NCBI GenBank assembly: GCA_038207395.1 | Contig: JBBQZW010000002.1 | Span: forward strand, 309-64,308 | Length of the DNA stretch: 64,000 bases | Direction: 5' to 3' | DNA from: Minisyncoccia bacterium | Lineage (GTDB): Bacteria; Patescibacteriota; Minisyncoccia; Phycocordibacterales; Phycocordibacteraceae | Shown here: positions 1 through 64,000 of the stretch, one piece after another | Numbering within the stretch: position 1 is the stretch's first letter | How the letters are laid out: the number at the start of each line of letters is the position of its first letter | Position numbers and translations under genes: made by a program | The notes under the pieces: model-generated | What the model was told of the DNA's origin: nothing | The model's database searches: none | The model's input: the letters and a program-made list of their open reading frames with translations, nothing else

Positions 1-111
1 GCGGTATAGCCAGAAGGCTCTTCCGTTATGCGCTCCGTTTTGCTAGTAATTTCTTCGTAATAAACACGTAAGAGGAGTATATAGGTGTGGGTATAGCCTG
101 TCAACATATAG

Positions 112-152
112 GAAAAGCCCGGCAGACCAGAGGTCTGCCGGGCTTCCCTTTT
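112..152. terminator. GC hairpin (gcccggcagacc/ggtctgccgggc) with A-run and T-run flanks, acting as a bidirectional intrinsic terminator
   Basis: Perfect 12 bp stem with a 3 nt loop, followed by ttccctttt on + and ttttcc on -. It lies immediately downstream of the minus-strand gene ending at 170. Confidence 0.5.
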
Positions 153-169
153 TAGGAGAATCTTTAGAT

Positions 170-853
170 TTATCCCTTCACTTCTTCTCGCATTTTCTCA
201 ATAAAGCGAGCTGCCGCAGTCTGCCCTCCTAGACCAAATGAGAGGCCAAAAGCAAGCGCGAGCGCGACCACAACTCCCGTAAAGAGCGGCTGAATGAAGT
301 CGCTTGCCACCTGGAGGTGATCAAGCGCTGCGAGGATTGCAAAAATCCAGATTGCCCAGCGAGCGAGTGATCCGAGAAGATTTGCTGAACGCAGGTGTGC
401 TGCACGAGCTGAACCTGCAACCACCTTCTGAACAGCATCCGCGAGAACAGCGGCCACCAGAAGGATTAGGACGGCGATGATTACCTGAGGAAGGTAACCA
501 AGTACTACCGTTCGAAGGAAGATGGTTACTTCAGTAAGGTGAAGCACATCGAGTGCGGCGACGAGGAAAACAATAATAAAGAACCACTTCACGAGGAATC
601 CAAGGAACGCACCTGAATCGAGACGAAATCCTGCACGCTCAACGACACGCTCAACACCTGCAGAGTGTAGAGCTTGATCAACCTTGAGTGAACGAACTAC
701 TTGCGCTGCAATTCTTCCAAGACCAGCGCCGATGAGCCAGCCGACCATGAATATAACGAGTGCGGCAAGAATATTAGGAATGAACGCAATGAGGCCATAT
801 GAAAGACCTTGGAACGATTGCGTGAGCACGTCTGCCCAGGTATTAAGAAACAT
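170..853 (-). CDS. Membrane protein with repeated conserved TM-helix motifs (TM_helix / mechanosensitive-channel-associated family)
   Basis: 227 aa ORF with multiple hydrophobic helices and a repeated 'ALVIF/LLVAAVLADAV'-type motif. Resemblance to TM_helix repeat proteins is judged by eye. Confidence 0.45.
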   Translation of the reverse strand: MFLNTWADVLTQSFQGLSYGLIAFIPNILAALVIFMVGWLIGAGLGRIAAQVVRSLKVDQALHSAGVERVVERAGFRLDSGAFLGFLVKWFFIIVFLVAALDVLHLTEVTIFLRTVVLGYLPQVIIAVLILLVAAVLADAVQKVVAGSARAAHLRSANLLGSLARWAIWIFAILAALDHLQVASDFIQPLFTGVVVALALAFGLSFGLGGQTAAARFIEKMREEVKG

Positions 854-973
854 AGTTAGATACGCTTAGTTGCTAAAGCGACCGCAAAGCAGCGGGGCTA
901 CTAAAAGTGTAGCAACTGAAGCGCCGCGTACGCGGCGCTCTGTGGATAGACGAACTAGAGGACCCGAGGGAGT

Positions 974-1585
974 TTAAAGACCCATTCGGTCTAGAAGTAC
1001 CCGGTGCGGGAAATCAAAGATATCACGCAATAGTCGATCATATACACCACGGCGATATTTAAAGTCTTCGGTTGAGAAGGAGGCGAACCTAAGTTCACGT
1101 CCGAGTTCTGCTTCAAGAGCCCGAATAGAAACATCGAGTGCCTTATCCTCTAACTTATCTCCCACGATAAGAAGGTCCACTTTCGTTTCAACGGCACCAG
1201 TGAAAAGTCCTGAGACCACAATCATGCGAACGTTCCCTGCTTTCTTAAGTGACGTGACCATATCTGAATCACTGAGGTTCGTTGTTGATCGAATGAATGA
1301 CTGCAACGCTTCGTAGTACGGAAACTTTCGGTTCGTTTGGTACTGTGCAGGACCCTTCCCTGCCTTCTTACGTATAAGGCCCGCAGCTACAAGTACATTC
1401 AATTCTTTACGGACAGCATCTTTTGCTACCTTTGTCCTAAAGGCAATATCAATGAGCGTTAAGGACAAATCATCATTAAAAAGAAATAAGCGGAGAAGCT
1501 TGAGACGGGCAAACGAACCGAAAAGGCGGGAGAGAGGATCCATGGCAGTACGCCCATTGTACCGATTTAAAAATGGTTTGCGCAA
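974..1585 (-). CDS. Hypothetical protein with an N-terminal winged-helix-like segment
   Basis: 203 aa ORF. The segment LKLLRLFLFNDDLSLTLIDIAFRTKVAKDAVRKELNVLVAAGLI resembles ArsR/MarR-type wHTH. No further assignment is possible. Confidence 0.4.
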   Translation of the reverse strand: MRKPFLNRYNGRTAMDPLSRLFGSFARLKLLRLFLFNDDLSLTLIDIAFRTKVAKDAVRKELNVLVAAGLIRKKAGKGPAQYQTNRKFPYYEALQSFIRSTTNLSDSDMVTSLKKAGNVRMIVVSGLFTGAVETKVDLLIVGDKLEDKALDVSIRALEAELGRELRFASFSTEDFKYRRGVYDRLLRDIFDFPHRVLLDRMGL

Positions 1586-1606
1586 GGAGCTAAATAGTGG
1601 CGGTAT

Positions 1607-2188
1607 TTAATCCTCAGGAATCTCCGGTGGAACATGTTTCCAGATGAACCACCCAACAAAGAAAGCTATCAAGACAAAGACTCCAAAACCAATCTTGGTA
1701 ATGTAAGAATCTATCGTCCTGTACTGTGATCCCACAAGATACCCGACCAGCAGAAGAACAAGGGACTTAGGAACAGTGCCGAGAAGGTTGTACCAAAAGA
1801 ATGTTCTAAGCGGGACTCGAACGGCACCTGCGGTAACTAATACGATAAATCCTGCCGAATGAGTAAGCTTCGCAAAGAGTAATGTGCGTCCTGGATTCTT
1901 TGAGAGATAGGTACTGGCACGCTTTACATATTCTTTTCTGCCAGTAAATGAACCTACGCGAGTTCCGAATACTCTACGACCCCACCTCCCCGCGGCATAA
2001 GCAATACCATCACCACAAAGATCACCCAGTACAAGAAGTACATATATAAGGGGTCCGTATACGTATCCTTCTGCCGTCAAGAATCCAGCGATAATACTTA
2101 CGATTGGACCTTCGACTATTGCTAGCGGGAATACCAGAAGATACCCATACGAAGTGAGGAGATGGACAACGACATCGGGACTTGGCAT
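1607..2188 (-). CDS. DedA/SNARE-associated family membrane protein
   Basis: 193 aa ORF with multiple TM segments and the characteristic VFPLAIVEGPIVSIIAGFL core. Confidence 0.65.
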   Translation of the reverse strand: MPSPDVVVHLLTSYGYLLVFPLAIVEGPIVSIIAGFLTAEGYVYGPLIYVLLVLGDLCGDGIAYAAGRWGRRVFGTRVGSFTGRKEYVKRASTYLSKNPGRTLLFAKLTHSAGFIVLVTAGAVRVPLRTFFWYNLLGTVPKSLVLLLVGYLVGSQYRTIDSYITKIGFGVFVLIAFFVGWFIWKHVPPEIPED

Positions 2189-2207
2189 AGGAATATAGTT
2201 CGTGTTC

Positions 2208-2885
2208 CTATCTTACTCTTAGTAACCGCATTGCATAGAACTGCTTGAAAAGTTTCGTGACACTAGTGGTGTGTAGTATGTCCGTAACCATACCCACATC
2301 CCCTTCCAGGCCACGCGAGAATCCGTACTTACGATACTTAAGCGGACTTTCAACGTTTGGCCATGACACAACCGCAATTCGTAAATTCTGCTCTATTATT
2401 TTTGCATTCATATACGTCTCTAAGGCAAATGGCGATAGCGTAGGTAACACATCTATATATTCCATAAGTAGACTACGAGGAACCATCCTCTCTCCGGAGA
2501 TTGGATCTATACCAAATAATCTCCAAGGCTTAAAACGTAAACTTATAGAAATATCAGCTCTCCCCTCTAGCACCGGTCTTAGTAATTGGACGATATCTTC
2601 CGCCGCAAGCTCAAGAAGGTCTGCATCCAGTAAGACAAGATAGTCACCACTTGAATGAAGTAATCCAGTAGCAATAGCTGCTGTTTTGCCTCTATTTTCT
2701 GAATGGGTAAGAAGTTGTATGGTTGGGAATTTTTGAGTAATGCTTGAAATATCATCTTCAGAAGAGTCATCCACCACAACTATCTCTGTAATTTCTTTCA
2801 CTTTTACTACTGCCTTAAGTACTCCCTCGATTCGTGCCGCTTCGTTGTATGCAGGAATGATGCAACTAATGCGTGGAGTTGTCAT
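2208..2885 (-). CDS. Family 2 glycosyltransferase (dolichyl-phosphate sugar transferase-like)
   Basis: N-terminal ISCIIPAYNEA...VVDDSSED motif typical of GT2 and a DxD-like LLDAD. Confidence 0.75.
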   Translation of the reverse strand: MTTPRISCIIPAYNEAARIEGVLKAVVKVKEITEIVVVDDSSEDDISSITQKFPTIQLLTHSENRGKTAAIATGLLHSSGDYLVLLDADLLELAAEDIVQLLRPVLEGRADISISLRFKPWRLFGIDPISGERMVPRSLLMEYIDVLPTLSPFALETYMNAKIIEQNLRIAVVSWPNVESPLKYRKYGFSRGLEGDVGMVTDILHTTSVTKLFKQFYAMRLLRVR

Positions 2886-2888
2886 AGA

Positions 2889-3659
2889 CTATCTGATATC
2901 CGAGTAGGCTGAGCTGACTGGCTTTCCTGTAAACACAATGGCAAAGAAATTTATGAGATAGGCATACGCCACACTGACAAAACCTTCTTCTTTAAACCTG
3001 CGTCCAGATGTCGGCATAGTTATCTTTGAGGTGAAGATTACTTTCCCGAAAGCATGTGCTCTTCGTGCAATGTCAGTATCTTCGCCATAAAAAGCTATGT
3101 TTTCGTCAAACCCGCCCATCTGCAGCACTACTGCTTTACGTATAGCAAAGTTCCCTCCTGTTGCCATATACCCGAGGAAAAAATAAAGCGGCATAGCAAA
3201 TTTGTACCAAAGCCACACTAAATATTGATTGAAGACCGGAATATCGTAGTACTGATACGGACCGCTCATGCAGGCAAGTTTCTCATTATCTTCAAAAGCT
3301 TTCCGTACTTTTTTTGCCCAGCCAGGCGGCATTCGTGTATCGGCATCTATGTACGCAAGCACATCGCCTGTTGCTACCATAAGGCCGCGTTGACGAGCTT
3401 TCGTTAGTCCTTTTTCTAATTCAGAAACTACTTGCACGTCAGGAAATGATTCAGCAATACTTCGGGTTGTATCAGTACAATTATTATCTACAACAATAAC
3501 TTCCTTAAAAATACCGTTACTGTTCTTAGATACTGATTCTAGGCATGCGGCTATGTACTTTTCTTCATTGTAGGCTGGAATTATAAGACTAATGGAGAGC
3601 GGCTCGCGCTTAGGTAGCATGTTGCTAGCAGTATACCAAAAACGAACAAAGCCCCGCAC
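2889..3659 (-). CDS. Family 2 glycosyltransferase
   Basis: SLIIPAYNEEKYI...VVDNNCTDTT and YIDADT motifs. The true start may be the internal Met at about 3620. Confidence 0.75.
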   Translation of the reverse strand: MRGFVRFWYTASNMLPKREPLSISLIIPAYNEEKYIAACLESVSKNSNGIFKEVIVVDNNCTDTTRSIAESFPDVQVVSELEKGLTKARQRGLMVATGDVLAYIDADTRMPPGWAKKVRKAFEDNEKLACMSGPYQYYDIPVFNQYLVWLWYKFAMPLYFFLGYMATGGNFAIRKAVVLQMGGFDENIAFYGEDTDIARRAHAFGKVIFTSKITMPTSGRRFKEEGFVSVAYAYLINFFAIVFTGKPVSSAYSDIR

Positions 3660-3684
3660 TACGTGCGGGGCTTTGTTCGTTTTT
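3638..3684. terminator. Bidirectional intrinsic terminator (perfect palindrome aaaaacgaacaaagccccgcac / gtgcggggctttgttcgttttt)
   Basis: 22 bp perfect stem with a 3 nt loop, an A-tract upstream and a T-tract downstream. It sits between the GT2 gene start and the rplL stop. Confidence 0.7.
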
Positions 3685-3693
3685 AACGGAAGG

Positions 3694-4185
3694 TTACTTA
3701 AGAGTTACTTTTCCGCCTGCTTCTTCAAGTTTTGCCTTGAGAGCAGCACCGTCTTCCTTACTGATACCTTCCTTCAACATAGAAGGAACGCCATCAACGA
3801 GGTCCTTGGCTTCCTTGAGTCCAAGAGCAAGTATTTCCTTAACTGCCTTAATAACGGCAATCTTGTTTGCACCTGCGTCAGTGAGCTCAACGTTTACGGT
3901 TGATTTTTCATCTTCAGCCGCTGCGCCACCGGCAGCAGGGCCTGCAACAGCAACCGCTGCTGCTGATACACCAAACTTCTTCTCGAAGACCTTCACGAGC
4001 TCAGAAAGCTCCATGACACTCATCTTCTCGATTTCGCTAACGATTGACTTGAACTTAGCAGGAACCTCAACTTCTGCTTCCGCAGCAGCTGGCGCTTCCA
4101 CCTTTGTCTCTTCTACAGGAGCAGCTGCTTCCTCTACAGGAGCGGCTTCTACGGTAGCTTCGGTTGTTACTTCTTCTTCAGCCAT
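3694..4185 (-). CDS. rplL: 50S ribosomal protein L7/L12 with an Ala/Glu/Val-rich N-terminal extension
   Basis: C-terminal domain ...[28 protein letters not shown]...EAGGKVTLK is the canonical L12 CTD. It lies directly downstream of rplJ. Confidence 0.9.
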
Positions 4186-4208
4186 ATAATTGTTCTAAAT
4201 TTCTAAAG

Positions 4209-4703
4209 TTACGCCGTCTTCTTCTGCGCAATCTGGTCGAGCGCAATAACAAGTCCCTGAATTGGACTGTTAAGTACGTTGACGAACATACCACGGAGGA
4301 CTGGTACCGGCGGAATTGTTGCTATAGCGCGCATTCCTGTAGCGTCCAAGAAACTGTTTTCGAACACCCCTCCCATGATTGAGAGTGAATCCTTATGCTT
4401 CTTGCCGGCTTCAAAGATGCCACGTGCTGCGGCGGTTGCGTCATCGTTAGACCACGCCAGAGCGAGTTCACCTGGCATATCAGGAAGTGATCCTTCATAG
4501 CCATTTGAGGTGAGCACACGCTTAACGAGTGTCTTCTTTGCAACGTAGTAGCCGACGCCTTCTTCTTTAAGAGCCTTACGCATTGCTGAGGTGTCAGCAA
4601 CTGAAAGACCCTTGAAGTTAACGAAGACAACAGACACTGCGTCCTTGAGCGAATCCGTCACCTTAGCGACAATGTCCTCTTTTTTTGTTTTGGTAATTGC
4701 CAT
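4209..4703 (-). CDS. rplJ: 50S ribosomal protein L10
   Basis: MAITKTKKEDIVAKVTDSLKDAVSVVFVNFKGLSVADTSAMRKALKEEGVGYYVAKKTLVKR is the canonical L10 N-terminus, in rplJ-rplL order. Confidence 0.9.
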   Translation of the reverse strand: MAITKTKKEDIVAKVTDSLKDAVSVVFVNFKGLSVADTSAMRKALKEEGVGYYVAKKTLVKRVLTSNGYEGSLPDMPGELALAWSNDDATAAARGIFEAGKKHKDSLSIMGGVFENSFLDATGMRAIATIPPVPVLRGMFVNVLNSPIQGLVIALDQIAQKKTA

Positions 4704-4912
4704 AATTTGGTTTTGATTCGTACGGCGAAACGGAAGATGGTCCGGGCTTGTGTGCCAGGACCATTTCCATAGAGGGGAGAACCACGGTGCGAGTAACCTC
4801 GTAGAGCGTAGTTTCGTTCCTCGGCCAGGCTTCTGGGAACACCTTTCGGCAATTCACCTGCTGGCTGTCTGCGGTCCGTACTTCCCTACCATACCGTACG
4901 TGACTATATAAC
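4704..4912 (-). promoter_or_regulatory. Long (about 200 nt) structured 5' UTR of rplJ, a candidate L10-leader autoregulatory element
   Basis: A GC-balanced, hairpin-rich 200 nt non-coding stretch lies between a terminator and the rplJ start. Across bacteria the rplJ leader is an L10(L12)4-binding RNA. No covariance-model search could be run. Confidence 0.35.
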
Positions 4913-4942
4913 GCAAAAGCCCCGCCGAGGCGGGGCTTTTGC
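4913..4942. terminator. Bidirectional intrinsic terminator (gcaaaa-GCCCCGCC gag GCGGGGC-ttttgc)
   Basis: 8 bp GC stem with a symmetric gcaaaa/ttttgc flank, downstream of the 670 aa surface-protein gene (minus strand). Confidence 0.7.
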
Positions 4943-5000
4943 TTACCAGGTTACTCTTTCGAGTTTACCTGTTCATAAGTGAGTCCGTTAGGACATCAGC

Positions 5001-7013
5001 TTATGGACGTGTCTTTGAGACAGTTACGTAGTTAACGTTCGTCGTGTAGTCGTTAGTGACGGTGCTTCCACCTGAGGTGTAAACAACGCTGTTAAGACGT
5101 ACAGAGTAGTCAGCTGATGGAAGATCAGAAGCTACAACAGTCTCGCCGGTTGCATCAACCTTGAATGTAACAGGGATGGATACCGTTGCATTGCGAGGAA
5201 GAGTGAATCCGAATGCTGAGAAGTTCGTTGTACCTGTTGGCTGTGTAGCTGGGTAGAACGTGCTTCGTGTAGCAGACGTGTTTCCTAGTACAACACCGTT
5301 CTTAAGAAGAACGAAGTTGAAGCTAGTCGTAGCGTTTCCAAACGTCGCGTCTGCACCGATAGCCGTAAGGTTAACGTTGAAGACTGATGAGAGGTGAGCT
5401 TCCGTTGTAGAACCTGCTGTTGACTTAGACGTCGTGATATCGATAGTCTTTGTGTCAAGAGTAAGTACTACACCCTTAGCAACGAGGGTCATTACTTCGC
5501 CAGCGCCAGTTGCAAGTGAGGTCGAACTGATTGTGCGACCTGTTCCTGTTGACTCAGCTGAAGTTACGCTAACATTTCCAACCTTGATAGTAGCTCCGCT
5601 CGTTACTGAACGGAAGTCTGCCTTAAGAAGGTAAGTCTTGTATGCATCCTTAGTGAGAGTCTGGTTGATTGACGTGAACAAGTAGATACCATTTGAGTCA
5701 GCTGATGCTGAAGCAATTGATGTTGATCCGTCGTAGAGGTAAAGAGTCTGTAGGTTTGCAGATGAGGTAGCTGTGTTTGCAACAGTTACGCTAAGATCAC
5801 GCATAAGTACATTGTCTTTTTCAGCAAGAAGGCGGAATGAACCAACTTCTTCCATGTCTACTTCGTTGTTGTTTGCACCCTTGTTAGCAACGATCGTAGC
5901 GGCCTTGCGAACGCTAGGGTCAGTTGAAACGGTAAGAGTTGCAGTGTCAGAAAGGTTTGAAGAAACCGTTACTGACTGAGTGATGTTTTGTGCACCACTT
6001 GAGTACTGGTCGATACCTGCACCGTCAGTAGCACGGATTGCATCAGTTTCGTAGAAGCTGAATGTCTTTGATCCCTGGTACTGAGTGCTGATGCTTGGGT
6101 AAAGATCAACCTTTACGTAGAGAGGTAGTTTCTGATCCTTCTTTACAAGGTAGTCGAATCCAGAAAGCGTTACATAGTATGTAGGAATTGTTCCTGATAC
6201 ACGAGTAACGGTTGATGAATTCAAGTCCTGTGAAGCAAGAACGTTTCCACTTCCATCAGTGAGGTAGATGCGGCTGTAAAGCTTGGTGTATGAGTCAGTC
6301 GTTGTTCCGAGGTTTACACGGACACGGCTAACAAGTACGTCTGAGCTCTTTGCCTCAACACGTACACCGAGAACTGCAGCTTTTGAGTCACCTTCGTAAA
6401 GGTTTGTCTTAATACCTGAAGTTTCCTTCTCGATGTTGATGGTTCCTTCAGCTCCAACGGTAGTGATACTGCCATTTGTAGTTGTAGTTGTAGTTGTTCC
6501 GCTTGAACAAGAAACACCTGTTGTTGGGCTGAATCCTGCAGTTGAAAGACAACCTGCTGGAAGACTCGTGCTTGTTGCACAAGAAGCACCAGTTGTTGGG
6601 CTGAATCCTGCAGTTGACGTACAACCTGCTGGGAGACCAGTTGTTGTTGTCGTAGTGCTTGAACCGTTAGCAGCTACCTGGGCGCGAGTGATCGGACCGA
6701 AGTAACCTACTGCTGGAGAAATACCTACTGAAGCCTGGTAAGAACCAAGAGCTGCCTTCGTCTGTGCTCCGAAGTATCCGGTTGCGCCAGCGGCGATGGT
6801 GAAGCCCTTGTTGATAAGCCACGTCTGAAGTGCAGTTACATCAGCACCGGTTGAACCGATGGTGAGGTTACGCGTAAACGTAGCTGAAGCGGTCGTAGTA
6901 GTTGTTGTTGTCGTTGTCTGTGCTCCTGCGAAAGGAACGAAAGACGTAGCGACGAGGGCGAGCCCTGCAACTGCTGCTGCGACACGTGCAACATTGTTGG
7001 TTGCTGTAGTCAT
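5001..7013 (-). CDS. Secreted cell-surface protein, Thr-rich, with a peptidoglycan-binding-like domain and Cys-containing tandem modules
   Basis: Signal peptide MTTATNNVARVAAAVAGLALVATS. PG_binding_1-like segment TALQTWLINKGFTIAAGATGYFGAQTKAALGSYQ. Two tandem LPAGCxSTAGFSPTTGxSC modules are encoded by a near-perfect nucleotide duplication (about 6514-6560 and 6592-6640). Poly-Thr linkers are present. Confidence 0.65.
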   Translation of the reverse strand: MTTATNNVARVAAAVAGLALVATSFVPFAGAQTTTTTTTTTASATFTRNLTIGSTGADVTALQTWLINKGFTIAAGATGYFGAQTKAALGSYQASVGISPAVGYFGPITRAQVAANGSSTTTTTTGLPAGCTSTAGFSPTTGASCATSTSLPAGCLSTAGFSPTTGVSCSSGTTTTTTTNGSITTVGAEGTINIEKETSGIKTNLYEGDSKAAVLGVRVEAKSSDVLVSRVRVNLGTTTDSYTKLYSRIYLTDGSGNVLASQDLNSSTVTRVSGTIPTYYVTLSGFDYLVKKDQKLPLYVKVDLYPSISTQYQGSKTFSFYETDAIRATDGAGIDQYSSGAQNITQSVTVSSNLSDTATLTVSTDPSVRKAATIVANKGANNNEVDMEEVGSFRLLAEKDNVLMRDLSVTVANTATSSANLQTLYLYDGSTSIASASADSNGIYLFTSINQTLTKDAYKTYLLKADFRSVTSGATIKVGNVSVTSAESTGTGRTISSTSLATGAGEVMTLVAKGVVLTLDTKTIDITTSKSTAGSTTEAHLSSVFNVNLTAIGADATFGNATTSFNFVLLKNGVVLGNTSATRSTFYPATQPTGTTNFSAFGFTLPRNATVSIPVTFKVDATGETVVASDLPSADYSVRLNSVVYTSGGSTVTNDYTTNVNYVTVSKTRP

Positions 7014-7600
7014 AACAATTTTTTAAGTTTTTTGTGAACGGAAGCGTGACGATGCGATTAGGTATAGAAGGTGCATCGTACACACTCACGCGGTTTTATA
7101 ATTTCGATAAACGGAACATTCTTTCACACTATCCAACAGGGCGCATTGTCGACTCACGTCCCATCGGTTAGTTAGCAAACGCCATAAGCAATTCTGAGTC
7201 CATCCGTATAATCAAGTGCTTCAGTGCTGATGCCCGCCTCTATATATACAGACGGGCGGGCCGCATAAGGCTTACACGCTGAGTTATTAGCATGTGCCTT
7301 TGCGGCCTAACATTCTGCGCGGAACTACCCGCGCTATGGGTCCGACTATTTTTCGCACAGGGCGAATGAATAGCGGATGAATGTCAAAGTTCACTATCGT
7401 TCAGAATACGCACCATCCATTTCGGGATACTTATACAGTATAGCGAGTAGATATGCGTATTCCCGGTATTAAGAATGTGGATAACTACCTGATTACACGC
7501 CTAGGAGAAAGCAACGGAGTGCTTCCCAGGGAGAGAAATCAGGCCGCTACGACACCCAAGAAAGGTACCATTTTCATGAAGCGAAGTCAATGGCTGGCTA

Positions 7601-8386
7601 TTAAGGTGCGGCTGAGTAACTTGTCCAACGACGCTCCCCTGTTTTAACGACCTGCCCAGTATCTATGAGTGCTTGAAGCTCGCGCTGAATAGTTTTTTCA
7701 CTCACGTCTCGGATAAGCATTGATATATCTTTTATATAGGAAGGACCCTTCGATGTGAGTATTGAAAGTATGGCTTCACGACGATCCTGAGTCTTGTCTT
7801 TTATATGTCCTATAGATTGTCCTTTAGGATTTATTGCTGCTTTTTGTGCACGAGGACTTGGTACTCGAACTGGATCTGGAACGCGGGACTGATTTCCAAT
7901 CAAGCGCTCTGCTCCCACTTCTTTAGCGAGCGCAGCGAGCGAAGGTACCTCATCAAGAAAAAGACGAGGTTCTTCATAGGTGGCGATTTCCTGCAGGAGT
8001 TGCTGAGCCTCACGCGAGATTAGATCAGTGTTCATTGCTGATAGAAGTCCTCCGGTACGCGCTATCGACAAAACGCTTGAGAGAGCTAGAAGTTCGCGAG
8101 ACATGCTGTCACGCGCACTGAACGGAGGAAGTATCGCAGCCTCCACAAGCCCAACAGCAATACTATCCATCTTGTCGCGGAGAGCAGGTGCAGTGCGGAA
8201 CGCAGGTGAGACTAGATGAATCGCTTTTGCGAGTCGTTCTGCTTTTTTGTAGATATACACGCGACGTATGTCTTTTTCAAATATGTTTGAAAATATACTC
8301 TTTTCTAAGACAAAGTTATCAGATGCCGAACGAACGTCACTTCCTTTCGGATGAGAGAGTTCTTTATCGTGTCCTTTATTGTCCAT
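7601..8386 (-). CDS. Hypothetical protein with a C-terminal DeoR/HrcA-like winged HTH
   Basis: C-terminus ILSILTSKGPSYIKDISMLIRDVSEKTIQRELQALIDTGQVVKTGERRW matches the wHTH pattern. The N-terminal 190 aa are unassigned. Confidence 0.45.
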   Translation of the reverse strand: MDNKGHDKELSHPKGSDVRSASDNFVLEKSIFSNIFEKDIRRVYIYKKAERLAKAIHLVSPAFRTAPALRDKMDSIAVGLVEAAILPPFSARDSMSRELLALSSVLSIARTGGLLSAMNTDLISREAQQLLQEIATYEEPRLFLDEVPSLAALAKEVGAERLIGNQSRVPDPVRVPSPRAQKAAINPKGQSIGHIKDKTQDRREAILSILTSKGPSYIKDISMLIRDVSEKTIQRELQALIDTGQVVKTGERRWTSYSAAP

Positions 8387-8538
8387 AAGAATGTATATAA
8401 GACATAGTTACTGGTTAGGGACAGTATATACGCATACCAGTAATTGCAAAGGACACTTACTCGGGCCTGGTAGTACCACGTTCATACTCCCTCTCTGTTG
8501 ACGTACGTTTTGTGAGGAAATGCTAAAATAGGTAGGTA

Positions 8539-10770
8539 ATGGCAAAGCGAAAGTCGAAGAAGCGAGACGCAGAAAATATGGACGCGCTAGTTACCTGGGC
8601 TAGCGGTGTTTTATTAATTGCGCTTGGACTTATACTCGCGCTTGGCGCGGCAGGGTACGCTACAGGCAGTAACTTTGGAGGTGATATCGGTAACCTTATT
8701 TTTACCTATACCTATCAGGGATTGGGTATAGCCGCCTTCCTCTTACCGATAGGTGTTGCTGCTGCTGGTATCGGTGTTCTTATGAAAAGCAGTTTCAAAC
8801 CAACACTCACCAGTGTTGGTTTTACGCTCATACTGCTTTCAGCACTTACGTTCCTCGGTGCGGTCGACCCGAATATCGAAGGAGGTGTTGGTCCCGGGGG
8901 TTTAGCAGGAACATGGGCAGGACTTGAGGCAATTCATCTCTTTGGATTTGCCGGAGCAGTCATACTTTTAAGTGCGCTTATATTAGTAGGCCTTGGTCTC
9001 GTAACTGACATACAGACTCTCTTCGCTCAGATTGGAGCGGTGGGCAGTAGAGCCGGTGAGGCACTTACCTCCATTAAGCTTCCTTCACGAAGTAAGGTGG
9101 AAGATAGCGATGAGGAAGATGCTGAAGAAGAACCTGTTGAAATTCCAGCTACAGGATCTGTTGAGACTACAGACGTTCCTGAGCGTGAACCTACCGTTAC
9201 CCATTTCAATGAAAACATTGCAACTGGAGGAATAGCACCCGGCGCTATTCCAAGTTTTGATGCTGAATATAACCCTCCTCCCCTTTCACTTCTTGGTGTT
9301 GATAAAGGAAAACCTGGAGTTGGTGATATTAAGGCAAATGCAAATATCATAAAGCGCACCTTTATTAACTTTGGTATTTCTGTGGAGATGGATGAAGTAT
9401 CTGTCGGACCAACAGTTACCCGCTACGCCATCAAACCTGCTGAAGGTGTCCGTCTTTCAAAGATAGTTGCCCTTCAGCAGAATCTTGAGCTTGCCCTTGC
9501 TGCGCATCCTGTTCGTATTGAAGCTCCTATTCCCGGTAAGTCGCTAGTAGGTATTGAGGTACCAAATGCATCAAAGGCAATGGTCGGTCTTGGTGGCATT
9601 ATGAATGCTCCTGAGTGGAATACGAGCACGAAGCCGCTCCTTGCCGCTATTGGGCGTGATATTGCCGGAACTCCTCATTACGTGAACGTTGCGAAGATGC
9701 CTCATGGTCTTATCGCAGGCGCTACAGGTTCTGGAAAGTCCGTTGCTATCCATGCAGTTATCGCTTCCCTCTTGTATCGAAATGGTCCAAATGCCCTTCG
9801 TTTTATTATGGTTGATCCTAAACGCGTTGAACTTACCCTTTATAACGGCATTCCTCATCTCCTTACGCCTGTAATTACGGATCCTAAAAAAGCCATCATG
9901 TCTCTCAAATGGGCAGCAAAAGAAATGGATCGCCGTTACGGCATCCTTGAAGGTGAACAGGTTCGCGATATTGATTCGTACCATAAAACGGTACTTGAGC
10001 CGGCAAAGAAGAAAGCTGAAAAGAATCCAGGGCTTGAGATTCCAGAAGCACTCCCCTACATCGTTATCGTTATCGATGAGCTCGCTGATATCATGCAGAC
10101 CTTCCCCCGTGAACTTGAAGCAGCTATCGTCCGCCTCGCACAGATGTCACGCGCTGTGGGTATTCACCTCATTCTTTCTACCCAACGTCCGTCCGTGAAC
10201 GTTATTACCGGTCTCATTAAAGCGAACGTTCCGACCCGTCTTGCCCTACAGGTTTCTTCTCAGATTGATTCACGTACTATTTTGGACACCGGTGGTGCTG
10301 AACAGCTTCTTGGTGCTGGTGACATGCTCTACATGAGCGCAGATATGCAAAAGCCGGTACGTGTCCAGACTGCATTTATTTCAGAAAGTGAGGTTAAAAA
10401 GGTTGCTCAATATATTAAGCAAAACAATGCAGGTAACCTCACCTCTATGGACCTCACGGGAGGTGCTGTGGCCGTACATGAGAATAACGACGCCGTGATG
10501 CTTGGTTCTGGTATGCAGGACATGATGGATGACGACAGCGATGATGACCTCTACATGGAAGCAAAGTCAGCGGTAGAGGAGGCTGGACGCGCTTCAACGT
10601 CCTATCTCCAGCGTAAGCTTCGTATCGGATACTCTCGTGCTGCCCGTCTTATGGATATCCTCGAAGAAAAAGGTGTTATTGGTCCTGCAGACGGATCCCG
10701 TCCCCGTGAAATCCTCAGCCAGGGTGGCTCTGGTGGAAGTGCTCCAGATACAGAAGAAGAGGATCTGTAG
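8539..10770 (+). CDS. ftsK: DNA translocase FtsK/SpoIIIE
   Basis: N-terminal TM region, Walker A GATGSGKSVAIHAVIASLL, DELAD Walker B and a C-terminal gamma (wHTH) domain YLQRKLRIGYSRAARLMDILEEKGVIGP. Confidence 0.9.
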   Translation: MAKRKSKKRDAENMDALVTWASGVLLIALGLILALGAAGYATGSNFGGDIGNLIFTYTYQGLGIAAFLLPIGVAAAGIGVLMKSSFKPTLTSVGFTLILLSALTFLGAVDPNIEGGVGPGGLAGTWAGLEAIHLFGFAGAVILLSALILVGLGLVTDIQTLFAQIGAVGSRAGEALTSIKLPSRSKVEDSDEEDAEEEPVEIPATGSVETTDVPEREPTVTHFNENIATGGIAPGAIPSFDAEYNPPPLSLLGVDKGKPGVGDIKANANIIKRTFINFGISVEMDEVSVGPTVTRYAIKPAEGVRLSKIVALQQNLELALAAHPVRIEAPIPGKSLVGIEVPNASKAMVGLGGIMNAPEWNTSTKPLLAAIGRDIAGTPHYVNVAKMPHGLIAGATGSGKSVAIHAVIASLLYRNGPNALRFIMVDPKRVELTLYNGIPHLLTPVITDPKKAIMSLKWAAKEMDRRYGILEGEQVRDIDSYHKTVLEPAKKKAEKNPGLEIPEALPYIVIVIDELADIMQTFPRELEAAIVRLAQMSRAVGIHLILSTQRPSVNVITGLIKANVPTRLALQVSSQIDSRTILDTGGAEQLLGAGDMLYMSADMQKPVRVQTAFISESEVKKVAQYIKQNNAGNLTSMDLTGGAVAVHENNDAVMLGSGMQDMMDDDSDDDLYMEAKSAVEEAGRASTSYLQRKLRIGYSRAARLMDILEEKGVIGPADGSRPREILSQGGSGGSAPDTEEEDL

Positions 10771-10776
10771 CCCCTT

Positions 10777-11100
10777 ATGAGCCTTACGACCCGCGCAATA
10801 AGCATATTCCTCCTACTCCTCGTGCTCTCCTATGGCTTTGTGAAGGCACTTCCCCTCCTACGAGGACCCAGTATCAGCATCTCAAGCATAACGACCAACG
10901 AAGTAGGCTTAACGCTTCTTTCAGGAACGGCAGCTCATACTGAAAAACTGTCTCTAAATGGAGGCACGCAATTGATTGATAGCGAGGGTCATTTCTCGAC
11001 CCAGCTGATGCTTCCCCGCGGAGGCGCTATACTTAGCCTAACGGCAACCGACCGCTTTGGGCGCAGCCGAACGCTTGAGCGGACCGTGATTACCCCGTAA
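10777..11100 (+). CDS. Small membrane-anchored hypothetical protein
   Basis: 107 aa ORF with an N-terminal hydrophobic anchor, [15 protein letters not shown]. It starts 7 nt after the ftsK stop. Confidence 0.35.
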
Positions 11101-11123
11101 TTTATCATTTTAGATCTCGTTAT

Positions 11124-12239
11124 ATGCCAGCAAAGAAAGTCGCAAAGTTCTCAAAAAAGAAAAGCACCTCTACCCCCGAAGAAGAAATGGGTATGGAAGC
11201 TGATGTAGATATTGATGCCGAAGATACTCCGAAAGGTCCTAAGGATACTGACGCTGAGGCTCGCAGAAAATCTATCGAGCTTGCGATAAAGGAAATCAAA
11301 ACAAAATTCGGTGATGAAGCAATAATGACGTACGGCTCGACGAAACCGTCAGCTATTGAATCCATCCCAACCGGCTCTATCGGTCTTGATGCCGCACTTG
11401 GTATCGGCGGACTTCCCCGTGGACGTATCATTGAAATATTTGGCCCGGAGTCTTCAGGTAAGACAACCCTTGCCTTGCACTCTATTGCAGAGGCGCAGAA
11501 GAAAGGTGGAGTATGTGCGTTTGTGGATGCTGAGCACGCGCTTGATCCTGAGTATGCACGAAAGATTGGGGTGAAGCTCGGAGAGCTTCTTATCTCACAG
11601 CCTGACACCGGAGAACAAGCGCTTGAGATTGTTGAATCTCTTGTCCGTGCAAACTCCGTAGACATCATTGTTGTGGACTCGGTCGCAGCACTCACACCAA
11701 AAGATGAGATCGAAGGCGACATGGGAGCACACCACGTGGGTAAGCAGGCGCGTCTCATGAGCCAGGCACTTCGAAAGCTGACCGCCATCACGGCAAAGTC
11801 AAAGACGACCGTTATTTTCATTAACCAGATCCGCATGCAGATTGGCGTGATGTTTGGTAACCCAGAAACAACTCCCGGTGGTAAGGCACTTAAGTTCTAT
11901 ACGTCTGTTCGTCTTGATATACGCCGTATCGCGCAGATTAAGAAGGGTGAGGAGATTGTGGGAGGACGCGTTCGTGTGAAGGTTGTTAAGAACAAAGTGG
12001 CCGCTCCATTCAAGACCACTGAGTTTGATCTTATGTACAACGAAGGTATTTCCCGAGAAGGTGAGATCATCGCACTCGGTGAGAAGTATGACATTGTGAC
12101 AAAGTCAGGCTCAAGCTACAGCTATGGTGAACAGAAGCTCGGCCGTGGGTATGACGCAACGCGCACGTTCCTTCGTGAGAATAAACCTATCGCAACAGAG
12201 ATTCTGAAGAAGATTCGGGTTGAGTTGGATAAGGCGTAA
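11124..12239 (+). CDS. recA: Recombinase A, with an acidic N-terminal extension of about 40 aa
   Basis: [54 protein letters not shown] and the rest of the protein are canonical RecA. Confidence 0.95.
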
Positions 12240-12244
12240 ATAGT

Positions 12245-12384
12245 AAAAACAAAAACACTCCGTTTGCGAGAGCGCTCCGGGCCACCCCAAGGGTACTTCC
12301 AAATTACTAAGTCACTACGTTCTTAAGTAATTTGGGGTGCGCTAGGCCCGGGTCTTACTCTCGCAAACGGAGTGTTTTTGTTTT
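12245..12384. terminator. 140 nt quasi-palindrome with a perfect 27 bp outer stem and nested inner stems, a probable bidirectional terminator between recA and the anti-sigma gene
   Basis: aaaaacaaaaacactccgtttgcgagag (12245-12272) is exactly complementary to ctctcgcaaacggagtgtttttgtttt (12358-12384). Inner pairs ccgggcc/ggcccgg, accccaa/ttggggt and ccaaattactaag/cttaagtaatttgg are also present. Confidence 0.55.
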
Positions 12385-12392
12385 CCCGTATC

Positions 12393-12731
12393 TTACGTGG
12401 TGAGTCGAGAGAGAGGTTTAATCCTGACTAGACGAACTACTTCACACAGAAACCAAAATATAGCGACAAAGACAAGAAGTATGAGTATCTGAACAATGAA
12501 ATGAGTGTGTGAAAAAGCTGAAAGTCCAAATCGGATAACGCCAGGAATATCTGTACTGCTTGGCATATTTTGAAACACCCGTGCAACCCATACTTCCCTA
12601 CCAATTACATATAGTGCGGCGATAAGTGTTAGTACTGAAATACCTATCCCGGTTGCAGAGGTGCGGAGCGCATGAATGGTGCGAATGCGCTGCATTACTA
12701 TTTCTTGGATACGTGAATTATTCATAATCAT
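12393..12731 (-). CDS. Small single-pass membrane protein, a candidate anti-sigma factor
   Basis: 112 aa ORF with one TM helix, overlapping the stop of the upstream ECF sigma gene by 14 nt (translational coupling). Confidence 0.4.
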   Translation of the reverse strand: MIMNNSRIQEIVMQRIRTIHALRTSATGIGISVLTLIAALYVIGREVWVARVFQNMPSSTDIPGVIRFGLSAFSHTHFIVQILILLVFVAIFWFLCEVVRLVRIKPLSRLTT

Positions 12732-13320
12732 GAGTAGAGTGAGTCATTGCTTCTTTTGCTATTTTCTTTGCTCGGAACACCCGCGTCTTTATGGCCGGTA
12801 CCGTCGCACCTTCCAGAAGCGCAATTTCTTCCTGCGTCTTACCTTCAAGAAACTGAAGCCGTAAAAGGCGTGCGCACGATTCAGGGACTCGGGATAACAC
12901 ATTAAGGACTTCATTTCGAATTGATAATTCGTCCAGAAATGATTCAGTATCCGGGAGTCGTTCAAATGCTTCGGACTCTAAGGCGAGCATACGTCCATTG
13001 TCCCTCTTTAACTTCTGATATCGGGTGAAGCAAAGACGGGTGAGAATAGTATAGGCCCATGAAGAAAATTGTGCCCCTGACTGTGCCTCATATTTATCTG
13101 CATAGAGATATATACGGGTAAACGTGTCTTGGACCACTTCTTGAGCATCCTCATGGGAACGCAGGATGTGCTTGGCACGACGAAGGAATGGGGATTCATA
13201 TCGTTCTACGAGAATAGCGAAGGCATCTGGGAGATCTTTGGACGCGAAAAGGACCTCCTCATCGGGGGCGTCTTTCAGAGTCTCGAGCGATTTTGAATAC
13301 CGCATTACGTCTTGTATCAT
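12718..13320 (-). CDS. RNA polymerase sigma-70 family factor, ECF subfamily
   Basis: Region 2 VVQDTFTRIYLYADKYEAQSGAQFSSWAYTI and region 4 LQFLEGKTQEEIALLEGATVPAIKTRVFRAKKIAKEAM. Confidence 0.8.
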   Translation of the reverse strand: MIQDVMRYSKSLETLKDAPDEEVLFASKDLPDAFAILVERYESPFLRRAKHILRSHEDAQEVVQDTFTRIYLYADKYEAQSGAQFSSWAYTILTRLCFTRYQKLKRDNGRMLALESEAFERLPDTESFLDELSIRNEVLNVLSRVPESCARLLRLQFLEGKTQEEIALLEGATVPAIKTRVFRAKKIAKEAMTHSTHDYE

Positions 13321-13416
13321 ACCCCAGTCGGCTTAGTACCCATATCAGGGTACTAGCTATAACCTCCGGCATCTCGCATTCGTTTCAATTATTCCTCTTT
13401 TCAGTATCATTCCCCT

Positions 13417-13992
13417 ATGGCAATCCTTTCCTATAACGAAATAACACAGAAGAAAGTCATTGAGTACAACAATGAACCATACGAAGTACTTTCTTCGCAC
13501 GTCTTTCGTATGCAGCAGCGCAAACCAGTGAATCAGACAAAACTACGTCATTTAGTGTCTGGCAAAGTAACCGAAATTTCATTCCACCAAAGCGAAACGG
13601 TTCCAGAAGCAGACATTAGTAAGATGCAGGCGCAGTACCTGTATACGAACCGCGGAGAGTCCTGGTTCGCTGAAGAAGGTAACGCGAAGAATCGGTTCGC
13701 CTTTCCTGAAGCAGATGTCTCAGACAAAGTGAAGTGGCTAAAGATTGGATCGACCGTCGAGGTAATGCTTTACAAGGACAATCCTGCAACTATCGATATT
13801 CCGATCAAAATTGAACTTACGGTTACAGAAGCTCCTCCAGGAATTAAGGGCGACACCGCAACTGGCGGAAATAAGCTCGTGAAGCTTGAATCAGGAGCAG
13901 GAGTTCTAACTCCCCTCTTCATAAACGAAGGTGATGTTATTCGTATCAATAGCGATACAGGTGAATACGTGGAGCGAGTGAACAAAGCGTAG
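13417..13992 (+). CDS. efp: Elongation factor P
   Basis: 191 aa with three-domain EF-P architecture. The KPG motif region reads VFRMQQRKPVNQTKLRHLVSGKV. Confidence 0.9.
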   Translation: MAILSYNEITQKKVIEYNNEPYEVLSSHVFRMQQRKPVNQTKLRHLVSGKVTEISFHQSETVPEADISKMQAQYLYTNRGESWFAEEGNAKNRFAFPEADVSDKVKWLKIGSTVEVMLYKDNPATIDIPIKIELTVTEAPPGIKGDTATGGNKLVKLESGAGVLTPLFINEGDVIRINSDTGEYVERVNKA

Positions 13993-14053
13993 AGAAAACA
14001 AAAAACTTCCCGCAACCAGATCATTTAGGTTGCGGGAAGTTTTTTGTTTTCTA
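13993..14053. terminator. Bidirectional intrinsic terminator (22 bp perfect stem, agaaaacaaaaaacttcccgcaacc / ggttgcgggaagttttttgttttct)
   Basis: Perfect inverted repeat with A-tract and T-tract flanks, between convergent efp (+) and rpsR (-). Confidence 0.7.
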
Positions 14054-14059
14054 TCTAAA

Positions 14060-14266
14060 CTACGCAGCAAGATATGGCAGAAGTGCCATATAGCGAGCAC
14101 GCTTGATTGCAAGGGTGATTTCGCGCTGCTTTCCTGAGCTCATTCCCGTTCGCTTCTTCGCAAGAATCTTTGCGTGTGGATTCATGAACTGGCGGAGATA
14201 CGCTACGTCCTTATAGTCTACAAATTTCTTGTGCTCAAGTTCTTCGCGCTGTGATTGATGTGCCAT
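14060..14266 (-). CDS. rpsR: 30S ribosomal protein S18
   Basis: MAHQSQREELEHKKFVDYKDVAYLRQFMNPHAKILAKKRTGMSSGKQREITLAIKRARYMALLPY is canonical S18. Confidence 0.9.
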   Translation of the reverse strand: MAHQSQREELEHKKFVDYKDVAYLRQFMNPHAKILAKKRTGMSSGKQREITLAIKRARYMALLPYLAA

Positions 14267-14366
14267 GGATACTTTTGTTAACAGAGTGAAACTCTGGGGT
14301 GTTAGTAGGAGCTAGGCTCCGGCTGGGTAATACGAGGAGTATGCCTCGGGGGTTAGTAAATTGCAA
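14267..14366 (-). promoter_or_regulatory. Promoter (-35 TTGCAA at 14361-14366, 17 nt spacer, -10 CATACT at 14338-14343) and conserved 5' leader of rpsR, a duplicate of the rpsF leader
   Basis: 59 nt are identical to the segment upstream of rpsF, split by a 24 nt hairpin insertion (acagagtgaaactctggggtgtta). The -35/-10 spacing is identical in both copies. Confidence 0.5.
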
Positions 14367-14385
14367 ACGAGAGAGCGTTCTGGGT

Positions 14386-14910
14386 CTAAAACGGAATATC
14401 CTCTGGGTTGATCTCATCATCCGGATACTGGATGGATTCTCCACCCACTGAAGGTCCTCCGAAGTCGTCCATTGGATTTCCTGATGCAGCTGAGGGCGCG
14501 CTTGATGGGCGTGATGAGCTTCCGTCAGCACTCTGAGCACCTGAGCTCATTCCGCCCATTCCTGGGCCTCCAGCACCCGCTCCTCCTGCCTGAGGGCCAA
14601 ACTGGAAGTTATCAACAACGATTTCCGTACGGTAATTCTTCTTTCCATCTGCTTCCCACGAACGAGTCTGGATGCGTCCTTCAAGAAACACCGGACGTCC
14701 CTTCTTTAGATACTGCCCAATGACTTCAGCCTGGCGACCAAATGCCACAATATTGTGATATTCCGTCTGATCCTGCTGCTGTCCCTCTTTGTTTTTAAAG
14801 GAACGGTTGGTGGCAATAGAGAAACTTGCTACTTGCTGCCCTCCGGGGAGCGCACGCAGTTCTGGGTCGCGGGTAAGGTTTCCGTAGAGGAATGCTTTGT
14901 TGAGATACAT
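14386..14910 (-). CDS. ssb: Single-stranded DNA-binding protein
   Basis: OB-fold N-terminus MYLNKAFLYGNLTRDPELR..., a Gly-rich linker and the C-terminal acidic tip DDEINPEDIPF. Confidence 0.9.
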   Translation of the reverse strand: MYLNKAFLYGNLTRDPELRALPGGQQVASFSIATNRSFKNKEGQQQDQTEYHNIVAFGRQAEVIGQYLKKGRPVFLEGRIQTRSWEADGKKNYRTEIVVDNFQFGPQAGGAGAGGPGMGGMSSGAQSADGSSSRPSSAPSAASGNPMDDFGGPSVGGESIQYPDDEINPEDIPF

Positions 14911-14946
14911 ATGCTCTTAGTGTATCACTTCAAAATACTGACCTGC

Positions 14947-15456
14947 TTACGCAGCCTCTTCTGCAGCGGGAGCAGGGACGGTTTCAGCTTCTGGCTCTAC
15001 AGCAGCTGCTTCTGCAGCATCATCCTCTTCTCCCTGCTGAAGCGCAGCCTGAGCAAACATTTCCTGCATTTCTGCTGAATGCTTTGCTTCGTCTACAGTT
15101 GAGCGAATATCGAGGAAACGAATGATACGGAGGTCAGTTCGTGCCATTTCTCCGATACGGTCATGTCCTGCACCATCTGCTTCGTACGCAATCCAGCAAA
15201 AGAATGCTGAGTTAAAATCACGACGTCCGGCAGTGTTTGAACGTGAAATGGTGTATGCAAGAGGGATTTTAACGGGCTCCCCTTCTGCAACGACCGTACC
15301 AACACTCGCGACGAGTTCACGAACTGCATGGTACGCCTTCTTTACTTCCTCCTGAGGAAGTTCTGGATCAAGATGAAAACCGAGCTCGTATACACGTGGC
15401 TCTGGGCCACTTTCTTCGAGTCCTTCAATAACGAGCGCTTCTTTTTGTTTTGCCAT
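14947..15456 (-). CDS. rpsF: 30S ribosomal protein S6 with an acidic Ala/Glu-rich C-terminal extension
   Basis: The S6 fold sequence PRVYELGFHLDPELPQEEVKKAYHAVRELVASVGTVV..., in rpsF-ssb-rpsR operon order. Confidence 0.85.
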   Translation of the reverse strand: MAKQKEALVIEGLEESGPEPRVYELGFHLDPELPQEEVKKAYHAVRELVASVGTVVAEGEPVKIPLAYTISRSNTAGRRDFNSAFFCWIAYEADGAGHDRIGEMARTDLRIIRFLDIRSTVDEAKHSAEMQEMFAQAALQQGEEDDAAEAAAVEPEAETVPAPAAEEAA

Positions 15457-15532
15457 GGATACTTTTGTTAGTAGGAGCTAGGCTCCGGCTGGGTAATACG
15501 AGGAGTATGCCCTCTGAAAGACGAAATTGCAA
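15457..15532 (-). promoter_or_regulatory. Promoter (-35 TTGCAA at 15527-15532, 17 nt spacer, -10 CATACT at 15504-15509) and conserved 5' leader of rpsF
   Basis: Identical to the rpsR upstream module: ...gtaggagctaggctccggctgggtaatacgaggagtatgcc..., containing a GGAGC-CUA-GCUCC hairpin. Confidence 0.5.
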
Positions 15533-15542
15533 CCTGGCCGGG

Positions 15543-16346
15543 CTAAAGATTTCCTGTAGGAACCTTAAAAACTCGTTCAACATTTTGAAGGATATCCCCA
15601 CGAACCTTTTCCGAATCCAGCCCTCGAATTCCCGCTATTGCCTCAATAATGGCAGGGACGGCGCGCGGATCATTTCGCTTACCTCGGTTCGGAGCGGGTG
15701 CCACGTACGGAGAGTCTGTCTCGGTAATAAGATGCGTTAGCGGAGCAAATCGGACGACATCGTCATACTCGTGCGTAAATGTAAGAACGGCAGTATAGGA
15801 AAGCGTGAAGTCTAGCTCAATGAGTTTACGAGCTTCGTCAACTCCTCCGACAAAAAAATGAATATTCCCACTCAACGCATCCCCATACTCATGCTTAGCT
15901 GAAGTGAGAATATCAATAAGGTCACGGTATGCATCCTGAGTACCTTTTGCGGGACGTGCATGAATCATTAAAGGCTTTCGTACTGAAGCGGCTAAGTGCA
16001 CATGCTCAAAGAATACGTTTCGTTGTACTGGTTTCGCCACGTCCACATCTTCAGGTCGGTAGTTATCTAACCCGCACTCCCCTATCGCAACTACTTTCGG
16101 ATGCTGTGCTAATTCTATATAGTCCTCAATCCCTCTAAACTCCTGTGCACTATTTGGGTGAAGTCCCACCGACGCAAATAACGTCTTTGAATCCTCAACG
16201 AGATCAATCGCTTTTTCTGAAGAATCCAGATCAACACCAACAACAATGCCCCCAATCTCCTTCTTATCCATCGAAGTCATTAGTTCGACACGATCTTCGT
16301 CGTACTGTGGAAACTGAATGTGACAGTGCGCGTCAAAGTATTTCAT
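15543..16346 (-). CDS. tatD: TatD family metal-dependent hydrolase (DNase)
   Basis: MKYFDAHCHIQFP... and the conserved His/Asp/Glu pattern of TatD. Confidence 0.85.
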   Translation of the reverse strand: MKYFDAHCHIQFPQYDEDRVELMTSMDKKEIGGIVVGVDLDSSEKAIDLVEDSKTLFASVGLHPNSAQEFRGIEDYIELAQHPKVVAIGECGLDNYRPEDVDVAKPVQRNVFFEHVHLAASVRKPLMIHARPAKGTQDAYRDLIDILTSAKHEYGDALSGNIHFFVGGVDEARKLIELDFTLSYTAVLTFTHEYDDVVRFAPLTHLITETDSPYVAPAPNRGKRNDPRAVPAIIEAIAGIRGLDSEKVRGDILQNVERVFKVPTGNL

Positions 16347-16376
16347 AGGGGCGTGGAATTCAGTAGAAAGAAGTAT

Positions 16377-17813
16377 TTACGCCAAACGAGGGAATAAATT
16401 CTCTGGCTTCTTATTCTCCCGTACTGCAGCAAATATTTGTTCGCTCGTTGTTGGCATACAGGGAGCAAGGTGAAGTGCAATCTTTGCAACATGCTTCACG
16501 AGTTTTGCGATGTCTTCTTTTCCCTGCTCTTTTGTTGCTTCTTCCTTAACCGCCTTGTATGGCGCACGCTCTGTCATAAATTCGTCGCCGCGCGCAATCT
16601 GTTCCCAGATTATGTCAGCAACTTCGGTAAAGGCGAACGTGTTCATGTGCTTAGTAAGCTGAACGTCTATGAGTATATCTTCAGGGCCGAGCACTACGGG
16701 TTTCTCAAGATGTTCTTCAGCAAGTTTCATAACACGCGCCACCAAATTACCGAGACCGTTCACGAGATTAGCCGTATACCATTCATCCAAGCGCTCCCAG
16801 GTGATATCTGAGTCGTCTGTTGGGTGCGCATGCCTAATGAGCAGATAGCGTGTTGCATCCATACCGTATTTCTCAATGAGCTCATACGGACTAATGACAT
16901 TGCCTATCGACTTACTCATCTTCTGTCCGCCTGAGTTAATAAAGCCGTGATAGAACACTTGATCGGTGGTTTTAATATCAGCAGACATCAGCATGGCTTG
17001 CCAAATAAGTGACTGGAACCGTACCTGGTCTTTCCCCGCCACCTGCACCACACGCCCATCTGTCCAGAATTTCGTAAAGTTTCCTTCTGGATCCTTGGGC
17101 CAGCCGAGTGTTGAAATGTAATTAGTCAGCGCATCAAACCACACGTACATGACTTGAGAATCATCACCGGGGACTGGAACACCCCAACTCATACGCGCAA
17201 CCTCACGCGAAATACTAAAATCCTCAAGGCCATTTTGAACAAAATGTAATGCTTCCTTTCGGCGAAACTCTGGCACTATCACCGATTCCTGTGAAAGATA
17301 TGCTATGAGTTTTTCTTGGTACGCCGAAAACTTAAAGAAATAGTTCTCTTCTTCGATACTCACCAAGTCCTGATTCGGGTGATTTGGACAGCGACCATTA
17401 ACGAGATCTGTTTCTTTAACAAACATCTCATCACCCACACAGTACAAACCAGTGTATTTCTTCTTATAGATATCCCCCGCTGCTTCACAGCGTTTCCATA
17501 GTTCTTGCGCAGCTGCGGTATGGGCTGGATCAGTGGTACGAATGAAGTGATCGTACGAAAGTCCGAGCGCTTCGCCGAGCTTCTTAAACTCAGCCGCATA
17601 GTGATCCACATATTCCTGCACATCTTTCCCTTCTGACTCAGCTTTTTGAAAGATCTTCTGTCCGTGTTCATCGGTACCGGTGCTGAAAAACACCTCGTCA
17701 CCTTCAAGGCGCCAGGTGCGCGCTAATACATCTGCCTGAAGAAATTCAAGCGCATGTCCTATGTGCGGATCAGCATTAACGTATGGAAGAGTCGTTGTTA
17801 GATACCGGTTCAT
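16377..17813 (-). CDS. metG: Methionyl-tRNA synthetase, short form without a C-terminal tRNA-binding domain
   Basis: HIGH motif in YVNADPHIGHALEFLQADVLARTWRL and KMSKS in GQKMSKSIGN. At 478 aa it is a minimal MetRS. Confidence 0.9.
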   Translation of the reverse strand: MNRYLTTTLPYVNADPHIGHALEFLQADVLARTWRLEGDEVFFSTGTDEHGQKIFQKAESEGKDVQEYVDHYAAEFKKLGEALGLSYDHFIRTTDPAHTAAAQELWKRCEAAGDIYKKKYTGLYCVGDEMFVKETDLVNGRCPNHPNQDLVSIEEENYFFKFSAYQEKLIAYLSQESVIVPEFRRKEALHFVQNGLEDFSISREVARMSWGVPVPGDDSQVMYVWFDALTNYISTLGWPKDPEGNFTKFWTDGRVVQVAGKDQVRFQSLIWQAMLMSADIKTTDQVFYHGFINSGGQKMSKSIGNVISPYELIEKYGMDATRYLLIRHAHPTDDSDITWERLDEWYTANLVNGLGNLVARVMKLAEEHLEKPVVLGPEDILIDVQLTKHMNTFAFTEVADIIWEQIARGDEFMTERAPYKAVKEEATKEQGKEDIAKLVKHVAKIALHLAPCMPTTSEQIFAAVRENKKPENLFPRLA

Positions 17814-17840
17814 ATATATACGATACTCCCGAACGCAGCT

Positions 17841-18896
17841 TTACGAAACAATCTGCTTTGCGGCACGCTTCCCTTTGTCATAGTCATTAAGAAACTCACG
17901 CAGTGCAGCTGCAACAGGAATAGCCAGCACTACGCCAAGGAATCCTGCTAGCTCTCCCCCCACAATAAGCGCGAGAATAACAAGGAGTGGCGGAATTCCC
18001 ACCACCTTATTCACTACAAGCGGATGAATAATGTGAGACTCGAACTGATTGATGATGAGATATAAGCCCCCCACAATAAAGACGAGTGATATCCCGCCCG
18101 TTGAAAATGCGAGGGCAAGAGGAGGAACGGCTGAAAGAAATGAGCCAAAGATGGGAATGAGCATCATTGCTGCGGTGAAAAGCGCCAAAACAAAGGCGAA
18201 CGGAATACCAAGTATGACAAGACCAAGGTACGCCAGCACTCCTCCAATAAGCGACGAGAGGACTTGTCCCTGCATCCAGAGTCCAATCTTAATACGGGCC
18301 CGCAGCCAAAGACTAATAACATACTCTTCTTTATCGGCGGGTGTTATGACACGCAGAAAATCTTCAACTCCAGTATCGAGCATCGCAAAGTAGAACGAAA
18401 GAACTACGACCAAGCCAAAGGCAAAGACTCCTCCGAATATTGCAGAGAGGAGGCGGAACGCACCCTGAGATGAGCCAGAGAAGATCTCGCGGAAGTTTAG
18501 TAGTGTTGTGATGGCTGACTGCGCTTCATTAGTAAATGCCGAACCTGAGTCAAGACTTGGCATTGAGCCCACAGGAAGATTAAGTGAGTCAAGGTACTGA
18601 GGAATTTGGGAGATAAGTCCTTGTGCATCACTCAAAATGGGAGGAATGAAGAAGTAAAGAACGGCAAAGAACGAACCAAACACCGTGACGTACATCAGGA
18701 GCACTGATAATACGCGCGGGATACGGTTACGGACGAGATACCCTACTCCAGGCTCTATAGCAGAAGCGATAACGACAGCCGTAAGCACGAGAAGAACGAG
18801 TCCTCGGAGCTGCCACAGAGCGAACGCTAAGGCTCCCACAACAATTGCACGCATAAACGTACCGGTTGTAATAGAGATCGTTGAATCAGGCTTCAT
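17841..18896 (-). CDS. AI-2E family transporter (PerM-like permease)
   Basis: Multi-TM protein with AI-2E family hallmarks. The ORF extends to 19007 but overlaps the upstream glyRS stop, so the start is more likely the internal Met near 18896. Confidence 0.65.
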   Translation of the reverse strand: MKPDSTISITTGTFMRAIVVGALAFALWQLRGLVLLVLTAVVIASAIEPGVGYLVRNRIPRVLSVLLMYVTVFGSFFAVLYFFIPPILSDAQGLISQIPQYLDSLNLPVGSMPSLDSGSAFTNEAQSAITTLLNFREIFSGSSQGAFRLLSAIFGGVFAFGLVVVLSFYFAMLDTGVEDFLRVITPADKEEYVISLWLRARIKIGLWMQGQVLSSLIGGVLAYLGLVILGIPFAFVLALFTAAMMLIPIFGSFLSAVPPLALAFSTGGISLVFIVGGLYLIINQFESHIIHPLVVNKVVGIPPLLVILALIVGGELAGFLGVVLAIPVAAALREFLNDYDKGKRAAKQIVS

Positions 18897-18966
18897 ATAG
18901 GCGATAGTAGCACGAATCACTCCACCTAAAGAATCTATCCCGCACTCTAGAACTATCAGTATGTGC

Positions 18967-20361
18967 CTACGAAAGAGCGCTCCTAATCTTCTCCATAACT
19001 TCTGCAACGGTAAGGCGCTCCTGCTCTCCCGTATCGCGGTGGCGGATGGTTACGGTGTCTTTTAATTCTGGTGTCTCTCCGAGGGTATCGAAATCAATCG
19101 TGATACAGAACGGCGTACCAATCTCATCCTGTCGACGATACCGCTTCCCAATATTTCCGTTGTCGTCCCAAGCAATAGCGGGATGTATTTTCTGAAGCTC
19201 TTTACGAATTTCTTTCGCTTTCTCAACGAGCTCCGGTTTGTTTTTTAAGAGCGGTGAGACCATTGCTTTTATCGGCGCAACTCTTGGATCAAGGGCAAGA
19301 TACGTACGCTTCTCTCCCCCAAGGTCATCTTCGCGATACGCTGACGCAAGCACGGCTAGGAGTGTACGCCCAACTCCGAATGACGGTTCGATAACATGCG
19401 GGAGAAACTTCTCTCCTGATGCTTCATCCATATATTCAAGCTTTTGACTTGAGCCCGTTTGGTGTGCGTTAAGATCAAAGTCTGTGCGGTATGCGAGTCC
19501 CCAGAGCTCTCTGGTACCAAACGGAAAATCAAACTCAAAATCAATAGTTCGCATTGAGTAGTGTGCACGATCTTCTGCAGATATTTCTACTTCGTGGAGA
19601 TGTTCTACCGGAAGTCCAATCTGCTGGGAATATGCATGAATCGCCTTCCGCCATTCCTCGAAGGCACGTTCCCAATCATTCGGGTGTACAAAATACTCCA
19701 CCTCCATCTGTTCAAGTTCGCGAACGCGGAATACAAATTCACGCGGTGCTATTTCATTACGGAAAGCCTTTCCAATTTGTCCCATACCAAACGGGAGCTT
19801 CGGGTGAAATGCGTCAACAATATTCTTAAAGTTCACAAACATACCGCCTGCTGTTTCGGGACGAAGGTATACGGTTGAGTCCGCTCCTTCAACCGAGCCG
19901 ACGCTCGTACGAAACATCATATTGAATTGCTGAACATCAGAGAGCGGATTCTTTTCAGGACTCATTATTCCCTTCTCCTTTATTGCAGTACTCATCTGCT
20001 CCGGCGTCATACCTAACGGATTCACTCCCGCCTCTTCTAGAAGATGATCAGCGCGGTATCGTTTATTGGTTTTTATATCCACCACAAGCGGGTCAGAGAA
20101 GCCAGCAACGTGCCCTGATGCTTCCCATGCTTTTGGATTCATGAGGATTGCCGCATCAATCCCGTACATGTCGTCGCGTGTTTCGACGAACATGCGCCAC
20201 CATAGCGCTTCAATGTTTTTCTTCAGCGCAAGACCATGAGGACCATAGTCAAAGGTGCCGGAAAGCCCTCCATATATTTCAGAGCCAGGAAAGATAAAAC
20301 CACGGCGTTTACAGAGCGAGACGATCTGCTCAAGGGTTACGGGAGTCTGTTCTTCATTCAT
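18967..20361 (-). CDS. glyQS: Glycyl-tRNA synthetase, alpha2 (archaeal/eukaryotic-like) type
   Basis: IFPGSEIYGGLSGTFDYGPHG, class II motifs and a C-terminal anticodon-binding domain. Confidence 0.85.
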   Translation of the reverse strand: MNEEQTPVTLEQIVSLCKRRGFIFPGSEIYGGLSGTFDYGPHGLALKKNIEALWWRMFVETRDDMYGIDAAILMNPKAWEASGHVAGFSDPLVVDIKTNKRYRADHLLEEAGVNPLGMTPEQMSTAIKEKGIMSPEKNPLSDVQQFNMMFRTSVGSVEGADSTVYLRPETAGGMFVNFKNIVDAFHPKLPFGMGQIGKAFRNEIAPREFVFRVRELEQMEVEYFVHPNDWERAFEEWRKAIHAYSQQIGLPVEHLHEVEISAEDRAHYSMRTIDFEFDFPFGTRELWGLAYRTDFDLNAHQTGSSQKLEYMDEASGEKFLPHVIEPSFGVGRTLLAVLASAYREDDLGGEKRTYLALDPRVAPIKAMVSPLLKNKPELVEKAKEIRKELQKIHPAIAWDDNGNIGKRYRRQDEIGTPFCITIDFDTLGETPELKDTVTIRHRDTGEQERLTVAEVMEKIRSALS

Positions 20362-20366
20362 ATCTG

Positions 20367-22226
20367 TTACTGTACCGTACCTGAGCTTTGCGAACCTGAC
20401 AAACTCGTCGTAAGAGCGGGTGCAGTGGCTGCTGTCTGAAGTCCGGTAGCACGATCAAAGCCGGTGAATGACTGGTCTTGGAGAAGCACCGGAATACTTC
20501 CAGACTGAGAAGAACTTGGTTGGAACCCAATCTGCAAACGAGCGCTTGCTTGAGCACCGGGTGCAAGGTCGCCAACGAGCCACGTAACCGTGTGAGTGTC
20601 AGGATTATACGAGACTCCTGCGTCAGCCACACCGGTGTATCTCGCATATGAAGGTAGTTGTGCAGTTACTTTCGCCGCACCCACCGAGTTAAGGCTATTC
20701 TTTGCGGCGAGTGTAACGGTATACAAGGTTTCTTTTCCGACGCTAGGCGGGACTGGACCTGTGGTTGAAGTGTTTGTGTGGGAAAGAGTTGAGGTGAGAG
20801 TTACCGTCGTACCAACCTTAACCGTTCGGGTGAGTGTAGACGTTAGTGTTTGTGCTGCAGAACCCTGGCTTCCCTGTGTTCCGGTAACTGAAACCGTAAG
20901 CGTGATAGTTGGATTTTTAACTCCACTAAGTGCTGCCGGTGATTTCACATTAAAACTAAACGAGCCTGTTCCCGTGTCTCCCGCTGAAAGCGCAGCAAGT
21001 GAAGGATTCGTTGTGCTGTCAAAAATTACACTTGAGTCTGAGGAGCGATAGAAACCTGAGCCTCCACTAATACTCGATGGCGCAAGAGCATTTCCTGAAA
21101 GGGCTATGCGAATAGTGGCGTTCGTCAGTGTTGAAGTAAGGGTGTTTTGCCAGGTAAGCAAAGCACCAATAATGTCGCCTGGCTTTGCAGTAATAGTGTC
21201 TGCGGATTCTCGGTTAAGAGAGAGGGCAACATTTAGGAACGGATGGGTGATCGCCACTATGGCTGAACCTTCGGCGTAGGAGTTTCCAAGAGAACTCGTT
21301 CCATCAGGATTAACGCTTCCTGCAATAAAACGGAATACCCGCTGATCCGTATTCTGACCGACAAGCGTTCCTGTTATTTTTATAACCTTCTGCTCACCCG
21401 GTGCGAGCGTACCGAGAGAAAAGAAGTTTGTACCGGTAGCTGCTGGTTCGGCCTGGCGAATCGAAAAGCCTGAGGGGTACTGTGCGCTGAGCGCCACATT
21501 CGCAACAGGAGCGGTCGCATTTGAACGAACAATGACATTCAGCGTTAACGATTGACCTGAGGGTGTTTGTGAAAGAGTCTGCACCTGCACACTTATTGGT
21601 GATGTGGAGACCGTAACAGAATACTCTTTCTGGGAAACAAAGAGTGCATTTGAATTATCCGAATGATATTCGACTTTAAGTGGAATAGTGAGCGACTGTC
21701 CTTGAGTACCAAAAAGTTTTACCTGCACCGTACGAGTTACATCTCCCCCTGCTGGAATATTTCCCAGAACGTCACTGTACTGGGTGAGCGGCGCGTCAGT
21801 GTCATCACCAGAACGTGTTCCTTCAGGGAGCGCTGCAAAGAGCCTGGCATCGTTTAATGCGGTTGGATTTCCGTTATGAACCGTAATCACAATAGAGACC
21901 GTGTCGCCGCTTGCGATGCTTGCAGTGGACTGTGCTTCTATAGCAACCCGATCACTTGAGAATGCGCGAGTGCCGTGTAGTAAGAGAAACGCTGCCGCTC
22001 CGCCTGCTAGTACGAGAAATATAATGGTTCCGATAAGAAACTTCACCGCCCATGACATGTGCTTTTTTGGAGGTAGCGGGGGCGGTTCCGGTAAGGGAGC
22101 CTGCCACCCATAATTTATTGGGGCTTCTTTATTTGAATACGCAGGTACCGTTACGTGCTCTGGCGCTTGGGGGCGATACAGGCGATCTTCAAGAGATTCT
22201 AAGGGTGATCGTTTCTCAGGGGGCAT
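20367..22226 (-). CDS. Membrane-anchored surface protein with a Pro-rich cytoplasmic N-terminus, one TM helix and Thr/Ser-rich beta-repeat domains
   Basis: PLPEPPPLPPKK, then TM AVKFLIGTIIFLVLAGGAAAFLLL, followed by about 500 aa of Thr/Ser/Val-rich repeats. It is co-directional with, and 5 nt after, the glyRS gene. Confidence 0.55.
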   Translation of the reverse strand: MPPEKRSPLESLEDRLYRPQAPEHVTVPAYSNKEAPINYGWQAPLPEPPPLPPKKHMSWAVKFLIGTIIFLVLAGGAAAFLLLHGTRAFSSDRVAIEAQSTASIASGDTVSIVITVHNGNPTALNDARLFAALPEGTRSGDDTDAPLTQYSDVLGNIPAGGDVTRTVQVKLFGTQGQSLTIPLKVEYHSDNSNALFVSQKEYSVTVSTSPISVQVQTLSQTPSGQSLTLNVIVRSNATAPVANVALSAQYPSGFSIRQAEPAATGTNFFSLGTLAPGEQKVIKITGTLVGQNTDQRVFRFIAGSVNPDGTSSLGNSYAEGSAIVAITHPFLNVALSLNRESADTITAKPGDIIGALLTWQNTLTSTLTNATIRIALSGNALAPSSISGGSGFYRSSDSSVIFDSTTNPSLAALSAGDTGTGSFSFNVKSPAALSGVKNPTITLTVSVTGTQGSQGSAAQTLTSTLTRTVKVGTTVTLTSTLSHTNTSTTGPVPPSVGKETLYTVTLAAKNSLNSVGAAKVTAQLPSYARYTGVADAGVSYNPDTHTVTWLVGDLAPGAQASARLQIGFQPSSSQSGSIPVLLQDQSFTGFDRATGLQTAATAPALTTSLSGSQSSGTVQ

Positions 22227-22267
22227 TGCGAATAGTATATACCGTGTGCCGTGCAGTACGCAGATAA

Positions 22268-22846
22268 TTACAATCCTGATTCACTAATTCCGTGATTAAT
22301 TCGAGCGATGAGTTTTGTGCGGTCAGCGGAAGCACGCGCAAGCGCGCTTCCGGGCGTACCGGAACTATAGTCATCAGCAGCGCCATACGTATCTCCTGCA
22401 TCTACTCCAAGCACATGAAGCATCCTAAGGACGGCGAGCATTTCTGCTGCATCCTGTTCTTCTTCGGAACGTCCAGGTAAAGCACTAAGGAAAGAAGAAA
22501 GTAATAAAAAGAGTTCTGGGTCGGCATGCTCGCCCCGAATAAGACGGTCTGCAAGTTCCATGACACGGGCGGCGCGCTTGCGCGCCGCCCTATCTAACTC
22601 ACGTGCCCAGTTCGTTTCCAACACTGCTCCTGCCATACGCCACACTTCTTTTCCCCGCAATAGCGTCACGTCAGACGCTGAAAGCGTTTGCATGCCGGCA
22701 CTCATCTTTGCACTTCCCTTTCGAGCTCCTTGTGAACGCGCTCGTATAAGACCGAAGTCTTCAGTCAGTAATGATGCCGTAATACTTTCTTCACCCGAAG
22801 GTGTTCGAGCGAGGACAAGTGCACGTGTTGAATACTTATGCCTCAT
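22268..22846 (-). CDS. recO: DNA repair protein RecO, short form
   Basis: N-terminal OB fold RALVLARTPSGEESITASLLTEDFGLIRARSQGARKG matches the RecO pattern (A.VL..R..GE.....L.T...G.......GAR). Confidence 0.55.
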   Translation of the reverse strand: MRHKYSTRALVLARTPSGEESITASLLTEDFGLIRARSQGARKGSAKMSAGMQTLSASDVTLLRGKEVWRMAGAVLETNWARELDRAARKRAARVMELADRLIRGEHADPELFLLLSSFLSALPGRSEEEQDAAEMLAVLRMLHVLGVDAGDTYGAADDYSSGTPGSALARASADRTKLIARINHGISESGL

Positions 22847-22860
22847 TGCAAAGATTCTCG

Positions 22861-25800
22861 TTATGTACGGATCAAAGAGAATCGTACCGGACCGGTGGAA
22901 AGTTCTGCGATATATACACCGTCTTCACGTCGATCAACCGTCACGCGATCACGAGGTGAGAGATCTTCACTCTTTCGCGCTTCAGCCACTGCGCGCGCAA
23001 ACGCGCGTTCATCACCTTCAACGATAAGCTCCGGAGTAAGTATCGTGTCGATAGAAACCGATTCAGCTCCCGTCTTCACCTCTTTAACATTCACTTCTTC
23101 CATAAGAATTCCAGCGAGCGCCGAAGAGAGTTCACCTGGAATTGAAAGTGACGCAAGCGGCTGGCGCACTTTCATGTCTGCTTTTTGACGAAGCATTAGT
23201 GCTTCAGAGGCAAGCTCACGCACACGCTTCATATCCTCGATCAGCTGCTCGTCTGAGTCCCCACCTTCCGGCCAGCTCATTAGATGAACGCTTTCTGCAT
23301 CATGTTCATCACGAAATATTTGGAACATATCTTCTGCAAGGAAAGGCGAAAATGGTGCGAGCATGAGCGCACTTTTCATAAGGGTTTCGCGAAGCGTGGT
23401 GAGTGCAGCAGCATCACCGTCACGTGCACGATCACGAATACGGCGTACGTACCACTGAGAAAGATCTTCGAACAAACCGGCAAGAGAGCGCGTTGCGTCA
23501 TACGGACGATACCCGTCCATATGTTCCGTAACACTCAGCACTGTTTCGTTTGTACGCGCCTGCATCCATAGATCAATTGGCTGGTATTCGAGCGGTTCCT
23601 CACCCCCTTCCTGCTGTCCGTCTTTAAAGAGGGCGAAGAATTTTACACTGTTCTCAAACCAGGAAAGTGCACGGGCAGACTCGCGAACAGTTTTCACATC
23701 AAAATTCTTTGAATCCCCTGGCTGATTAACGCTATACATCCAGAATCGGAGTGTGTCAGCTCCCCACTCATCTATCGCTTCCCACGGATTAATGACATTG
23801 CCTTTCGACTTACTCATTTTCTTCCCTTCAGCATCCAAAAGATGTCCCAGAGAAATAACGTTCTTATAGGGTGCGCCTTTACCGGTAAGTACGCCAATGG
23901 CGAGGAGTGTATAGAACCACCCGCGTGTCTGGTCTATCGCTTCAGAAATATAGTCGGCAGGATATCCTGGACCATCCACCCACTCTTTGTTTTCAAATGG
24001 ATAGTGATCTTGCGCAAACGGCATTGAGCCTGAGTCAAACCACACATCCATTACTTCCGAAACGCGGCGAAGCTCAGTTCCAGCGTCACTCAAAAGCACT
24101 ACCTCATCAATAAACGGACGATGTAGATCTAGCTCATATTTTTCATTGTGCGGAAGTGGTGCAAATTCAAATTCAAGCACTCCAGCAAATGGAAGGCTAG
24201 TATGCGTCAATAACATTGACTCGGCACTCGTAGCGCCTAGCGCGACCGCCGGAACAACTTCTGAGGCAACACCGTGACTAACAATGAGGATTCGTTCATT
24301 CGTTATCGTTCGTTCAATCTCATACAGGAAGTCACCGAAACGGTTCTTTGCCATCTGATAACTTTCTCCGTCAGGAAAGGAATGGTCATACGGGTGACTA
24401 TCTCGATACGCTATGTATTCGTCGAGTGTTCCCTCTCCATAAAAAGAACCGAAATTAAGTTCACGAAGACGGTCATCGTATGTAATAGCGGAATGATCAA
24501 TGCCGAGTTCATCTGCTACGAGTTTTGCGGTCTGTGTTGTTCGTTCAAAGGGCGATGCAAAAATACGAGTTACCTTTTTTTCTTTTAACGCTTCCGCGGA
24601 TACCTGTACCTGAGTCCGGCCTGTTTCAGTAAGACTAAATCTTTTTTCATTTTTGCAGTCGAGGAAATTTCGTATATTATTCTCTGCCTCTCCGTGACGC
24701 ATTAGGAAATACGTATTCCCGCTTTTTGGTATACGTGCTTTTAGTTCATCGACAGATCCAATAACAATCCGTTCTCCGGTATCTTTGTTCTCCCACACCG
24801 GAAGCGGCGTGCCCCAATATCGTTCACGAGAGACGGCCCACTCTTTCGCACCTGCGAGCCACTCGCCCATACGCCCTTCCTGGATGTATCCCGGCTCCCA
24901 ATGAATCTTTTTGTTTTCTGCTACAAGTGTATCTCGTAAATCATGCATGCGGATGAACCACGAATCACGCGCGTAGTATATGAGTCGGTTCTTACTTCGC
25001 CAACAGTGCGGGTATGAATGGGTGTACGACTCCTTTGAAAATACTGCATTCTTTGCCTGCAAATCTTTAAGAATTTCAACATTAGTGTCAGGACTGACTA
25101 CCGACATTCCTTCAAACATACCGGTGCCGGGGAGAAACGTTCCATCCGGTGCCACCAAATGTACTTTTGGAAGTCCAACCTTTTGCCCTAATTCAAAGTC
25201 ATCCTGGCCATACATAACGGCCGTGTGCACGATACCCGTACCATCTTCAGTCGTTACAAAGTCAGCAGCGTGCACCGTATATGCTGTCTCGAACTTTGAC
25301 TGCTCAGTTTCCGAAGCAAGCTGTTGAGCGAATGGATAGAGTGGGGTGTATTCGGTTCCCACCAAATCTTTTCCAAGGTATGTGTCACCAGTAAGATACG
25401 CCTCTCCTTCGAAGTTAAAAAGTTTGGTCACGAGATTTTGCGCAACAATATACTTTTCACTTCCCTTAAGAACTTTTACATATTCAATATCCTTCCCGAC
25501 TGCGAGCGCGATGTTTCCAGGAAGCGTCCAAGGAGTCGTAGTCCATGCGAGGAAGTATGTGCCTGGTTCGTCAGCAAGTTCAAACTTTGCCGTGATCGTA
25601 AGATCTTTGACGTCTTCGTATCCTTGAGCAAGCTCATGGCTCGAAAGCGCGGTACCGCAGACCGGACACCACGGAAGAACTTTGTAGTCTTTATACAAAC
25701 GATCGTCGTCAGAAATACCCTTTAAAATATTCCACACAGACTCCATGAACTTCGGATCAAACGTAAAATACGCTTTGTCTTGATCAACCCAATACCCAAT

Positions 25801-26217
25801 GCGGTCCGTGAACTGCTGCCATTCGTTTACATACGTAAATACACTCTCTCTACATTTCGCATTAAATTCAGCGATGCCATATGCCTCAATATCTTTCTTT
25901 CCTGAAAAGCCAAGCTGCTTCTCTACTTCAAGCTCCACCGGAAGACCATGCGTGTCCCACCCAGCTCTGCGAGGCACATGATATCCACGCATTGTTTTAT
26001 AGCGCGGAAGTGCATCTTTAAAGGCACGGGACTCGAGGTGATGAACACCCGGACGTCCGTTTGCCGTTGGAGGACCTTCATAAAATACGAATTCACCGCT
26101 CGGCGATTCTTTCTGAAGACTTTTCTCAAAAATGGTGTTCTCCTTCCAAAAGGCTAAAATGCGTTCCTCACGCACCGAGGCGTCAGATTTTTTCGGGGTC
26201 TTTTCAGATTCGCTCAT
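22861..26217 (-). CDS. ileS: Isoleucyl-tRNA synthetase carrying an in-frame histidine-phosphatase (PGAM-like) domain insertion
   Basis: HIGH-like [12 protein letters not shown], the editing domain, [16 protein letters not shown] and DVWFDSGS motifs. An inserted segment (aa about 500-690) bears RHGE and LIVSHGV motifs. Confidence 0.9.
24148..24717 (-). other. Inserted histidine phosphatase / phosphoglycerate-mutase-like domain inside ileS
   Basis: [12 protein letters not shown] (the RHG catalytic His) ... [14 protein letters not shown] ... ILIVSHGV (second catalytic His). It lies between the Ile[10 protein letters not shown] and DVWFDSGS segments. Confidence 0.7.
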
Positions 26218-26656
26218 AATATAGCCATCCTACCGCTCCTGAGCACAAAAGAAAAACCCGACGCGCATGGAGCGCGCCGGGTCAGGCGAATGTGCTGAAA
26301 TGAAATCAGCGATGCGAAGGAATGGGCGAACCATTGAAGCCGCTGAAAAATGCGAGGAGTGCTTTGCGCGCCCGCTGCGTCAGCGACTTTCTTCCCTTGA
26401 ACTTCGAGTAGGCACTGCGTGCCTCACGCGCGATTCCCTTTCGGTTTCCGAAAGTGGCTTGAAATGCTCGCTGGAACAGACGTTCCGCGCTGCAGCGCAA
26501 GTGGGTGCAGACCTCATTGATCTGCGTTTGGATTCCTTTTCGTGCCAAGGTACCGTCTCCCTGTAACATTTGCCACTTTATTGCGACAAGAGCTACCATA
26601 CCTCGCCCCTACCTAACACGCAAGTGAGTTATGCAGTCCCCTACTCTTTTGATTCA
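26218..26656 (-). promoter_or_regulatory. Structured GC-rich ileS 5' leader of about 400 nt that ends in an intrinsic terminator (26245-26280) just upstream of the ileS RBS. It is a candidate attenuator, T-box-like riboswitch or ncRNA.
   Basis: No credible ORF. Multiple short GC hairpins are present. The terminal hairpin CCCGGCGCGC-uccau-GCGCGUCGGG is followed by UUUUUCUUUU, then AGGAUGG (SD) and AUG. Confidence 0.5.
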
Positions 26657-28333
26657 CTACATTCGCTCCGGCGCAGGAATACCCAAAAGCCACAAACCGT
26701 TTTGCATCGTATGTATAAATGATTGCACTAGAGCAAGTTTCACCGCTTCATCTTCTGAACCAATGATGCGTTCGTTTGCATAGAAAGAATTCCATTCACT
26801 CGCAAGCTGAATGAGGTACGTCGCAATGATGTGCGGGCCAGAAAGTTCCTGGGCTTTTGTAACTACACCCGGGAAGCGAGTGATGAGACGCGCAAGTGCC
26901 GAAGGAGCAAGCGCATCTGAAAGCTCAGGCGTTACTTCCGATTTCTCCAGAATGGTACGGGCGCGTACGAGCGCGTACTGAAGATACGGCCCTGAGTCCC
27001 CCTCAAGAGCGAGGGACTTTTCTGGATCGAAAACAATACTTCCTCCTGGTGCACTTCGAAGAATCATATATTTAAGTGCTCCCACAGCCACCTGTTGTGC
27101 GACTACGGGATCACTATTCCGTTCAGTGGCGCGCTCTAGCACTTCGGTTAGTAATTCACGCGCAGTGATTACATTTCCTTTTCGTGACGACATTTTCCCC
27201 GTGGTAAGTGTTAGAAGGCCGTGAGAAATATGACTCATCTTCGCCGCTACCAAAGGAGCAATCTCAGAGAGTGCTGAAAGAAATACTTTAAAGTGACCTG
27301 TCTGCTCTGATCCGGTTTCAATAATGATTGCGTCAGTCTCAATTCGTTCTTCTTTATAAAAGGCGAGACCTATATCTTTAGCTTCGTACGTGGGGGTGCC
27401 GCGTGAAGTAATGAAGACAAGGGTGTGGAGACCTTTTTTCTCTCCTGAGTAAATTACTGCTCCTTCGCTTTCTTCGAATACCCCTTTTGCAAGTCCATCC
27501 TTTACCACGGTCACTCCAGTAGCAGTCACTTCACTTTCAAAAAAGTAGTAGTCAAAGTTTGTATCTAATGTTCGATATATTTCACGGAACGACTCCAACG
27601 CAAGATCGCGTCCCTTACGCCATAGTTCAAGCAGCATTCGTTCTTCATCAGTATGGTCTCCAGATACCTTATCCAGTGCCTTGTAGAGTTCAACGTTCAA
27701 TACATCAATTTCCTGCTTAGCTTTTTCTGACTCTTCATATGCGTTTGCGCCGTGCGTGTAGGCTTCCCCTATCTCGCGGGAAGTTGCGGGCTCGGTGATA
27801 TTTTTTTCTCGCAATGCCCAAAGTGCTTTTGCCACATGAGGACCCACGTCTCCTCCGTAACTATCGCGCAGAACGTGCGCACCTGAATATTCCGTAATAC
27901 GAGCAACGGACTCCCCAATAACCGTACTGAGCAAATGACCAATGTGCATTTCTTTAAACGGATTAGGACAGGAGTATTCAATCATTACTCGTTTCCCTGC
28001 TTGTGCGTCATTTTTTCCCCATAGTTCTGGAGCGCTCACTGCATCATTGAGAATATTTGAAAGCACATACGCGGATAGCGTGATGTTCACGAACCCTGGT
28101 CCCGCAACTTCTATGCGCGAAGCATCTTCACCAAGCGCATTTATAAGCGCGGTCTGCAGTACTTCCGCAATTTCATGCGGAGGCTTTCCTAGCTGTTTGC
28201 TTGCAGCAAGCGCCGCATTCACAGCGAAATCGCCGTGCGTCATATCAGCCGGCCACTCCACCGCAAATGAGATATCCTTAGCTCCCATCTGCGAAAGTGC
28301 TTGTTCAACAGCATTTCGAATCTTCTCTTCCAT
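26657..28333 (-). CDS. argS: Arginyl-tRNA synthetase
   Basis: HIGH variant in MHIGHLLSTVIGESVARI, with ArgRS N-terminal and DALR anticodon-binding domains. Confidence 0.9.
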   Translation of the reverse strand: MEEKIRNAVEQALSQMGAKDISFAVEWPADMTHGDFAVNAALAASKQLGKPPHEIAEVLQTALINALGEDASRIEVAGPGFVNITLSAYVLSNILNDAVSAPELWGKNDAQAGKRVMIEYSCPNPFKEMHIGHLLSTVIGESVARITEYSGAHVLRDSYGGDVGPHVAKALWALREKNITEPATSREIGEAYTHGANAYEESEKAKQEIDVLNVELYKALDKVSGDHTDEERMLLELWRKGRDLALESFREIYRTLDTNFDYYFFESEVTATGVTVVKDGLAKGVFEESEGAVIYSGEKKGLHTLVFITSRGTPTYEAKDIGLAFYKEERIETDAIIIETGSEQTGHFKVFLSALSEIAPLVAAKMSHISHGLLTLTTGKMSSRKGNVITARELLTEVLERATERNSDPVVAQQVAVGALKYMILRSAPGGSIVFDPEKSLALEGDSGPYLQYALVRARTILEKSEVTPELSDALAPSALARLITRFPGVVTKAQELSGPHIIATYLIQLASEWNSFYANERIIGSEDEAVKLALVQSFIHTMQNGLWLLGIPAPERM

Positions 28334-28365
28334 ATGGCGACTATACCAGATTAGGCCTTAGATGC

Positions 28366-28662
28366 TTATACATTCGTTGGCAAATGCTCTATGAAATTCC
28401 GTATGCTGTAGAGTTCGCGTGAAAGATTAGCATCGTCCTCAAAGGGCATCCCTTCAATTAATGAGAAATCAAAATCACGAAGTTGGGCGTGTGTGAAAGA
28501 TTCCCTTTCCGTAAGCGCTGTCGCCACATCCTCAAGCTGCGTCATGATTGAATCAATACGGCGGTCTTCGAGATTCTGTGCGCGGTACCGGTTAAGGGTT
28601 GTGAGCACGTTACGGATACGCTCATCCATTTGTTCGTATGCTGCGTCTCGAGGTTTTGCCAT
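28366..28662 (-). CDS. Hypothetical small protein
   Basis: 98 aa from MAKPRDAAYEQMDERIRNVL.... The 115 aa ORF is trimmed to the Met that sits 13 nt downstream of the glyA stop. There are no recognisable motifs. Confidence 0.35.
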   Translation of the reverse strand: MAKPRDAAYEQMDERIRNVLTTLNRYRAQNLEDRRIDSIMTQLEDVATALTERESFTHAQLRDFDFSLIEGMPFEDDANLSRELYSIRNFIEHLPTNV

Positions 28663-28675
28663 GCAACTGAAATTC

Positions 28676-29947
28676 TTACAGGAACGATTCGGGAATGGAG
28701 TGCACTTTAGCAAGCTCCTTCACGCGTGAATGTACGGAGGTGATCGTTTCTTCGTCGCGCTTTGTAAGTACCTGTAGCATGAGCTGCGCGACTTCCTTAC
28801 ATTCGTCTGCAGAAAAACCACGAGTCGTAAGTGCAGGAGTGCCAAAACGAATACCTGAAGGATCCATTGGCTTACGCGTGTCGTTTGGAATCGTATTTTT
28901 ATTGAGCGTGATACCGGCGCGATCCAAAAGTTGTTCTGCCTCCTTTCCCCCAATACCAAATGAGGTCTCAACATCTACGAGCACCAGATGATTATCAGTG
29001 CCTCCGGTAATAACGCGCGCTCCTGAAGATACAAATACTTCTGCCATTGCCTGGGCGTTCAGAATGGTTTGACGTGCATAGTCTTTGAATGATGGCGCGA
29101 GTGCTTCCTTAAAAGAGATAGCTTTTGCCGCAATCTGGTGCATGTGCGGGCCTCCTTGGAGGCCCGGGAATACGGCCGAATCAATGCGCTTCGCCATCTC
29201 CGCATCCTCACGTACTAAAATCATTCCTCCCCGCGGACCACGTAGGGTCTTATGCGTTGTGGTCGTCATGACATCAAAGCCATGCATAAACGGATTCTCC
29301 AGTGCGCCTCCGGCAATAAGTCCTGCAATGTGCGCAATGTCTGCTACCGCTAGAGCCCCTACCCCATGCGCAATGTCCGCAATACGCTTCCAATCAAGCG
29401 TGCGCGGGTACGAAGAAAATCCTGCAAGGATTACTTTTGGCTTGTGCGCATGCGCAAGCGCCTGAAGTGCATCGTAATCAATCTCTCCTGTCTCAATATC
29501 TTTCATGCCGTAGCGCACAAAGGTAAATATCTTTGAGAGGTACGTGACCGGACTGCCGTGCGTAAGGTGTCCGCCATGTGAAAGATCCATTCCAAGGATG
29601 GTGTCCCCTGGCTGCATGAGTGCCATGTAGGTGGCTATGTTTGCATTCGCTCCGCCAAGAGGCTGGACATTTGCGAAGCCTGCACCAAAGAGTTCCTTCG
29701 CGCGCGAAATGGCGAGTTCTTCAATCTGATCGGTGAATTCCTGCCCTCCGTAGTATCGCTTTCCCGGATACCCTTCTGAGTATTTATTTGTAAGCGTACT
29801 AGCCATCGCTTCACGCACTGCTGACGAAGCGTAGTTCTCAGACGGAATAAGCTCCAGGCCGTCTGCCTGGCGCGTATCTTCTCCCGCTATTGCCGCATAG
29901 GCTTCCGGATCTTCACGCTGTATGAATTCGTATTCCATTACCTGCAT
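28676..29947 (-). CDS. glyA: Serine hydroxymethyltransferase
   Basis: LELIPSENYASSAVREAMASTLTNKYSEGYPGKRYYGGQEF and the PLP-Lys region THKTLRGPRGG. The ORF extends to 30148, but the start is trimmed to MQVMEYEF (or to MEYEF at 29938). Confidence 0.9.
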   Translation of the reverse strand: MQVMEYEFIQREDPEAYAAIAGEDTRQADGLELIPSENYASSAVREAMASTLTNKYSEGYPGKRYYGGQEFTDQIEELAISRAKELFGAGFANVQPLGGANANIATYMALMQPGDTILGMDLSHGGHLTHGSPVTYLSKIFTFVRYGMKDIETGEIDYDALQALAHAHKPKVILAGFSSYPRTLDWKRIADIAHGVGALAVADIAHIAGLIAGGALENPFMHGFDVMTTTTHKTLRGPRGGMILVREDAEMAKRIDSAVFPGLQGGPHMHQIAAKAISFKEALAPSFKDYARQTILNAQAMAEVFVSSGARVITGGTDNHLVLVDVETSFGIGGKEAEQLLDRAGITLNKNTIPNDTRKPMDPSGIRFGTPALTTRGFSADECKEVAQLMLQVLTKRDEETITSVHSRVKELAKVHSIPESFL

Positions 29948-30040
29948 CCTAGCGTAAAAAAGCGAATATTGCTTGACCTGAGTAGCTATCCACGTAGGAT
30001 GTTGGAGGACAACAGCAACTCTCAACAAAGGAGAATCGTC

Positions 30041-30949
30041 ATGAACGATTTCTACAAACCATTCGATATGCGTACACCGGATTCGCAATATCGAGATCGA
30101 ATCAAATTTATCCTTGAAAAGGGTGTTCTCATAAAAGATACACCGCAAGGTAAAGATGTTGAAGGCGGACTTGGAGCGCTCACATGCTTTGGTACGTTAG
30201 CGCCGATGGCCTTCGATCTGTCGAATGGTGCGCCAATCATTACCGATCGAAGCATCAAGGGTTTTTGGCGGAAGCCAATAATCGAGATCATTGAATTCGC
30301 TCATGGTACCCGCAGTATTCAGGCACTCATTAATGCCGGCTGCAACTATTGGAAAGACTATGTCGGGAAAGGGGTGAAGCACGGACTCGAAGCTGATGAC
30401 CTCGGTCCCGGATCATATGGAGCAGCTTTCCATGACTTTCCAATGCCCGACGGAAGCACGCTGAATCAGTACCAACAACAAATTGATCAGATCAAAGCAA
30501 GACCTGATCTTAGGACACTTTTCATTAGTCCCTGGATACCGTTTTATACGGCTCGGGGTTCAAACCGAAAAGTGGTTGTGGCTCCCTGTCATGGGTGGCA
30601 ACAGTTCCGAGTTATCGAGGGAAAGCTACATCTGTTAATGTTCCAGCGGTCAGCGGACTTCCCTATCGGCGTTCCATCGAACATGGCGCAGTATGCGGCA
30701 ATCCTGTTGATGATGGCGCGAGCAACAGGCTATCAGCCTGGAATCTTCGTTCATCAGTTTGGGGATGCTCACATCTACGAAGATCAGATTGATCACATGC
30801 GCGAGCTTGTGAAACGTGAAGCACTTCCTCTGCCAACACTTCGGCTCGCAAAAGAACGTTCTGATTTTTTCAGCATTACCGCTGATGACTTTACGCTCGA
30901 GGATTACTACCCTCACCCCTCTATGCCCGGCATTCCATTTAAGGCATAG
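30041..30949 (+). CDS. thyA: Thymidylate synthase, ThyA family, with a divergent N-terminal region
   Basis: Active-site VVVAPCHGWQQF, RSADFPIGVPSNMAQY (Asn is retained, suggesting dUMP specificity) and C-terminal YYPHPSMPGIPF. An SD sequence aaaggaga lies 6 nt upstream of the ATG at 30041. Confidence 0.85.
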   Translation: MNDFYKPFDMRTPDSQYRDRIKFILEKGVLIKDTPQGKDVEGGLGALTCFGTLAPMAFDLSNGAPIITDRSIKGFWRKPIIEIIEFAHGTRSIQALINAGCNYWKDYVGKGVKHGLEADDLGPGSYGAAFHDFPMPDGSTLNQYQQQIDQIKARPDLRTLFISPWIPFYTARGSNRKVVVAPCHGWQQFRVIEGKLHLLMFQRSADFPIGVPSNMAQYAAILLMMARATGYQPGIFVHQFGDAHIYEDQIDHMRELVKREALPLPTLRLAKERSDFFSITADDFTLEDYYPHPSMPGIPFKA

Positions 30950-31044
30950 AGGTAAACTTGCCGCTTCCTTCGGGAAGCGGCATTTTCTTGTATATATCCA
31001 TACCACGTGTACTATTGCCTCGGGACACGGTAAAGGAGAACCCC

Positions 31045-31497
31045 ATGCCAGATTCAGATTCCGTGCACATGGCGCACGGTCGATCAAATGAACAGCGCAA
31101 AGTAATGCAACAGATCCAAGAAGACGGTGTTGATCCGTTTGATTGGGAACTTCTCAGCAAATATCACGAGAAGCCGGTTATTCGAAGTACGACCCTTTGG
31201 ATACTCACCGCTAACGACTACCCGTACCAAGGAACTGCGCATCATTTCCTGCTTATCTACCGTGATCGAGTTCGTTCGTTTGCGGAAATGGAAGCTGCTG
31301 CGTGGAGCGAACTGCATGAAATGCTTATATGGGTTGAGAATGAATTTCAACTCACCCATGGGGCACTTCTAATGCGATTCGGCGAACCGTCGCTCTCAGG
31401 CGCAAGTGTTGATCATCTTCACATACACATAATTGTGGGTGGGGATGAAAGCGGGGGCGAGAAAATAAAAGCTGCAGTCGGATATATAAAAAAATAA
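31045..31497 (+). CDS. HIT family (histidine triad) hydrolase
   Basis: Histidine triad VDHLHIHII. An SD sequence aaaggagaa lies upstream of the ATG at 31045. Confidence 0.7.
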   Translation: MPDSDSVHMAHGRSNEQRKVMQQIQEDGVDPFDWELLSKYHEKPVIRSTTLWILTANDYPYQGTAHHFLLIYRDRVRSFAEMEAAAWSELHEMLIWVENEFQLTHGALLMRFGEPSLSGASVDHLHIHIIVGGDESGGEKIKAAVGYIKK

Positions 31498-31546
31498 ATG
31501 CGGCGTCCTGTAAGGGGCGCCGCATATTAGTTTGTTTGGGTTGGAT

Positions 31547-32389
31547 TTAGACGACTCGGATAACCTCAACACCTTTACTTAGTAAAAGGTCGAGACTTTC
31601 CAGACGAGAGTATCCCTTTTTAAAGAACAATCGTCTAACTCCAGCCCTCGCAAGGCTTGCTGCACATGGAACGCAAGGAAAATGCGTTACATATGCATCA
31701 GTTCCTGCCAGTGAAATACCGTCTCTTGCAGCCTGCGCAACAAGGTCTCGCTCCGCATGAGCGACTAACGTATCCTCAGTATTTTCTCCACGCGAGTAAA
31801 TGCTCCGGGGGTCACCGAGAATGTTCGGTAAATCAGGATCAAGAGCTGCGGCATTATACGCGATTAGTATTGGCATCCCATCTCGGGAGATGAGCGCTCC
31901 AACCGAAAGCCACCAGTCTTTGCTTTTTTCAGCCTCCATTTCTGCGAATTGCATCAGTTGCCGAGCAGTCTCTTCAGAAGTGCACTCAGTCGTAGGCACT
32001 TCATCAATACGCTCGACGCCCTTACGGTCGTATCGTAGACGAGTCGTATCGAGCTTGACGATAGCGTTCGGGAAGAACGCAGTTAATGCCAGACTCGTTA
32101 TATCTTCGTCTGTTGTTTGAATATGAACAGAATCCGTTGTTACATTGGGAACCAACATCTCAACACTATTAAAGTTGAAATATCGACCCACACAGTCTTC
32201 TATTACAGACTCTGGCATTCCTCGTATTGCCACATCTTTTTTCAAAACATATGCAGCATTAGGACCAAGAGCCTTTATCGCATTAGTTCCGATCAAGAAA
32301 CAGTCGTAGTCTCGGGACTCATGTTTTCGCAAGAAGTCCCAGTACCCACGATGTATGACCGGCATGTAGAGCATGACAATCATACGCAT
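31547..32389 (-). CDS. Fusion protein: unknown N-terminal domain (about 135 aa) plus a C-terminal dCMP/CMP deaminase zinc-binding domain
   Basis: Deaminase motifs HAERDLVAQAARDG and THFPCVPCAASLARAGV (H-x-E ... PC-x-x-C). The N-terminal MPVIHRGYWDFLRKHESRDYDCFLIG... domain is unassigned. Confidence 0.7.
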   Translation of the reverse strand: MRMIVMLYMPVIHRGYWDFLRKHESRDYDCFLIGTNAIKALGPNAAYVLKKDVAIRGMPESVIEDCVGRYFNFNSVEMLVPNVTTDSVHIQTTDEDITSLALTAFFPNAIVKLDTTRLRYDRKGVERIDEVPTTECTSEETARQLMQFAEMEAEKSKDWWLSVGALISRDGMPILIAYNAAALDPDLPNILGDPRSIYSRGENTEDTLVAHAERDLVAQAARDGISLAGTDAYVTHFPCVPCAASLARAGVRRLFFKKGYSRLESLDLLLSKGVEVIRVV

Positions 32390-32979
32390 TAGCTTTTCTC
32401 CCCTAATGCTGAACGGATCATTTCATCCGCCTTGTCACGGATTACCGTGAGTGACGGAATAAGTGTTTCCAACTGAAGCTTACGAATATTCGCGCTCGTT
32501 GAAGTAGTAGCTTGAGATTTTAACTCGATTATTTCTCCACATAATTCTTCGAGGGCCTTTTGACGCTCTTCATCGTACTCACTCCGTTCTGATATCACAA
32601 GAACGTCGGGGCGCACAAGACGGATAAGTGCCCATCGGTCATCGTCTTTTCCTTTGAGGGTAATAATGTCGGGATACCTGCAATGCGCAAGCATCTCCGC
32701 CCGTTCAAGTTCAGGGATGATAGGTCGAGAAGGACCTTTTCGATCTCGTATTTTTTCATCCGAATCGACGCCGACGATTAAGCAATCACCGAGCATTCGG
32801 GCTTCCCGCAAGTAACGCATATGGCCAATGTGCGATATATCGAAACTTCCAGACGTTAGGACAATTTTAAGACCGAGCGTCCGTAGGGCTTCAACTTTTG
32901 CAACCAGAAGCTGTGTATCGGTTATCAACCGGTCTTCAAACGCGTCGTGAGACGCAAAGATAGAACCACGATCCATCAT
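32389..32979 (-). CDS. Cytidylyltransferase-family nucleotidyltransferase (RfaE domain II / TagD / RibL-like)
   Basis: IVLTSGSFDISHIGHMRYLREARMLGDCLIVGVDSDEKIRDRKG contains the HxGH nucleotidyltransferase motif. Its stop overlaps the start of the deaminase fusion gene. Confidence 0.65.
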   Translation of the reverse strand: MMDRGSIFASHDAFEDRLITDTQLLVAKVEALRTLGLKIVLTSGSFDISHIGHMRYLREARMLGDCLIVGVDSDEKIRDRKGPSRPIIPELERAEMLAHCRYPDIITLKGKDDDRWALIRLVRPDVLVISERSEYDEERQKALEELCGEIIELKSQATTSTSANIRKLQLETLIPSLTVIRDKADEMIRSALGEKS

Positions 32980-33113
32980 GAGATATTCCTTCCATTGCTA
33001 TGAGAGCTATCCGAGCGGATGCTACCACATTGAAGGAAGCGGCGCACGTAATTGCCCTATTTGAATGGGTATGTAACCATTCAAATCAGGATAGTAGTAC
33101 AGGGAGAATACGT

Positions 33114-33611
33114 ATGATCAGTATCATTGCCGCAATCGGCGAACGGAACCGCGTCATTGGACGCGACAACGATTTACCGTGGAGTCGACGACTCAAACCG
33201 GACATGAATCGTTTCATTGAACTTACAATGGAGCACCCAGTAATAATGGGGCGAAATACCTGGGATTCAATTCCGGAAAAGTTTCGTCCTCTAGCAGGTC
33301 GTAGCAACATTGTTGTAACCCGACAACTTACACTGCAGATACCAAATGTAAAGATTGTTCACTCAGTAACTGCAGCACTCGCAGTCGCAGAGTCTATGCC
33401 GGGTGGTGAGAACATATGTGTTATTGGAGGCCAATACATCTATCAATCATCGCTCGCAAAAGCGCACCGTCTGCATCTCACCCTTGTCAATGAAGATGCG
33501 GAGGGCGACACGTTCTTTCCGGATTATTCGGAATTTTCAAAAGAGATCGAACATTCCGTTGTTCCTGATTTTTTGCCGAGGCTTACATTCCTGACGCTCG
33601 AACGTCCGTAA
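33114..33611 (+). CDS. folA: Dihydrofolate reductase
   Basis: MISIIAAIGERNRVIGRDNDLPWS... is the canonical DHFR N-terminus. An SD sequence agggaga lies upstream of the ATG at 33114. The upstream in-frame extension to 33000 was rejected. Confidence 0.85.
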   Translation: MISIIAAIGERNRVIGRDNDLPWSRRLKPDMNRFIELTMEHPVIMGRNTWDSIPEKFRPLAGRSNIVVTRQLTLQIPNVKIVHSVTAALAVAESMPGGENICVIGGQYIYQSSLAKAHRLHLTLVNEDAEGDTFFPDYSEFSKEIEHSVVPDFLPRLTFLTLERP

Positions 33612-33653
33612 TAAAAAGGCCGTCTGTAAAACAGACGGCCTTTTCGTCTATAA

Positions 33654-34397
33654 CTATCCTCTCCCCGTAACCGGCTCGGCCTTCTGCATATAACTCCCAA
33701 CGACCCGCATAAGATTATCAGCAATATTTTTGCTCAGCGTGTCGCCACGTTCTGCTCCTGCCTTCCATATTTCTTCGGTAATCATTTGAATACCGTCATT
33801 AATGAGCGCGCGCGCTTCCTCACGAATTTCATTTCTTCGTTTCTCGTTCAAGTCTTCCCATCCCTTATACAAAGCCTTGTGCTGGGCCAGTATGTTTTTT
33901 ATATCGGGACGTTCGAGAGCTTCCTTTGTTGCTGTAAGCAATGCACGCAACGATTCTGTTGTTTGGGGAATAAGCACATCCCCAATATCCCTTGCTCGAG
34001 TACGGAGTTCTTCGGAGGCCCAATTCCCTTCCGTGTCTTGAGGATACAAATCTTGATCTTGTATGGGTGAGTTAAAGCCGAGTGCTCCCGCAATAAGATT
34101 GAGTGTATACACATTTCCTGACTGAAGAACTTTTTTAACTTCGGCAGTAGTGAGAACGTGCCCAATGCTATGCAGTGCATGCTGCGCATTCACTTTCTCT
34201 GTTCTGCGCGTAAGATTTTCGTCGTCAGGAATAGGTGCAACCAGTCCCTGAACTGCTGCGCGCGGATCTTCCTGCGCTACTAGTCGCTCAGCCACCATGA
34301 CCGTAATACCGAGAGGATTACGAGGCATCCGCACATTCCCTTCCAACGAAGCCTGGGCAACTTCTTCACGCGGAGTACGTGGCATTCCTTCTTTCAT
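33654..34397 (-). CDS. Hypothetical protein
   Basis: ORF with an MKEGMPRTPREEV start. There are no recognisable motifs. Confidence 0.35.
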   Translation of the reverse strand: MKEGMPRTPREEVAQASLEGNVRMPRNPLGITVMVAERLVAQEDPRAAVQGLVAPIPDDENLTRRTEKVNAQHALHSIGHVLTTAEVKKVLQSGNVYTLNLIAGALGFNSPIQDQDLYPQDTEGNWASEELRTRARDIGDVLIPQTTESLRALLTATKEALERPDIKNILAQHKALYKGWEDLNEKRRNEIREEARALINDGIQMITEEIWKAGAERGDTLSKNIADNLMRVVGSYMQKAEPVTGRG

Positions 34398-34413
34398 ACA
34401 AAAAGTATATACG

Positions 34414-34444
34414 AAAAAGGCCCGAGAGTATTCCGGGCCTTTTT
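34414..34444. terminator. Bidirectional intrinsic terminator (aaaaa-GGCCCG agagtatt CCGGGCC-ttttt)
   Basis: GC stem flanked by A-run and T-run tracts, immediately downstream of the rplK stop. Confidence 0.6.
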
Positions 34445-34461
34445 CACTATCTTTTAAACAC

Positions 34462-34881
34462 TTACTTAATCTCAACACCCATCGAACGAGCAGTACCTTC
34501 TACCATACGCTCTGCCGCTTCCACGGTTGATGCAGTGAGATCAGGCATCTTCTTCTCAGCGATCTCGCGGACCTGTTCCTTCGTCAGAGTACCTACCTTC
34601 TTAGAAGGCGCTTTTCCTGAACCCTTATCTACCCCAAGCGCTTTGAGGATGAGACGAGACATAGGAGAAACCTTGAGGACGAACGTAAATGAGCGGTCGT
34701 CATAGACGGTCATGTCCACAGGAATGATCACGCCTGGCTGGTCTTTGGTTGCCTCGTTAAACTTATTAACGAAGTCACCGATGTTCACGCCGGCAGGACC
34801 GAGCACGGTTCCAATAGGAGGCGCAGGGTTAGCTTTGCCGCCGGGGATTTGGAGTTTGATTTTCTTTACTACTTTAGCCAT
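34462..34881 (-). CDS. rplK: 50S ribosomal protein L11
   Basis: [47 protein letters not shown] is canonical L11. Confidence 0.9.
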
Positions 34882-34905
34882 ATATATGTGTTAGCAGACT
34901 GTACC

Positions 34906-35475
34906 TTACAGTTTCCTTATTTGCAAAAAGTCGAGTTCCACGGGAGTCTCGCGACCGAACATGGCGACCATAACCTTTACCTTCCCGCGCTCTTCGTCGA
35001 TCTCTCCAATCTTTCCTTCAAGGTCCTTAAATGGGCCATCCATAATAACGATTGGGTCATCTTTCATGAGATCAATACGGTGCTTAGGCACATCAGCGTC
35101 CATGCGCTTCATGAGTGAAGTCACTTCTGAGTCATCCATAGGAACGGGAGTAACTCCTGAACCAACAAACCCGGTTACGCGTGGAGTGTTGCGAACAACG
35201 AACCACGAGTCTTCGTCCACGATCATGCGAACAAGAATGTAACCCGGATAAATCTTCTCTTCTTCGACGATACGCTTCCCTCCTTTCACGCGAATCTTCT
35301 TTTCAGTTGGAACAACGACTTCAAAAATCTTGTTTTCCATACCGAGACTTTCAATGCGCTGCTTTAGATTACGCTCAACAGCGTTTTCATATCCTGCATA
35401 GGTGTGAATGGTGTACCAGCGTGGTTCACTGTTTGCAGCATCATCGGCAAATTCTGGGGTAGTGCGTAGTTCCAT
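34906..35475 (-). CDS. nusG: Transcription termination/antitermination factor NusG
   Basis: NGN domain RWYTIHTYAGYENAVERNL plus a KOW domain (IVIMDGPFKDLEGKIGEIDEERGKVKVMV). Confidence 0.9.
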   Translation of the reverse strand: MELRTTPEFADDAANSEPRWYTIHTYAGYENAVERNLKQRIESLGMENKIFEVVVPTEKKIRVKGGKRIVEEEKIYPGYILVRMIVDEDSWFVVRNTPRVTGFVGSGVTPVPMDDSEVTSLMKRMDADVPKHRIDLMKDDPIVIMDGPFKDLEGKIGEIDEERGKVKVMVAMFGRETPVELDFLQIRKL

Positions 35476-35504
35476 AGAATATAAGTTAAAGAGCTTCGGG
35501 GGTA

Positions 35505-35693
35505 TTAGTGAGAAGAAACGTAGCGCTCGATAGCCTGAGTGAAGATGTAGTCTAGGCCTGAGATAAGGAGTGCTGCGATAATTGAAATCACTACGATAAG
35601 AGCCACGTGAACGAGCGCTGTGCGTGGACGAGGCCAGACAACGTGATCCATTTCAGCACGCACGTTTTTGAGATAGGTGATAAGTGAGGACAT
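35505..35693 (-). CDS. secE: Preprotein translocase subunit SecE
   Basis: 62 aa with a single TM helix, in the conserved secE-nusG-rplK arrangement. Confidence 0.75.
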   Translation of the reverse strand: MSSLITYLKNVRAEMDHVVWPRPRTALVHVALIVVISIIAALLISGLDYIFTQAIERYVSSH

Positions 35694-35775
35694 ACGAAAG
35701 TATTAGCGCTCCAATTAAAAAACCCCCGCGGGGTTTGATAACGGCATGATACTACAGCCTAGATACAACGTCAAA

Positions 35776-36579
35776 CTATTTAATTCGGTAGGTTATCTGC
35801 ACCGTCACGGTGCGTTCGTCACTTCCCACTGGAAGCACTGGCGCAGGCGCACCCACTGCCTCTGACGACATCGCCTTATCAAACATTGGATAAGCGTTAT
35901 TCGGTTGGTCTGAATAACTCACTACGCTAACGAGCGAGACGCCAAGCTCCTTTGCAAGCTGCTTTGCCTTATCTTGAGCGTTTTTGATAGCTTCAGCGCG
36001 CGCCATATTTGTTACCCCTGAATCATCATCCACCATAAAGTTTGGGCCTGAGACATTCTGTACACCAATAGTTCCGAGTTTTGAGAGAACATCGCTCGCC
36101 TTATTCGTGTCACGAATCGTCACTTCAACACTCTGAGATACTTCGTATCCAATAATGGTATTTGGGTTTGTTGTGACAGGGCGTGGACACTCTGCTCCGA
36201 AGCAAGGATTCTGTGAGGAGTACTGCGGAGAAATGGTGTACGCAGCTGTTTTTATATCTTTGTCCTCAATTCCTAACACCTTCATTGCAGCTATAGCGTC
36301 ATTTCCCTTCTTTGCAGCAGCATTCTGGGCAGTCGTCACATCAGATGCTTGCTCCTGAACAGTGAACGATATCTTTGCAATGTCAGGCTTTGCTGAACTT
36401 ACTCCCGTACCACTTACGGTAATGGTATTTATCTGAGGATAGTCCCCTTCGCCAAACCGAGCCATTGCATCAAATGTTTTTACAACTAAAAAGATGGCGA
36501 GCATTCCAAGCGCTGCTGCGGCTGCCATGCGCATGGGACGACTTACGGTTACGAGTGTCTGACGAGTTTCTTCCTTCAT
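35776..36579 (-). CDS. SIMPL domain (DUF541) periplasmic/surface protein
   Basis: N-terminal TM/signal segment and a SIMPL-like pattern (ISFTVQEQASDVTTAQNAAAKKGNDAIAAMKVLGI...). Confidence 0.6.
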   Translation of the reverse strand: MKEETRQTLVTVSRPMRMAAAAALGMLAIFLVVKTFDAMARFGEGDYPQINTITVSGTGVSSAKPDIAKISFTVQEQASDVTTAQNAAAKKGNDAIAAMKVLGIEDKDIKTAAYTISPQYSSQNPCFGAECPRPVTTNPNTIIGYEVSQSVEVTIRDTNKASDVLSKLGTIGVQNVSGPNFMVDDDSGVTNMARAEAIKNAQDKAKQLAKELGVSLVSVVSYSDQPNNAYPMFDKAMSSEAVGAPAPVLPVGSDERTVTVQITYRIK

Positions 36580-36674
36580 AGTGAGTGATTAGCGTATATG
36601 CTTGGTATGACGTTATTCTAGCACCGCTCTTACTGCCGCATGAGATATCGCCACTCGAGCTATACTGTCCGCAT

Positions 36675-37805
36675 ATGAAAAAGAGTTCAATTCTTCGTAT
36701 TCTTTTTGGTGTTTGCCTCTTATCTACAGCAATCCCAACTATCTCCCATGCTCAGACGGCGGAACTCATTCAAGACACCGTAACCCTTGAACGTGCAGAA
36801 GTTATTTCAGCAACACCTAAAGGCACAGCTTCCGTTGAAGGTACTAACGTTACTTCAAGCATTCAGGCCCTGGAAGTAAAAATTCTTACCGGTCCAGACA
36901 AAGGAATGGTGGTGAGTTTTGATAATGATTATACGCAACTTAGTAAAGGTGAGGAATTTTATATTCGCCATATAACAAACTCGATTGAGAATCGTGACGT
37001 TTGGTCAGTCGCTGATCCCTACCGACTACCGATATTACTGGCGGTGGGGATTATCTTCATAATCCTGTTATGTATCTTTGGCGGAATCCAAGGTATGCGT
37101 GGTCTCATAAGTTTATTTGGAAGTTTGGTTATTATCTTTTACCTACTTCTACCTAGTATTTACGCAGGACACTCGCCCATTCTCGTAGCTCTAGGGATTT
37201 CCTCACTAATTATCATTGTTGGTTCGTATATAACGCATGGAATAAGTCGAACAACGACCAGTGCAATGATTGGAATGATTGGCACAATCATTCTCACAGG
37301 CACAGCAACGTACTTAGTTATTCATGGAGCACATCTTTCGGGATTTACGTCGGAAACAAATGCGTATTTGAATTTTAATACTGGCGGACGCATAAGTATG
37401 GCAGGTCTTTTATTTGGAGGGATTATGATCGGACTACTTGGAGTTTTATATGACATCGCTATTGGGCAGGCAGTTGCGGTAGAAGAGCTATATCTTGCTG
37501 GTCAGTACACTCCCGCACAAGTGTACCGACGTGCAATGCGTATTGGACGCGAGCATATTGGAGCACTAGTTAATACCCTTGCTATCGCCTACGTAGGAAC
37601 ATCACTCCCCTTACTACTTTTGTTTAAAGAATCGGACGCTGGGATGGGTTTTCTAATTAATAGCGAACTATTTGCAACTGAAATTATTAGAATTCTTATG
37701 GGCTCAATAGGATTAGTACTTGCCGTTCCTATTACTACGCTAATTGCGACATACGCACTTCGAAATATTCACCGTCCGAGCGGCACTCACAGTCACTCGC
37801 ACTAG
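36675..37805 (+). CDS. YibE/F family multi-pass membrane protein
   Basis: Signal/TM N-terminus, an extracellular beta domain, then about 7 TM helices and a His-rich C-terminus. The start is chosen at MKKSSILRIL. Confidence 0.55.
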   Translation: MKKSSILRILFGVCLLSTAIPTISHAQTAELIQDTVTLERAEVISATPKGTASVEGTNVTSSIQALEVKILTGPDKGMVVSFDNDYTQLSKGEEFYIRHITNSIENRDVWSVADPYRLPILLAVGIIFIILLCIFGGIQGMRGLISLFGSLVIIFYLLLPSIYAGHSPILVALGISSLIIIVGSYITHGISRTTTSAMIGMIGTIILTGTATYLVIHGAHLSGFTSETNAYLNFNTGGRISMAGLLFGGIMIGLLGVLYDIAIGQAVAVEELYLAGQYTPAQVYRRAMRIGREHIGALVNTLAIAYVGTSLPLLLLFKESDAGMGFLINSELFATEIIRILMGSIGLVLAVPITTLIATYALRNIHRPSGTHSHSH

Positions 37806-37839
37806 TAATTTTTATGCTTTCTGAGTTATTGCAAGTTAA

Positions 37840-38295
37840 TTGCGTTTATGCGATGGTAAAGGAATGAGTCTATCTGCAAAGCCAACCGGAGACCTTCTTC
37901 AAGCTCACGGTTTACGACGCACTCCAGCACGCATCTCCCTTTTGAAGGTGCTTGCTGCTGAAAGCCGCCCTGTTTCCGTAGAATATTTACAGAAAAAACT
38001 TAAGAATACTCTTGATCCAGTAACCTTGTACCGTGCTCTTGAGGCATTTAGTAAACGAGGTATCCTTGTGCAATTCGACTTCGGACACGGGCATGCACAT
38101 TATGAGCTTGTCCATGAAAAACCTCACCATCACCATGCAGTGTGCGAAACGTGTGGAAAAATTGAAGATGTTCCTGCGTATGATCAAACAAATCTAGTAT
38201 CACAAGCCTTGCAAAAGATTCCTGGATTTGCACGACTGGACCGACATTCACTCGAGTTCTACGGGCAATGCGTTCCGTGTGCGAATTACCCATAA
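37840..38295 (+). CDS. Fur family transcriptional regulator (probably Zur, given the adjacent ZIP transporter)
   Basis: DNA-binding helix RRTPARISLLKVLAAESRPVSVEYL and metal sites HHHAVCETCGKIEDV...CVPC. Confidence 0.75.
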   Translation: MRLCDGKGMSLSAKPTGDLLQAHGLRRTPARISLLKVLAAESRPVSVEYLQKKLKNTLDPVTLYRALEAFSKRGILVQFDFGHGHAHYELVHEKPHHHHAVCETCGKIEDVPAYDQTNLVSQALQKIPGFARLDRHSLEFYGQCVPCANYP

Positions 38296-38304
38296 CTTTT
38301 TTCT

Positions 38305-39042
38305 ATGAGCCCGTACTTCATTCTTCTTATTGCACTTGCTGCAGCTGGCGCCACACTCATTGGTGGTGCGCTCGCGCTTAGACTGCGCGATAAACTCCAT
38401 CTCGTGCTGGGGTTTTCTGCAGGTGCCGTTATTGCTGTTGCCTTCTTTGATCTAATACCTGAATCAATTGATCTCGGCCTTCAGTACCATTCCGTAAATA
38501 CGATTCTCACATTCACGGCATTAGGTTTTTTTGCATATACCATTCTCGACCGACTCATTACGCTTCACACCCACTCAGATGATGAGGGGGTTCATATGCA
38601 TGGAGCACCTCGTCGCGCGCTTGTGGGTGCAGGCTCACTTTCAAGCCACAGTTTCCTTGATGGTTTTGCTATAGGACTCGCCTTTCAAGCGTCACCCGTA
38701 ATTGGGGGCATTGTCGCTGTTGCGGTACTTACCCATGATTTCTCTGATGGGATTAATACGGTGAATCTTGTTATTAAAAACGGAGGAAGTCGAGCACTCG
38801 CATTTAAATGGCTCCTCGTGGACGCAGCAGCGCCCATACTGGGCGCTGCTGCCACTCTCTTCATTCGTGTACCCGAAAGCGCGCTTTCTCTTATACTCGC
38901 CGTCTTTGCAGGATTCTTCCTCTACATCGGCGCGTCTGATCTTCTTCCTGAAAGCCACCATAAGCATCCTAAGGCGCTTACAACCGTGCTCACTCTCTTA
39001 GGTGCCTTCGTTCTCTATCTAGCTATTCAAATAGCCGGCTAA
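38305..39042 (+). CDS. ZIP family zinc transporter (ZupT-like)
   Basis: HSFLDGFAIGLAFQ and HDFSDG motifs within TM helices. Confidence 0.8.
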   Translation: MSPYFILLIALAAAGATLIGGALALRLRDKLHLVLGFSAGAVIAVAFFDLIPESIDLGLQYHSVNTILTFTALGFFAYTILDRLITLHTHSDDEGVHMHGAPRRALVGAGSLSSHSFLDGFAIGLAFQASPVIGGIVAVAVLTHDFSDGINTVNLVIKNGGSRALAFKWLLVDAAAPILGAAATLFIRVPESALSLILAVFAGFFLYIGASDLLPESHHKHPKALTTVLTLLGAFVLYLAIQIAG

Positions 39043-39052
39043 TAGGACTCAG

Positions 39053-39748
39053 TTAGTTTCCGGGCTCATTTGACTGCACTGTTCCAAGCATCGTTTCAAG
39101 CGCAGCAATGGTTGAAAGAGACCTCACGTTTAGAGCAGGATCAGTCCAGTTCTTTACGTCATGTTGAATACCTTCGAACCGAAGTACATCATTCTGACGG
39201 GGGAGATAGTACTCAACATGCACCATCGCTTCAAAGCGCTCAACAACAATCATCTGATAGGTCTTCCCGTTAATTATGACGGGTTTAAATTCAGTCATTG
39301 CTTTTGGTTGAATGCCTGATGACTCATAGGTCGTTTGCGAAAGCATGACTGCATTAGCATCCCTCCCTGTTGGGATTGGGTACCGGCGAACAATAATACT
39401 GTCAGGAACTGACGTGGTACTCACGATGGGACTTTTTTGAAAAGCACCGATGAGTGTTGGTTCTGCTCCATATGCATTTTCATCAGTCGTAAATGCTTGG
39501 GGAAGAACAAAGCTGAGGCCAGCTTCTGGAATTTCAATGTTAGGAAGGGTGCATGCTGCGAACTGGCACGAAGTTCCGCTACGAGCCACAGACGTGCCGT
39601 CAGGGCACACTTTTGCGTCTGTAGGGCATGCCGTGGTTCCGGGTGCAGTATTCGTTGCATGACTCGGTGCTTCGACTGTAGCGCGATAGGCAAAACCAGC
39701 AATACCAATGATGACGAGGAGGATAACGAAGGCAAAGAGTTGTTTCAT
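39053..39748 (-). CDS. Secreted hypothetical protein
   Basis: Signal peptide MKQLFAFVILLVIIGIAGFAY followed by a Cys-containing mature region. There is no family assignment. Confidence 0.45.
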   Translation of the reverse strand: MKQLFAFVILLVIIGIAGFAYRATVEAPSHATNTAPGTTACPTDAKVCPDGTSVARSGTSCQFAACTLPNIEIPEAGLSFVLPQAFTTDENAYGAEPTLIGAFQKSPIVSTTSVPDSIIVRRYPIPTGRDANAVMLSQTTYESSGIQPKAMTEFKPVIINGKTYQMIVVERFEAMVHVEYYLPRQNDVLRFEGIQHDVKNWTDPALNVRSLSTIAALETMLGTVQSNEPGN

Positions 39749-39765
39749 TTCGTTTTTAAATTATC

Positions 39766-39842
39766 TGGGGCGACCTACGGGACTCGAACCCGTGACCGTC
39801 GGTACCACAAACCGATGCTCTACCAGCTGAGCTAAGACCGCC
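39766..39842 (-). tRNA. tRNA-His (anticodon GTG) with a genomically encoded G-1 and CCA
   Basis: Hand-folded cloverleaf: G-1 pairs with C73, acceptor stem GCGGTCT/AGGTCGC, anticodon loop TTGTGGT, T-loop TTCGAGT. Confidence 0.8.
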
Positions 39843-39888
39843 ATAAATCTGCAGTGCAGATATCACGCGTTATACCATATAACGCGTC

Positions 39889-40458
39889 TTATTTATACTT
39901 CGGCGTCTGACGCACAATACCAGCACTCTCATTTGCAAAGCGCGCGAGTGCGAACAAAAGCGAAGAGAGTCGGTTCAAGTATGCCTTTGTGTTTGGTGAG
40001 ATAGTTTGAATTCCTAGCTCAGCGACTGCTATAACCCGTCGTTCAGCGCGTCGTGCTAGCGTGCGTGCCACATCAAGCGTTGCAGAAAGTTCCGTACCTC
40101 CAGCAACACTAAAGGTGGTTATTGGTGGCATCAGTTTCTCAAGGGTATCGGTAATGCGTTCTGTTTCTGTGACCTTCGACTTCCCCACCTTCTTAGGCGC
40201 GCCCGCAACTTCTGCCTGCACAATAAAAAGTGTTTCTTGGATGTCTGCGAGAATTGCCGATGTGCTACGTGCACGCTTCCCTATCGATACTTTAGGGTCA
40301 TGATCACGCGAAGCTTTCACTTTTGATAATCCAATAAATGAATTGAGTTCATCAAGCGTACCGAGCGCCTCAGGAAGTTCCGAAGCTTTTGAAATACGTT
40401 CCTGGTTAGCGCCAAATGTTTTTGTGGTACCCCCATCTCCCTTTCCGGTGTAAAGCAT
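39889..40458 (-). CDS. ATP:cob(I)alamin adenosyltransferase, PduO/MMAB type
   Basis: MLYTGKGDGGTTKTFGANQERISKASELPEALGTLDELNSFIGL matches the PduO-type N-terminal signature. The start is approximate. Confidence 0.65.
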   Translation of the reverse strand: MLYTGKGDGGTTKTFGANQERISKASELPEALGTLDELNSFIGLSKVKASRDHDPKVSIGKRARSTSAILADIQETLFIVQAEVAGAPKKVGKSKVTETERITDTLEKLMPPITTFSVAGGTELSATLDVARTLARRAERRVIAVAELGIQTISPNTKAYLNRLSSLLFALARFANESAGIVRQTPKYK

Positions 40459-40541
40459 ATAGATACGAGTATACCAATACTTGCGGAGCACTGTCAGATA
40501 TGGTCGTATGGTAGCGGACACCTTAAACACAGGAGGCAGTA

Positions 40542-41186
40542 GTGGCCCATTCGACTCACTTTGAAGGATGCGTCGCTGCATCCACCAGTGAATGTACCTG
40601 CGAAGCTCGTAGATACTGGTACATCTTTTTACTCACGATCGCCATCGTTGCGGTCCAGTTAGTGGGCAGTGTCCTTTCAGGAAGTCTTGCGCTTCTTGCA
40701 GATACTGCTCACGCAGCACTCGACGGTGCGAGCGCGCTAATTTCGGTGTTTGTTGCGCACGCTGCGCGTTCTCATCAGAATCCTGAAAGGATGCGGGTAA
40801 GATGGATGCGGGTAAGTGGAGCAATTCTGCTACTCGCACTTGTCTGGATTTGCTACGAAGCGTATGAACGATTCACTAGCGCTCAGGCCGTTTTCGGGCC
40901 TAGCGTTATGGTAGCGGCGAGTATTGGTGCCCTTATCAATTACGCTCAGCACCGACTCGTTCCTCACGATCACAGCGTGACCGCCAAAGCTCAGCGTTTA
41001 CACGTTCTGAGTGATCTCGCCTCAAGTATCCTTGTGGTATTGGGAGGAGGTCTCATTTGGCTGACCGGAATAATGGTACTGGATCCAGTGATCTCGCTCG
41101 TCGTCGTTGGCGTTGTGGGATACTCCACCATTACAATGATGCTGAACAGGAACACTGATCATAGTCACCACGGTCACCCGCACTAA
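40542..41186 (+). CDS. Cation diffusion facilitator family transporter, TM domain only with a His-rich C-terminus
   Basis: SLALLADTAHAALDGASALISVF is the CDF TM2 signature. The C-terminus ends HSHHGHPH and lacks a C-terminal cytoplasmic domain. Confidence 0.55.
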   Translation: MAHSTHFEGCVAASTSECTCEARRYWYIFLLTIAIVAVQLVGSVLSGSLALLADTAHAALDGASALISVFVAHAARSHQNPERMRVRWMRVSGAILLLALVWICYEAYERFTSAQAVFGPSVMVAASIGALINYAQHRLVPHDHSVTAKAQRLHVLSDLASSILVVLGGGLIWLTGIMVLDPVISLVVVGVVGYSTITMMLNRNTDHSHHGHPH

Positions 41187-41197
41187 CGAACGACTAC

Positions 41198-41230
41198 GGC
41201 CGCGCCCTTTCGGGACGCGGCCTTTTTTTA
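41198..41230 (+). terminator. Intrinsic terminator (GGCCGCGCCCtttcGGGaCGCGGCC + TTTTTTT)
   Basis: Strong GC hairpin plus a T7 run directly after the stop of the CDF transporter gene. Confidence 0.75.
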
Positions 41231-41245
41231 TTTCCTACTTTTCTT

Positions 41246-41330
41246 TGGTGCCCGGGAGAGGACTTGAACCTCCACGCCTTGCGGCACATCCACCTCAAGG
41301 ATGCTTGTCTACCAATTTCAACACCCGGGC
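41246..41330 (-). tRNA. tRNA-Leu (anticodon GAG), type II with a long variable arm, CCA encoded
   Basis: Hand-folded: acceptor GCCCGGG/CCCGGGC, anticodon loop TTGAGGT, variable arm TGCCGCAAGGCGTGG, T-loop TTCAAGT. Confidence 0.8.
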
Positions 41331-41369
41331 CTGTATCCTTTCAGGATTTGCCTACTATACGGGACGAGC

Positions 41370-41409
41370 AGTCAAAAAGAAAGAGCGCTTTCGCGCTCTT
41401 TCTTTTTGA
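41370..41409. terminator. Palindromic bidirectional terminator (gtcaaaaagaaagagcgc tttc gcgctctttctttttgac)
   Basis: 18 bp perfect palindrome immediately downstream of the rplS stop. Confidence 0.6.
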
Positions 41410-41410
41410 C

Positions 41411-41947
41411 TTACGCCGCTTCTTTTTCTTCTGGCGTCATTTCCTGAACTTCAGGAGTTTCTGGTGCTCCTCTTACCTCCTCTGAAGGAGTCATGTCAGC
41501 GCCTTCAGGTGTTTGTGTTGGTTCTGTTTCAAGAACTTCCTCAACCACTTCTGCTTCAATAGGCTCCACAACCTTGAAATCATCGGTTGAAACCTTAACG
41601 AGACGCATGTTACGGAGCTGGCGACGAACTTCACGAGCAACTTTCTCACGAATGAAGTAGAGTTTTGCGCGACGAACCTTCGAACGACGAGTAATTTCAA
41701 TCTTTTCAATAAATGGCGCGTAGAGCGGGAAAATACGTTCAACACCAATACCAGACATGGTTGCGCGGACCGTAAATGTCGCTCCCGCTTCAGTACCGTG
41801 CTTAACGGCAATGACAAGACCTTCAAATACCTGCGTACGGGTCTTACCCTTCTCAACAATCTTCTGATGCACACGCACGGTATCACCTGGGCGAATGCCA
41901 AGCTGCGCGCGCTCCTGGGGATTAACGGGAGTTATAACTGCGTTCAT
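41411..41947 (-). CDS. rplS: 50S ribosomal protein L19 with a Glu/Thr/Pro-rich C-terminal extension
   Basis: [48 protein letters not shown] is the L19 core. Confidence 0.9.
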
Positions 41948-41996
41948 AGTGGTGCAAATGTACCACAGACGTTTACGGGACGCAAAAGTAGGCCTG

Positions 41997-42066
41997 CAGA
42001 CGTAGTGTTTCCTGCGTGCTCACCTCGGGACAGGTACGGTTCCGCGCGCAGGAAACACTACGTCTC
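41997..42066 (-). promoter_or_regulatory. 20 bp perfect inverted repeat with a 30 nt loop in the rplS 5' region (also 3' of rluA), a candidate leader element or terminator
   Basis: cagacgtagtgtttcctgcg (41997-42016) is exactly complementary to cgcaggaaacactacgtctc (42047-42066). Confidence 0.4.
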
Positions 42067-42070
42067 CCGT

Positions 42071-42808
42071 CTAGTCCAGCGAGCCTTCAACGAAGCCAAA
42101 GGTAGCTGCGGCGGCTTGGAGTTCAAGGGGGAGGGGTGCGGTTAGAGTGAGTTTTTCTCCATCTGGCAGTGGGAGCTCGAGGCGGTAGGCATGAAGGCCA
42201 AGGCGTGAAAAGCCGAGATCAGCCGGATGGTTCGGTGCATACAACGGATCACCAACAATGGGATGGTGCACAGCTTTAAGATGTACGCGGATTTGGTGCG
42301 TGCGTCCGGTAAGTGGCTCAACCGTAAGGAGTGAGTGCGTTGCGGTCTCCCCTAGTACCTTCCAGTGAGTAAGTGCGTCACGCATCTGCCCTTTCGCGCC
42401 ACGCTGTGCTGAACGCAGACGAAAATCTTTTCGTGACCGACCAATAGGAAGATCGATCACTCCTTTCTTGTCCTCTTTAAAGTTTCCGTACACAAAGGCG
42501 AGGTAGGTCTTGTGAATTACGTGCTCCTTGAATGCTTCTTTTAGAAAGGCGTGCGCTTCGGGTGTTTTGGCAAGCACCATAATGCCAGAGGTATCCCGGT
42601 CCAAGCGGTGGACTATACCTGGGCGCGCCAGTACTGTTCCGTTTACGAGAATTTGTGTTTCTCCAACGTCTTTTGACGCGGGATATTTTGATGCAAACCA
42701 ATCACTGACGGTTTCGTCAGTGGCATGCCCATCAGGGTGGGACATGATGCCAACGGGCTTATTAATAGCCACCAGGTCATCATTTTCATATAAAATGGGA
42801 ATCTCCAT
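42071..42808 (-). CDS. RluA family pseudouridine synthase
   Basis: Catalytic HRLDRDTSGIMVLAKT motif and the RluA-type core. Confidence 0.8.
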   Translation of the reverse strand: MEIPILYENDDLVAINKPVGIMSHPDGHATDETVSDWFASKYPASKDVGETQILVNGTVLARPGIVHRLDRDTSGIMVLAKTPEAHAFLKEAFKEHVIHKTYLAFVYGNFKEDKKGVIDLPIGRSRKDFRLRSAQRGAKGQMRDALTHWKVLGETATHSLLTVEPLTGRTHQIRVHLKAVHHPIVGDPLYAPNHPADLGFSRLGLHAYRLELPLPDGEKLTLTAPLPLELQAAAATFGFVEGSLD

Positions 42809-42915
42809 GGGCGTACCTTAGCACATTCGCTTATATAGTGGTTCTTTTTCCCATACCACTCTCCCGTTGAGGGGGTCTTTAAAAAAATCTCAGAGTGCGG
42901 TATGGTTCTTGGTAC

Positions 42916-42988
42916 GGGCGATTAGCTCAGTTGGTAGAGCGCTTCATTTACACTGAAGATGTCGGGGGTTCGAGCCCTCCATCGCCCA
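42916..42988 (+). tRNA. tRNA-Val (anticodon TAC), no encoded CCA
   Basis: Hand-folded: acceptor GGGCGAT/ATCGCCC, anticodon loop TTTACAC, T-loop TTCGAGC. Confidence 0.8.
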
Positions 42989-42994
42989 CAAAAT

Positions 42995-43026
42995 AAAAAC
43001 AGACTGTCTTCAGACAGTCTGTTTTT
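42995..43026 (+). terminator. Intrinsic terminator (AAAAACAGACTGTC ttca GACAGTCTGTTTTT)
   Basis: 14 bp perfect stem plus a T-run, 7 nt after tRNA-Val. Confidence 0.7.
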
Positions 43027-43134
43027 ATATCTTTATGGGAGTGCCCCTCCACGGTATCGCACCGTGTCAGGTGAGGCAACGCAAGGGCCATTTGACGCAT
43101 TGAACACGAGCCAGTTCGATGCCTAACGGTAGGG

Positions 43135-43605
43135 TTGTAAATGAGACAAATGAGACACTACTCGCGCATGTCTGGAACTGTCTTATTTACGGCATTCTAG
43201 CAAGTAGAATAAGCGTATTTGAGCTTTTAAGCGTTGTCTCATAAGCATTTCAAACGAGCCACACGGTATCGCACTGGAATCCGACAAATCCGACACCATA
43301 AAAGCGAGAAATATTACAAATCTGACAGGGGGTACGCGAGGCGAAATGCCAACAAATGCCAATTTTTAACAATCTACCAGAGAGAAAATGGCACACTTTG
43401 GCACACATATACGGGGTGTGCCGACAGACTGTCTTTACCCGTCTCCCACATCTCTCCACGAGACAAATCCTCGCTATTCTGGGACTTTTGGGACAGCTCC
43501 ATGTTCCGAAGGGAGGGTGCCATTTTGTAGGGAAGAAATGATATAAAATGCAACGTCAGATTGGAGTTTCATCATGTTGCATTTCGGCAAAATGTGACAA
43601 AAGTG
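43135..43605. repeat. Non-coding array of tandemly duplicated 8-10 bp GACA/GCCA/GGCACA-core motifs (iteron-like)
   Basis: aatgagaca x2 (43140-43157); aatccgaca x2 (43278-43295); aaatgccaa(c/t) x2 (43345-43364); tggcacac x2 (43389-43406); gagacaaatcc (43460); tgggac x2 (43480-43495); (t/a)gtgaca x2 (43585-43600). No ORF exceeds noise level. Confidence 0.55.
43259..43275 (+). repeat. Direct repeat CCACACGGTATCGCACT (copy B). Copy A is CCACGGTATCGCACC at 43049-43063 and copy C is at 48179-48195.
   Basis: 17/17 identity between 43259-43275 and 48179-48195, and a 14 nt core at 43049-43063 that forms a CACGGT-n5-ACCGTG palindrome. Confidence 0.5.
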
Positions 43606-43637
43606 ACACGGGAATGCGGCATCCTACTGTCATTCTG

Positions 43638-45422
43638 TTACTTCTCTCCCAACACCTGAGATCGATACATTTGCGCATAAAGCCCGTCTTCCTTCATAAG
43701 TTCTGTATGGGTACCCTCCGCAGCCAGATTCCCTCCATCTAACACCAAGATATGATTGGCATTTCTAATAGTTGTAAACCGATGAGAAATAAAGAGGATT
43801 GTTATGTTATTGGGTAACATGCTGAGGTTTTGGAAAATAGCCTCCTCCGAAAGAGCGTCAATAGAACTTGTGGGTTCATCAAGCACAACAAAATTCGCGG
43901 CGCGTGAAAGAGTCCGTGCTATAGCAATCTTCTGGAACTGCCCTCCCGATAACTCTTTGCCGCCGTATTCAGAACTTTGCATTAAATCAAGGCCGGTTTC
44001 CTTGTCGATAATTGAGTCAGCGCTAGATTTTCTTAATAAGTCGTATATTTCGTCATCACTCAAGTCTTTTTTAGAAAAGAGTTCAATAGACTCTTTAATG
44101 GACAGGTAATCGTACCTAGAAAAATCCTGCATAAGCACTCCTAGGTTTTCATACCATGAAGCCAGGTCTACTTCTCGTAAGTCAACGCCGTTTATTAAAA
44201 TTCGACCGGCAGTCGGATCATACATCCTGAGAAGAAGCTTTATGAGAGTTGATTTACCAGCACCATTTAAACCAACGAGGGCAAGTTTCTCTCCAGAAGC
44301 TATCTCAAAAGAAATATCGTTTAGAACAAAATCCTCCTTCCCTGGATATCGGAATGAAACCGCATCAAACGTAATACTTATCTTAGAATCCGCAGGAAGC
44401 TTGACTGGGTTTTCTGTGATATCGATCATTGGTTTAGTGGCAAGGTAGTCTTTTACGTGCTTAATGTAGGGAATTGTCTCATTAATTTCACTTATGCTTT
44501 TGACTACTCCCGCCAGCGAAGAGTTAACGGAGTACAAGACACCAAAAGCAAATACTATTTCGCCAATGGAGAGAACTCCGAGATAACCTTGTAAGACTAT
44601 AAAGTACAACGCTCCGCCAATACTGGCTGTTTCAATAATTTTTACAGCAATATTCGGAACAATAAACTTTTTCTCAATACCGGTATCTTGCTCATATCTC
44701 TTATTTAAGAAGAGATCTATTTTGTTCAAAAGAGCCCACGTTCTGTTCGAAATAATTAATTCTTGTATGGTCCGTTTGGATTGAAACGAATCTCTCATTG
44801 ACCAGAACGCTCGCCTTTCAGTCGTGAGACTGTCCCAAGCCTCTCGTTTATTCCTTGTATAGAAAACTTCTAAAACAAATGCAGGTATTGTTCCTAAGAC
44901 AACTGAAAGTGCTGCGATAGGATGAATTGAGAAAATTATTCCTGCTCCAAGAATAAGCGCTATCAGCAGGCCAGTAAGTTGTGATATTTCATTAGGTAGA
45001 GCACGCAACTGATAAAGCGCTCGGTCGTAGACCTTGTTCTTAAGGTCTTGAAATTCTGGCTGTTCAATTCTACCTATATCAAGGCTTGCGTAGTGACGTA
45101 GCAGTAATTGAGTGTAGTGTCTTTCTTGCTTATCCGTGAAGACCGCGTTAATCAGTGACCAATTCAAATAGGTTAAAGTATCTCTTACTGCGGTAAAACT
45201 CAGCAGAATGAGTGCAGGTATGATGACTACCCAAATGCCTTCGTGAACTCTGGAAAATGAATCAATCAGATTACCTTGTAGCTTTGCATACACAATAAAG
45301 AATACGGAGAGTAGGATCGTAGCAATATTTGCAATGACGAATAAAAACGGAGATATCTTAAAAGATTGGAGAACTGACCACCACGCAAGTGATGTCGCAT
45401 CCCTTAAGCGGGTAATTCTCAT
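43638..45422 (-). CDS. ABC transporter, fused permease plus ATPase (exporter type)
   Basis: N-terminal 6-TM domain. Walker A GLNGAGKST, signature LSGGQFQKIAIARTL, Walker B FVVLDEPTSSID and an H-loop. Confidence 0.85.
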   Translation of the reverse strand: MRITRLRDATSLAWWSVLQSFKISPFLFVIANIATILLSVFFIVYAKLQGNLIDSFSRVHEGIWVVIIPALILLSFTAVRDTLTYLNWSLINAVFTDKQERHYTQLLLRHYASLDIGRIEQPEFQDLKNKVYDRALYQLRALPNEISQLTGLLIALILGAGIIFSIHPIAALSVVLGTIPAFVLEVFYTRNKREAWDSLTTERRAFWSMRDSFQSKRTIQELIISNRTWALLNKIDLFLNKRYEQDTGIEKKFIVPNIAVKIIETASIGGALYFIVLQGYLGVLSIGEIVFAFGVLYSVNSSLAGVVKSISEINETIPYIKHVKDYLATKPMIDITENPVKLPADSKISITFDAVSFRYPGKEDFVLNDISFEIASGEKLALVGLNGAGKSTLIKLLLRMYDPTAGRILINGVDLREVDLASWYENLGVLMQDFSRYDYLSIKESIELFSKKDLSDDEIYDLLRKSSADSIIDKETGLDLMQSSEYGGKELSGGQFQKIAIARTLSRAANFVVLDEPTSSIDALSEEAIFQNLSMLPNNITILFISHRFTTIRNANHILVLDGGNLAAEGTHTELMKEDGLYAQMYRSQVLGEK

Positions 45423-46552
45423 ATCGGATACTTATTCATAACTTCTATAAATTTAGCTTCCGTTTCAGGCGTAATTGCAGCGAAGAAGGGGGTCATGTTG
45501 TTGTCGAGTCCTGTGTCTGCAATATAGTGCTCCCGTGCGTAGTCCAAGTGCTTTTGAGTAAAAGTCTCATTACCCTTAAAACCAAAGTAATTTTTTAGTT
45601 GTGCCATCCGCTCGGTTATCTCCTCGGGCTTCTGTAGATAGTTTGCAAATCGGTTCTGGGGGTCTTCTGTGACAGCTACATTCTGGAGTTCTCTTAGAAC
45701 ATCGAGATCGAGAACAGATTGAATCTCAGTCGCGTCAGATCCTTGAAAATCCCGCATACCGTGTCCTTTCTCGTGAGCTTCAATAATCATTTTTTGCCGC
45801 ACAGTGAGAGGTCCACTCTCGCGCGACTCGCCATCAGAAAATACGACACCAGGCTCACCGATATTTCCCATGCCCGCGTTTGTGGGCTTCTTTCCGTATT
45901 CAGCCGCATTGCCTATCTGGGTATGGCTAAATATAGAATCGATATTCTTGTCGTAATTCTCAATCTGGCTTTCGTAGTGTGAGCGAAATTTCTTCGGCTT
46001 ATCGTAGAGCCCCACAGTCCCTTCTTTTAAAGAAGATAAAGCTTCTAATCTAGTGTCAAAAAACTTCTGCTTGATAGCTGGATCCCCTAACCTCTCCTGA
46101 AGCACTAATGTCCAGTGGCCTGGATAGTTTGCTTGCGAGCGAATAACTTCTGCTTCAAGCGCGTCTATATCAAAAGACTCTTGAGTTAAATCTTGATCAG
46201 AATTCAACCCTAATGACTCACGCACTTGAGACAGTTTTCCCCTAGAAGTCTCTTCTTTTAGCGAGGCCTCAAGCTTAGCTTCTGCCGCGGTTCTGTTGCT
46301 TTGATAAGCATTGATAGATTCCATTTCTGAACTCCTTTCTGGAGAAGGGTCACTCTGGTCTAAGTCCTCTAGACCATCTTTTTGTTTTTCCTCAGCAGGA
46401 AGGGGGCGGGGAGGATTCTCATTCATATTAGTAATTATAGCTTGAGACGTGAACTCGGGTGTAAGGTTCCCAACAACCCCTCCTGGACTCCCAGGACACT
46501 CTGCGTCATCCATTAGACCGTTATCAATAACGGCACAATATGGAAACAGCAA
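45419..46552 (-). CDS. Hypothetical protein with an HExxH motif (possible metallopeptidase-like), translationally coupled to the ABC exporter
   Basis: 377 aa [16 protein letters not shown] contains HExxH. The acidic N-terminal half is low-complexity. Its stop overlaps the ABC gene start (atga). Confidence 0.45.
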
Positions 46553-47865
46553 TGATTCAGGGCGGTTTTGGGGCTCCTACAGCTCCTATGGTGGCAGTAG
46601 CAGTTAAATACTGCCTATACGCCCGTAAGAGCACCGAGAGCGAAGAACAGCAGGTATTGAGCATTGATAGCCAAATCAAGGAAATGCTAGCGATGGCTGA
46701 GCGGGAGAAACTAGAGATTGTGGATATAAAGCGCGAGTCGCATTCCGCAAAGGAGGCTGGTGCGCGTCCCGTGTTCAACGAGATCGTAGAAGAGATACGG
46801 AGCGGCAAATATACCGGAGTCCTCACCTGGGCGCCAGATCGCATCTCGCGCAACGCCGGCGACCTCGGACGCATCGTGGACCTCATGGACCAAGGACTCC
46901 TGATCGATATCCGCACATACGGTCAGCAGTTTACGAACAACCCGAATGAGAAATTTCTCCTCATGATTCTTGGCTCGCAGGCGAAATTGGAGAACGATCA
47001 AAAGCGTATCAATGTGAAGCGCGGGCTGAAAGCGAGAGCGGAGATGGGGCTCTTCCCTTGCACTGCTCCAACCGGGTATATCAATGACAATCGCTCGGAT
47101 CATCGTTGCGAGATTGTCGTCGATACCATCCGCGCTCCTTTGATGAAGCAGATGTTCGAGAAAGTCGGAACTGAACGATGGAGTGGACGCAGAACTTATC
47201 TGTGGCTCAAGAACGATGCCCGCTTCACCGGAAAGAGCGGCAAGCCCTTAAGCCTGAGCAACGTATACAACCTCCTCCGCAATCCTTTCTATTGCGGCGT
47301 GTTCGAGTATCCGCGCGGCTCAGGAAGCTGGTATACCGGCAAGCACCAACCACTCATAGATCAAGAGTTATATCAGGCAGTGCAAGACAAACTTGCCGAA
47401 GAGACGAGAAAGAAGATAGCTCAAAACGATTTCACCTTCACCAAGCTCATGTCCTGCGGATTGTGCGGGAGTGGTATTACGGCGCAGGAGAAATCGAAAG
47501 CCCTCAAGGACGGTTCAACGAACTGGTACATCTACTACTCCTGCACAAAGAGTCGTGACAAAAATTGCAAGAACCCATTTATTCGCGAAGACCACCTCAT
47601 TACACAACTCCTCGCCATCATCGACCAGATATCCATCGACGAGATCGGCGCGCGAAATCTGATTGAGCGCGAGGTGCACCGATACAACACTCTGCGGGCA
47701 GAGGTTGAGGGTATGTCAGAAACAATGAAGGCTAAAGAGATGGACTTCAGGAAGTATGCAAAGTATCTCCTCAAGAACGGGAGCCGGATTGAACAGCGAG
47801 AGCTACTCGAACATCTAAAGGACCGGTTGGTATTACAAGACCGAATAGTTAGTCTCGGTGCTTGA
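46540..47865 (+). CDS. Large serine recombinase (resolvase/invertase catalytic domain, recombinase domain and zinc ribbon)
   Basis: Catalytic region [24 protein letters not shown] (Ser nucleophile context) and Cys cluster CGLCGSGIT...[12 protein letters not shown]. At 441 aa. Confidence 0.85.
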
Positions 47866-48139
47866 GCAATATTTCAGCAGGAGACAAGCCGTCGAGGAGG
47901 CGGTGCGGGAAGCAGTTCCAAGTGTCAGTAACGAGTTCAACAGCGTTACTTAGATTCGCAAGGTCGCCGGCATCAAACATCATGATGACGGACTGCATGT
48001 CATCGGTCTCCTCTTCTTCGTATATGGCAGCAAGCACGTCGGGAAGCGTGAAGTCGCTCCCTGTTTCTTTAAGGAGATCGATAATGTCTGCCTCTAATTC
48101 CTCACGGAATTCGAGCAACTCTTCCATGCTTTCGGGCAT
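47849..48139 (-). CDS. Small acidic hypothetical protein
   Basis: 96 aa Glu/Asp-rich ORF convergent with the recombinase gene. Confidence 0.35.
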
Positions 48140-48178
48140 GGAGAAATGATATGCGAAGGAAGTTTAGAGAGCAATCAC

Positions 48179-48195
48179 CCCACACGGTATCGCAC
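48179..48195 (+). repeat. Direct repeat CCACACGGTATCGCACT (copy C), 45 nt from tRNA-Arg
   Basis: Identical to 43259-43275. Confidence 0.5.
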
Positions 48196-48239
48196 TTTTT
48201 ATGAGGCCTCACGGTCGTTATTAAGGCCGCTGACTGCTG

Positions 48240-48311
48240 TGCCCTCACCTGGAATCGAACCAAGATCAAGAGCTTAGAAGTCTCCTGCTCTATCCATTGA
48301 GCTATGAGGGC
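48240..48311 (-). tRNA. tRNA-Arg (anticodon TCT), no encoded CCA
   Basis: Hand-folded: acceptor GCCCTCA/TGAGGGC, D-loop AATGGATA, anticodon loop CTTCTAA, T-loop TTCGATT. There is one A31-G39 mismatch in the anticodon stem. Confidence 0.7.
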
Positions 48312-48341
48312 AGTTAAGGCGAACGAGTACAGCGTAGCGCG

Positions 48342-48635
48342 TTACAGCGAAGGGTCAACAAAGCGATACTCGCTTGTGTATCTTGCGCGCTCCGCTGCAC
48401 GCTGTTCGAAGAGTGCCTTAACAGTATCCAACTGAATTTGAGGGGCGGGTGCTGGAGGAGGTCCGCCGATTGTTTGTCCCTTTGTTATTTGCTCGAAAAG
48501 CCATAAATTCCAGGCAATACTTACACCGAGCGCAACACTAAACAGTACAAGAAGTACGTACCAGTCCCGCGCAGGACGTAGTCGTGCGCCATATTTGAAA
48601 AAGTTTAGTAGTGAACGTATGCGGAAAGACTTCAT
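48342..48635 (-). CDS. Small membrane protein, possibly a pilus-assembly accessory
   Basis: 97 aa with one TM helix (WYVLLVLFSVALGVSIAW), last gene of the pilM-N-O string. Confidence 0.35.
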   Translation of the reverse strand: MKSFRIRSLLNFFKYGARLRPARDWYVLLVLFSVALGVSIAWNLWLFEQITKGQTIGGPPPAPAPQIQLDTVKALFEQRAAERARYTSEYRFVDPSL

Positions 48636-49180
48636 GGTTTTGTGGTGGTTGCTGTTGCATCAAGCGTACCAATGCGCACATTTGCGGAAGCGGTCCATAC
48701 GGGCGCAGCCTTTGGCTGCGCCCCCGTCGTATCAAGCGTCACACTCGTAATAACCGTATCATGCGCCTCGTACTCTATCGCGCCTAGCATTCGCTCTACT
48801 CCATCAAAAGGTCCTGTAATACGCAGTGCAAGTACGAGAACCGCATGAGGTTTTGCAGGTTCCGCAGAAACGGAAACAACATCTACTTTTGTTCCATATA
48901 TAGCGCCTGATGATTGGAGTGATTCCAGAAATGAGACTACCTCACGCGTATCGACAAAATATTCTTTTATCGAAACCTCGTCCGCAAGTGCATGCTCAAG
49001 TTCTGTTTTTGATTGTTTTGTTCGAATCGTACTTACATATTTTGCCTGTATTTCCGAGCCAAGTGATACCGCTTGTGCAGACTTTTTTCCAACATGCGTG
49101 TACCACGCACCGTACGCCGAAGCTACGATGACGAGTACTATAATCGATACAAACACGTGGGAATAATATTTTAATTTCAT
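48632..49180 (-). CDS. pilO: Type IV pilus assembly protein PilO-like
   Basis: N-terminal TM helix and position after pilM-pilN. Similarity is weak, so the call rests on context. Confidence 0.45.
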   Translation of the reverse strand: MKLKYYSHVFVSIIVLVIVASAYGAWYTHVGKKSAQAVSLGSEIQAKYVSTIRTKQSKTELEHALADEVSIKEYFVDTREVVSFLESLQSSGAIYGTKVDVVSVSAEPAKPHAVLVLALRITGPFDGVERMLGAIEYEAHDTVITSVTLDTTGAQPKAAPVWTASANVRIGTLDATATTTKP

Positions 49181-49743
49181 GGTACGAGTGATCCGGTGAG
49201 CGTTATCGTGAACGGAATTGCGCTATCTTTCGCGTACGCGCTGATAGGAAGATCTGCATTGGTAACATACGGAAGCTGTCCAAGTGCTTGTACATACCCA
49301 CGAAGCTGATCACGGGTTGATGCAGTTCCTGTTACGGCAATCTGAGCGAGATTAGTGCTCGCACTTGGTGCACTGTACGTAAAGCCTGAGATACGAATGC
49401 CCGGATGAGGAACTTGAAGTATGGCGCGAATGGCCCCTGAGGCCGTTGGAAGCGTACCGAGACGACCCAAATATTCAATATCATCTTTTACTGAAGCGAT
49501 ATGAGATTGGATTGAGTGTTCCTGATCCGTACTGTTTGAAGAAGAGATCCGATCAAGTTCTGCTTGTTCACGGCGAATCTCAGCACTTGCGTACAAATAA
49601 GAAGGTATAAGAAGTACACCATGGGCAATCAGTACAATACTGATGAGCGCAATAGTAACGTTAGTGAGTCGTATGAAATATCCTCGTCGCATAACGCGTA
49701 CTCCGGACCGTGGAAGAAGATTGGTGAGTTCAGGGTATTTCAT
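49177..49743 (-). CDS. pilN: Type IV pilus assembly protein PilN-like
   Basis: Single N-terminal TM (FIRLTNVTIALISIVLIAHGVLLI) and a coiled-coil segment, directly downstream of pilM. Confidence 0.5.
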   Translation of the reverse strand: MKYPELTNLLPRSGVRVMRRGYFIRLTNVTIALISIVLIAHGVLLIPSYLYASAEIRREQAELDRISSSNSTDQEHSIQSHIASVKDDIEYLGRLGTLPTASGAIRAILQVPHPGIRISGFTYSAPSASTNLAQIAVTGTASTRDQLRGYVQALGQLPYVTNADLPISAYAKDSAIPFTITLTGSLVP

Positions 49744-49745
49744 AC

Positions 49746-50849
49746 TTACGGTACGTATTCACGAAGAGACAGTCCTATGGCAGTGCCATAGGCCAATGAT
49801 TCCGTGTAATCCAAAGGAGGGAGCCATTCCCCTCGCGGTGCGAAGTTACGAAATACATCACCGAGTTCGACAGGAATTTTAAGCGCAGCACCCAAATATT
49901 CAGGCAGTCCACGAAGTGTTGCATTACCTCCCACTAAGACAGCGCGCGTTACGGGTGAATGCACTGCAAGTGTGCCTGCACGCGTTTGCCAGTAATCGAG
50001 ACGTCGCACGATTTCATCACGAATCACGGAAACCGTTGAGAGCATGGCCGTGAGATACTCTTCGCCTCCCTCCCCTACCACCAAACCTTTCTCTGCTTTT
50101 ACCCGCTTTGCTTCTTCTTCTGTTACCCCAAAGTGTTTTTGTACAGCAAGCGTAAGTGCGTGCCCTCCCACATCAAGAGTCGTGGTGAAACGTGGAATGC
50201 GTGAAGAAACAATAAGCAGTTTTGTGGTGGTCTTACCAATATCAATAATGAGAACCGTATCCATATCACCGTGAGGCAAAAGCGCGCGAGGAAGCGCAAA
50301 TACTTCGCTTTCGATAGCGCGTACTGTAATTCCTGCGTCTGCAAAATTCTCAAGTGTCGTATCTATAACGCGGCGTGCGTAACCAATACCGACGACATGC
50401 ATGCCATTACCCTGTTCTTTGAGGGGGACTATGTCATACGCAACCTCCTGCGCAGGGAGTGGTACGTACTCATCAAGGTGCTCTTCTACGGCAATACGCC
50501 ATTCCTGCGGTGTTCGCCCTGGCACAGTAGCTTCAAATAAATACCCGCGTGATTCAGGCAGTGTGATGTTCGCGTATTGCACCCGATGCTCTTTTGCAAT
50601 CGATTTAAGCGTCTTCACAATACCTGCTCGGTCAGCAACTTCACTGTTTTGAACAATACCTGGCGCGAGCCGCTCTTCGGCATAGCTAGAGAGTTCAAGA
50701 CCTGAGAGAGTTTCTTTAAGAGTCACGACTTTGATACCGCTTGCAGATACATCGATGCCTGCCGTCGGAAGCGAGAGATATTCAGGGGGCGCAAATTCTA
50801 GCTTTGCAATGCGGGAGAAAGTACCAAACATGCGAAAAGTATAACGCAC
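49746..50849 (-). CDS. pilM: Type IV pilus assembly protein PilM (actin-like ATPase fold)
   Basis: AGIDVSASGIKVVTLKE..., IIDIGKTTTKLLIV and DVGGHALTLA match the PilM/FtsA-like pattern. Confidence 0.75.
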   Translation of the reverse strand: MRYTFRMFGTFSRIAKLEFAPPEYLSLPTAGIDVSASGIKVVTLKETLSGLELSSYAEERLAPGIVQNSEVADRAGIVKTLKSIAKEHRVQYANITLPESRGYLFEATVPGRTPQEWRIAVEEHLDEYVPLPAQEVAYDIVPLKEQGNGMHVVGIGYARRVIDTTLENFADAGITVRAIESEVFALPRALLPHGDMDTVLIIDIGKTTTKLLIVSSRIPRFTTTLDVGGHALTLAVQKHFGVTEEEAKRVKAEKGLVVGEGGEEYLTAMLSTVSVIRDEIVRRLDYWQTRAGTLAVHSPVTRAVLVGGNATLRGLPEYLGAALKIPVELGDVFRNFAPRGEWLPPLDYTESLAYGTAIGLSLREYVP

Positions 50850-50867
50850 TGCATCCAGATGAAGATA

Positions 50868-51635
50868 TTAATGTGCACCGGTTCCAGGCGGCACGATGCG
50901 GTCTGGAGTCACAAAGGCGAAGGTGTCACCTTCGCCCACGGCAAATAACATGCCGTTGCTTTCAAGTCCTTTAATCTTTCGAGGCGCTAGGTTTGTTACA
51001 AAGCACAGCTGACGTCCCACAAGCGCTTCAGGCTCTGTGTATGCGGCGATACCTGACACAATCTGCCGAGGTGAGGTTTCCCCAAGATCAACCATGAGTC
51101 GAAGTAGCTTGTCAGTTTCAGGAACACGTTCTGCAGAAAGTACCGTTCCTACCTTTACATCCACTTTTGCAAAATCGTCTATCGTAATATGCGTAGGAGT
51201 AGGAGGCTCTTCGAGCGGAGGGGCGAGGACTATCGCAGGCATGGAAATGCGTTCAAGGTAGCTGGTTAAGATAAGCGCTGCGGCGGATGCATCAACGTCA
51301 GGAGATCCTTCCATTCGTGAACCATCAGGAAAACGTCGTGCAGCCTGAGTGGTAAACATCTCTGACTCAAAATGTATCTCAATACCCGTGCGTGCGTGCA
51401 AGTCCTCAGCAAAGGTCCTTGCTTCCACCGCAACAGCATTCTCTCCACCTGCAAAGTTTGTTGATTCACCAAACACTGCAGCTTTCACTCCTTTTTCTGT
51501 AATCAAGAGCGCTAGTTCGTCGAGGAGACGAGAGTCCGTAGGCTTTACGCCGTACGGGAAACCCATCTTCCCTGCATCGTCAGAAAATGCGATACCCGTT
51601 TTTTTCGTGCCGTAATCAATTCCCAAATATTTCAT
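50868..51635 (-). CDS. ruvX: Fusion: YqgF/RuvX (putative pre-16S rRNA nuclease / Holliday junction resolvase-like) plus a C-terminal Trbp111/EMAP-type tRNA-binding OB domain
   Basis: N-terminus MKYLGIDYGTKKTGIAFSD...VDASAAALILTSYLE is RuvX. C-terminus DFAKVDVKVGTVLSAERVPETDKLLRLMVDLGE...RQIVSGIAAY...GRQLCFVTNLAPRKIKGLESNGMLFA is a Myf/tRNA-binding domain. Confidence 0.75.
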   Translation of the reverse strand: MKYLGIDYGTKKTGIAFSDDAGKMGFPYGVKPTDSRLLDELALLITEKGVKAAVFGESTNFAGGENAVAVEARTFAEDLHARTGIEIHFESEMFTTQAARRFPDGSRMEGSPDVDASAAALILTSYLERISMPAIVLAPPLEEPPTPTHITIDDFAKVDVKVGTVLSAERVPETDKLLRLMVDLGETSPRQIVSGIAAYTEPEALVGRQLCFVTNLAPRKIKGLESNGMLFAVGEGDTFAFVTPDRIVPPGTGAH

Positions 51636-51714
51636 ATCGTAATACTACCGCATTTCTCTTTTACACTCTCATACCTCCCCGAAGATACTTCCCCTGAATG
51701 CTTATGGTATCGTT

Positions 51715-52032
51715 GTGGTCATGGATACTTTTATGTCATTAGCGCACCCGCTCATGGGAGCTTTGGGCCTTGGGAATATCACCATGCTCTTTATTGTGCT
51801 CGCCGTATGGAGCCTCATTTGGAAAGGCGTGGCACTTTGGTTTGCTGCACGTAATTACCAAAAGAACTGGTTCATTGCGATTCTTATCCTTAACACGTTT
51901 GGAATACTGGATATAATCTATCTCATTGGATTCCGCCGTGACAAGCAGGAAGGGGTAACCAAATCTCTTTTCAACAATCCACTTCCAAGTATTGAAGAGG
52001 CTGCGGAAGCCCATTCAAACCCAGCACCGTAG
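51715..52032 (+). CDS. Small membrane protein
   Basis: 105 aa with two TM helices. Confidence 0.35.
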   Translation: MVMDTFMSLAHPLMGALGLGNITMLFIVLAVWSLIWKGVALWFAARNYQKNWFIAILILNTFGILDIIYLIGFRRDKQEGVTKSLFNNPLPSIEEAAEAHSNPAP

Positions 52033-52089
52033 GGGTGGTTTGGTTCCCCCTGGAAAAAAGCTGGATTGGTAGTACACTAGGCGACTGAG

Positions 52090-52174
52090 GGAGGAGTGGC
52101 AGAGTGGTCGATCGCACCGCACTTGAAATGCGGCGTGCCGAAAGGTACCGTGAGTTCGAATCTCACCTCCTCCG
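52090..52174 (+). tRNA. tRNA-Ser (anticodon TGA), type II, no encoded CCA
   Basis: Hand-folded: acceptor GGAGGAG/CTCCTCC, anticodon loop CTTGAAA, long variable arm CGTGCCGAAAGGTACCG, T-loop TTCGAAT. Confidence 0.8.
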
Positions 52175-52182
52175 CTAATCAT

Positions 52183-52225
52183 AAAGAATACGCCTGACGA
52201 ATACTCGTCAGGCGTATTCTTTATT
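52183..52225 (+). terminator. Intrinsic terminator (AAAGAATACGCCTGACG aatact CGTCAGGCGTATTCTTT)
   Basis: 17 bp perfect stem with a T-rich tail, after tRNA-Ser. Confidence 0.7.
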
Positions 52226-52272
52226 CAGTGCGGTAAGAAATAAGTCCTCATACGCGATGCTATTATTACGCC

Positions 52273-52746
52273 ATGCCTCGTGATCCTTTATTTGTATGGG
52301 AAGGAAAAGAATATGCCTTTGAAGAGCATGGTGCTGATTGGTACTGGGCGCTCGGAATTATTACTATCGCCGCAGTACTAACCGCAATTCTTTTCAGTAA
52401 CATCTTACTTGCACTCGTTATCGTAGCAGGAGCGTTAACTATTGGTCTTCAAGCGGCAAAGCACAAAAAGACGCATCGGTTTAGCGTGTATGACACTGGC
52501 GTAGCTATTGATGACAACATGTATTTCTACGCAGATATGCGTGACTTCGCAATACTCGAATATATTGACCCCACCCTTCCCCCAGCACTTTCAATAAAGA
52601 CGAATCACATTCTTGCACCGCATCTTCTTATTCCCATCCATGACTATGAACCAGAAGACGTGTATGAATACATTTCAAATCATTTGCCTGAGGGTATGCA
52701 TGAAGAAAATCCTCTAGATCGAGTGACCTCGTTTCTTCGTCTGTAA
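52273..52746 (+). CDS. Hypothetical membrane protein
   Basis: 157 aa with two central TM helices (ALGIITIAAVLTAILFSNILLALVIVAGALTIGL). Confidence 0.4.
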   Translation: MPRDPLFVWEGKEYAFEEHGADWYWALGIITIAAVLTAILFSNILLALVIVAGALTIGLQAAKHKKTHRFSVYDTGVAIDDNMYFYADMRDFAILEYIDPTLPPALSIKTNHILAPHLLIPIHDYEPEDVYEYISNHLPEGMHEENPLDRVTSFLRL

Positions 52747-52786
52747 TCTTGCGTTTGAGCCTTAAGAACGGTACAGTCATTTCCAC

Positions 52787-52861
52787 GCTCCCGTCGTTCA
52801 ATGGATAGGACATATCCTTGCGGTGGATACAATGTAGGTTCGATTCCTGCCGGGAGCACCA
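52787..52861 (+). tRNA. tRNA-Arg with anticodon GCG (unusual) and encoded CCA
   Basis: Hand-folded: acceptor GCTCCCG/CGGGAGC, D-loop AATGGATA (the same as tRNA-Arg-TCT), anticodon stem TATCC/GGATA, loop TTGCGGT, T-loop TTCGATT. Confidence 0.65.
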
Positions 52862-52930
52862 ATTGTTTGATAGTGCTATACACGTGCGGTACAGTGCCAG
52901 TGGTACTGTTCACTGAGAAAAGGATTCAGC

Positions 52931-53209
52931 ATGGTTATTGTTCTTACCGAAGAGCAAGCGACTGAACTCGTAGAAGAAAACTACCTTCGATGCGTCGTGG
53001 GGGATATTGTTGAGCTTATCTCACTGATTCATGCGTTAGGATCTAAAGAGTGCAGGCTTGCTATCGTCACCAACAAAAAAATTGAGAACGGAATACTTGA
53101 GGTACTTCCCCTCACTCATTCCACCATCATAAATATTCTTACAGGAGAACCATTGCAACAACCAATTACTATCGGAAAAGAAATGATTGCGAATCTGCAT
53201 TCGACATAA
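52931..53209 (+). CDS. Hypothetical small protein
   Basis: 92 aa ORF followed by a strong terminator. There are no recognisable motifs. Confidence 0.3.
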   Translation: MVIVLTEEQATELVEENYLRCVVGDIVELISLIHALGSKECRLAIVTNKKIENGILEVLPLTHSTIINILTGEPLQQPITIGKEMIANLHST

Positions 53210-53213
53210 CAGA

Positions 53214-53244
53214 AAAAGACCCCGTCTTGCGACGGGGTCTTTTA
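53214..53244. terminator. Bidirectional intrinsic terminator (aaaaa-GACCCCGTC ttgc GACGGGGTC-tttt)
   Basis: 9 bp GC stem with A and T flanks, between the 92 aa ORF (+) and rpsT (-). Confidence 0.75.
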
Positions 53245-53258
53245 ACGAACCGTACTCT

Positions 53259-53528
53259 TTACGCTTTTACTGTTCCGCGTTTTACTGCAGCGGCGAGACG
53301 AGATTTCTTGCGAGACGCAGTGTTCTTCTTGATAATGCCGGTCTTTGCAGCCTTGTCTATTGCCTTGTATGCCTTTGAAAGTGACTCACGTGCCTCCTTT
53401 ACGTCGGTCACGATAAGTTTCTTCACTGACTTTGTGGCGTCTGCAAGAACACGCTTACGACGCACATTAAATACGTGCTTTTTAAGGGATGCGCGGTGCG
53501 CTTTTTTTGCTGAGCTAGTGATTGCCAT
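53259..53528 (-). CDS. rpsT: 30S ribosomal protein S20
   Basis: MAITSSAKKAHRASLKKHVFNVRRKRVLADATKSVKK... is canonical S20. The 156 aa ORF is trimmed to this Met. Confidence 0.85.
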   Translation of the reverse strand: MAITSSAKKAHRASLKKHVFNVRRKRVLADATKSVKKLIVTDVKEARESLSKAYKAIDKAAKTGIIKKNTASRKKSRLAAAVKRGTVKA

Positions 53529-53595
53529 GTGAACGCATACTACGACAGAGAGCGAGTTCCTGCAAGGCCAGCGCCCACCTGGTACTATACAAACA

Positions 53596-54147
53596 ATGGT
53601 ACGGCAGATACGCGGAGAGGTGTTGGCAGTAGAATTGAACGGCTGCGTCGTGGACGTTTCAGGTTGGGGGGTCTTTGTGTACCTTGCCCACCCTTCATCT
53701 GTTTCTCTTGGAGAAGTGGTTACTCTCATAACTCACATGGCGGTAAAGCAGGATGGGATTGAGTTATATGGCTTTTTAACGCCTCGTGACCGAACCTTCT
53801 TCGAGCAACTCTTAACCGTTTCTGGAGTGGGGCCAAAGACGGCGCTTTCCATAACAACAAAAGCTCCTCGAGAATCCCTTGAGAATGCGATTGCGACGCG
53901 AGACATTTCATACCTAACTCGTGTTGCAGGACTCGGTAAGAAAGCGGCGGAGAAGCTCGCTGTTGAACTTTCAGAAAAAATCATTCCATCCGGAGAAAGC
54001 ACCCAAGGCACCACCGACTCAGAAGTTATCGACACACTCATTGCGCTCGGGTACACCGAACGTGAAGCACGCGCTGCGCTAGCTCGCGTTCCTCTAAGTG
54101 TAGCTGGTCGCGATGCTCGCCTTAAGGCAGCACTCTCTAATGGATAA
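53596..54147 (+). CDS. ruvA: Holliday junction ATP-dependent DNA helicase RuvA
   Basis: MVRQIRGEVLAVELNGCVVDVSGWGVFVYL and helix-hairpin-helix motifs LLTVSGVGPKTALSI. Confidence 0.85.
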   Translation: MVRQIRGEVLAVELNGCVVDVSGWGVFVYLAHPSSVSLGEVVTLITHMAVKQDGIELYGFLTPRDRTFFEQLLTVSGVGPKTALSITTKAPRESLENAIATRDISYLTRVAGLGKKAAEKLAVELSEKIIPSGESTQGTTDSEVIDTLIALGYTEREARAALARVPLSVAGRDARLKAALSNG

Positions 54148-55426
54148 CGGTATGTACACCCTGATCAATTTTTTCGTACGCATACTAAAGAAGATTCTTC
54201 CGCGTGCGCTCATTCGCCCGCTTCTTCCCCTGTATCACCGAGTTCTTTCATTTCTACTTGCCCTATCCTACGGCTTCCCTGCCCGTTCCATGATTGTGAT
54301 TGGTGTCACTGGAACGAAAGGAAAATCATCGGTTTCTGACATGTTGTTCACCGTGCTTCGCTATGCAGAGTATCCAGCTGCAGTTGCCGGTACCATTCGT
54401 TTTGCGATTAATGAAGAGTCTGAACCTAATCTATATAAGATGACAATGCCGGGGCGCGGTTTCATCCATGCATTTTTAGCAAAAGCAAAAAAAGCAGGCG
54501 CGAAATATGCGGTGGTCGAAGTCACGAGCGAGAGTGTTCTGCAGTCTCGTCATAAGCATCTATTTCTCAACGGCCTAATATTCACCAATCTTCATAAGGA
54601 ACATATTGAGTCTCATGGCTCTTTTGAAAACTATGCTGCGGCAAAGTTACAAATTGGAAAAGAGCTCGAGCGTTCACCAAAGCGACCGCGCGTTATGATT
54701 GCAAACGCCGATAACCCGCACAGTGCTCCCTATATGAAGCTCGGGGTAGAGCATCAGATGCCTTTTTCATATGCAGAGGCCGAGGACGTAGTCCTCGGCC
54801 CGGGCAAAGCATCCTTTACGTACCAAGGCACTAATTTTTCAATACAGCTCCCGGGAAGTTTCAGTGTTATGAACTCGCTCGCCGTCATCAAAGCTGCGCA
54901 GTTTCTTGAAGTTCCTCTCCAAACTATTTCTGATGCTCTCGCTTCTCTTTCCCGCATTCCTGGACGAACAGAGCGTATAGATGAAGGACAAGTCTTTGAA
55001 GCAATTGTTGACTACGCACACACGCCTGATTCCCTGACCGCACTCTATGCTGCGTACCCGGTACGAAAAATCTGCGTGCTTGGAAACACAGGTGGGGGGC
55101 GCGATACCTGGAAACGTCCTGAGATGGGACGTATCGCAGACGAATCATGCGCTGAAGTTATTCTCACCAACGAGGATCCGTATGATGAAAATCCCGAGGC
55201 TATCGTAAACGCTATGGCCGCAGGCATGAAGCGAACTCCACGCATTATTATGGATCGTCGTGAGGCCATTCGCACTGCACTTTCACTCGCCCAACCCGGA
55301 GATGCCGTACTGATTACCGGCAAAGGAACGGACCCCTACATAATGCAGACTAATGGCACGAAGCTTCCGTGGAGTGACGCAAGGGTTGTGTCTGAAGAAC
55401 TTACAATACTTCGTTCTACCCTCTAA
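54113..55426 (+). CDS. Mur ligase family protein (MurE-like UDP-N-acetylmuramoyl-tripeptide synthetase)
   Basis: P-loop VIGVTGTKGKSS and C-terminal DYAHTPDSL (D-Y-A-H-x-P Mur ligase motif). The start is probably an internal Met (54140/54152), because the ORF overlaps the ruvA 3' end. Confidence 0.65.
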   Translation: MLALRQHSLMDNGMYTLINFFVRILKKILPRALIRPLLPLYHRVLSFLLALSYGFPARSMIVIGVTGTKGKSSVSDMLFTVLRYAEYPAAVAGTIRFAINEESEPNLYKMTMPGRGFIHAFLAKAKKAGAKYAVVEVTSESVLQSRHKHLFLNGLIFTNLHKEHIESHGSFENYAAAKLQIGKELERSPKRPRVMIANADNPHSAPYMKLGVEHQMPFSYAEAEDVVLGPGKASFTYQGTNFSIQLPGSFSVMNSLAVIKAAQFLEVPLQTISDALASLSRIPGRTERIDEGQVFEAIVDYAHTPDSLTALYAAYPVRKICVLGNTGGGRDTWKRPEMGRIADESCAEVILTNEDPYDENPEAIVNAMAAGMKRTPRIIMDRREAIRTALSLAQPGDAVLITGKGTDPYIMQTNGTKLPWSDARVVSEELTILRSTL

Positions 55427-55453
55427 TGCCCAGGAGTTTGCTATTATTCCCCT

Positions 55454-56083
55454 ATGAATGATGCCTTCTTTTACCTGGGAGTACTTATCTTCTTTTTCAT
55501 TCTCTGGGTTTATTCAGGGGGACCCACTCACCCACTATCATTTGCTGGTCCGTATATTACTCCGATCACTGACGTAGGTGTCGAACAAGTCGGCTATGGC
55601 GACTCTCTTAGCAGTACGACACGTGCCTATTTTGGAACGTACTCGGGCATTGGTACAGGCACAAGATCAAGCGGCACGAGCGCCCTACCTCGCGACGTAC
55701 TTTCACCTCGTAACGGTACGGTGAGTTTCGACTCACTAAATCCGCAAGGTTCCTCAGCATCAACCGAATATATTGGTGTTAGGAACAATGGAAACGTTGA
55801 GGTAGATGTCACGGACTGGCAGATTGTTGATGCGGGAAACGGTAACAGTATTCGTATACCTTTTGGGTCACGAAATCAAAATGTGTCACCTCAACGAGTC
55901 GTACTCTCTTCAGGACAAAGCGTGGTTATAGCAACAGGTTCGCGAGAAAACTCAAACAGTACTTCATACTACGGTAACTGGAATTCGTATCTTAATCTGA
56001 GTCGCGATATCTGGAATGATCGTAATGACACCCTTACCCTTCTTGATAAAAATGGAAAGGTAGTAGACCAATACCGGTATTAA
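55454..56083 (+). CDS. Membrane-anchored lamin-tail-domain (LTD)-like protein
   Basis: N-terminal TM, then VTDWQIVDAGNGNSIRIPFG...DTLTLLDKNGKVVDQY, typical of LTD. Confidence 0.5.
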   Translation: MNDAFFYLGVLIFFFILWVYSGGPTHPLSFAGPYITPITDVGVEQVGYGDSLSSTTRAYFGTYSGIGTGTRSSGTSALPRDVLSPRNGTVSFDSLNPQGSSASTEYIGVRNNGNVEVDVTDWQIVDAGNGNSIRIPFGSRNQNVSPQRVVLSSGQSVVIATGSRENSNSTSYYGNWNSYLNLSRDIWNDRNDTLTLLDKNGKVVDQYRY

Positions 56084-56109
56084 AGGTATAAAAACAAGGT
56101 TAGTTTCAT

Positions 56110-56182
56110 GCGCCTATAGCTCAGTCGGTAGAGCAGCTCCCTTTTAAGGAGACGGTCCCTGGTTCGAGCCCAGGTAGGCGCA
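56110..56182 (+). tRNA. tRNA-Lys (anticodon TTT), no encoded CCA
   Basis: Hand-folded: acceptor GCGCCTA/TAGGCGC, anticodon loop CTTTTAA, T-loop TTCGAGC. Confidence 0.75.
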
Positions 56183-56197
56183 CCCAATACTCACTAC

Positions 56198-56845
56198 TTA
56201 TAGTGAAAGCGCAAAGCGCTCGAGCGCCCTATCGAGCGAAAGATCGCGGCCTCGTGAATCGGAAAGGAGAAGAATGAGATTTCGCGAAAGCATTCGCGCT
56301 TCTTTCGCTGTCCACGCGCTACTGCCCTTCTGCATAAGGTCGCGTGCTTTCCAGTGCAAGAGACCGTGCACCATTTCAGGGGCATCTCCGAGACGATACG
56401 CCTTTTGCAGTTCTTTCCAAAGAGCAGGTCCGTTGCGAGAAGCTAATGCGTTAACCAATGCGGAATTGAATCCACGCGCCGGCTTTGCCGGCGCGTCAAC
56501 TTTAAATACTTTCTCGGCTTTTGCTTCTATGTTCTTTACGCGTGCCGCCAAAAGTTTTGGGGCAAGGATTGCCACAATATTTTGTGATGAAGAAAGTTCA
56601 GTTAGAAAACCTAGAACCGCTTCAGCGCTTTCAGGGGTTGAAAAAGGATCATCGAGAACAACTAAGGTTTTTGAAAAAAATAATCCTTGCGCACTCACTG
56701 CCTCGCGGAGTGATGCTTCAGAAATAGCGTCAGCAGAGAGTCTGCTATAAAAAGCATCGGGAGCTTTGGCGCGCGCAGCGGTTACCCACTGAAAAGCCTT
56801 AGCACGCACCTTATTTGCATCTGAGCCATGAAAAAGATATATCAC
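56198..56845 (-). CDS. holA: DNA polymerase III delta subunit-like (HolA), short
   Basis: MIYLFHGSDANKVRAKAFQWV... resembles the HolA N-terminus. It is shorter than the typical form. Confidence 0.5.
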   Translation of the reverse strand: MIYLFHGSDANKVRAKAFQWVTAARAKAPDAFYSRLSADAISEASLREAVSAQGLFFSKTLVVLDDPFSTPESAEAVLGFLTELSSSQNIVAILAPKLLAARVKNIEAKAEKVFKVDAPAKPARGFNSALVNALASRNGPALWKELQKAYRLGDAPEMVHGLLHWKARDLMQKGSSAWTAKEARMLSRNLILLLSDSRGRDLSLDRALERFALSL

Positions 56846-56926
56846 GTTCTTATTCTATACCTGAGAATACAAAAAGGCGCCCTGCAAGCAGAGCGCCCAT
56901 TTCTTAGCATTCTCGGTGCTGCGCAA

Positions 56927-57106
56927 TTACCGCCAGTACATGAAGCAGATAATTGGAGTCCAGACCGCTATGATGCCAATAGCTATCAAAATTGATACAC
57001 CGAGCGATCCAGAGTGTTCACTCTCTTGCACAGACTCATCATAGAGCTTTTGCACCTCTGCAGGCATATCCTCCCTATTTACGGGACGTATATGGGTTGT
57101 TGCCAT
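56927..57106 (-). CDS. Small (59 aa) membrane protein not present in the supplied ORF track
   Basis: MATTHIRPVNREDMPAEVQKLYDESVQESEHSGSLGVSILIAIGIIAVWTPIICFMYWR, with a strong SD sequence AAAGGAGAG 6 nt upstream. Confidence 0.35.
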   Translation of the reverse strand: MATTHIRPVNREDMPAEVQKLYDESVQESEHSGSLGVSILIAIGIIAVWTPIICFMYWR

Positions 57107-57142
57107 TTCTACTCTCCTTTCCCAGAAATACTATATACCTTC

Positions 57143-59563
57143 TTATTCAATTGTCTCCATCTGTCCCCAATTGGGTCCCTGTTTTGAACTCGCGAGTATA
57201 GGGATGCCATTAGTTTCACTCTCAGGGAGCACATGCTCCATAATGCGCAGAATCTCTGGAGCGATTACTCCAAGTTTCTCCGTTCGTACTTCAAACACTA
57301 ATTCGTCATGTACTTGGAGTATAAGATGTGCGTCATCAGTACTTCCTGTATCCTGAAGCATCTTGGTAATCTCTACCATCGCAAGTTTTATGATGTCTGC
57401 TTGGGTTCCTTGGATCGGTGCATTTATCGCCATACGCTCTGCTTGCGCGCGGACGTACGGGAGCGGTGATTTCATACCTGAAAATTCTCGACGTCGTCCG
57501 AATAGTGTTTCAGTAAAACCTTGGCGACGGGCCGTGCCTTTTGTTCGTTCAAGATATTCTGCAAGTTGATTAAAAGTTTTGAAATAGTCTTCATAGAACT
57601 GGTGCGCCTCACTTGTACTCGTTCCAAGCTGTGCCTTAAGCGCATTAACGCCCATTCCATACAAAATACCGAAGTTAATGATCTTCGCACGGCGGCGCAT
57701 TTCACGATCAACATTCTCAGCTGAAACAGCAAAGACAGCAGCTGCGACTTCCTGGTGAACATCGCGTCCTGATGTAAATATTTCAGTAAGACGTGTGTCT
57801 CCAGAGAGAATGGCCGCAAGACGGAGCTCAATCTGTGAATAGTCGAGCCCTAAAAGAGTGAATCCTTCTGGTGCAATAAAGGCATTACGTAATGCACGTC
57901 CCCGATCACTACGGATTGGAATATTCTGAAGATTGGGATTTGCTGATGCCATACGCCCCGTAACGGTTCCGCTTTGAAGAAACTGCGCGTGGAGTCGTCC
58001 GTCAGTATCAAGAAGCTCCGGAATAGTTTCCACGTATGTGCCCAGAAGTTTTTGAAGCTGACGATATTCAAGAATGTCGCTAATGATCGGGTGTACGTCG
58101 CGAAGTTTTTCAAGTTCCGATTCCTTTGTTGAACGCTGCCCTGTAGCTGTTTTCTTACCACCACTTTTAGCTCCAGGGACTTTGAGATCCATTTCGTCAA
58201 AAAGAACATCGCCAAGCTGTTTTGGAGAACTGACATTAAATTCGTGTCCAACCATCTTGAAGATGCGAGCTTCCATGTCTGCGAGTTCTGCACGGTATTT
58301 CTTCTTTAATTCAGAGAATACGCCTGTATCGATACACACTCCCCGCTTCTCCATACCCCGCAGTACGGGAATGAGCGGCTTCTCAATTTTTTCATACACC
58401 TCATCAAGACGGCCTGTAGTGGCTATTCTTTTTTCAAGTTCGGTATATGCCGCTGCAAATGTATGAGCCTTTGTATACGCAAGAATATCTTCAAGAGACG
58501 GGTTCGTGAGGTCTGACGCGAGGAGCCAGGTCATGATCTGTGCTTCTTCCAGTCTTTCTTGAGACACGTCTTCAGTTGACTCTTCTACAGATACCGTTCC
58601 AAGACCCTCACTCTCTCCTCCAAGCTCAGCACCGAAGACAGCTCGTGCACGTGCACGAAGAGTGCGGAATCCAAGCTCATCAAAAAGTGCCAGCACCGTT
58701 GGGAGTGTTCCACCGTCCTGCCACACCGCTTCAGGTAGTTTGAATGCAATAGGGGCATCGAGACGTATGGTTGCGAGCATTTTTGAAAAGACCGCATCTT
58801 CTTCGTGCTCCGTGAGAAGTCCGACGATGCGGGGCTTGATTCCTTTCTCTGCAAATAACTCTGGTTTCTTTTTAAGAGTTTTATACATTTCCTCTATGGT
58901 CCCAAATTCCTGAATGAGCGTGGTCGCTGTTTTTTCTCCAATACCTGGAATACCAATAATGTTATCTGAGGGGTCTCCACGGAGACCTTTATAGTCAGGA
59001 ACTAACCGTGGCGGGAAGCCGTACCGTTCTTCCACTGCTTTTGCGTCATACATAATGACGTCATTCAGTCCCTTCTTAAGCGTATACACCTTTACGCGTG
59101 ACTTCTCTACAAGCTGGAGCGTATCCATGTCACCTGACGCAATAACAATCTCTATATCATCGTCATCTTTGGTAAGGTGCGCGATGGTGCCGAGAATGTC
59201 GTCTGCTTCAAATCCTTCTCGCTCATAAATGGGTATGGAAAAAGCTTTGAACACATCTCGTGAAGTGTTGAGCTGGGTGGCAAGAGCATCATCGAGCTTT
59301 ACGCGTGTCGCCTTATACCCCTCATACGCTTCGTGGCGCATTGTTGGTTTTGGGAGGTCATAGCACGCAGCGATGTAGTCCGGTTTTAAATCCTGAATGA
59401 TACGAAGCAGCATGGATGAGAGGCCGTAGAGCGCTCCGGTGGGCTGTCCTGCAGGGCTCTGGAAGTCAGGGAGTGCATGATACGCACGATGAATAATCGC
59501 GTGCGAGTCGAGGAGAATAAGACGTTTCTTCACTTGCTTGGCGGCCTTTGGTTCTTTAGGCAT
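57143..59563 (-). CDS. polA: DNA polymerase I (5'-3' exonuclease plus polymerase domains)
   Basis: 5' nuclease N-terminus; polymerase motifs RRQGFTETLFGRRREF, AINAPIQGTQADIIKLAM and QVHDELVFE. Confidence 0.9.
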   Translation of the reverse strand: MPKEPKAAKQVKKRLILLDSHAIIHRAYHALPDFQSPAGQPTGALYGLSSMLLRIIQDLKPDYIAACYDLPKPTMRHEAYEGYKATRVKLDDALATQLNTSRDVFKAFSIPIYEREGFEADDILGTIAHLTKDDDDIEIVIASGDMDTLQLVEKSRVKVYTLKKGLNDVIMYDAKAVEERYGFPPRLVPDYKGLRGDPSDNIIGIPGIGEKTATTLIQEFGTIEEMYKTLKKKPELFAEKGIKPRIVGLLTEHEEDAVFSKMLATIRLDAPIAFKLPEAVWQDGGTLPTVLALFDELGFRTLRARARAVFGAELGGESEGLGTVSVEESTEDVSQERLEEAQIMTWLLASDLTNPSLEDILAYTKAHTFAAAYTELEKRIATTGRLDEVYEKIEKPLIPVLRGMEKRGVCIDTGVFSELKKKYRAELADMEARIFKMVGHEFNVSSPKQLGDVLFDEMDLKVPGAKSGGKKTATGQRSTKESELEKLRDVHPIISDILEYRQLQKLLGTYVETIPELLDTDGRLHAQFLQSGTVTGRMASANPNLQNIPIRSDRGRALRNAFIAPEGFTLLGLDYSQIELRLAAILSGDTRLTEIFTSGRDVHQEVAAAVFAVSAENVDREMRRRAKIINFGILYGMGVNALKAQLGTSTSEAHQFYEDYFKTFNQLAEYLERTKGTARRQGFTETLFGRRREFSGMKSPLPYVRAQAERMAINAPIQGTQADIIKLAMVEITKMLQDTGSTDDAHLILQVHDELVFEVRTEKLGVIAPEILRIMEHVLPESETNGIPILASSKQGPNWGQMETIE

Positions 59564-60044
59564 AGGTAAGTTCGCGTCCCTCTCCAGAGACGGTTAGCGT
59601 GAGTGCGTGGTCGGGCTCAGGCAACTGGCTTTGCACTAACTCTGGCCATTCGAGCACAATGAGATTTTCTGCGTCAGCATAGAGCTCATCAAATCCAAGC
59701 GGGACGAGCGTACTGTCCCCTTCTAACCGATATGCGTCTATGTGAATAAGTGTTGAAAACTTTTGACCCGTAAGTTCATATATTTTTTCAAGTACAAAGG
59801 TAGGACTGGTAATTGGCTCATCTATGCCAAGCGCATCAGCCATTCCTTGGGTGAAAGAAGTCTTCCCGGCACCAAGTTCTCCTGAAAGCGTAATGAGGAG
59901 AGCGTGATCTTCTGCAGGCACAAGCCCTTGAGCGAAGGTTGCTGCCTCCACCTGAAGCTCCTCAAGATTTGGGAGAAATAGTGGCGTAGGTGAGACAGAA
60001 GATTCAGAGGGGTATTCCATACCTTCTATTCTAGCAAAAATCAA
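59556..60044 (-). CDS. tsaE: tRNA threonylcarbamoyladenosine biosynthesis protein TsaE (YjeE ATPase)
   Basis: P-loop LSGELGAGKTSFTQG and DAYRL. It overlaps the polA start by 8 nt. Confidence 0.7.
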   Translation of the reverse strand: MIFARIEGMEYPSESSVSPTPLFLPNLEELQVEAATFAQGLVPAEDHALLITLSGELGAGKTSFTQGMADALGIDEPITSPTFVLEKIYELTGQKFSTLIHIDAYRLEGDSTLVPLGFDELYADAENLIVLEWPELVQSQLPEPDHALTLTVSGEGRELTYA

Positions 60045-60046
60045 AA

Positions 60047-60070
60047 GCCCCGCCGGTATACCGGCGGGGC
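60047..60070 (-). terminator. Intrinsic terminator (GCCCCGCCGG tata CCGGCGGGGC) with a U-run on the minus strand
   Basis: 10 bp perfect GC stem, followed on the minus strand by TTTTGATTTT. It lies downstream of the secreted-protein gene. Confidence 0.7.
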
Positions 60071-60097
60071 GAGTGAAATTGCTTGTTTTCTGAACCG

Positions 60098-60490
60098 TTA
60101 CTGTCCCGAAACAAGTTCGCGGACAATCCGACCGTCAGGATATTGCGTAATCCTGAACGAAGGGCACGGTTTCCCGTATGCAACCCAGCCAGCAGGACCA
60201 TACTGGTTTGCTCGGCAGTACTGCTGCCGACGACCGGGGTCCCGCTCCACCTTGGTACGTCCGCCACTTGTCTCGAAATCGAGATAGTAGGGATCGTATC
60301 CGCCACTGTATCCGTTGTACCCATTGTTGGAATACTCACGCTGGCCATTGAAACTGGTCGGCGGACTGGGGCGAGCGCGTTCCCCATATCGGTAATAGTG
60401 ACTTCCCTGATCCTGCGCCTGCGCCTTAGCAGTACCAGCGAAACCAAAAGCCAACATGAAGATCGCGAGGGTCGAAATAAGCATTTTCAT
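60098..60490 (-). CDS. Small secreted Gly/Tyr-rich protein
   Basis: Signal peptide MKMLISTLAIFMLAFGFAGTAKA, low-complexity YSNNGYNGYSGGYDPYY, two Cys. Confidence 0.45.
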   Translation of the reverse strand: MKMLISTLAIFMLAFGFAGTAKAQAQDQGSHYYRYGERARPSPPTSFNGQREYSNNGYNGYSGGYDPYYLDFETSGGRTKVERDPGRRQQYCRANQYGPAGWVAYGKPCPSFRITQYPDGRIVRELVSGQ

Positions 60491-60627
60491 GATGAAAAAC
60501 CCTTTCTTAGGGGTGGACAATAGACTGTCTTTTATAATAAGTGTTTTTTATGAATTGTCAAGCGTTATACGTGTGGCGCAGCCTACTCTTTAGTTGCCCG
60601 GGCAGAACCAAGGTATGATATTCCTAT

Positions 60628-62304
60628 ATGCCTGTTGAATTTGATCGTGAAAGAGAAGACGAGAAACTTGCCCATGTTCGCGCAGAAGAAGAGGAGGATT
60701 TAACCCGTATTCTTTCAGAAAAGTATGGACTTTCCTACACCGACCTTTCCCTCGTTCCTATAAACATGGATGCGCTTCGCGTGATTCCTGAAGCTGACGC
60801 CCGTGCAGCTCAAGCAGTAGCGTTTGATAAAAATGGGAAACATCTCTCAGTGGCAATTCATGAGGTATCAAATGATGCGTACGTGCGCCTCGAAGAGGCG
60901 CTTTCTGCGCAAGGGTATACGGTTGAAAAGTTCCTGTCTTCAAACCAGAGTCTGCAGTTAGCCTTTGCTCGATATGTAGAACTTTCTCAAACGGTCAAAA
61001 CCGACGAAGGAGTATTTGCCATAACCACCGATCATGCAGCGGAGGTGCGTGAGGCAAGCTCTTCCCTTCCCGCCCTTCGCGCGCACCTTACGGAGCTTAT
61101 TTCAACGAAGAATGCTTCTAAGATTTCAACACTTCTTGAGACTGTACTCGCGTCAGCAATAACCATGCGTGCGTCTGATATACATTTTGAACCAGAAGAA
61201 CAGGGTGTTCGTATGCGCTATCGTCTTGATGGAGTACTTACCGATATCTTTAACTTTGACGAACACTCGTACAAACAAATTGATTCACGCTTAAAGCTTA
61301 TTTCAGGACTGAAACTGAATATTACAGATCGAGCACAAGACGGACGCTTCACGATATCTGTTGCACAAAAAGAACTTGAGGTTCGTTCTTCTGTAATTCC
61401 TGGAAGCTATGGTGAGTCGATTGTTCTTCGTCTTCTCGATCCAGAAACAACAAAACATTCATTTAAGGAGCTTGGGATTCATCCGAAGTTACTCGCGCGA
61501 CTTGAAGAAGAGATTCATCGTCCAAACGGAATGCTTCTAAATACTGGACCAACCGGCTCAGGAAAAACCACGTCTCTGTACGCCTTCATGCGTGAAATCC
61601 ACACACCTGCAATCAAGATTATTACGATTGAAGATCCGGTTGAGTATCATCTTGAAGGTATTGTACAGACACAGACGAACGCTGAAGACTACACGTTTGC
61701 GTCGGGTCTGCGCTCAGTACTTCGTCAGGACCCTGACGTAATTATGGTGGGAGAAATACGTGATAGTGAGGTTGCAGACGTTGCCGTTCAGGCTGCTCTT
61801 ACCGGACACTTTGTGTTCTCTACACTGCACACTAACGATGCAGCAGGGACCTTCCCCCGTCTTGCTGACCTTGGTGTGGACCCTAAGTCATTTGCATCCG
61901 CAGTTTCTGTGGCAATGGCACAACGCCTCGTGCGCACACTTAACCCGGCTACGAAAAAGAAGCGTCCGACTACTGACGATGAGAAAAAAAGTATCGAACG
62001 CATCTTTGCGACGCAAGCTGACCGTTCACTCGTACCTGATTCGTATGACGAAGTGTGGGTAGCGGGAGACGAGAACGGCATTGAAGATTCTGGATATAAA
62101 GGGCGTACGGGTGTGTATGAAGCAATCTTTATGGATGAAGAACTTGGTACCTTCTTACGAGATAATCCTTCGTCGGGAGACATTGCGGTGCATGTTACGC
62201 GCCAGGGATTCCTAACAATGGCGCAGGACGGAATTCTAAAAGCACTGAGTGGAGAGACCTCACTTGAAGAAGTGTTTCGTGTTGTAGATATACCTCGGGT
62301 ATAA
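60628..62304 (+). CDS. pilB: Type IV pilus assembly ATPase (PilB/GspE family)
   Basis: Walker A LLNTGPTGSGKTT, Asp box, Walker B VIMVGEIRD and His box of secretion ATPases. It also has an N-terminal GspE_N-like domain. Confidence 0.85.
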   Translation: MPVEFDREREDEKLAHVRAEEEEDLTRILSEKYGLSYTDLSLVPINMDALRVIPEADARAAQAVAFDKNGKHLSVAIHEVSNDAYVRLEEALSAQGYTVEKFLSSNQSLQLAFARYVELSQTVKTDEGVFAITTDHAAEVREASSSLPALRAHLTELISTKNASKISTLLETVLASAITMRASDIHFEPEEQGVRMRYRLDGVLTDIFNFDEHSYKQIDSRLKLISGLKLNITDRAQDGRFTISVAQKELEVRSSVIPGSYGESIVLRLLDPETTKHSFKELGIHPKLLARLEEEIHRPNGMLLNTGPTGSGKTTSLYAFMREIHTPAIKIITIEDPVEYHLEGIVQTQTNAEDYTFASGLRSVLRQDPDVIMVGEIRDSEVADVAVQAALTGHFVFSTLHTNDAAGTFPRLADLGVDPKSFASAVSVAMAQRLVRTLNPATKKKRPTTDDEKKSIERIFATQADRSLVPDSYDEVWVAGDENGIEDSGYKGRTGVYEAIFMDEELGTFLRDNPSSGDIAVHVTRQGFLTMAQDGILKALSGETSLEEVFRVVDIPRV

Positions 62305-62337
62305 GGAGCTAGCACTGTAAGCGGTCAGTATGATATG

Positions 62338-62366
62338 AAAAATGCTGGCACTTGCCGGCATTTTTC
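62338..62366 (+). terminator. Intrinsic terminator after pilB (AAAAATGCTGGCA cttg CCGGCATTTTT)
   Basis: Hairpin with one U-G wobble pair and a T5 tail. Confidence 0.55.
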
Positions 62367-62619
62367 TAGGAGATTTATTCACATCCACTACCCTCCAGGC
62401 ACTCCTCCTTAAAATAAGCAGGTGGCCACATCGCCTGAGGAGGATCCCAGTTACCTGCATCAAGTGCAGGACCAAAAATTCCTTGGGGAAATGCCCGAAG
62501 CCGTCAAGCTTTGCCTAGAGGGTGGTAGATACGAATTGAAAAGAAAAAACCTGCTCCTGCGAGAAGGTTCATAACCAGGCCATCCCTGATGTGTTAGTAT
62601 ACTAGCATACCTACTTTTT

Positions 62620-63621
62620 ATGTCAAGTACCCCCGAGCCCACCGACCTTCCTATTCGTCTTCGCGACCAAGCCCTCGACAGCGCATTGCGTCCTTCACTT
62701 TGGGACGACTATGTTGGCCAAGGTCACGTAAAAGCTAATGTTCAGGTCGTTTTAGAGGCGGCAAAGATGCGAGGAGACACCCCTGAGCACATTCTCTTTT
62801 ACGGTCCTCCCGGCGTTGGGAAGACAACCCTTGCACACCTTGTGGCAAAAACTCTTGAAGCACCTTTGAAGACAACGTCCGGTGTTGCCATAGAGAGAGC
62901 GGGAGATTTAGCTGCTATTCTCACGAACCTCGAACCAGGAACGGTGCTTTTTATCGACGAGATTCACCAGCTTTCTACTAAAATTGAAGAACTTCTCTAC
63001 CCAGCACTCGAAAATGGCTCATTGGACATTGTCTTAGGTAAAGGGCCTTCAGCGCGCACAGTTGAGCTAGCACTCCCTCCTTTTATGCTCGTAGGTGCCA
63101 CAACCCGCATGGCACAACTTTCAGGACCGCTTCGTTCACGCTTTGGAGGTGGAGTGTATCAGCTGGATTTTTATAGCGATGATGATGTGCGATCAATTGT
63201 TGCGCGCTCCGCTCGCGTCCTTGGCATGGAGGTTCCGTCTGAAGTGGTTGAGCGTATTGCAGCACGCAGCCGCGCGACTCCCCGTATTGCAAACGCGCTT
63301 CTAAAGCGAGTTCGTGATTATTCTCAAGTGCACGGAAAAGACCTCACTCCAGAAGTAGCTGAAGAAGCATATTCTCTTTTCGGTATTGACCACCTCGGTC
63401 TCACAAAAGACGATCGCCGATACCTGACTTCGATTCGTGATTCATTCAAGGGAGGTCCGGCAGGTATTCGTGCACTCGCCTCTACCCTTCACGAAGATCC
63501 TGACACCGTTGAAAACGTGTATGAACCCTATCTCCTTCGACTTAATTTTATTGAACGCTCGTCTCGCGGACGAATGCTCACTCAGAAAGGACGAGACTAC
63601 CTTGATACGAAACAGCGCTAG
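62620..63621 (+). CDS. ruvB: Holliday junction DNA helicase RuvB
   Basis: Walker A ILFYGPPGVGKTTLAHLVA, Walker B LFIDEIHQL and a C-terminal winged-helix region. Confidence 0.9.
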   Translation: MSSTPEPTDLPIRLRDQALDSALRPSLWDDYVGQGHVKANVQVVLEAAKMRGDTPEHILFYGPPGVGKTTLAHLVAKTLEAPLKTTSGVAIERAGDLAAILTNLEPGTVLFIDEIHQLSTKIEELLYPALENGSLDIVLGKGPSARTVELALPPFMLVGATTRMAQLSGPLRSRFGGGVYQLDFYSDDDVRSIVARSARVLGMEVPSEVVERIAARSRATPRIANALLKRVRDYSQVHGKDLTPEVAEEAYSLFGIDHLGLTKDDRRYLTSIRDSFKGGPAGIRALASTLHEDPDTVENVYEPYLLRLNFIERSSRGRMLTQKGRDYLDTKQR

Positions 63622-63920
63622 TGATGCTTTCCTGCAACCTTAAAGTTTATATAGAGGTTGAAAAAGTAATTTCCCATCCCTACCAATCCTGAGGTAATAA
63701 GGCGTGCAAAAAGATAATAAAGACCGAGCTTTGTAGTAAATAGGAACACCAAAAGTGTAGTTACTGCAGCTCCAACACCGGCAGCAATTATGAATCGAAG
63801 GTATCCTGCACGCATACTTCTTTGGCTGCCCTTGAATACCACTCTTCTACTTACGAAATAGTTAATTGATACAGCAAAAAGAAATGCGCATGGCGTAGCG
63901 TATACATACGAAATGTTCAA
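63618..63920 (-). CDS. GtrA family membrane protein (polysaccharide synthesis-associated)
   Basis: 4-TM small protein with the YLFARLITSGLVGMGNYFFNLYINFKV pattern, close to the window edge. Confidence 0.45.
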   Translation of the reverse strand: MNISYVYATPCAFLFAVSINYFVSRRVVFKGSQRSMRAGYLRFIIAAGVGAAVTTLLVFLFTTKLGLYYLFARLITSGLVGMGNYFFNLYINFKVAGKHH

Positions 63921-64000
63921 AATACTGACTGCTATATATAACAGACACAGATCTAAGAGTAATGTCGAGGCTCCAACAGCTCCATACCGAAGAAAGCGCC

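What the first reader, a model, noticed from the sequence alone, without database searches (positions are those of the whole stretch)
24148..24717. Isoleucyl-tRNA synthetase with an embedded, apparently catalytically intact histidine phosphatase (PGAM-like) domain
The ileS ORF (1118 aa) contains an insertion of about 190-200 aa between the conserved WGTPLPVW and DVWFDSGS segments. The insert carries the histidine-phosphatase superfamily signature YFLMRHGE, which includes the RHG catalytic His and Arg. It also carries a downstream Arg/Glu-containing core and the second catalytic His motif LIVSHGV. There are no stop codons or frameshifts, and canonical IleRS sequence flanks both sides, so this is a genuine domain insertion rather than two genes. 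Phosphatase domains embedded in the connective region of a class I aaRS are not a feature of canonical IleRS. Such a domain could act on a nucleotide or sugar-phosphate, for example a 2'/3'-phosphorylated tRNA end, a cofactor phosphate or a signalling nucleotide, which would couple translation to another pathway.
Basis: partly seen in the sequence, partly recalled or inferred. Interest (0 to 1): 0.7.

Follow-up and report, generated by a model that had tools for sequence, protein, structure and literature searches.

The report
Isoleucyl-tRNA synthetase with nested phosphatase
The gene for the enzyme that loads isoleucine onto tRNA carries, inside a surface loop, a complete and apparently working phosphatase domain; this is fixed in a large group of tiny symbiotic bacteria (Paceibacteria/Parcubacteria), recurs independently in their valine enzyme, and seems never to have been studied.

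Summary
Window 22861-26217 (-) is one uninterrupted 1118-aa type-2 IleRS. It holds a ~197-aa histidine-phosphatase (His_Phos_1, E 2e-30) domain at aa 499-695 (window 24133-24723). The domain replaces a 5-9-residue loop of the CP3 subdomain of solved IleRS structures.

It is not a chimera. All 120 closest homologues and 80 of 80 species-representative Patescibacteria genomes carry it at the same site. The catalytic set R507/H508/R559/E586/H648 is invariant there, while the rest of the domain drifts.

The predicted fold (pLDDT 91) best matches small-molecule phosphatases (PspA, PhoE, CobC, GpgP). It reaches no curated equivalog cut-off and lacks dPGM-specific residues.

Related domains are nested at three or more sites in Patescibacteria ValRS, patchily and in up to four tandem intact copies. 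They also occur in tandem or with GNAT domains in other IleRSs, and fused to TsaC.

The IleRS itself is canonical, with the GxHH (mupirocin-hyper-resistance) variant of HIGH.

Most likely this is a bifunctional protein: a normal IleRS plus an autonomous, active phosphomonoesterase of unknown substrate. A cis role on tRNA 3' ends or nucleotides remains open. I found no literature on this architecture.

The parts
22861..26217 (-). ileS ORF, 1118 aa: type-2 isoleucyl-tRNA synthetase with a nested phosphatase domain
   Evidence: ORF. TIGR00392 ileS 842 bits against a cut-off of 621. Best PDB matches are IleRS2 8C8W and 1ILE, E about 1e-220.
26038..26049 (-). Class I signature motif in the swapped form G57-V-H-H60 (GxHH instead of HxGH)
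   Evidence: Read from the sequence. GxHH in 107 of 120 homologues and in 62 of 66 species genomes where the motif is in the locus. GxHH is the mupirocin-hyper-resistance variant of IleRS2 (bioRxiv 10.1101/2023.01.31.526100).
24811..24849 (-). CP2-CP3 linker [13 protein letters not shown] (aa 457-469). It is homologous to yeast IleRS 453-ARDWNVSRNRYWG-465, which lines the tRNA CCA-end pocket.
   Evidence: Sequence comparison with the motif quoted in PMC7955072. Alignment to 7D5C.
24133..24723 (-). Nested histidine-phosphatase (His_Phos_1) domain, aa 499-695, inside CP3
   Evidence: Pfam E 2.3e-30. Family HMM covers aa 503-699 of the frame-extended ORF, which is 4 residues longer at its N-terminus, i.e. 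aa 499-695 of the protein. AF2 pLDDT 89-96 in the full-length model and 91.4 when folded alone. Foldseek TM 0.77 to PspA 4IJ6.
24691..24699 (-). R507-H508-G509: RHG motif, with H508 the predicted phospho-accepting nucleophile
   Evidence: R and H are 120/120 and G is 111/120. They align with R10/H11/G12 of E. coli GpmA.
24541..24543 (-). R559, second phosphate-binding arginine (SPxxRTxxTA motif)
   Evidence: 120/120. Aligns with R62 of GpmA.
24460..24462 (-). E586, predicted general acid (RLRExxFG motif)
   Evidence: 116 E and 4 D of 120. Aligns with E89 of GpmA.
24271..24276 (-). H648-G649, second catalytic histidine ((S/T)HG motif)
   Evidence: H is 120/120 and G is 119/120.
24115..24159 (-). 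C-terminal junction [15 protein letters not shown] (aa 687-701), where the chain returns to CP3. The PLPHN part is specific to insert-bearing IleRS; LDLHRP is canonical IleRS2.
   Evidence: At least 90% conserved in 65 homologues. The same phi-P-x-N...(L/F)HRP(Y/F)ID junction occurs in IleRSs sharing only about 36-50% host identity. Compare Tth 'FDPHRPYVD'.
24025..24048 (-). DVWFDSGS (aa 724-731), start of the second half of the Rossmann (HUP) fold
   Evidence: HUP limits for P. megaterium IleRS2 are given.
23806..23820 (-). KMSKS loop (aa 800-804)
   Evidence: KMSKS is 120/120.
23155..23574 (-). Anticodon-binding domain (aa 882-1021), followed by a type-2 C-terminal region
   Evidence: Pfam Anticodon_1 E 1.4e-23. 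DUF5915 is weak, 21 bits against a cut-off of 27.

Best explanation
This is a genuine bifunctional protein.

The IleRS part is a complete, canonical type-2 enzyme. It has the Rossmann core with the GxHH variant of HIGH, a KMSKS loop, a CP1 editing domain with the TTTPWTLP and GTGIVH...DD motifs, and an anticodon-binding domain. It charges tRNA-Ile in the usual two steps.

A loop of its CP3 subdomain carries an independently folded, catalytically competent histidine phosphatase of the short-cap PhoE/PspA/CobC/GpgP type. By family chemistry (inferred, not shown) it hydrolyses a terminal phosphoryl group by a ping-pong mechanism. H508 attacks the phosphate held by R507, R559 and H648. E586 protonates the leaving group. 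The phospho-histidine is then hydrolysed.

The phosphatase takes no part in aminoacylation chemistry. It is an accessory enzyme, most probably acting on a small phosphomonoester metabolite or nucleotide. An ancient single insertion tethered it permanently to IleRS in Paceibacteria-type Patescibacteria. This lineage habitually fuses small housekeeping enzymes to translation proteins.

Sub-confidences:
- real nested domain: 0.99
- enzymatically active: about 0.85
- autonomous small-molecule phosphatase rather than a cis-acting partner of the synthetase: about 0.5
For: Identity and reality:
- One ORF and a split tRNA-synt_1 around His_Phos_1.
- ileS equivalog above cut-off.
- A clean replacement of a 5-9 aa loop of 1ILE/8C8W.
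- All 120 best homologues (62-100% identity) carry PF00300.
- 80 of 80 best species-representative genomes carry it inside ileS.
- The same junction is found in IleRSs of only about 36-50% host identity.
- Host and insert identities correlate, r = 0.75.

Activity:
- R507, H508, R559 and H648 are 120/120, and E586 is 116 E plus 4 D. Mean column conservation of the insert is 0.60, against 0.79 and 0.75 for the IleRS parts.
- The same set is intact in 80 of 80 genomes and in every complete tandem copy.

Fold:
- pLDDT is 91.4 and pTM 0.88 for the domain alone, and it is the most confident region of the full-length model.
- Foldseek probability is 1.0 and TM 0.70-0.77 to PspA, HFP, GpgP, CobC, Rv3214 and PhoE, all small-molecule phosphatases.

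Not needed for aminoacylation:
- ValRS pairs 94%/88% identical differ only by presence or absence of the domain.
- Solved IleRS2 structures lack it.

Fusion-prone lineage:
- TsaC of Patescibacteria is fused to MGMT-like, TruB, 2H/CPDase, MPG-glycosylase, NUDIX, GNAT or His_Phos domains.
- Other IleRSs carry GNAT and Y1-transposase-like inserts.
Against: - No activity or substrate is shown; everything about catalysis is inferred from conserved residues and fold.
- No curated equivalog model is reached: CobC 78 bits against 163, PspA 63 against 350, archaeal dPGM 75 against 225. Specificity is therefore unknown.
- A related domain was inserted independently into ValRS at three or more sites, in 1-4 tandem copies that are all intact, and fused to TsaC. 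This argues for some functional advantage of tethering to adenylate-forming, tRNA-handling enzymes rather than chance hitch-hiking.
- In IleRS the linkers are strongly conserved (KKSGN...PLPHN) and confidently modelled. The site lies 30 residues after the linker that lines the tRNA CCA pocket. This fits a fixed geometry with a cis role.
- The cap region (aa 590-616) is poorly conserved, which is unusual for an enzyme with one specific small substrate.
Confidence: 0.5

Rival explanations
1. Cis-acting RNA-end or nucleotide phosphatase. The nested domain works like a second CP1-type hydrolytic site. It removes a blocking phosphate from the tRNA acceptor end before charging. Candidate substrates are a 3'-phosphate or 2'-phosphate left after 2',3'-cyclic-phosphate opening, or the 3'-pyrophosphate added by toxSAS/CapRel-type toxins. 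Alternatively it hydrolyses a nucleotide product at the synthetase (AMP, PPi).
For: - The insertion is in CP3, 30 residues after the CP2-3 linker that forms the CCA-end pocket in yeast IleRS (mapping).
- The junctions are conserved and confidently modelled.
- The same domain family is independently nested in ValRS at three sites and fused to TsaC, all ATP-dependent adenylate formers that handle or bind tRNA.
- At the same TsaC position other members carry a 2H/cyclic-phosphodiesterase domain or NUDIX.
- Tandem, divergent but intact copies (29-51% identity) would suit sequential removal of phosphates.
- 3'-CCA pyrophosphorylation that blocks aminoacylation is an established toxin mechanism (bioRxiv 10.1101/2021.04.30.441581; PMC11559606).
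- NCBIfam knows an RNase H/His_Phos bifunctional protein (NF005567).
Against: - The nearest structures are all small-metabolite phosphatases with a cap.
- No histidine phosphatase is known, to my knowledge, to act on RNA 3' ends or PPi.
- ValRS site A lies in the alpha3-beta4 loop, presumably on the face opposite the active site (inference from Rossmann topology). There is therefore no common geometry.
- TsaC's fusion partners also include DNA-repair enzymes unrelated to tRNA.
- The domain has no PADLOC match.
Confidence: 0.25
2. Self-protective protein phosphatase. The tethered domain removes inhibitory phosphorylation from the synthetase itself, for example on the KMSKS loop. HipA/HipT-type toxin kinases phosphorylate class I GluRS and TrpRS in this way.
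For: This rests mainly on inference.
- The superfamily includes protein phosphatases (SixA, PGAM5, Sts; my own knowledge). There is a partial SixA match, 38.9 bits.
- The insertion sites flank the second half of the Rossmann fold, about 75-100 residues before KMSKS.
- The GxHH motif shows these IleRSs are under pressure from inhibitors.
Against: - No kinase partner was seen in the window.
- The SixA cut-off is not reached (74.5).
- The domain has a cap like small-molecule enzymes.
- This model does not explain the TsaC fusion.
- No phosphorylation of IleRS or ValRS by toxins is known to me.
Confidence: 0.07
3. Catalytically dead or repurposed module. The domain serves as a structural brace for CP3, replacing the lost zinc knuckle, or as a phosphate/ligand sensor that regulates IleRS allosterically.
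For: - The four Cys of the CP3 zinc knuckle present in T. thermophilus and P. megaterium IleRS2 are absent in all 111 close homologues scored.
- The junctions are rigid and conserved.
Against: - The general acid E586 and both histidines are invariant, although binding alone would not need them.
- 12 distant insert-bearing IleRSs keep both Cys pairs, so the domain does not simply substitute for the knuckle.
- Tandem copies and the gain and loss seen in ValRS do not fit a structural role.
Confidence: 0.07
4. Replacement glycolytic enzyme. The domain is the cell's cofactor-dependent phosphoglycerate mutase, embedded in IleRS.
For: There are weak matches to dPGM models: NF038349 75 bits, and several PGM structures among the Foldseek hits.
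Against: - All dPGM equivalog cut-offs are missed by a wide margin (75 against 225; 29 against 305).
- The dPGM substrate residues R90, Y92 and K100 are L, F and L here. The long cap with R116/R117, the HGN asparagine and the C-terminal tail are absent (S/THG followed by V/I).
- A genome whose ValRS carries the related domain encodes two iPGM genes next to PGK and enolase.
Confidence: 0.03
5. Artefact: an assembly chimera or a mis-joined pair of genes.
For: None beyond a slight GC dip in the insert.
Against: - The identical architecture and junction occur in 120 of 120 homologues from NCBI, JGI, ENA and Logan assemblies, and in 80 of 80 species genomes.
- The frame is continuous.
- IleRS sequence resumes exactly where solved structures predict.
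Confidence: 0.01

Closest known systems
Type-2 isoleucyl-tRNA synthetase (IleRS2), e.g. T. thermophilus 1ILE and Priestia megaterium 8C8U/8C8W
   Same: It aligns along the full length outside the insert, E about 1e-220. It reaches the ileS equivalog cut-off. KMSKS, the CP1 editing motifs and the anticodon domain are present. The GxHH form of HIGH is a described IleRS2 variant.
   Different: About 197 extra residues form a phosphatase domain inside CP3, where the solved enzymes have a 5-9 aa loop. The CP3 zinc-knuckle cysteines are lost.
Short-cap histidine phosphatases of branch 1: PspA phosphoserine phosphatase (4IJ5/4IJ6), PhoE (1H2E/1EBB), CobC (6E4B, 6NRU), GpgP Rv2419c (4QIH), Rv3214 (2A6P), HFP (9MMH)
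   Same: It has the same fold (TM 0.70-0.77), the same five catalytic residues and the GES, LTxxG and SPxxR motifs, and a similar size of about 190-200 aa.
   Different: Only 21-26% identity. No equivalog cut-off is met. It is not a free-standing protein but is nested in another enzyme, with a family-specific C-terminal PLPHN junction. The substrate is unknown.
NCBIfam NF040702 'ileS_w_GNAT' (IleRS containing an N-acetyltransferase domain)
   Same: It is a precedent in a curated database for an IleRS carrying an extra nested enzymatic domain. Relatives found here (P0260, P0197) combine GNAT and His_Phos in the same IleRS.
   Different: The window protein has no GNAT domain and scores 299 bits against a cut-off of 1999. 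The inserted enzyme is a phosphatase.
CP1 editing domain of class Ia synthetases
   Same: It is a hydrolytic domain nested as an insertion in the Rossmann fold of IleRS, ValRS and LeuRS. It is the conceptual model for a cis-acting inserted active site (PMC7191050, PMC7955072).
   Different: CP1 is universal, unrelated in fold, and acts on the aminoacyl ester of tRNA. The phosphatase is lineage-specific, lies in CP3, and no link to tRNA has been shown.
Bifunctional RNase H / acid phosphatase (NF005567, Rv2228c type)
   Same: A CobC/PhoE-like His_Phos domain is covalently joined to a nucleic-acid enzyme. It is the third-best NCBIfam match of the insert, 73 bits.
   Different: That is an end-to-end fusion, not a nested one. 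The cut-off of 326 is not reached and the partner enzyme differs.

Membership tests
Histidine phosphatase superfamily, branch 1 (Pfam PF00300) | Profile match above the curated threshold | tested here: met
   106.2 bits against a cut-off of 21.7, E 2.3e-30, aa 504-666.
Histidine phosphatase superfamily, branch 1 (Pfam PF00300) | RHG motif with the nucleophilic His and its Arg | tested here: met
   R507-H508-G509. R and H are invariant in 120 homologues and in 80 genomes. They align to R10/H11 of GpmA.
Histidine phosphatase superfamily, branch 1 (Pfam PF00300) | Second Arg, second His and an acidic proton donor completing the phosphate pocket | tested here: met
   R559 is 120/120, H648 is 120/120, E586 is 116 E plus 4 D.
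Histidine phosphatase superfamily, branch 1 (Pfam PF00300) | Alpha/beta fold of the superfamily | tested here: met
   AF2 pLDDT 91.4. Foldseek probability 1.0 and TM 0.77 to 4IJ6; the top 50 listed hits are all superfamily members (298 matches at E <= 0.001). This is a prediction, not a solved structure.
Histidine phosphatase superfamily, branch 1 (Pfam PF00300) | Phosphoryl transfer through a phospho-histidine intermediate | not testable with these tools
   Needs an enzyme assay and an H508A control.
Isoleucyl-tRNA synthetase, type 2 | ileS equivalog profile above cut-off | tested here: met
   TIGR00392 scores 842 bits against 621.
Isoleucyl-tRNA synthetase, type 2 | Class I signature motifs HIGH and KMSKS | tested here: met
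   KMSKS is at aa 800-804. HIGH is present as GVHH, the swapped variant described only in IleRS2.
Isoleucyl-tRNA synthetase, type 2 | CP1 editing domain with conserved threonine-rich and GTG-H...D motifs | tested here: met
   [11 protein letters not shown] and [17 protein letters not shown] are present and invariant in 65 homologues. Function is not assayed.
Isoleucyl-tRNA synthetase, type 2 | Type-2 C-terminal region (ARD3/DUF5915, no zinc-binding C-terminal domain) | tested here: inconclusive
   DUF5915 scores 21.2 bits, below the cut-off of 27. Many homologues do carry PF19302.
Cofactor-dependent phosphoglycerate mutase (dPGM) | Equivalog profiles; substrate residues R90, Y92, K100, R116/R117, N186; C-terminal tail | tested here: not met
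   NF038349 scores 75 against 225, NF010713 29 against 305, TIGR01258 28 against 82. R90, Y92 and K100 are L, F and L, and the cap and tail do not align. HG is followed by V/I rather than N.
Alpha-ribazole phosphatase CobC / phosphoserine phosphatase PspA / SixA | Equivalog profile above cut-off | tested here: not met
   TIGR03162 scores 78 against 163, NF045917 63 against 350, TIGR00249 39 against 74.5.
Acquired mupirocin-resistant IleRS MupA/MupB | Exception-model score | tested here: not met
   NF000258 scores 703 against 1900, NF000257 679 against 1900. The resemblance is that of any IleRS2.
ileS_w_GNAT (NF040702) | IleRS with a nested GNAT domain | tested here: not met
   299 bits against 1999, and no GNAT Pfam hit in the window protein.

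The most novel reading that the evidence does not exclude
The nested phosphatase is a third, cis-acting active site of a class Ia synthetase. It heals tRNA acceptor ends that carry a blocking 3'/2'-phosphate or toxin-added 3'-pyrophosphate (toxSAS/CapRel type), or otherwise clears a phosphorylated inhibitor at the synthetase, so that charging can proceed. Its repeated, mobile-looking insertion into IleRS, ValRS and TsaC of Patescibacteria, together with GNAT inserts and the GxHH motif, would then mark an arms race centred on tRNA charging in these episymbionts.
Probability: 0.15. Interest if true: 0.85.

Novelty: new variant of a known kind. Interest (0 to 1): 0.62.

Why it matters
Aminoacyl-tRNA synthetases with extra catalytic domains are rare in bacteria. 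The only universal example, the CP1 editing domain, changed how translation fidelity is understood.

Here a second, unrelated hydrolase is fixed inside IleRS across a large radiation of ultra-small symbiotic bacteria, at least 80 and probably several hundred species. It has also entered ValRS repeatedly at several sites and in up to four intact copies. That pattern implies selection for keeping an active phosphatase on the charging enzymes of organisms whose physiology is almost unknown.

If the phosphatase acts on tRNA ends, nucleotides or inhibitors, it would be a new layer of translation quality control or defence. If it is an unrelated metabolic enzyme, it is still a clear case of domain nesting as a route to gene fusion in streamlined genomes. 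It would also warn annotators, because these proteins are named only 'isoleucyl-tRNA synthetase' or 'class I tRNA ligase family protein'.

The enzyme is directly testable by expression and assay.

Tried and rejected
- **Assembly chimera:** rejected, because the architecture recurs in independent assemblies.
- **Mobile-element signature at the DNA level:** only short chance repeats flank the insert, and the composition shift is minor.
- **dPGM identity:** rejected.
- **Known defence component:** no PADLOC match. The only PHROG match is a family of unknown function.
- **Guilt by association from stand-alone homologues:** the contexts of P0205, P0221, P0259 and P0214 were short or uninformative. 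The TsaC-fusion contig was only 3.7 kb.
- **Second His_Phos gene in the window:** none found. The other aaRS genes in the window (MetRS, ArgRS, a class II enzyme) have no insert.
- **Genome-contig scan with a divergent domain alignment:** I used the single protein instead.
- **afdb50 fold library:** unavailable.
- **Position of the phosphatase relative to the synthetic and editing sites:** not obtainable, because the structure tool returns no coordinates.
- **Literature:** five full-text searches combining aaRS/IleRS/ValRS terms with histidine phosphatase, PGM, Parcubacteria/Patescibacteria or insertion found no description. A 2026 survey of 96,219 IleRS sequences does not mention a phosphatase. 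This shows absence from the searchable library, not proof that nothing has been published.
- **Host/insert co-divergence:** correlated overall (r = 0.75) but weak within subsets (0.22-0.37), so fine-scale vertical inheritance is not demonstrated.
- **NJ trees:** these are star-like and should be read only qualitatively.
Full report
**1. The observation**

Window 22861-26217 on the minus strand is a single ATG-initiated ORF of 1118 aa with no interruption.
- WGTPLPVW at aa 468-475
- YFLMRHGE at aa 503-510 (window 24688-24711)
- LIVSHGV at aa 644-650 (24268-24288)
- DVWFDSGS at aa 724-731
- KMSKS at aa 800-804

Pfam finds tRNA-synt_1 in two stretches (E 7e-119). Between them is His_Phos_1 at aa 504-666 (E 2.3e-30, 106 bits against a cut-off of 21.7), followed by Anticodon_1. 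NCBIfam places the whole protein above the ileS equivalog cut-off, 842 against 621 bits.

Against solved structures the two IleRS halves align to type-2 enzymes with E about 1e-220. The extra segment falls between residues 482 and 488 of T. thermophilus 1ILE, and between 475 and 485 of P. megaterium 8C8W. About 197 residues therefore replace a 5-9-residue loop. An HMM built from the family places the domain at aa 499-695, window 24133-24723.

**2. It is not an artefact and not private to this genome**

- All 120 best database homologues (62-100% identity, 1107-1189 aa; NCBI, JGI, ENA and Logan assemblies) carry PF00300. Where they have names, they are Candidatus Paceibacterota, Parcubacteria or Patescibacteria.
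The best 80 cover the whole 321-aa query at 49-65% identity. Their titles include Paceibacterota, Kaiserbacteria, Vogelbacteria, Nomurabacteria, Zambryskibacteria and Minisyncoccia. All 80 have the domain inside ileS.
- A search of 1.84 billion cluster representatives with the insert alone gave 620 hits below 1e-10. Most of the best 150 are IleRSs, complete or fragmentary, with the domain at the same site. Their synthetase parts share only 36-60% identity with the window protein.
- These distant members share the same C-terminal junction, phi-P-x-N...(L/F)HRP(Y/F)ID. Host and insert identities correlate overall, r = 0.75.

I infer one ancient insertion in IleRS that was then inherited mostly vertically. 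There are no flanking repeats, and the composition shift in the window DNA is negligible.

**3. Where it sits**

In yeast and Candida IleRS the region between the CP2 helices and the second half of the Rossmann fold is the CP3 subdomain (Sc 459-526, Ca 473-534). The CP2-3 linker 453-ARDWNVSRNRYWG-465 helps form the pocket for the tRNA CCA end (PMC7955072, PMC7191050).

The window protein has the homologous [13 protein letters not shown] at aa 457-469. Query residue 493 aligns to Sc residue 489. The phosphatase is therefore nested in the middle of CP3. It starts 30 residues after the CCA-pocket linker and ends 28 residues before DVWFDSGS.

The four cysteines that form a zinc knuckle in this subdomain of the T. 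thermophilus and P. megaterium enzymes are absent in all 111 close homologues scored. Twelve distant insert-bearing IleRSs retain both cysteine pairs.

**4. Is the phosphatase intact?**

In 120 homologues R507, H508, R559 and H648 are invariant. E586 is E in 116 and D in 4. G509, N514 and G649 are nearly invariant. Mean column conservation of the insert is 0.60, against 0.79 and 0.75 for the synthetase parts. The same pattern holds in 80 of 80 species genomes.

AlphaFold models the domain with pLDDT 91.4 and pTM 0.88 on its own. In the full-length model (pLDDT 81.9, pTM 0.72) it is the most confident part, with 10-residue block means of 82-96, mostly 87-96, across aa 501-690.

Foldseek against the PDB returns only superfamily members among the top 50 hits. 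The best are PspA phosphoserine phosphatase 4IJ6 (E 2e-13, TM 0.77), TIGAR, the riboflavin-pathway HFP 9MMH, glucosyl-3-phosphoglycerate phosphatase, CobC, Rv3214 and PhoE. The sequence search of the PDB agrees.

The domain is thus a short-cap, phosphatase-type member. It misses every curated equivalog cut-off: CobC 78 against 163, archaeal dPGM 75 against 225, PspA 63 against 350, SixA 39 against 74.5. It also lacks dPGM-specific substrate residues, the long cap and the tail.

Activity is inferred from this conservation and has not been shown.

**5. The synthetase part**

KMSKS is invariant. The CP1 motifs [11 protein letters not shown] and GTGIVH...DD are present and invariant.

The HIGH motif reads G57-V-H-H60. 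It is GxHH in 107 of 120 homologues and HxGH in 8. It is GxHH in 62 of 66 species genomes where the motif lies in the locus. This swapped motif is the one shown to give IleRS2 hyper-resistance to mupirocin with little loss of catalysis (bioRxiv 10.1101/2023.01.31.526100).

Nothing suggests the IleRS function is impaired.

**6. Relatives elsewhere change the picture**

- *IleRS with more than one insert.* Some IleRSs carry two tandem His_Phos domains (P0166, P0172, P0216, P0241, P0192). Others carry His_Phos plus one or two GNAT domains (P0260, 1561 aa, on contigs up to 2.1 Mb; P0197, which also has an IS200-type Y1 transposase-like segment). NCBIfam already has an 'ileS_w_GNAT' model.
- *ValRS also hosts the domain.* P0270 is a full valS equivalog (948 against 704 bits) with His_Phos at aa 577-752.
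- *Patchy distribution in ValRS.* Of its 120 closest ValRS relatives (Magasanikbacteria- and Patescibacteria-type names), 32 have the domain.
- *Several ValRS sites.* Site A lies about 19 aa after DTWFSS. Site B ends about 20 aa before DTWFSS and is the equivalent of the IleRS site. Site C lies after SPQWF in P0134, which has four tandem copies.
- *Recent gain or loss.* ValRS pairs that are 94% and 88% identical on either side differ only by a clean indel of about 180 aa. On a neighbour-joining host tree, insert-bearing and insert-less ValRSs are interleaved. Site-A domains form one clade and site-B domains form others (qualitative only).
- *All copies look active.* Every tandem copy complete enough to score keeps R-H-...-R-E-H (the fourth copy in the P0134 fragment is cut off at the protein end). 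The copies are only 29-51% identical to one another.
- *TsaC fusions.* Four clusters of TsaC (threonylcarbamoyl-AMP synthase) carry a C-terminal His_Phos.
- *A weak AlkB-like fusion.* One protein joins His_Phos to a sub-threshold 2OG-Fe(II) oxygenase match, 27 bits against 31.2.
- *A fusion-prone lineage.* TsaC in this lineage is more often fused to an MGMT-like domain, and sometimes to TruB, a 2H/cyclic-phosphodiesterase domain, a methylpurine glycosylase, NUDIX or GNAT. Patescibacteria plainly fuse many small housekeeping enzymes to translation proteins.

**7. Context in the window**

ileS lies in a housekeeping stretch:
- TatD, MetRS (16377-17813), an AI-2E-family transporter, a class II aaRS (18967-20361), a DUF11 surface protein and RecO (22268-22846)
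- ileS
- ArgRS (26657-28333), SHMT, thymidylate synthase
- further on, FtsK, PolA, type IV pilus genes and a large serine recombinase

No other His_Phos ORF is present. None of the other synthetases in the window has an insert.

**8. How it most likely works**

*Shown by sequence and prediction:* one polypeptide holds a complete IleRS2 and a complete histidine-phosphatase active site in an independently folded module joined through conserved linkers.

*Inferred from family chemistry:* H508 accepts a terminal phosphoryl group bound by R507, R559 and H648, with E586 as the acid. The phospho-enzyme is then hydrolysed.

Three observations indicate the module is dispensable for aminoacylation. Solved IleRS2 structures lack it. 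Near-identical ValRSs exist with and without it. Its ValRS sites have no common geometry.

The structural neighbours are all small-metabolite phosphatases. The most economical reading is therefore an autonomous accessory phosphomonoesterase, tethered to IleRS in a fusion-prone lineage (overall confidence about 0.5).

Some evidence cuts against pure hitch-hiking:
- the repeated independent capture by IleRS, ValRS and TsaC
- retention of activity in up to four copies
- the rigid, conserved junctions in IleRS
- the position next to the CCA-pocket linker

These keep a cis-acting role alive (about 0.25). In that model the domain would remove 3'/2'-phosphate, or toxin-added 3'-pyrophosphate, from tRNA ends. 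CCA pyrophosphorylation by toxSAS is established. Alternatively it would hydrolyse a nucleotide product.

The remaining alternatives and their approximate weights are:
- dephosphorylation of the synthetase itself: 0.07
- a structural or sensor module: 0.07
- a PGM substitute: 0.03, contradicted
- an artefact: 0.01

**9. Novelty**

The architecture has sat in public databases since at least the Parcubacteria C7867 genomes. Automatic pipelines record the Pfam domain. One JGI ValRS is even named 'valyl-tRNA synthetase/broad specificity phosphatase PhoE'.

I found no paper describing it in five full-text searches. A 2026 survey of 96,219 IleRS sequences with domain annotation does not mention a phosphatase. 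Absence from that library is not proof that nothing has been published.

I rate it a new variant of a known kind, namely a synthetase with an extra nested catalytic domain, and not a categorically new system.

**10. Limits**

- There is no enzymology.
- No model coordinates were available, so the distance between the phosphatase site and the synthetic or editing sites is unknown.
- Only 64 kb of the genome is visible. Presence of a second IleRS, a stand-alone phosphatase, a pyrophosphatase or relevant toxins cannot be assessed.
- Taxon labels of the MAGs are coarse and sometimes wrong; the nearest relative is labelled 'Bacillota'.
- The neighbour-joining trees are weakly resolved.

Noticed in passing
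window 26038-26049 (-), aa 57-60 of IleRS: The class I HIGH motif is the swapped form GVHH. GxHH is present in 107 of 120 homologues and in 62 of 66 species genomes. This variant is reported to make IleRS2 hyper-resistant to mupirocin, which suggests long-standing inhibitor pressure on IleRS in this lineage.
   Followed up: yes
window 26218-26656 (-), between argS and ileS: A 439-nt GC-richer (0.54) spacer lies directly upstream of ileS. It folds far better than shuffled controls (-174.9 against -145.9 +/- 5.3 kcal/mol, z = -5.5). It ends in a 12-bp terminator-like hairpin plus a U-run (26255-26283), 38 nt before the start codon. There is no Rfam match at E <= 1 except a chance sRNA hit, and no T-box motif. 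Only the last ~64-84 nt are similar in one related locus (L010). It may be an unrecognised leader/attenuator or a small RNA.
   Followed up: partly
window aa 476-483 and 708-715 of IleRS (about 24070-24790): The four cysteines of the CP3 zinc knuckle seen in T. thermophilus and P. megaterium IleRS2 (CxxC...CxC) are absent here and in all 111 close homologues scored. Some distant insert-bearing IleRSs retain them.
   Followed up: partly
P0270, P0134, P0285-P0403; locus L001 10001-13423: Patescibacteria ValRS carries the same kind of phosphatase domain at three different sites, patchily among near-identical ValRSs (94%/88% identical pairs with and without it). One fragment has four tandem intact copies. 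The pattern looks like repeated gain, loss or allele exchange.
   Followed up: partly
P0260 (locus L002 8001-12686), P0197: These IleRS variants of about 1560 aa carry two GNAT acetyltransferase domains plus His_Phos. One also has an IS200-type Y1 transposase-like segment inside the editing region. P0260-type proteins occur on contigs up to 2.1 Mb. GNATs are known immunity enzymes against aminoacyl-mimic aaRS inhibitors (microcin C, tiarins).
   Followed up: partly
P0404-P0520 (search with P0261): TsaC (threonylcarbamoyl-AMP synthase) of Patescibacteria is fused to a remarkable range of small enzymes. Most have an MGMT-like PF01035 domain. Others have His_Phos, TruB, a 2H/cyclic phosphodiesterase domain, a methylpurine glycosylase, NUDIX or GNAT.
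   Followed up: no
window 16377-20361 and 26657-28333: Four aminoacyl-tRNA synthetase genes lie within 12 kb on the same strand: MetRS, a class II HGTP-type enzyme, IleRS and ArgRS. Only IleRS has an extra domain.
   Followed up: partly
window 46540-47865 (+), with tRNA-Arg at 48239-48311: A large serine recombinase (Resolvase + Recombinase + Zn-ribbon) lies near tRNA genes. It could mark an integrated element.
   Followed up: no
locus L001 4817-7951: In the genome whose ValRS carries the phosphatase, two adjacent cofactor-independent PGM genes lie next to enolase and PGK.
   Followed up: no

Follow-up and report, generated by a model that had tools for sequence, protein, structure and literature searches.

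The stretch of DNA under study (the window, 64 kb in length) carries four genes and a non-coding repeat array of ~600 nt between two convergent tRNA genes. On the left, tRNA-Val(TAC) (42916–42989, plus strand; ARAGORN and Rfam) is kept in relatives L002–L012 and is followed by a 17 bp perfect palindromic hairpin with A- and T-runs (42993–43028, no strand), which we take to be a host bidirectional terminator. On the right lies tRNA-Arg(TCT) (48239–48311, minus strand; ARAGORN and Rfam), the presumptive target gene and host side of attB, which is intact and 100% identical to its copy in L002. The genes in between encode a 594 aa ABC exporter (43638–45422, minus strand), a HExxH protein of probably 335 aa (45419–46426, minus strand), a 441 aa large serine recombinase (LSR; 46540–47865, plus strand) and an acidic 96 aa protein (47849–48139, minus strand). 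In the flanks, the genes for L19 and an RluA-type pseudouridine synthase were verified by Pfam, and pilMNO were assigned on the basis of conserved synteny. The tRNA calls, open reading frames and domain matches bear out the feature positions given in a preliminary description of this DNA.

The flanking gene order, g255-pilM-N-O-X-tRNA-Arg(tct)-gap-tRNA-Val-RluA-L19, is kept in six relatives (L002, L003, L005, L008, L009 and L012), and none of the four island genes was found in the gaps of these genomes, which is why we read the interval as an insertion. Gaps in these relatives measure 41, 230, 258, 651 and 2292 nt. The 41 nt gap of L005 is an empty site with one hairpin between the tRNAs, and joining 42990–43040 of the window to 48239 onward produces the same arrangement, two convergent tRNAs with one common hairpin; the hairpin at 42993–43028 would then be the terminator that both tRNAs use in the empty site. 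L009 has a 258 nt insert between 16 nt repeats of the tRNA-Arg 3′ end, and L012 a degenerate equivalent, which we interpret as scars at the same tRNA-Arg site, and thus as repeated use of one tRNA. The gap of L008 contains a tRNA-Leu, and that of L002 a 410 aa ORF and an SPFH-like gene (the latter named by eye), with neither a recombinase nor a flanking repeat found there. The comparison with relatives proposed in the preliminary description thus revealed both empty and alternative-content configurations, and the opposite pattern, the same content in all relatives and no empty site, is clearly not what is seen. Against L002, the closest relative, homology is lost at 42998 and returns at 48239; we place the ends of the element at 43041 and 48238/9.

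The left boundary is defined by an independent occurrence of the element in L027, a more distant host (RluA and PilM are 69% and 64% identical). At the same tRNA-Arg(tct)/tRNA-Val site, this locus has both arms, a recombinase that is 87% identical and an acidic protein that is 80% identical, together with different cargo, including RelE-like and UDG-like ORFs that were recognised by eye from their translations. Homology with the window starts exactly at 43041, where the first 23 nt are identical in DNA that is otherwise ~76% identical (76.7% for window 43041–43160 against L027 2990–3109). An unchanged left-end site amid diverged DNA, together with an intact recombinase, points to selection on a working integration module and not to decay. 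The insertion polymorphism, its boundaries and its conserved ends are direct observations. Together with the mosaic composition described below, the empty sites and the recurrence in L027 strongly support the earlier proposal of an integrated, recombinase-bearing element in this tRNA-flanked interval. Judged from these sequence comparisons, 43041–48238 is quite probably a site-specific element of ~5.2 kb that has the 441 aa LSR as its integrase.

The recombinase has the Resolvase (PF00239, 1.5e-21), Recombinase (PF07508, 6.6e-13) and Zn_ribbon_recom (PF13408, 5.6e-9) domains, and a YARKS motif (Ser31). It matches the phrog_95 integrase (2e-62), the SPbeta integrase (6.7e-10) is the best of its matches in the PDB, and it reaches 124 bits against CcrB, for which the cut-off is 900. 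Identity to phage or plasmid LSRs in INPHARED or PLSDB does not exceed 27%, and the protein belongs to a large Patescibacteria clade. Of 59 loci whose sequence extends at least 450 nt beyond the recombinase, 15 have a minus-strand tRNA within 450 nt of its stop codon, when ~0.014 would be expected per locus. Among recombinases that are at least 70% identical, all nine loci with enough downstream flank abut a tRNA 3′ end, belonging to 8–9 tRNA species, and have the same right-arm motif order. The family is thus associated with tRNA 3′ ends. A complete element, 15.1 kb in length, is seen in the relative L089 between exact 27 nt direct repeats of the tRNA-Gln 3′ end, with the LSR as the only recombinase recognised in it; since left ends were not found in most other recombinase loci, a complete repeat-flanked element is documented this once. 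Cargo across the related elements is interchangeable, and includes type I restriction-modification, toxin-antitoxin, metal resistance and ABC transporter genes. The island itself is ordinary; what appears to be previously undescribed is a recombinase family located beside many different tRNA genes and bounded by long, repeat-rich ends that are conserved.

The recombinase also matches NCBIfam XisF weakly (2.9e-24), and the gap is variable even where there is no recombinase, as in L002. These features, and the host-like composition of the HExxH gene, would suit a fixed variable region, the gap being no more than a hotspot of gene accumulation, with a domesticated recombinase, an enzyme of inversion or of developmental excision as in XisF/SpoIVCA, which is not the integrase of this segment. 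We consider this very unlikely, given that the XisF match scores 85.8 bits where the cut-off is 375, that recombinase and both arms recur as a unit in L027 with an identity above that of the host genes, that the family is found consistently at tRNA 3′ ends of many kinds, that the recombinase GC3 lies 4.8 sd above host genes, and that L089 is complete.

The left arm (43041–43160, plus strand) begins with GTGCCCCTCCACGGTATCGCACC (43041–43063; motif copy A and element side of attL), which resembles a tRNA 3′ end and matches that of tRNA-Arg (48238–48260) at 16 of 23 positions. As the exact repeat flanking the element is only 6 nt (16/23 when mismatches are allowed), the crossover cannot be placed. 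Related sites occupy the same place in L064, L068, L069, L089 and L097. Further into the arm are the partly palindromic site GCCTAACGGTAGGG (43121–43134) and the first paired repeat, AAATGAGACAAATGAGACA (43139–43157). A 17-mer from this region has exact matches in six other recombinase loci, and the arm is conserved in a seven-locus alignment (A5), in which no conserved RNA fold was found. The right arm (48140–48238, plus strand; element side of attR) contains motif copy C, CCCCACACGGTATCGCACT (48178–48196), then GGCCTCACGGTCG (48205–48217) and CTGACTGCTG (48230–48239), the last of which abuts the tRNA-Arg 3′ end. The same motif order between recombinase and tRNA is found in L027 and L029–L037, and in a variant form in more distant loci.

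The left arm continues into an array of further operator-like modules (43161–43637, plus strand; no Rfam match). Motif copy B, CCACACGGTATCGCACT (43259–43275), is identical to copy C and is followed directly by AATCCGACAAATCCGACA (43278–43295). Next are AAATGCCAACAAATGCCAA (43344–43362), AAATGGCACACTTTGGCACAC (43386–43406) with its inverted partner GGTGCCATTTT (43516–43526), GGGACTTTTGGGAC (43481–43494), the inverted pair AAAATGCAAC and GTTGCATTT (within 43546–43584) and AAATGTGACAAAAGTGACAC (43590–43609). The paired repeats have the form AAATG-NN-ACA, and both copies change together (TGAGACA twice or TGTTACA twice). When both strands of the window were searched for TG(NN)AC-N2-6-TG(same NN)AC, all four occurrences fell within 43142–43608; the repeats are genuine and greatly exceed what chance would give. 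The tandem-repeat array noted earlier therefore exists, but it consists of pairs of different units and not of classic identical iterons. The arrays of L064, L068 and L069 contain the same module types, namely a TGGCACA pair with an inverted copy, and GGGCTTTTGGGC. In L089, L097 and L115, a homologous module lies 45–110 nt before a gene start and has a TATAAA-like box; in the window, the adjacent gene is convergent to the modules, which drive no ORF. Since it is homologous to DNA that forms the left arm and operator region in related elements, the array is probably the left arm and regulatory region of the family.

The short direct repeats are clustered and recur roughly once per helical turn. 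This, and the frequency of ParB-domain proteins in related elements, might instead suggest that an excised, plasmid-like form uses the array as a replication origin, with iterons, or for partition. We regard such a role as unlikely: profile searches of the island returned neither a Rep nor a Par gene, the units occur in two copies each and differ from one another, the ParB domains are fused to phage-type DNA methylases (phrog_498) and are not partition proteins, and the position of the module ahead of genes in L089, L097 and L115 suits a promoter or operator better. With no Rep gene present and no unit in three or more identical copies, the iteron-like reading of the preliminary description gives way to an array homologous to related left arms.

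A different origin is suggested by L115, an IMG/VR viral contig in which the 20-mer AAATGAGACAAATGAGACAC, with paired AAATG-NN-ACA repeats as in the array, heads a ParB-methylase/TerS/TerL operon. In distant recombinase clades (52–62% identity), a ParB-methylase and a TerS-like gene are present in 26 loci and TerL in 10, as a rule immediately ahead of the recombinase and in its orientation. The island could accordingly be a decayed prophage or phage-satellite remnant that kept its integrase and att arms and lost its phage genes, leaving the array, which drives no ORF, as orphaned phage promoters and operators. We rate this history as possible but doubtful. None of the loci in the clade of at least 70% identity, including L030 and L031 with 8 kb upstream, has a ParB-methylase, TerS or TerL; capsid, portal and tail families are absent from the recurrent clusters; and the intact recombinase and conserved left-end site speak for continued function. 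The phage remnant envisaged earlier hence finds an echo in distant relatives, but nothing phage-like is left in the island itself. This alternative overlaps with the integrated element that we favor, as it concerns origin and not mechanism. The distant members resemble PICI-like TerS/TerL satellites in placing these genes directly upstream of the integrase, as does L089 in being only 15 kb with no capsid family seen, whereas the window island and its close clade lack all three genes; dependence on a helper phage would be pure conjecture.

For integration of the element, we propose an attP made up of the right arm followed by the left arm (reconstructed junction ...CTGACTGCTG joined to TGCCCCTCCACGG...), and an attB comprising the 3′-terminal nucleotides of tRNA-Arg(TCT) together with the terminator that follows it. 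The recombinase would have joined attP to the chromosomal attB by a crossover in or beside the common GTGCCC at the tRNA 3′ terminus, so that the tRNA would stay intact. The left-end half-site GTGCCCCTCCACGGTATCGCACC looks like the end of the tRNA that comprises acceptor and T-arm, as would suit a single recombinase that binds the tRNA end (B′) as well as the look-alike (P′); conservation of the T-arm would then account for the many different tRNA genes at which close relatives sit. The array is made up of modules that resemble promoters and operators, in each of which AAATG-NN-ACA occurs as two direct copies and often as an inverted one; in relatives, such modules head the leftmost operon. 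We infer that the recombinase catalyses the reaction at these sites and recognises the T-arm, and likewise infer the position of the crossover, the binding of proteins to the repeats and any present-day activity. Long conserved arms and a tRNA target are atypical of LSRs; some other protein, perhaps a host factor, could take part. For this genome we found neither an excised circle nor an attP junction nor an empty-site read. IMG/VR does not contain the attP junction pattern, and the sole other contig with this recombinase is a 100% identical fragment. There are no transfer, replication or regulator genes in the island, which may be a fixed remnant.

The Resolvase, Recombinase and Zn-ribbon architecture, and a recombinase gene adjoining one end, are shared with LSR elements such as phiC31, Bxb1, A118, SPbeta SprA, SCCmec CcrAB and Tn4451/Tn5397, and variable cargo is shared with SCC cassettes. 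To our knowledge, no accessory sites are needed by LSRs. The island family differs from characterised LSR elements in targeting tRNA 3′ ends with preservation of the tRNA gene, and its conserved arms (left, at least 120 nt; right, ~100 nt), which contain repeated motifs, are unlike a minimal attP of ~50 bp. In characterised serine-recombinase elements, insertion falls within protein genes and the repeats are very short (PMC5704250); the att sites of classic LSRs are simple, ~50 bp long, located within genes and have 2 bp overlaps (review PMC5704250). Insertion at a tRNA 3′ end with reconstitution of the gene (as in the 27 nt repeat of L089), an integrase adjoining the tRNA, small size, interchangeable cargo and reuse of the tRNA site are all features of tRNA islands with tyrosine integrases (P4/SaPI/PICI-type, AICEs and the tycheposons of Prochlorococcus). 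Unlike these, the island has a serine enzyme, no recognisable excisionase, replication or primase module, and a degenerate repeat of which the element-side copy is a conserved tRNA-end look-alike. Repeated binding-like motifs over at least 100 nt on each side recall Tn3/gamma-delta res and lambda-like arm-type attP sites, although part of the array resembles leftmost-operon promoter/operator DNA.

Upstream of the recombinase, 46479–46539 (plus strand) is homologous to L027 6045–6106 and includes the palindrome CCGTTATCAATAACGG (46518–46533); it is a candidate promoter and autoregulatory operator. The HExxH reading frame on the opposite strand (45419–46552, 377 aa) runs through this DNA. We place its start at M43 (46426) because 29 of 29 aligned homologues begin there, a TATAAT box lies 7 nt upstream, and 46479–46540 is conserved recombinase-upstream DNA common to L027. 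The HExxH protein reported earlier is thus present, but probably with 335 and not 377 aa. Its family (more than 212 homologues) has the invariant motifs EAHEKGHG and EEIxERMxQLKNYFG and occurs stand-alone in housekeeping contexts without a conserved ABC partner. There was no sequence match in Pfam, NCBIfam, PHROG or PDB, and no significant Foldseek match for the AF2 model (pLDDT 89.2). Neither sequence nor model shows a signal peptide or membrane segment. The protein is a putative metallohydrolase of the cytoplasm, and its orphan family extends across Patescibacteria.

The ABC exporter (ABC_tran, PF00005, 3.6e-30) is a fused TMD-NBD, ABCB/MsbA-like half-transporter whose homologues form a small Patescibacteria clade (45–72% identical). 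Its start overlaps the HExxH stop by 4 nt and the two genes are co-oriented, which, with the invariant HExxH motif and weak NCBIfam similarity of the exporter to many ABCB families, including type I secretion and NHLM bacteriocin exporters, could indicate a protease–exporter module for maturation and export of a bacteriocin, peptide or effector. We find this highly doubtful. Four HExxH homologue contexts contain no co-oriented ABC partner and three close ABC homologue contexts no HExxH protein; Pfam and NCBIfam reveal no peptidase domain in the exporter, N-terminus included, and its best NCBIfam matches are MsbA-related and all far below cut-off; the two genes differ in composition (GC 0.405 for ABC, 0.447 for HExxH); the HExxH protein has no signal peptide or membrane segment; and no substrate or leader-peptide family was recognised by profile among the listed interval ORFs of at least 50 aa. 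The idea of a secreted product with a dedicated exporter, serving as an antagonistic module, accordingly loses its footing, and we treat both genes as interchangeable cargo, with no connection seen between them or with mobility.

The acidic protein, an accessory gene product adjoining the right end, was found in only three of 83 recombinase loci. Its C-terminal motif is AWNxFPHxxLxGLSPAE, and its 171 representative clusters include stand-alone forms and domains of ~300 aa proteins; the AF2 model (pLDDT 94.8) had no fold match in the PDB.

The composition of the island is a mosaic. GC3 of the recombinase and acidic genes is 0.60–0.62 (z = +4.4 to +4.8; 0.615 and z = +4.8 for the recombinase) against 0.418 ± 0.041 for host genes, and the HExxH gene is host-like. 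The AT-rich cargo described earlier therefore comes down to the ABC gene (z = −3.1), the GC of which is lower than that of all 51 other genes, while the recombinase and acidic genes deviate in the opposite direction.

The island lies between two convergent tRNA genes, tRNA-Val(tac) (42916-42989, + strand) and tRNA-Arg(tct) (48239-48311, - strand), both of which were called by ARAGORN and Rfam. Reading from tRNA-Val, a non-coding stretch of ~650 nt with no credible ORF is followed by the genes for an ABC exporter of 594 aa (43638-45422, - strand), a HExxH protein (ORF 45419-46552, - strand), a recombinase of 441 aa with Resolvase, Recombinase and Zn_ribbon_recom domains (46540-47865, + strand) and an acidic protein of 96 aa (47849-48139, - strand). 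All of the features listed in the preliminary description were present at the coordinates first given, with three corrections, which concern the length of the HExxH protein, the composition, and the type of repeat in the non-coding stretch. The HExxH protein had been described as 377 aa long, but is most likely 335 aa with a start at 46426, because the corresponding methionine starts 29 of 29 aligned homologues, a TATAAT box lies 7 nt upstream of the ATG, and 46479-46540 is recombinase-upstream DNA conserved with L027 (a locus with the same element in a more distant host), not N-terminal coding sequence. On the left flank, the genes for L19 and RluA were verified with Pfam. The L19 protein (41411-41947) has 178 aa, including an acidic C-terminal extension of ~60 aa past the Pfam domain that is common to four related loci (L002, L003, L004 and L006; tblastn matches of 165-174 aa). 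The window belongs to a genome of Patescibacteria (Parcubacteria/Paceibacterota-like): among genome contigs with RluA, the nearest are MAGs assigned to Parcubacteria, Kaiserbacteria and Paceibacterota, and an exact-sequence look-up of RluA returned nothing on record.

A genome scan with RluA gave eleven syntenic Patescibacteria loci, six of which (L002, L003, L005, L008, L009 and L012) keep the order g255-pilM-N-O-X-tRNA-Arg(tct)-gap-tRNA-Val-RluA-L19. None of these six relatives has the ABC, HExxH, recombinase or acidic protein gene in the tRNA gap, so that the island is polymorphic for presence and absence. The empty site, for which a comparison with relatives had been proposed, was found in L005, where the two tRNA genes are 41 nt apart and share one terminator hairpin; joining window positions 42990-43040 to 48239 onward gives exactly this layout. 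The gap measures 230 nt in L012, 258 nt in L009 and 651 nt in L003, and contains a tRNA-Leu in L008. In the closest relative, L002 (protein identity 84-90%), it is 2292 nt long and holds unrelated genes; nucleotide homology between the window and L002 ends at 42998 and restarts exactly at the tRNA-Arg 3' end, at 48239. That 3' end is intact, and the recombinase stop codon lies 374 nt from it with the gene for the 96 aa protein alone between them. From these sequence comparisons, we conclude that the island is an insertion and an integrated mobile element. This had been the main reading of the preliminary description, and it stands, given the relatives without the genes and the presence of the same element in L027.

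The gap between tRNA-Arg(tct) and tRNA-Val is an insertion hotspot that has taken up inserts of more than one type. The insert of L002 (6196-8487) encodes a 410 aa hypothetical protein and a 270 aa SPFH/band-7-like protein (named by eye), and inspection of these 2.3 kb revealed neither a recombinase nor a flanking repeat. In L009, an insert of 258 nt (4101-4358) sits between 16 nt direct repeats of the tRNA-Arg 3' end (GTGCCCCCACCTGGAA), at the very site that is occupied in the window. L012 has an insert of about 230 nt (8640-8869) with a degenerate flanking repeat, and the two inserts have in common an internal CCGGCTTTCGATTCC motif that is T-arm-like in the forward direction. Judging from these features, both look like miniature or relic elements at the same attB.

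The limits of the element were set by comparison with L027, one of the 80 loci from a metagenome scan with the recombinase. L027 occupies the same tRNA-Arg(tct)/tRNA-Val site; its recombinase and acidic protein are 87% and 80% identical to those of the window, and the host genes diverge more (RluA 69%, PilM 64%). Its cargo is wholly different and includes RelE-like and UDG-like ORFs, both identified by eye in the translations. The window and L027 have homologous DNA in two stretches only, 46479-48385 and 43041-43160. The left stretch starts precisely at a 23-mer (GTGCCCCTCCACGGTATCGCACC) that is identical in the two loci, and the remaining left arm is ~76% identical. The element therefore extends from 43041 to 48238/9, with a variable cargo segment at 43161-46478. 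An exact-sequence look-up found the recombinase elsewhere only on a 2.2 kb contig that is 100% identical to the window, and the attP junction had no match in IMG/VR.

The left 23-mer resembles the end of the target tRNA gene. Of 23 anchored positions, 16 are the same as in the tRNA-Arg 3' end (GTGCCCTCACCTGGAATCGAACC) and 17 the same as in the tRNA-Arg end of L027 itself; the T-arm of the tRNA reads GGAATCGAACC and the look-alike site GGTATCGCACC. In a direct-repeat test within the window, the only exact stretch common to the two was the 6 nt GTGCCC; the crossover could be placed only within or near this hexamer. Longer direct repeats with the tRNA 3' end are found in relatives (an exact repeat of 27 nt in L089, and a repeat of 16 nt around the 258 nt insert of L009). 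The likeness of the 23-mer to the tRNA end would be expected of a serine recombinase if one and the same protein binds the half-site of the element (P') as well as that of the host (B', the tRNA acceptor and T-arm end), as we infer. Two exact copies of the 17 nt sequence CCACACGGTATCGCACT are present in the window, at 43259 and 48180; its 14 nt core is found once more, at 43049, and these three are all the matches there are. The right arm carries a second look-alike copy (48178-48196), ~45-60 nt inside the arm, followed by GGCCTCACGGTCG and then by CTGACTGCTG, which abuts the tRNA. When ~20 loci were searched on the upstream side of the recombinase for right-arm repeats or for fragments of a displaced tRNA, real repeats were found only in the window, L027 and L089; weak matches in L031, L037 and L072 fall within coding DNA and were put down to chance. 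The start codon of the recombinase is closely preceded by a palindrome, CCGTTATCAATAACGG (46518-46533; CCGTTAGCAACTAACGG at 6084-6099 of L027), whose AACGG half-sites recur in the arm motifs CTAACGGTAGGG, CACGGTATCG and CTCACGGTCG. This recurrence suggests that the recombinase may regulate its own expression.

The 441 aa protein has the domain set of a large serine recombinase and is classed as one on that basis. A resolvase catalytic domain (PF00239, 1.5e-21, residues 26-170) contains a YARKS motif with Ser31, read from the sequence, and is followed by a Recombinase domain (PF07508, 6.6e-13, 198-287) and a zinc ribbon (PF13408, 5.6e-9, 300-356). The match in PHROGs was the phrog_95 integrase (2e-62), and the best solved relative is the SPbeta integrase. 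Identity to any large serine recombinase in the phage and plasmid collections is at most 27%. Thousands of homologues are 55-91% identical, and every source name given is a Patescibacteria-type taxon or "bacterium"; the family appears to be specific to Patescibacteria.

Of the 59 loci that have at least 450 nt of downstream sequence, 15 have an opposite-strand tRNA gene no more than 450 nt from the recombinase stop codon, against ~0.014 expected per locus. Where the enzyme belongs to the clade with at least 70% identity to that of the window, such a tRNA gene is present in all nine loci with enough downstream flank, and the tRNAs are Arg-tct, Ile, Gly-tcc, Arg-gcg, Glu, Leu, Met, Leu-like and Gly-ccc. 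The junctions have a common layout, in which the recombinase stop codon is followed by a terminator hairpin, a T-arm-like site, a CnCGGT site, CTGAC(T/C)G(C/A/G)TG and the tRNA 3' end. A complete member of 15.1 kb, L089, lies between exact 27 nt direct repeats identical to the tRNA-Gln acceptor and T-arm end. The large serine recombinase is the sole recombinase recognized in L089, and among the cargo are a ParB-methylase, a TerS-like protein and a P-type ATPase set of the copper type. The family is predicted to recombine at tRNA 3' ends of many kinds, and has long, motif-rich arms. One member, L035, carries its own tRNA-Arg(ccg) (3285-3357) between the recombinase stop codon and the right arm, the element itself lying beside a tRNA-Met.

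Serine integrases use simple att sites of ~40-50 bp with a 2 bp crossover, and their directionality is set by a recombination directionality factor (RDF). In contrast, the conserved arms of the window's family are much longer, and we know of no characterized serine integrase with long, multi-site att arms of this kind. Cassettes of the SCC type, which have recombinases of the Ccr group, were considered and rejected: CcrB scored 123.6 bits against a cut-off of 900, CcrA and CcrC scored lower, and the target is a tRNA gene rather than rlmH (orfX). Our search of the literature on Patescibacteria or the Candidate Phyla Radiation together with serine recombinases or integrases found no description of such elements. 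Elements with serine recombinases typically insert within genes and have very short repeats, and it is tyrosine integrases that use tRNA 3' ends (PMC5704250). If the family reading is true, serine recombinases can take up a strategy usually credited to tyrosine integrases.

The non-coding stretch had been described as an iteron-like array. An iteron-type origin has at least three near-identical repeats of 17-22 bp beside a rep gene; the repeats here are pairs of differing 9-11 nt units, and no Rep family was found in the island, so we no longer regard them as plasmid iterons. The pattern TG(NN)AC-N2-6-TG(same NN)AC occurs four times in the 64 kb on both strands, always between 43142 and 43608. 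The first 120 nt of the array are the conserved left arm, which aligns over ~125 nt in seven loci in spite of recombinase identities to the window of only 54-87%. Its order is a tRNA-end-like site, a AAGCAnTATAAGG...TTT segment, a palindrome-like CTCGGT(C/A)GGG site and a paired repeat. A 17-mer, AATGAGACAAATGAGAC, is exact in six other recombinase loci, always on the same strand and upstream of the recombinase. It usually has an inverted copy, GTGTCTCATTT, 15-25 nt further on, and a ACTATAAAAA box often lies between the two. In three loci, TGTTACA replaces TGAGACA in both copies and in the inverted copy, a concerted change that points to recognition by a multimeric protein. In L064, L068 and L069, several modules of this kind form an array, and the TGGCACA and GGGC(T)TTTTGGG types of the window are among them. 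Copy B of the 17 nt exact repeat CCACACGGTATCGCACT (43259) lies 2 nt before the AATCCGACA pair, an arrangement that mirrors the site and repeat pair upstream of the recombinase in L080.

A 20-mer of the array is also present in three IMG/VR contigs. It lies 45-65 nt upstream of a gene start in L089 and L097, and in the viral contig L115 it precedes an operon of two unknown genes, ParB-methylase, methylase, TerS and TerL. The best reading of the array is that it consists of promoter/operator modules, which possibly double as accessory recombination sites. No ORF is driven by the modules of the window, which face the convergent ABC gene at its 3' end, and several of them may thus be vestigial. 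A scan of the island for sigma-70 promoters gave no more matches than shuffled sequence. A structured RNA was rejected for the left arm and array, the RNAalifold consensus energy being essentially zero; Rfam assigned no family to the array, with RAGATH-36 below threshold (18.6 bits vs 70).

The composition of the island differs from that of the host core. Over 55 genes, with a core GC3 of 0.418 +/- 0.041, the ABC gene has the lowest GC (0.405, z = -3.1), and the recombinase and acidic protein genes have a GC3 of 0.60-0.62 (z = +4.8 and +4.4, respectively). The earlier statement that the ABC and hypothetical genes are AT-rich is thus right for the ABC gene but not for the HExxH gene, which is host-like, and the island is a mosaic.

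The ABC exporter is a fused TMD-NBD half-transporter in which ABC_tran is the sole domain found. It belongs to a small clade of Patescibacteria homologues (45-72% identical), and its best family matches, of the MsbA type, are far below cut-off. An exporter of peptides or bacteriocins with a maturation protease (PCAT, NHLM or type I secretion) was rejected: the NHLM, HlyB and bacteriocin models scored 150-207 bits against cut-offs of 524-853, there is no peptidase domain, and the HExxH partner is not conserved. The proposal that the HExxH protein and a dedicated exporter form one module also failed. In seven homologue contexts and two direct protein comparisons, HExxH homologues stand alone beside housekeeping genes and close ABC homologues have other neighbors; the pairing is therefore not a conserved module. 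The closest ABC homologue on a large contig (67%; L110, 4371-14790) is the last gene of a three-gene operon with unknown proteins of 588 aa and 292 aa, near a Fic gene, a DUF5659 gene and a different serine recombinase of 583 aa, and this looks like another mobile region.

The HExxH family (window 45419-46426; homologues P0002-P0120) is widespread in Patescibacteria and comprises more than 212 proteins with invariant EAHEKGHG and EEIxERMxQLKNYFG motifs. In an AF2 model (pLDDT 89.2), HExxH lies in helix 209-224 and the invariant glutamates in helix 267-280. Searches of Pfam, NCBIfam, PHROG and PDB gave no match, and Foldseek gave no significant neighbor. The protein has neither signal peptide nor membrane segment. 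The most likely assignment is a putative cytoplasmic zincin-like metallohydrolase, and the family may represent an undescribed metallohydrolase fold.

The acidic protein has a conserved AWNYFPHxxLxGLSPAE motif and a confident, all-helical model without a PDB neighbor. Its domain forms 171 representative clusters, either alone or within proteins of ~300 aa. Among these (P0242-P0390), it makes up the C-terminal third of many ~300 aa proteins and the N-terminal part of ~230 aa proteins; in P0261 (418 aa) a sub-threshold UDG-superfamily match (20.7 bits vs 24.3) lies upstream of it. The W..FPH..L.G.SP.E motif gave only weak matches to Xre_MbcA_ParS_C (E = 0.15). By its position, the protein may be a candidate RDF for the window's subclade. 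A universal directionality factor of the family it is not, since a profile search found it in 3 of 83 loci and absent from the other 80.

We clustered the ORFs of the 83 recombinase loci to assess neighbor content. A ParB-methylase and TerS-like protein are found in 26 loci, TerL in 10, usually co-oriented with the recombinase and directly upstream of it, and type I restriction-modification genes in ~10; none of these is present in the clade of at least 70% identity that contains the window. In the 26 loci, which belong to clades of 52-62% identity, the cassette of ParB-N/DNA methylase, (methylase), TerS-like HTH protein and (TerL) is co-oriented with and directly upstream of the recombinase gene (examples within L039-L106 are L042:5936-9329, L082:4545-9278 and L088:3660-9305). 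No capsid or portal family was among the recurrent clusters of these loci, and such elements may be satellite-like. For the island, a prophage with structural, packaging or lysis genes was rejected, as the PHROGs matches were limited to the integrase and the ABC transporter ("moron" category), and packaging genes are confined to distant members of the family. The small islands may descend, as a phage-gene-free offshoot or as remnants, from a lineage that is related to the temperate phages or satellites of these bacteria.

Taken alone, the island is a small genomic island of an ordinary kind. The interest lies at the level of the family, with its apparent specificity for Patescibacteria, its many tRNA 3' ends and its long, motif-rich arms. 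Mobile elements of Patescibacteria (Candidate Phyla Radiation) are almost undescribed. A broader reading, which we put forward tentatively and consider rather improbable, is that a Patescibacteria-wide family recognizes the generic acceptor/T-arm end and so fits almost any tRNA gene; that its long multi-site att arms (tRNA-end look-alikes, CTCGGT palindromes and co-varying AAATG-NN-ACA pairs) control directionality or expression; and that, in these episymbiotic bacteria, the small cargo islands are the minimal members of a lineage to which terminase-bearing elements, possibly dependent on a helper, also belong. If true, this would explain how episymbionts with small genomes exchange defense, resistance and transport genes at tRNA hotspots, and compact integrases (441 aa) with conserved tRNA ends as natural targets could serve the engineering of uncultivated or hard-to-transform lineages.

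One further observation concerns L115 (IMGVR_UViG_3300020195_001307), a "viral" contig of 26 kb in which 1-5363 is 100% identical to 9118-14480, a spacing of 9117 nt. Two readings are possible, a long direct repeat or the concatemer-type assembly of a small circle. The unit is headed by a AAATGAGACAAATGAGACAC module and encodes, besides the ParB-methylase, methylase, TerS and TerL, a PfkB kinase, a ribonucleotide reductase and a NUDIX protein.

Follow-up and report, generated by a model that had tools for sequence, protein, structure and literature searches.

Doubled short repeats at the end of a tRNA-Arg-integrated island of a Minisyncoccia bacterium: most likely a protein docking row of a serine recombinase element

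What is a dense row of doubled short motifs doing in non-coding DNA at one end of a recombinase-bearing island? The question is raised by positions 43135–43605 of the window, the whole 64,000-nt stretch of Minisyncoccia DNA that we analyzed. An initial annotation, made from the sequence alone, had described this region as an iteron-like array, its leading idea being that an integrated replicon had its iteron origin or partition centromere here, with a multi-subsite recombination or regulatory region as the last alternative. The comparative evidence favors that last alternative: judged from sequence comparison, the array is most likely a functional protein docking row for moving or controlling the island, and not a replication origin.

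All the doubled motifs listed in the initial annotation are present, and a seventh pair had been overlooked, AATATTACA/AATCTGACA at 43310/43319. Tandem pairs were scored where 8 of 9 positions agreed between copies offset by 9–11 nt, with dinucleotide shuffles of the 471 bp as the null. The array contains five such pairs against a shuffle mean of 0.10 (maximum 2), and none of 2000 shuffles attained five, confirming the high density that had been claimed; counted as tandem 9–10-nt duplications, there are five to six where the shuffles predict 0.1. The remaining 63.5 kb of the window holds approximately 20 pairs by the 8-of-9 criterion, and 4 of the window's 26 exact tandem pairs sit within one 500-bp bin. 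The core first proposed for the motifs, G(A/C/G)(A/C)ACA, is only marginally enriched (3 versus 0.73 expected, P 0.04) and, as written, fails to match GAGACA. The frame that truly unites the motifs is instead AAT-NNN-ACA, for which the suggested motif count is clear: 8 in the array versus 0.07 expected (P 2e-14), with 18 plus-strand matches in the whole window. The helical-turn spacing holds within pairs (9–10 nt) and fails between them (32–138 nt). A single GAGACAAATCC at 43460 and the palindromes at 43423–43434 and 43546–43554/43576–43584 are as first listed.

That the array is non-coding was upheld: its short ORFs matched no protein family, and the corresponding region of L042 does not preserve them (loci compared with the window carry L numbers). 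A coding reading of the 41-codon ORF over unit 1 was rejected, the ORF being broken in L042 and without its start codon in L054. The suggested BLASTN search, run with 43000–43640 against phage and plasmid collections, returned no match, and searches of databases and literature found no description of such an array or arm. The 15-mer CACACGGTATCGCAC was also sought in viral contigs; its 23 occurrences there have unrelated flanks and are all due to chance. DNA-uptake sequences were ruled out, the motifs being found nowhere else in the 64 kb. Excision footprints, that is, target-site duplications of a 9-bp-duplicating transposon, were rejected because the pairs are conserved in distant elements and are accompanied by inverted partners. 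Likenesses to the LexA, MraZ, sigma-54, IHF and DnaA consensus sequences each suit at most one unit type.

The features of the locus, from left to right, are:

42916–42989, plus strand: tRNA-Val(tac) gene (ARAGORN; Rfam, 68.9 bits), the chromosomal left neighbor, outside the element.
42993–43028, plus: tRNA-Val terminator hairpin, whose arm ACAGACTGTCTT recurs at 43424.
43041–43049, plus: island left terminus, GTGCCCCTC, a copy of the tRNA-Arg acceptor-stem end read on the plus strand; putative attL crossover core.
43050–43062, plus: repeat A, CACGGTATCGCAC, a tRNA T-arm mimic (tRNA: CTGGAATCGAAC); putative P′ half-site.
43118–43134, plus: motif m2, GATGCCTAACGGTAGGG, resembling the core and first T-stem bases, 71 nt after repeat A.
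43139–43158, plus: unit 1, direct copies X1 and X2, AAATGAGAC AAATGAGAC AC (the first-listed pair, AATGAGACA twice, is at 43140/43149); 19-mer unchanged in 11 of 12 loci.
43179–43190, plus: inverted copy of unit 1, TGTCTTATTTAC, complementing GTAAATGAGACA at 11 of 12 positions.
43234–43242, plus: second inverted copy of unit 1, TTGTCTCAT, from the inverted-repeat search; kept in L042.
43259–43275, plus: repeat B, CCACACGGTATCGCACT, a 17-mer identical to repeat C.
43278–43296, plus: unit 2, AATCCGACA AATCCGACA C (copies at 43278/43287), of a T-loop-like type; kept in L042.
43310–43328, plus: unit 3, AATATTACA AATCTGACA G (copies at 43310/43319), unequal copies, with an inverted copy GTCAGATT at 43555; kept in L042 and L054.
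43344–43363, plus: unit 4, AAATGCCAAC AAATGCCAAT (copies at 43344/43354), partly complementary to unit 5; motif type also in L054 and L044.
43386–43422, plus: unit 5, AAATGGCACAC TTTGGCACAC then inverted GTGTGCC (pair first listed as TGGCACAC-TT-TGGCACAC at 43389/43399), with a further inverted copy AGGGTGCCATTTT at 43514–43526; type also in L088.
43424–43435, plus: 12-mer ACAGACTGTCTT, identical to the tRNA-Val terminator arm.
43477–43496, plus: unit 6, TTCTGGGAC TTTTGGGAC AG (copies at 43477/43486); GGGAC type also in L044 and L088.
43546–43584, plus: single inverted repeat, AAATGCAAC ... GTTGCATTT; kept in L042.
43590–43609, plus: unit 7, AAATGTGACA AAAGTGACAC (copies at 43590/43600), the final array element; kept in L042 and L054.
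43638–45422, minus: cargo, fused ABC exporter (permease and ATPase; Pfam, NCBIfam).
45419–46552, minus: cargo, 377-aa protein with an HEKGH motif and no family match.
46540–47865, plus: large serine recombinase, 441 aa, with Resolvase, Recombinase and Zn_ribbon_recom domains.
47849–48139, minus: 96-aa acidic ORF, conserved in L051, absent from L042.
48180–48196, plus: repeat C, CCACACGGTATCGCACT, the same 17-mer as repeat B.
48203–48218, plus: motif m1, GAGGCCTCACGGTCGT, 23 nt after repeat C.
48230–48238, plus: island right terminus, CTGACTGCT, abutting the tRNA-Arg 3′ end; kept in L042, L051 and L044.
48239–48311, minus: tRNA-Arg(tct) gene (ARAGORN, Rfam), the integration target, its 3′ end toward the island.

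The island, 5.2 kb from 43041 to 48238, has been inserted into a tRNA hotspot of a Parcubacteria-like genome, where the tRNA-Val and tRNA-Arg(tct) genes converge on it. In relatives these genes are 42–650 bp apart or have other genes or cargo between them, and L004, with the two tRNAs 42 bp apart and no island, represents the empty site. The flanks of the window, L042, L051 and L054 diverge right up to the left terminus at 43041. This terminus aligns to the tRNA-Arg end, its GTGCCCC having a counterpart at the right end, where the tRNA-Arg 3′ end has GTGCCC, and repeat A, present in three exact copies in the window, aligns in register with the tRNA. The locus thus has attL and attR with a short core shared with the target, and an empty site in relatives. 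Two elements lie in tandem in L044, joined right end-core-left end, and a minus-strand tRNA adjoins homologous recombinases in L042, L044, L045, L051, L054, L061 and L095. The chromosomal neighbors are rluA-like, rplS and tRNA genes; an exact look-up of the neighboring RluA-like protein found nothing on record. A minus-strand tRNA-like RNA was considered and rejected, the T-arm/acceptor mimic having no matching 5′ strand and ARAGORN finding nothing.

The 441-aa protein has the architecture of a large serine recombinase: resolvase catalytic, recombinase and Zn-ribbon domains (Pfam PF00239, 1.5e-21; PF07508, 6.6e-13; PF13408, 5.6e-9), with a YARKST motif at the start of the catalytic domain. Its closest solved structure is SPbeta SprA/YokA, covering residues 46–408, and its best NCBIfam matches, CcrB and XisF, are below the family cut-offs. 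Homologs at E ≤ 1e-30 number in the thousands and form a big, well-conserved family of the CPR. When an extra conserved DNA-binding region was sought in the recombinase, conservation proved even along the protein. Literature searches on CPR serine recombinases, RNA-guided serine recombinases and accessory-site serine integrases found nothing relevant.

Homologous left arms are present in approximately 15 other elements, always upstream of the recombinase and on its strand. The description of half-site-like repeats inside a recombinase island is supported. In L042, where the recombinase is 83% identical at the protein level and the cargo is different, the arm is 81% identical over 297 nt; further arms were found in L051, L054, L044, L104, L113, L121, L088, L092, L093, L072, L066, L063 and L095. 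The doubled AAT-type motifs assigned to arms all lie on the recombinase strand, 0.1–8.5 kb upstream of the recombinase, and are confined to the left-arm side. The arm is conserved and polar across the element family. Unit architecture and inter-site distances are conserved as well. Of 12 diverged loci whose flanks are approximately 50% identical, 11 keep the 19-mer AATGAGACAAATGAGACAC without change; across recombinases 58–100% identical, the A-to-m2 distance is 70–73 nt in five elements and the C-to-m1 distance 23–25 nt in six. The minimal element, L104, of approximately 1.7 kb, carries repeat A, m2, repeat B, a GAGACA unit, the recombinase, repeat C and m1, and the recombinase is its sole gene of at least 100 codons between the end repeats, the scan covering ORFs of that length. 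Unit number ranges from one (L051, L104, L113) to seven in the window, units 4–6 are absent from L042, and the order of units is common to the window, L042 and L054. Units 2–7 are dispensable, given that L051 carries unit 1 alone. Three IMG/VR contigs that have no recombinase homolog in the stretch examined likewise carry the GAGACA unit, in them next to a Zn-finger/HTH-like protein family; this family could be the true reader in those elements.

The basic unit consists of two direct copies followed by an inverted copy, mostly 19–21 nt further on. An exact inverted 6-mer lies within 120 nt in 17 of 34 units (0.03 expected per unit), at 18–21 nt in 12 of these 17. Several units (2, 6 and 7) have no inverted partner, none having been found for unit 2. 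The variable triplet is the same in X1, X2 and the inverted copy X′ of a unit and differs between units (GAG, GTT/GTG, GGC, CCG, GGG, TAG). In the inverted pairs ACA points inward, opposite to the subsites of res. A single reader protein fails to account for a triplet that is matched within the unit and different between units, or for an invariant GAGACA 19-mer while the att-proximal T-arm mimic follows the tRNA target.

Does this geometry belong to DNA or to RNA? Hairpins with a duplicated 5′ arm in two registers, formed in a non-coding RNA or in transferred or taken-up single-stranded DNA (for example, as priming or processing signals), would predict by base pairing the triplet match between direct and inverted copies. 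Complementarity sometimes reaches past the common frame (in L042, 16 perfect pairs; in the window, GTA/TAC; in L092, TCA/TGA), and C-to-T changes in the inverted copy retain a G:T pair in 3 of 12 GAGACA units. Such a structure is nevertheless unlikely. There is no strand asymmetry, because G:T and A:C mismatches in the inverted repeats are equal in number (25 versus 25), and the search for a strand-specific RNA signal in the array found none. The two strands fold no better than shuffles (z −1.67 and −1.73), RNAalifold gives only a 7-pair helix without compensatory change among orthologous units, and in the Rfam 15 covariance search only tRNA scores, the other hits being far below gathering and on the terminator. 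The first direct copy, superfluous for a hairpin, is as invariant as the second, the loop length peaks sharply at 19–21 nt, unlike in a plain hairpin, and no HUH or Rep-type enzyme that might use DNA hairpins is encoded. We therefore favor a double-stranded DNA reading of the units. A coded variant, in which the recombinase or a partner protein holds the AAT...ACA frame while the triplet acts through nucleic-acid pairing or sets mutually exclusive addresses, seems to us quite improbable; were it true, a serine recombinase would find in the arm a modular platform for docking or capture, in an integron-like or heterospecific-site system by which CPR elements stack and swap cargo at tRNA genes.

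Among double-stranded readings, the units might instead be operators for one or more sequence-specific transcription regulators, encoded by the element, a helper or the host, which would control rightward transcription from the left end, the recombinase not being the reader. A GAGACA unit lies 0–100 nt upstream of a plus-strand gene start in L113, L121, L131, L132, L133 and L104, the downstream gene in L104 being the recombinase, and ...CACTATAAAAAGGG is conserved after the second copy in many loci. The Zn-finger/HTH-like family co-occurs with the unit in L113, L121, L131 and L132, and several regulators would account for several motif types. Two direct sites with an inverted site approximately 20 bp away are a common operator layout. 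We consider this reading unlikely, since what comes after the array in the window, L088 and L093 is no gene start but a convergent gene's 3′ end, and neither the window's island nor L104 encodes a candidate regulator. A scan of the array for sigma-70-type consensus found one promoter-like site versus 1.8 expected, and the TATAAA-like box is too near the repeats for a −35/−10 arrangement, and unit 1 lacks it in the window, L042 and L054. A −35/−10 layout judged by eye on both strands, with a fitting 16 nt in L113 and L072 and an unfitting 9–14 nt in L088, L132 and L133, was dropped because the spacing suits some loci only. In several distant elements the unit is directly upstream of a gene, a position that suits an operator no less than a recombination subsite.

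The array could also be a field of scars, left-end remnants of successive related integrations at one tRNA that are largely functionless today. Accretion of this kind is visible in L044 (decayed recombinase gene, right end, core, left end of the second element), unit number varies from one to seven with units 4–6 missing in L042, and repeats A, B and C might be traces of old junctions. This is very unlikely given that the arm is 81% identical between the window and L042, with recombinase proteins 83% identical, that unit order is shared by the window, L042 and L054, and that the A...m2...B...C...m1 layout recurs with its distances in L104, whose recombinase is 58% identical; moreover, repeats B and C lack the preceding right-end/core junction of the L044 tandem. 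Least tenable, and extremely improbable, is the origin or centromere with which the initial annotation led. In its favor is a superficial likeness: direct repeats approximately one helical turn apart, accompanied by inverted copies, recall iterons plus operator or a parC-like site. The suggested search of the island for Rep or ParB-like proteins found none encoded, ParA and ParR are likewise missing, tests of the island ORFs for parA/parB/parR partition domains found none, and neither the island nor the minimal element has a Rep, Par, primase or helicase gene. The pairs belong to seven unlike motifs of 9–10 nt, in place of three or more identical iterons of 17–22 bp; GC is 0.40–0.54 with no AT-rich stretch, there is no DnaA box, and no plasmid or phage record is similar. 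The same arm occurs in L104, with its lone recombinase gene. The annotation had itself doubted a chromosomal oriC, correctly: the skew falls steadily at 43 kb, the cumulative GC skew that it proposed to examine makes no turn there, no DnaA boxes cluster, and the neighbors are the rluA-like, rplS and tRNA genes. The array thus has the makings of neither an iteron origin, a parS/parC site nor a chromosomal oriC.

The best reading takes the units for double-stranded subsites to which protein binds, within a complex attachment site whose probable reader is the recombinase; it is tentative, and we assign it a probability of roughly 0.45. Several observations speak against it: the ACA-inward orientation of the inverted pairs, the units with no inverted partner, the triplets matched within units and the invariant GAGACA 19-mer described above, the IMG/VR occurrences beside the Zn-finger/HTH-like family, the units directly upstream of genes, the dispensability of units 2–7 and the simple att sites of the known enzymes. 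Both ends of the island show conserved extra sites, namely repeats A, B and C, motifs m1 and m2, and the units. We infer that a protein rather than an RNA reads the sites, that this protein is the recombinase and that the outcome is control of recombination. In the arm, sequences that mimic the T-arm and the acceptor end of the tRNA stand at conserved distances, and the natural target half-site in the tRNA T-loop, GGAATCGAACC, has the AAT-NNN-AC frame found in the units. The large serine recombinase would have put the 5.2-kb island at the 3′ end of tRNA-Arg(tct), and the arm would be a multi-subsite attachment region, attL when integrated and part of attP once excised. Its short sites would fall into three classes in a single orientation relative to the crossover core: tRNA T-arm mimics (repeats A, B and C), core mimics (m1 and m2) and the doubled AAT-NNN-ACA units 1–7, many with an inverted copy, usually approximately 20 nt past the second direct copy. 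These sites would most probably be docking DNA for extra recombinase subunits, which may build a higher-order complex on the element end that governs synapsis, recombination direction and/or recombinase expression; the accessory sites of res for Sin and Tn3 resolvase and the subterminal repeats of IS607 offer precedents.

Large serine recombinases are not known to use accessory sites; those described to date act on simple att sites of 40–50 bp. Enzymes of the SPbeta SprA, SCC CcrB and phiC31/Bxb1 type share the Resolvase/Recombinase/Zn-ribbon domains and the short attL/attR core with the island; these canonical systems have minimal att sites, whereas the island has extra sites at fixed distances at both ends and the unit array. 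The inverted motif TGT-NNN-ATT may resemble resolvase half-sites, that of gamma-delta being TGTCYNNTA. In the res sites (Sin site II, Tn3/gamma-delta sites II and III), short motifs are repeated beside the crossover site as in the array, for which binding is putative. The present enzyme is, however, a large serine recombinase of the integrase type and not a small resolvase, its sites reach approximately 560 bp from the core versus approximately 100 bp in res, and they comprise up to seven sequence types with inverted pairs facing the opposite way. At Sin site II, head-to-tail direct repeats are bound by a catalytically inactive dimer that drives synapsis (PMC2428073). In the IS607 family, many serine-recombinase dimers bind cooperatively to short direct subterminal motifs of varying spacing and assemble into a filament, by which the other element end is captured (PMC6188088). 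The island resembles IS607 in its direct short motifs near the element end, and L104 (approximately 1.7 kb) is IS-like; IS607 differs in its TnpA, which has an N-terminal MerR-like DNA-binding domain and no Zn ribbon, and in having no tRNA target, no core duplication and motifs of one sequence type. The attP arm sites of lambda-like tyrosine integrases are also found in tRNA-targeting elements as tandem direct repeats with a spacing of approximately 10 bp, which lie at tens to hundreds of bp distance from the core and on the element side only, as here. Lambda arm-type sites confer directionality. Tyrosine integrases are nevertheless another enzyme family with a dedicated arm-binding domain, of which none is evident in the 441-aa recombinase. 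Iterons and parC centromeres share with the array clustered direct repeats near one helical turn and inverted copies, while the array has no initiator or partition gene, AT-rich unwinding element or DnaA box, and its pairs are of unlike sequence.

The mobile elements of the CPR/Patescibacteria, with their tiny genomes, are barely described, and what emerges here is a widespread family of islands that target tRNA genes in this group, ranging from an IS-like form of 1.7 kb to cargo islands exceeding 9 kb. A complex, conserved attachment region with multiple subsites can accompany a large serine recombinase. The appeal of these enzymes as genome-engineering tools comes precisely from the supposed simplicity of their sites. 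Biochemistry has concrete substrates in the invariant 19-mer and the conserved inter-site distances, and if the accessory units set direction or efficiency without a separate directionality factor, this would be both new biology and a new design principle.

The array of paired short repeats at 43135-43605 is, with a probability of about 0.85, the conserved left arm of a recombinase island that integrates at a tRNA gene. The array lies between a tRNA gene and the first gene of the island's cargo.

Features of the gap holding the array and of the island (window coordinates)
42916-42989, + strand: tRNA-Val(tac), left of the gap
42993-43028: terminator of tRNA-Val, left border of the gap
43000-43637: 640-bp gap holding the array, between the tRNA-Val terminator and the ABC-exporter stop codon
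43638, - strand: stop codon of the ABC-exporter gene, right border of the gap
43638-46552: cargo, a fused ABC exporter and a 377-aa protein (HEKGH, an HExxH motif; no family match)
47849-48139, - strand: 96-aa very acidic ORF between the recombinase and the right end

All motif pairs listed in the initial annotation are present in the gap, with an additional pair at 43310/43319. With 8/9 matching positions required and the copies offset by 9-11 nt, five pairs were found in 471 bp, against a mean of 0.10 and a maximum of 2 in 2000 dinucleotide shuffles; the other 63.5 kb of the window holds about 20. The core formerly proposed, G(A/C/G)(A/C)ACA, does not cover GAGACA and is only slightly enriched (3 versus 0.73 expected). 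The frame common to the motifs is AAT-NNN-ACA, which has 8 of its 18 plus-strand matches in the 64 kb within the array (0.07 expected, P = 2e-14). The claim of a repeat density above chance stands. So does the description of the region as non-coding: the short ORFs of the gap have neither a protein-family match nor conservation. An Rfam search of the gap returned no family match. The 12-mer ACAGACTGTCTT of the tRNA-Val terminator stem (42999-43010) has an exact second copy inside the array (43424-43435).

The host genome is, by sequence, a Parcubacteria-like member of the CPR/Patescibacteria; the best relatives of a neighboring RluA-like protein (63-84% identity) are from such MAGs. The genes for tRNA-Val and tRNA-Arg(tct) adjoin and converge in these relatives; the distance between them is 42 bp in locus L004, about 230-650 bp in L011, L008, and L002 (with unrelated genes between them in L002), and 2.3 kb in L001, where an SPFH-like gene and a gene of about 400 aa, both unrelated, intervene. 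In the window they are separated by 5.25 kb. This tRNA pair (42916-48311) is a hypervariable hotspot, and the recombinase island occupies it in the window and in the related loci L042 and L051. The insert, with a GC content of 0.39, lower than its surroundings, contains the array, the exporter, the 377-aa protein, a 441-aa large serine recombinase, and the acidic ORF. The domains of the recombinase are Resolvase, Recombinase, and Zn-ribbon, and the solved structure nearest to it is SPbeta SprA. The insert starts with GTGCCCCTC, which copies the tRNA-Arg 3′ end in plus-strand reading, and ends with CTGACTGC, abutting tRNA-Arg; the chromosomal flanks of the window, L042, L051, and L054 are unlike one another right up to GTGCCCC. 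The exporter and the 377-aa protein might work together in export or as a protease pair. The 13 nt at 46540-46552 belong both to the start of the recombinase ORF and to that of the divergent 377-aa ORF, which opens with TTG there but probably has its true start further downstream. The acidic ORF, kept in L051 (~7430-7705) and absent from L042, could encode a directionality factor or a DNA mimic.

The recurring sites of the arm fall into three classes. The repeat CACGGTATCGCAC occurs three times exactly and in direct orientation, at 43050 (A), 43262 (B), and 48183 (C), where about 0.002 copies of one 13-mer are expected by chance; B and C are identical over 17 nt. All three line up in register with the target tRNA's T-arm (GGTATCGCAC versus GGAATCGAAC), and their equivalents in elements at tRNA-Gly are CTCG.GGTTGCGAAC. 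Motifs m1 and m2, GA.GCCT-NN-CGGT, resemble the core (the putative crossover) plus the first T-stem bases. Among elements with recombinases 58-100% identical, the spacing is 70-73 nt from A to m2 (5 elements) and 23-25 nt from C to m1 (6 elements). The third class, the units, consists of direct copies X1 and X2 9-10 nt apart, in many cases with an inverted copy X′. In a set of 34 units, drawn from the window and 17 other loci, an exact inverted 6-mer lies within 120 nt in 17 units (0.03 expected per unit), and 12 of these 17 inverted copies begin 18-21 nt past X2. A limited set of unit types reappears in distant elements: GAGACA (11 units), GTTACA/GTGACA, GGCACA, CCGACA/CCGAACA, TGCCAA, GGGAC, and TAGACA. 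Of 12 loci whose flanks average 50% column identity, 11 keep AATGAGACAAATGAGACAC unchanged. The seven units of the window are the longest array seen; L051, L104, L113, and L121 have one each.

The recombinase belongs, judging from its homologs, to a very large and well-conserved CPR family, with 120 listed at 59-100% identity and at least 8000 proteins at E ≤ 1e-30. A minus-strand tRNA (Arg-tct, Gly, or Ser) lies about 100-400 bp beyond the recombinase gene in L042, L044, L045, L051, L054, L061, and L095. In L042, where the tRNA pair is the same, the recombinase is 83% identical, the cargo genes are unlike those of the window, and a homologous arm (81% identity over 297 nt and 78% over 79 nt) keeps units 1, 2, 3, and 7 and lacks units 4-6. 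A search by homology and motif of 80 metagenome loci and of loci fetched earlier by protein look-up gave further arms in L051, L054, L044, L104, L113, L121, L088, L092, L093, L072, L066, L063, and L095. The doubled AAT-type motifs assigned to arms are all on the recombinase strand, 0.1-8.5 kb upstream of its gene, and no second motif cluster was found at the right end of the elements compared. The minimal element, L104 (~1.7 kb), has the recombinase as its only gene of at least 100 codons between the end repeats, with a unit about 100 nt upstream. In L044 (4600-5330), a decayed recombinase (a C-terminal remnant) and right end are followed by the core TGTGCCCCC and then by another element, which is intact and begins with its left end; the two elements are joined through the core, which shows tandem accretion at a tRNA-Gly. 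In L051, whose element has unit 1 only, the core sequence is present as a palindrome, GTGCCCCTCCTATAGAGGGGCAC (3157-3179), some 120 nt in from the left end. A diversity-generating retroelement (bAvd and reverse transcriptase) directly upstream of a 73%-identical recombinase in L045, L046, and L047 (e.g., L045 5452-6862) is presumably cargo of a related island.

The units are probably read as double-stranded DNA by a protein; the narrow 19-21-nt gap and strict 9-10-nt period suggest geometry on a duplex. Pairing of RNA or single-stranded DNA would account for complementarity that in places reaches past the shared frame, with 16 perfect pairs in L042 and three extra in the window and L092, but this explanation is weakened by several results. 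Mismatches in the inverted repeats are 25 G:T versus 25 A:C, so neither strand is favored as RNA; neither strand of the 486-nt array outdoes its shuffles in folding (z = -1.67 and -1.73); for the GAGACA units, RNAalifold gave a single 7-pair helix with zero compensatory changes; and X1 is as invariant as X2, although a hairpin needs no X1.

As to the reader, a complex attachment site is favored because the recombinase is shared by the elements examined, the half-site frame matches, and precedents exist. The recombinase is the only protein common to all elements examined for gene content. The half-site that it targets within the tRNA gene, GGAATCGAACC, shows the AAT-NNN-AC frame, oriented to the core as in repeats A-C and the X motifs, and the CCGA(A)CA unit type nearly equals the T-loop sequence. 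The serine recombinase Sin uses head-to-tail accessory repeats at its site II (PMC2428073), and IS607-family serine recombinases use a series of short, directly repeated subterminal motifs from which a filament is nucleated (PMC6188088); the arm resembles the former in its candidate accessory repeats and the latter in its short direct motifs near an element end. The extra subsites would bind the recombinase and control synapsis, direction, or expression. This full model of recombinase-bound accessory sites controlling recombination is tentative, at slightly under even odds. Large serine recombinases are not known to depend on accessory sites, which argues against this model, and a single reader leaves the matched triplets and the invariance of the GAGACA 19-mer unexplained. 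Also arguing against it, three IMG/VR contigs have the GAGACA unit in a fetched stretch without a recombinase homolog, adjoining a Zn-finger/HTH-like protein family missing from the window. This family (L113 1247-1873; L131 1590-2126; L121 2736-3407; L132; L129; L125) has 180-220 aa, CxxC...CxxC, an excisionase-like C-terminal helix-turn-helix pattern, and no Pfam match; both distant elements and viral contigs have it together with the GAGACA unit. In L125, the C-terminal part of such a protein is joined to the recombinase ORF. In several distant elements, moreover, a unit stands immediately ahead of a gene start, a position that suits an operator just as well. The IMG/VR contig L133 carries a duplication of more than 400 nt with the GAGACA unit (reverse strand 1-430 and 9120-9550, copies 9.1 kb apart) that could represent element ends or an assembly repeat.

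The initial annotation had offered a replication origin or partition centromere beside recombination or regulatory subsites. The latter part is retained, and the former is very improbable. No Rep, Par, primase, or helicase is encoded in the island or, among genes of at least 100 codons, in the minimal element; the repeat pairs differ from one another in sequence and do not form arrays of a single iteron; the region lacks an AT-rich stretch and a DnaA box; cumulative GC skew shows no turn at 43 kb; and BLASTN searches of phage and plasmid collections gave no match.

The arm and its element family are undescribed in Rfam, in annotated phage and plasmid records, and in the literature searched, and the matched variable triplets are explained by none of the known systems compared. 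The array is best filed with the accessory-site arrays of site-specific recombination systems, here with a large serine recombinase in CPR bacteria.
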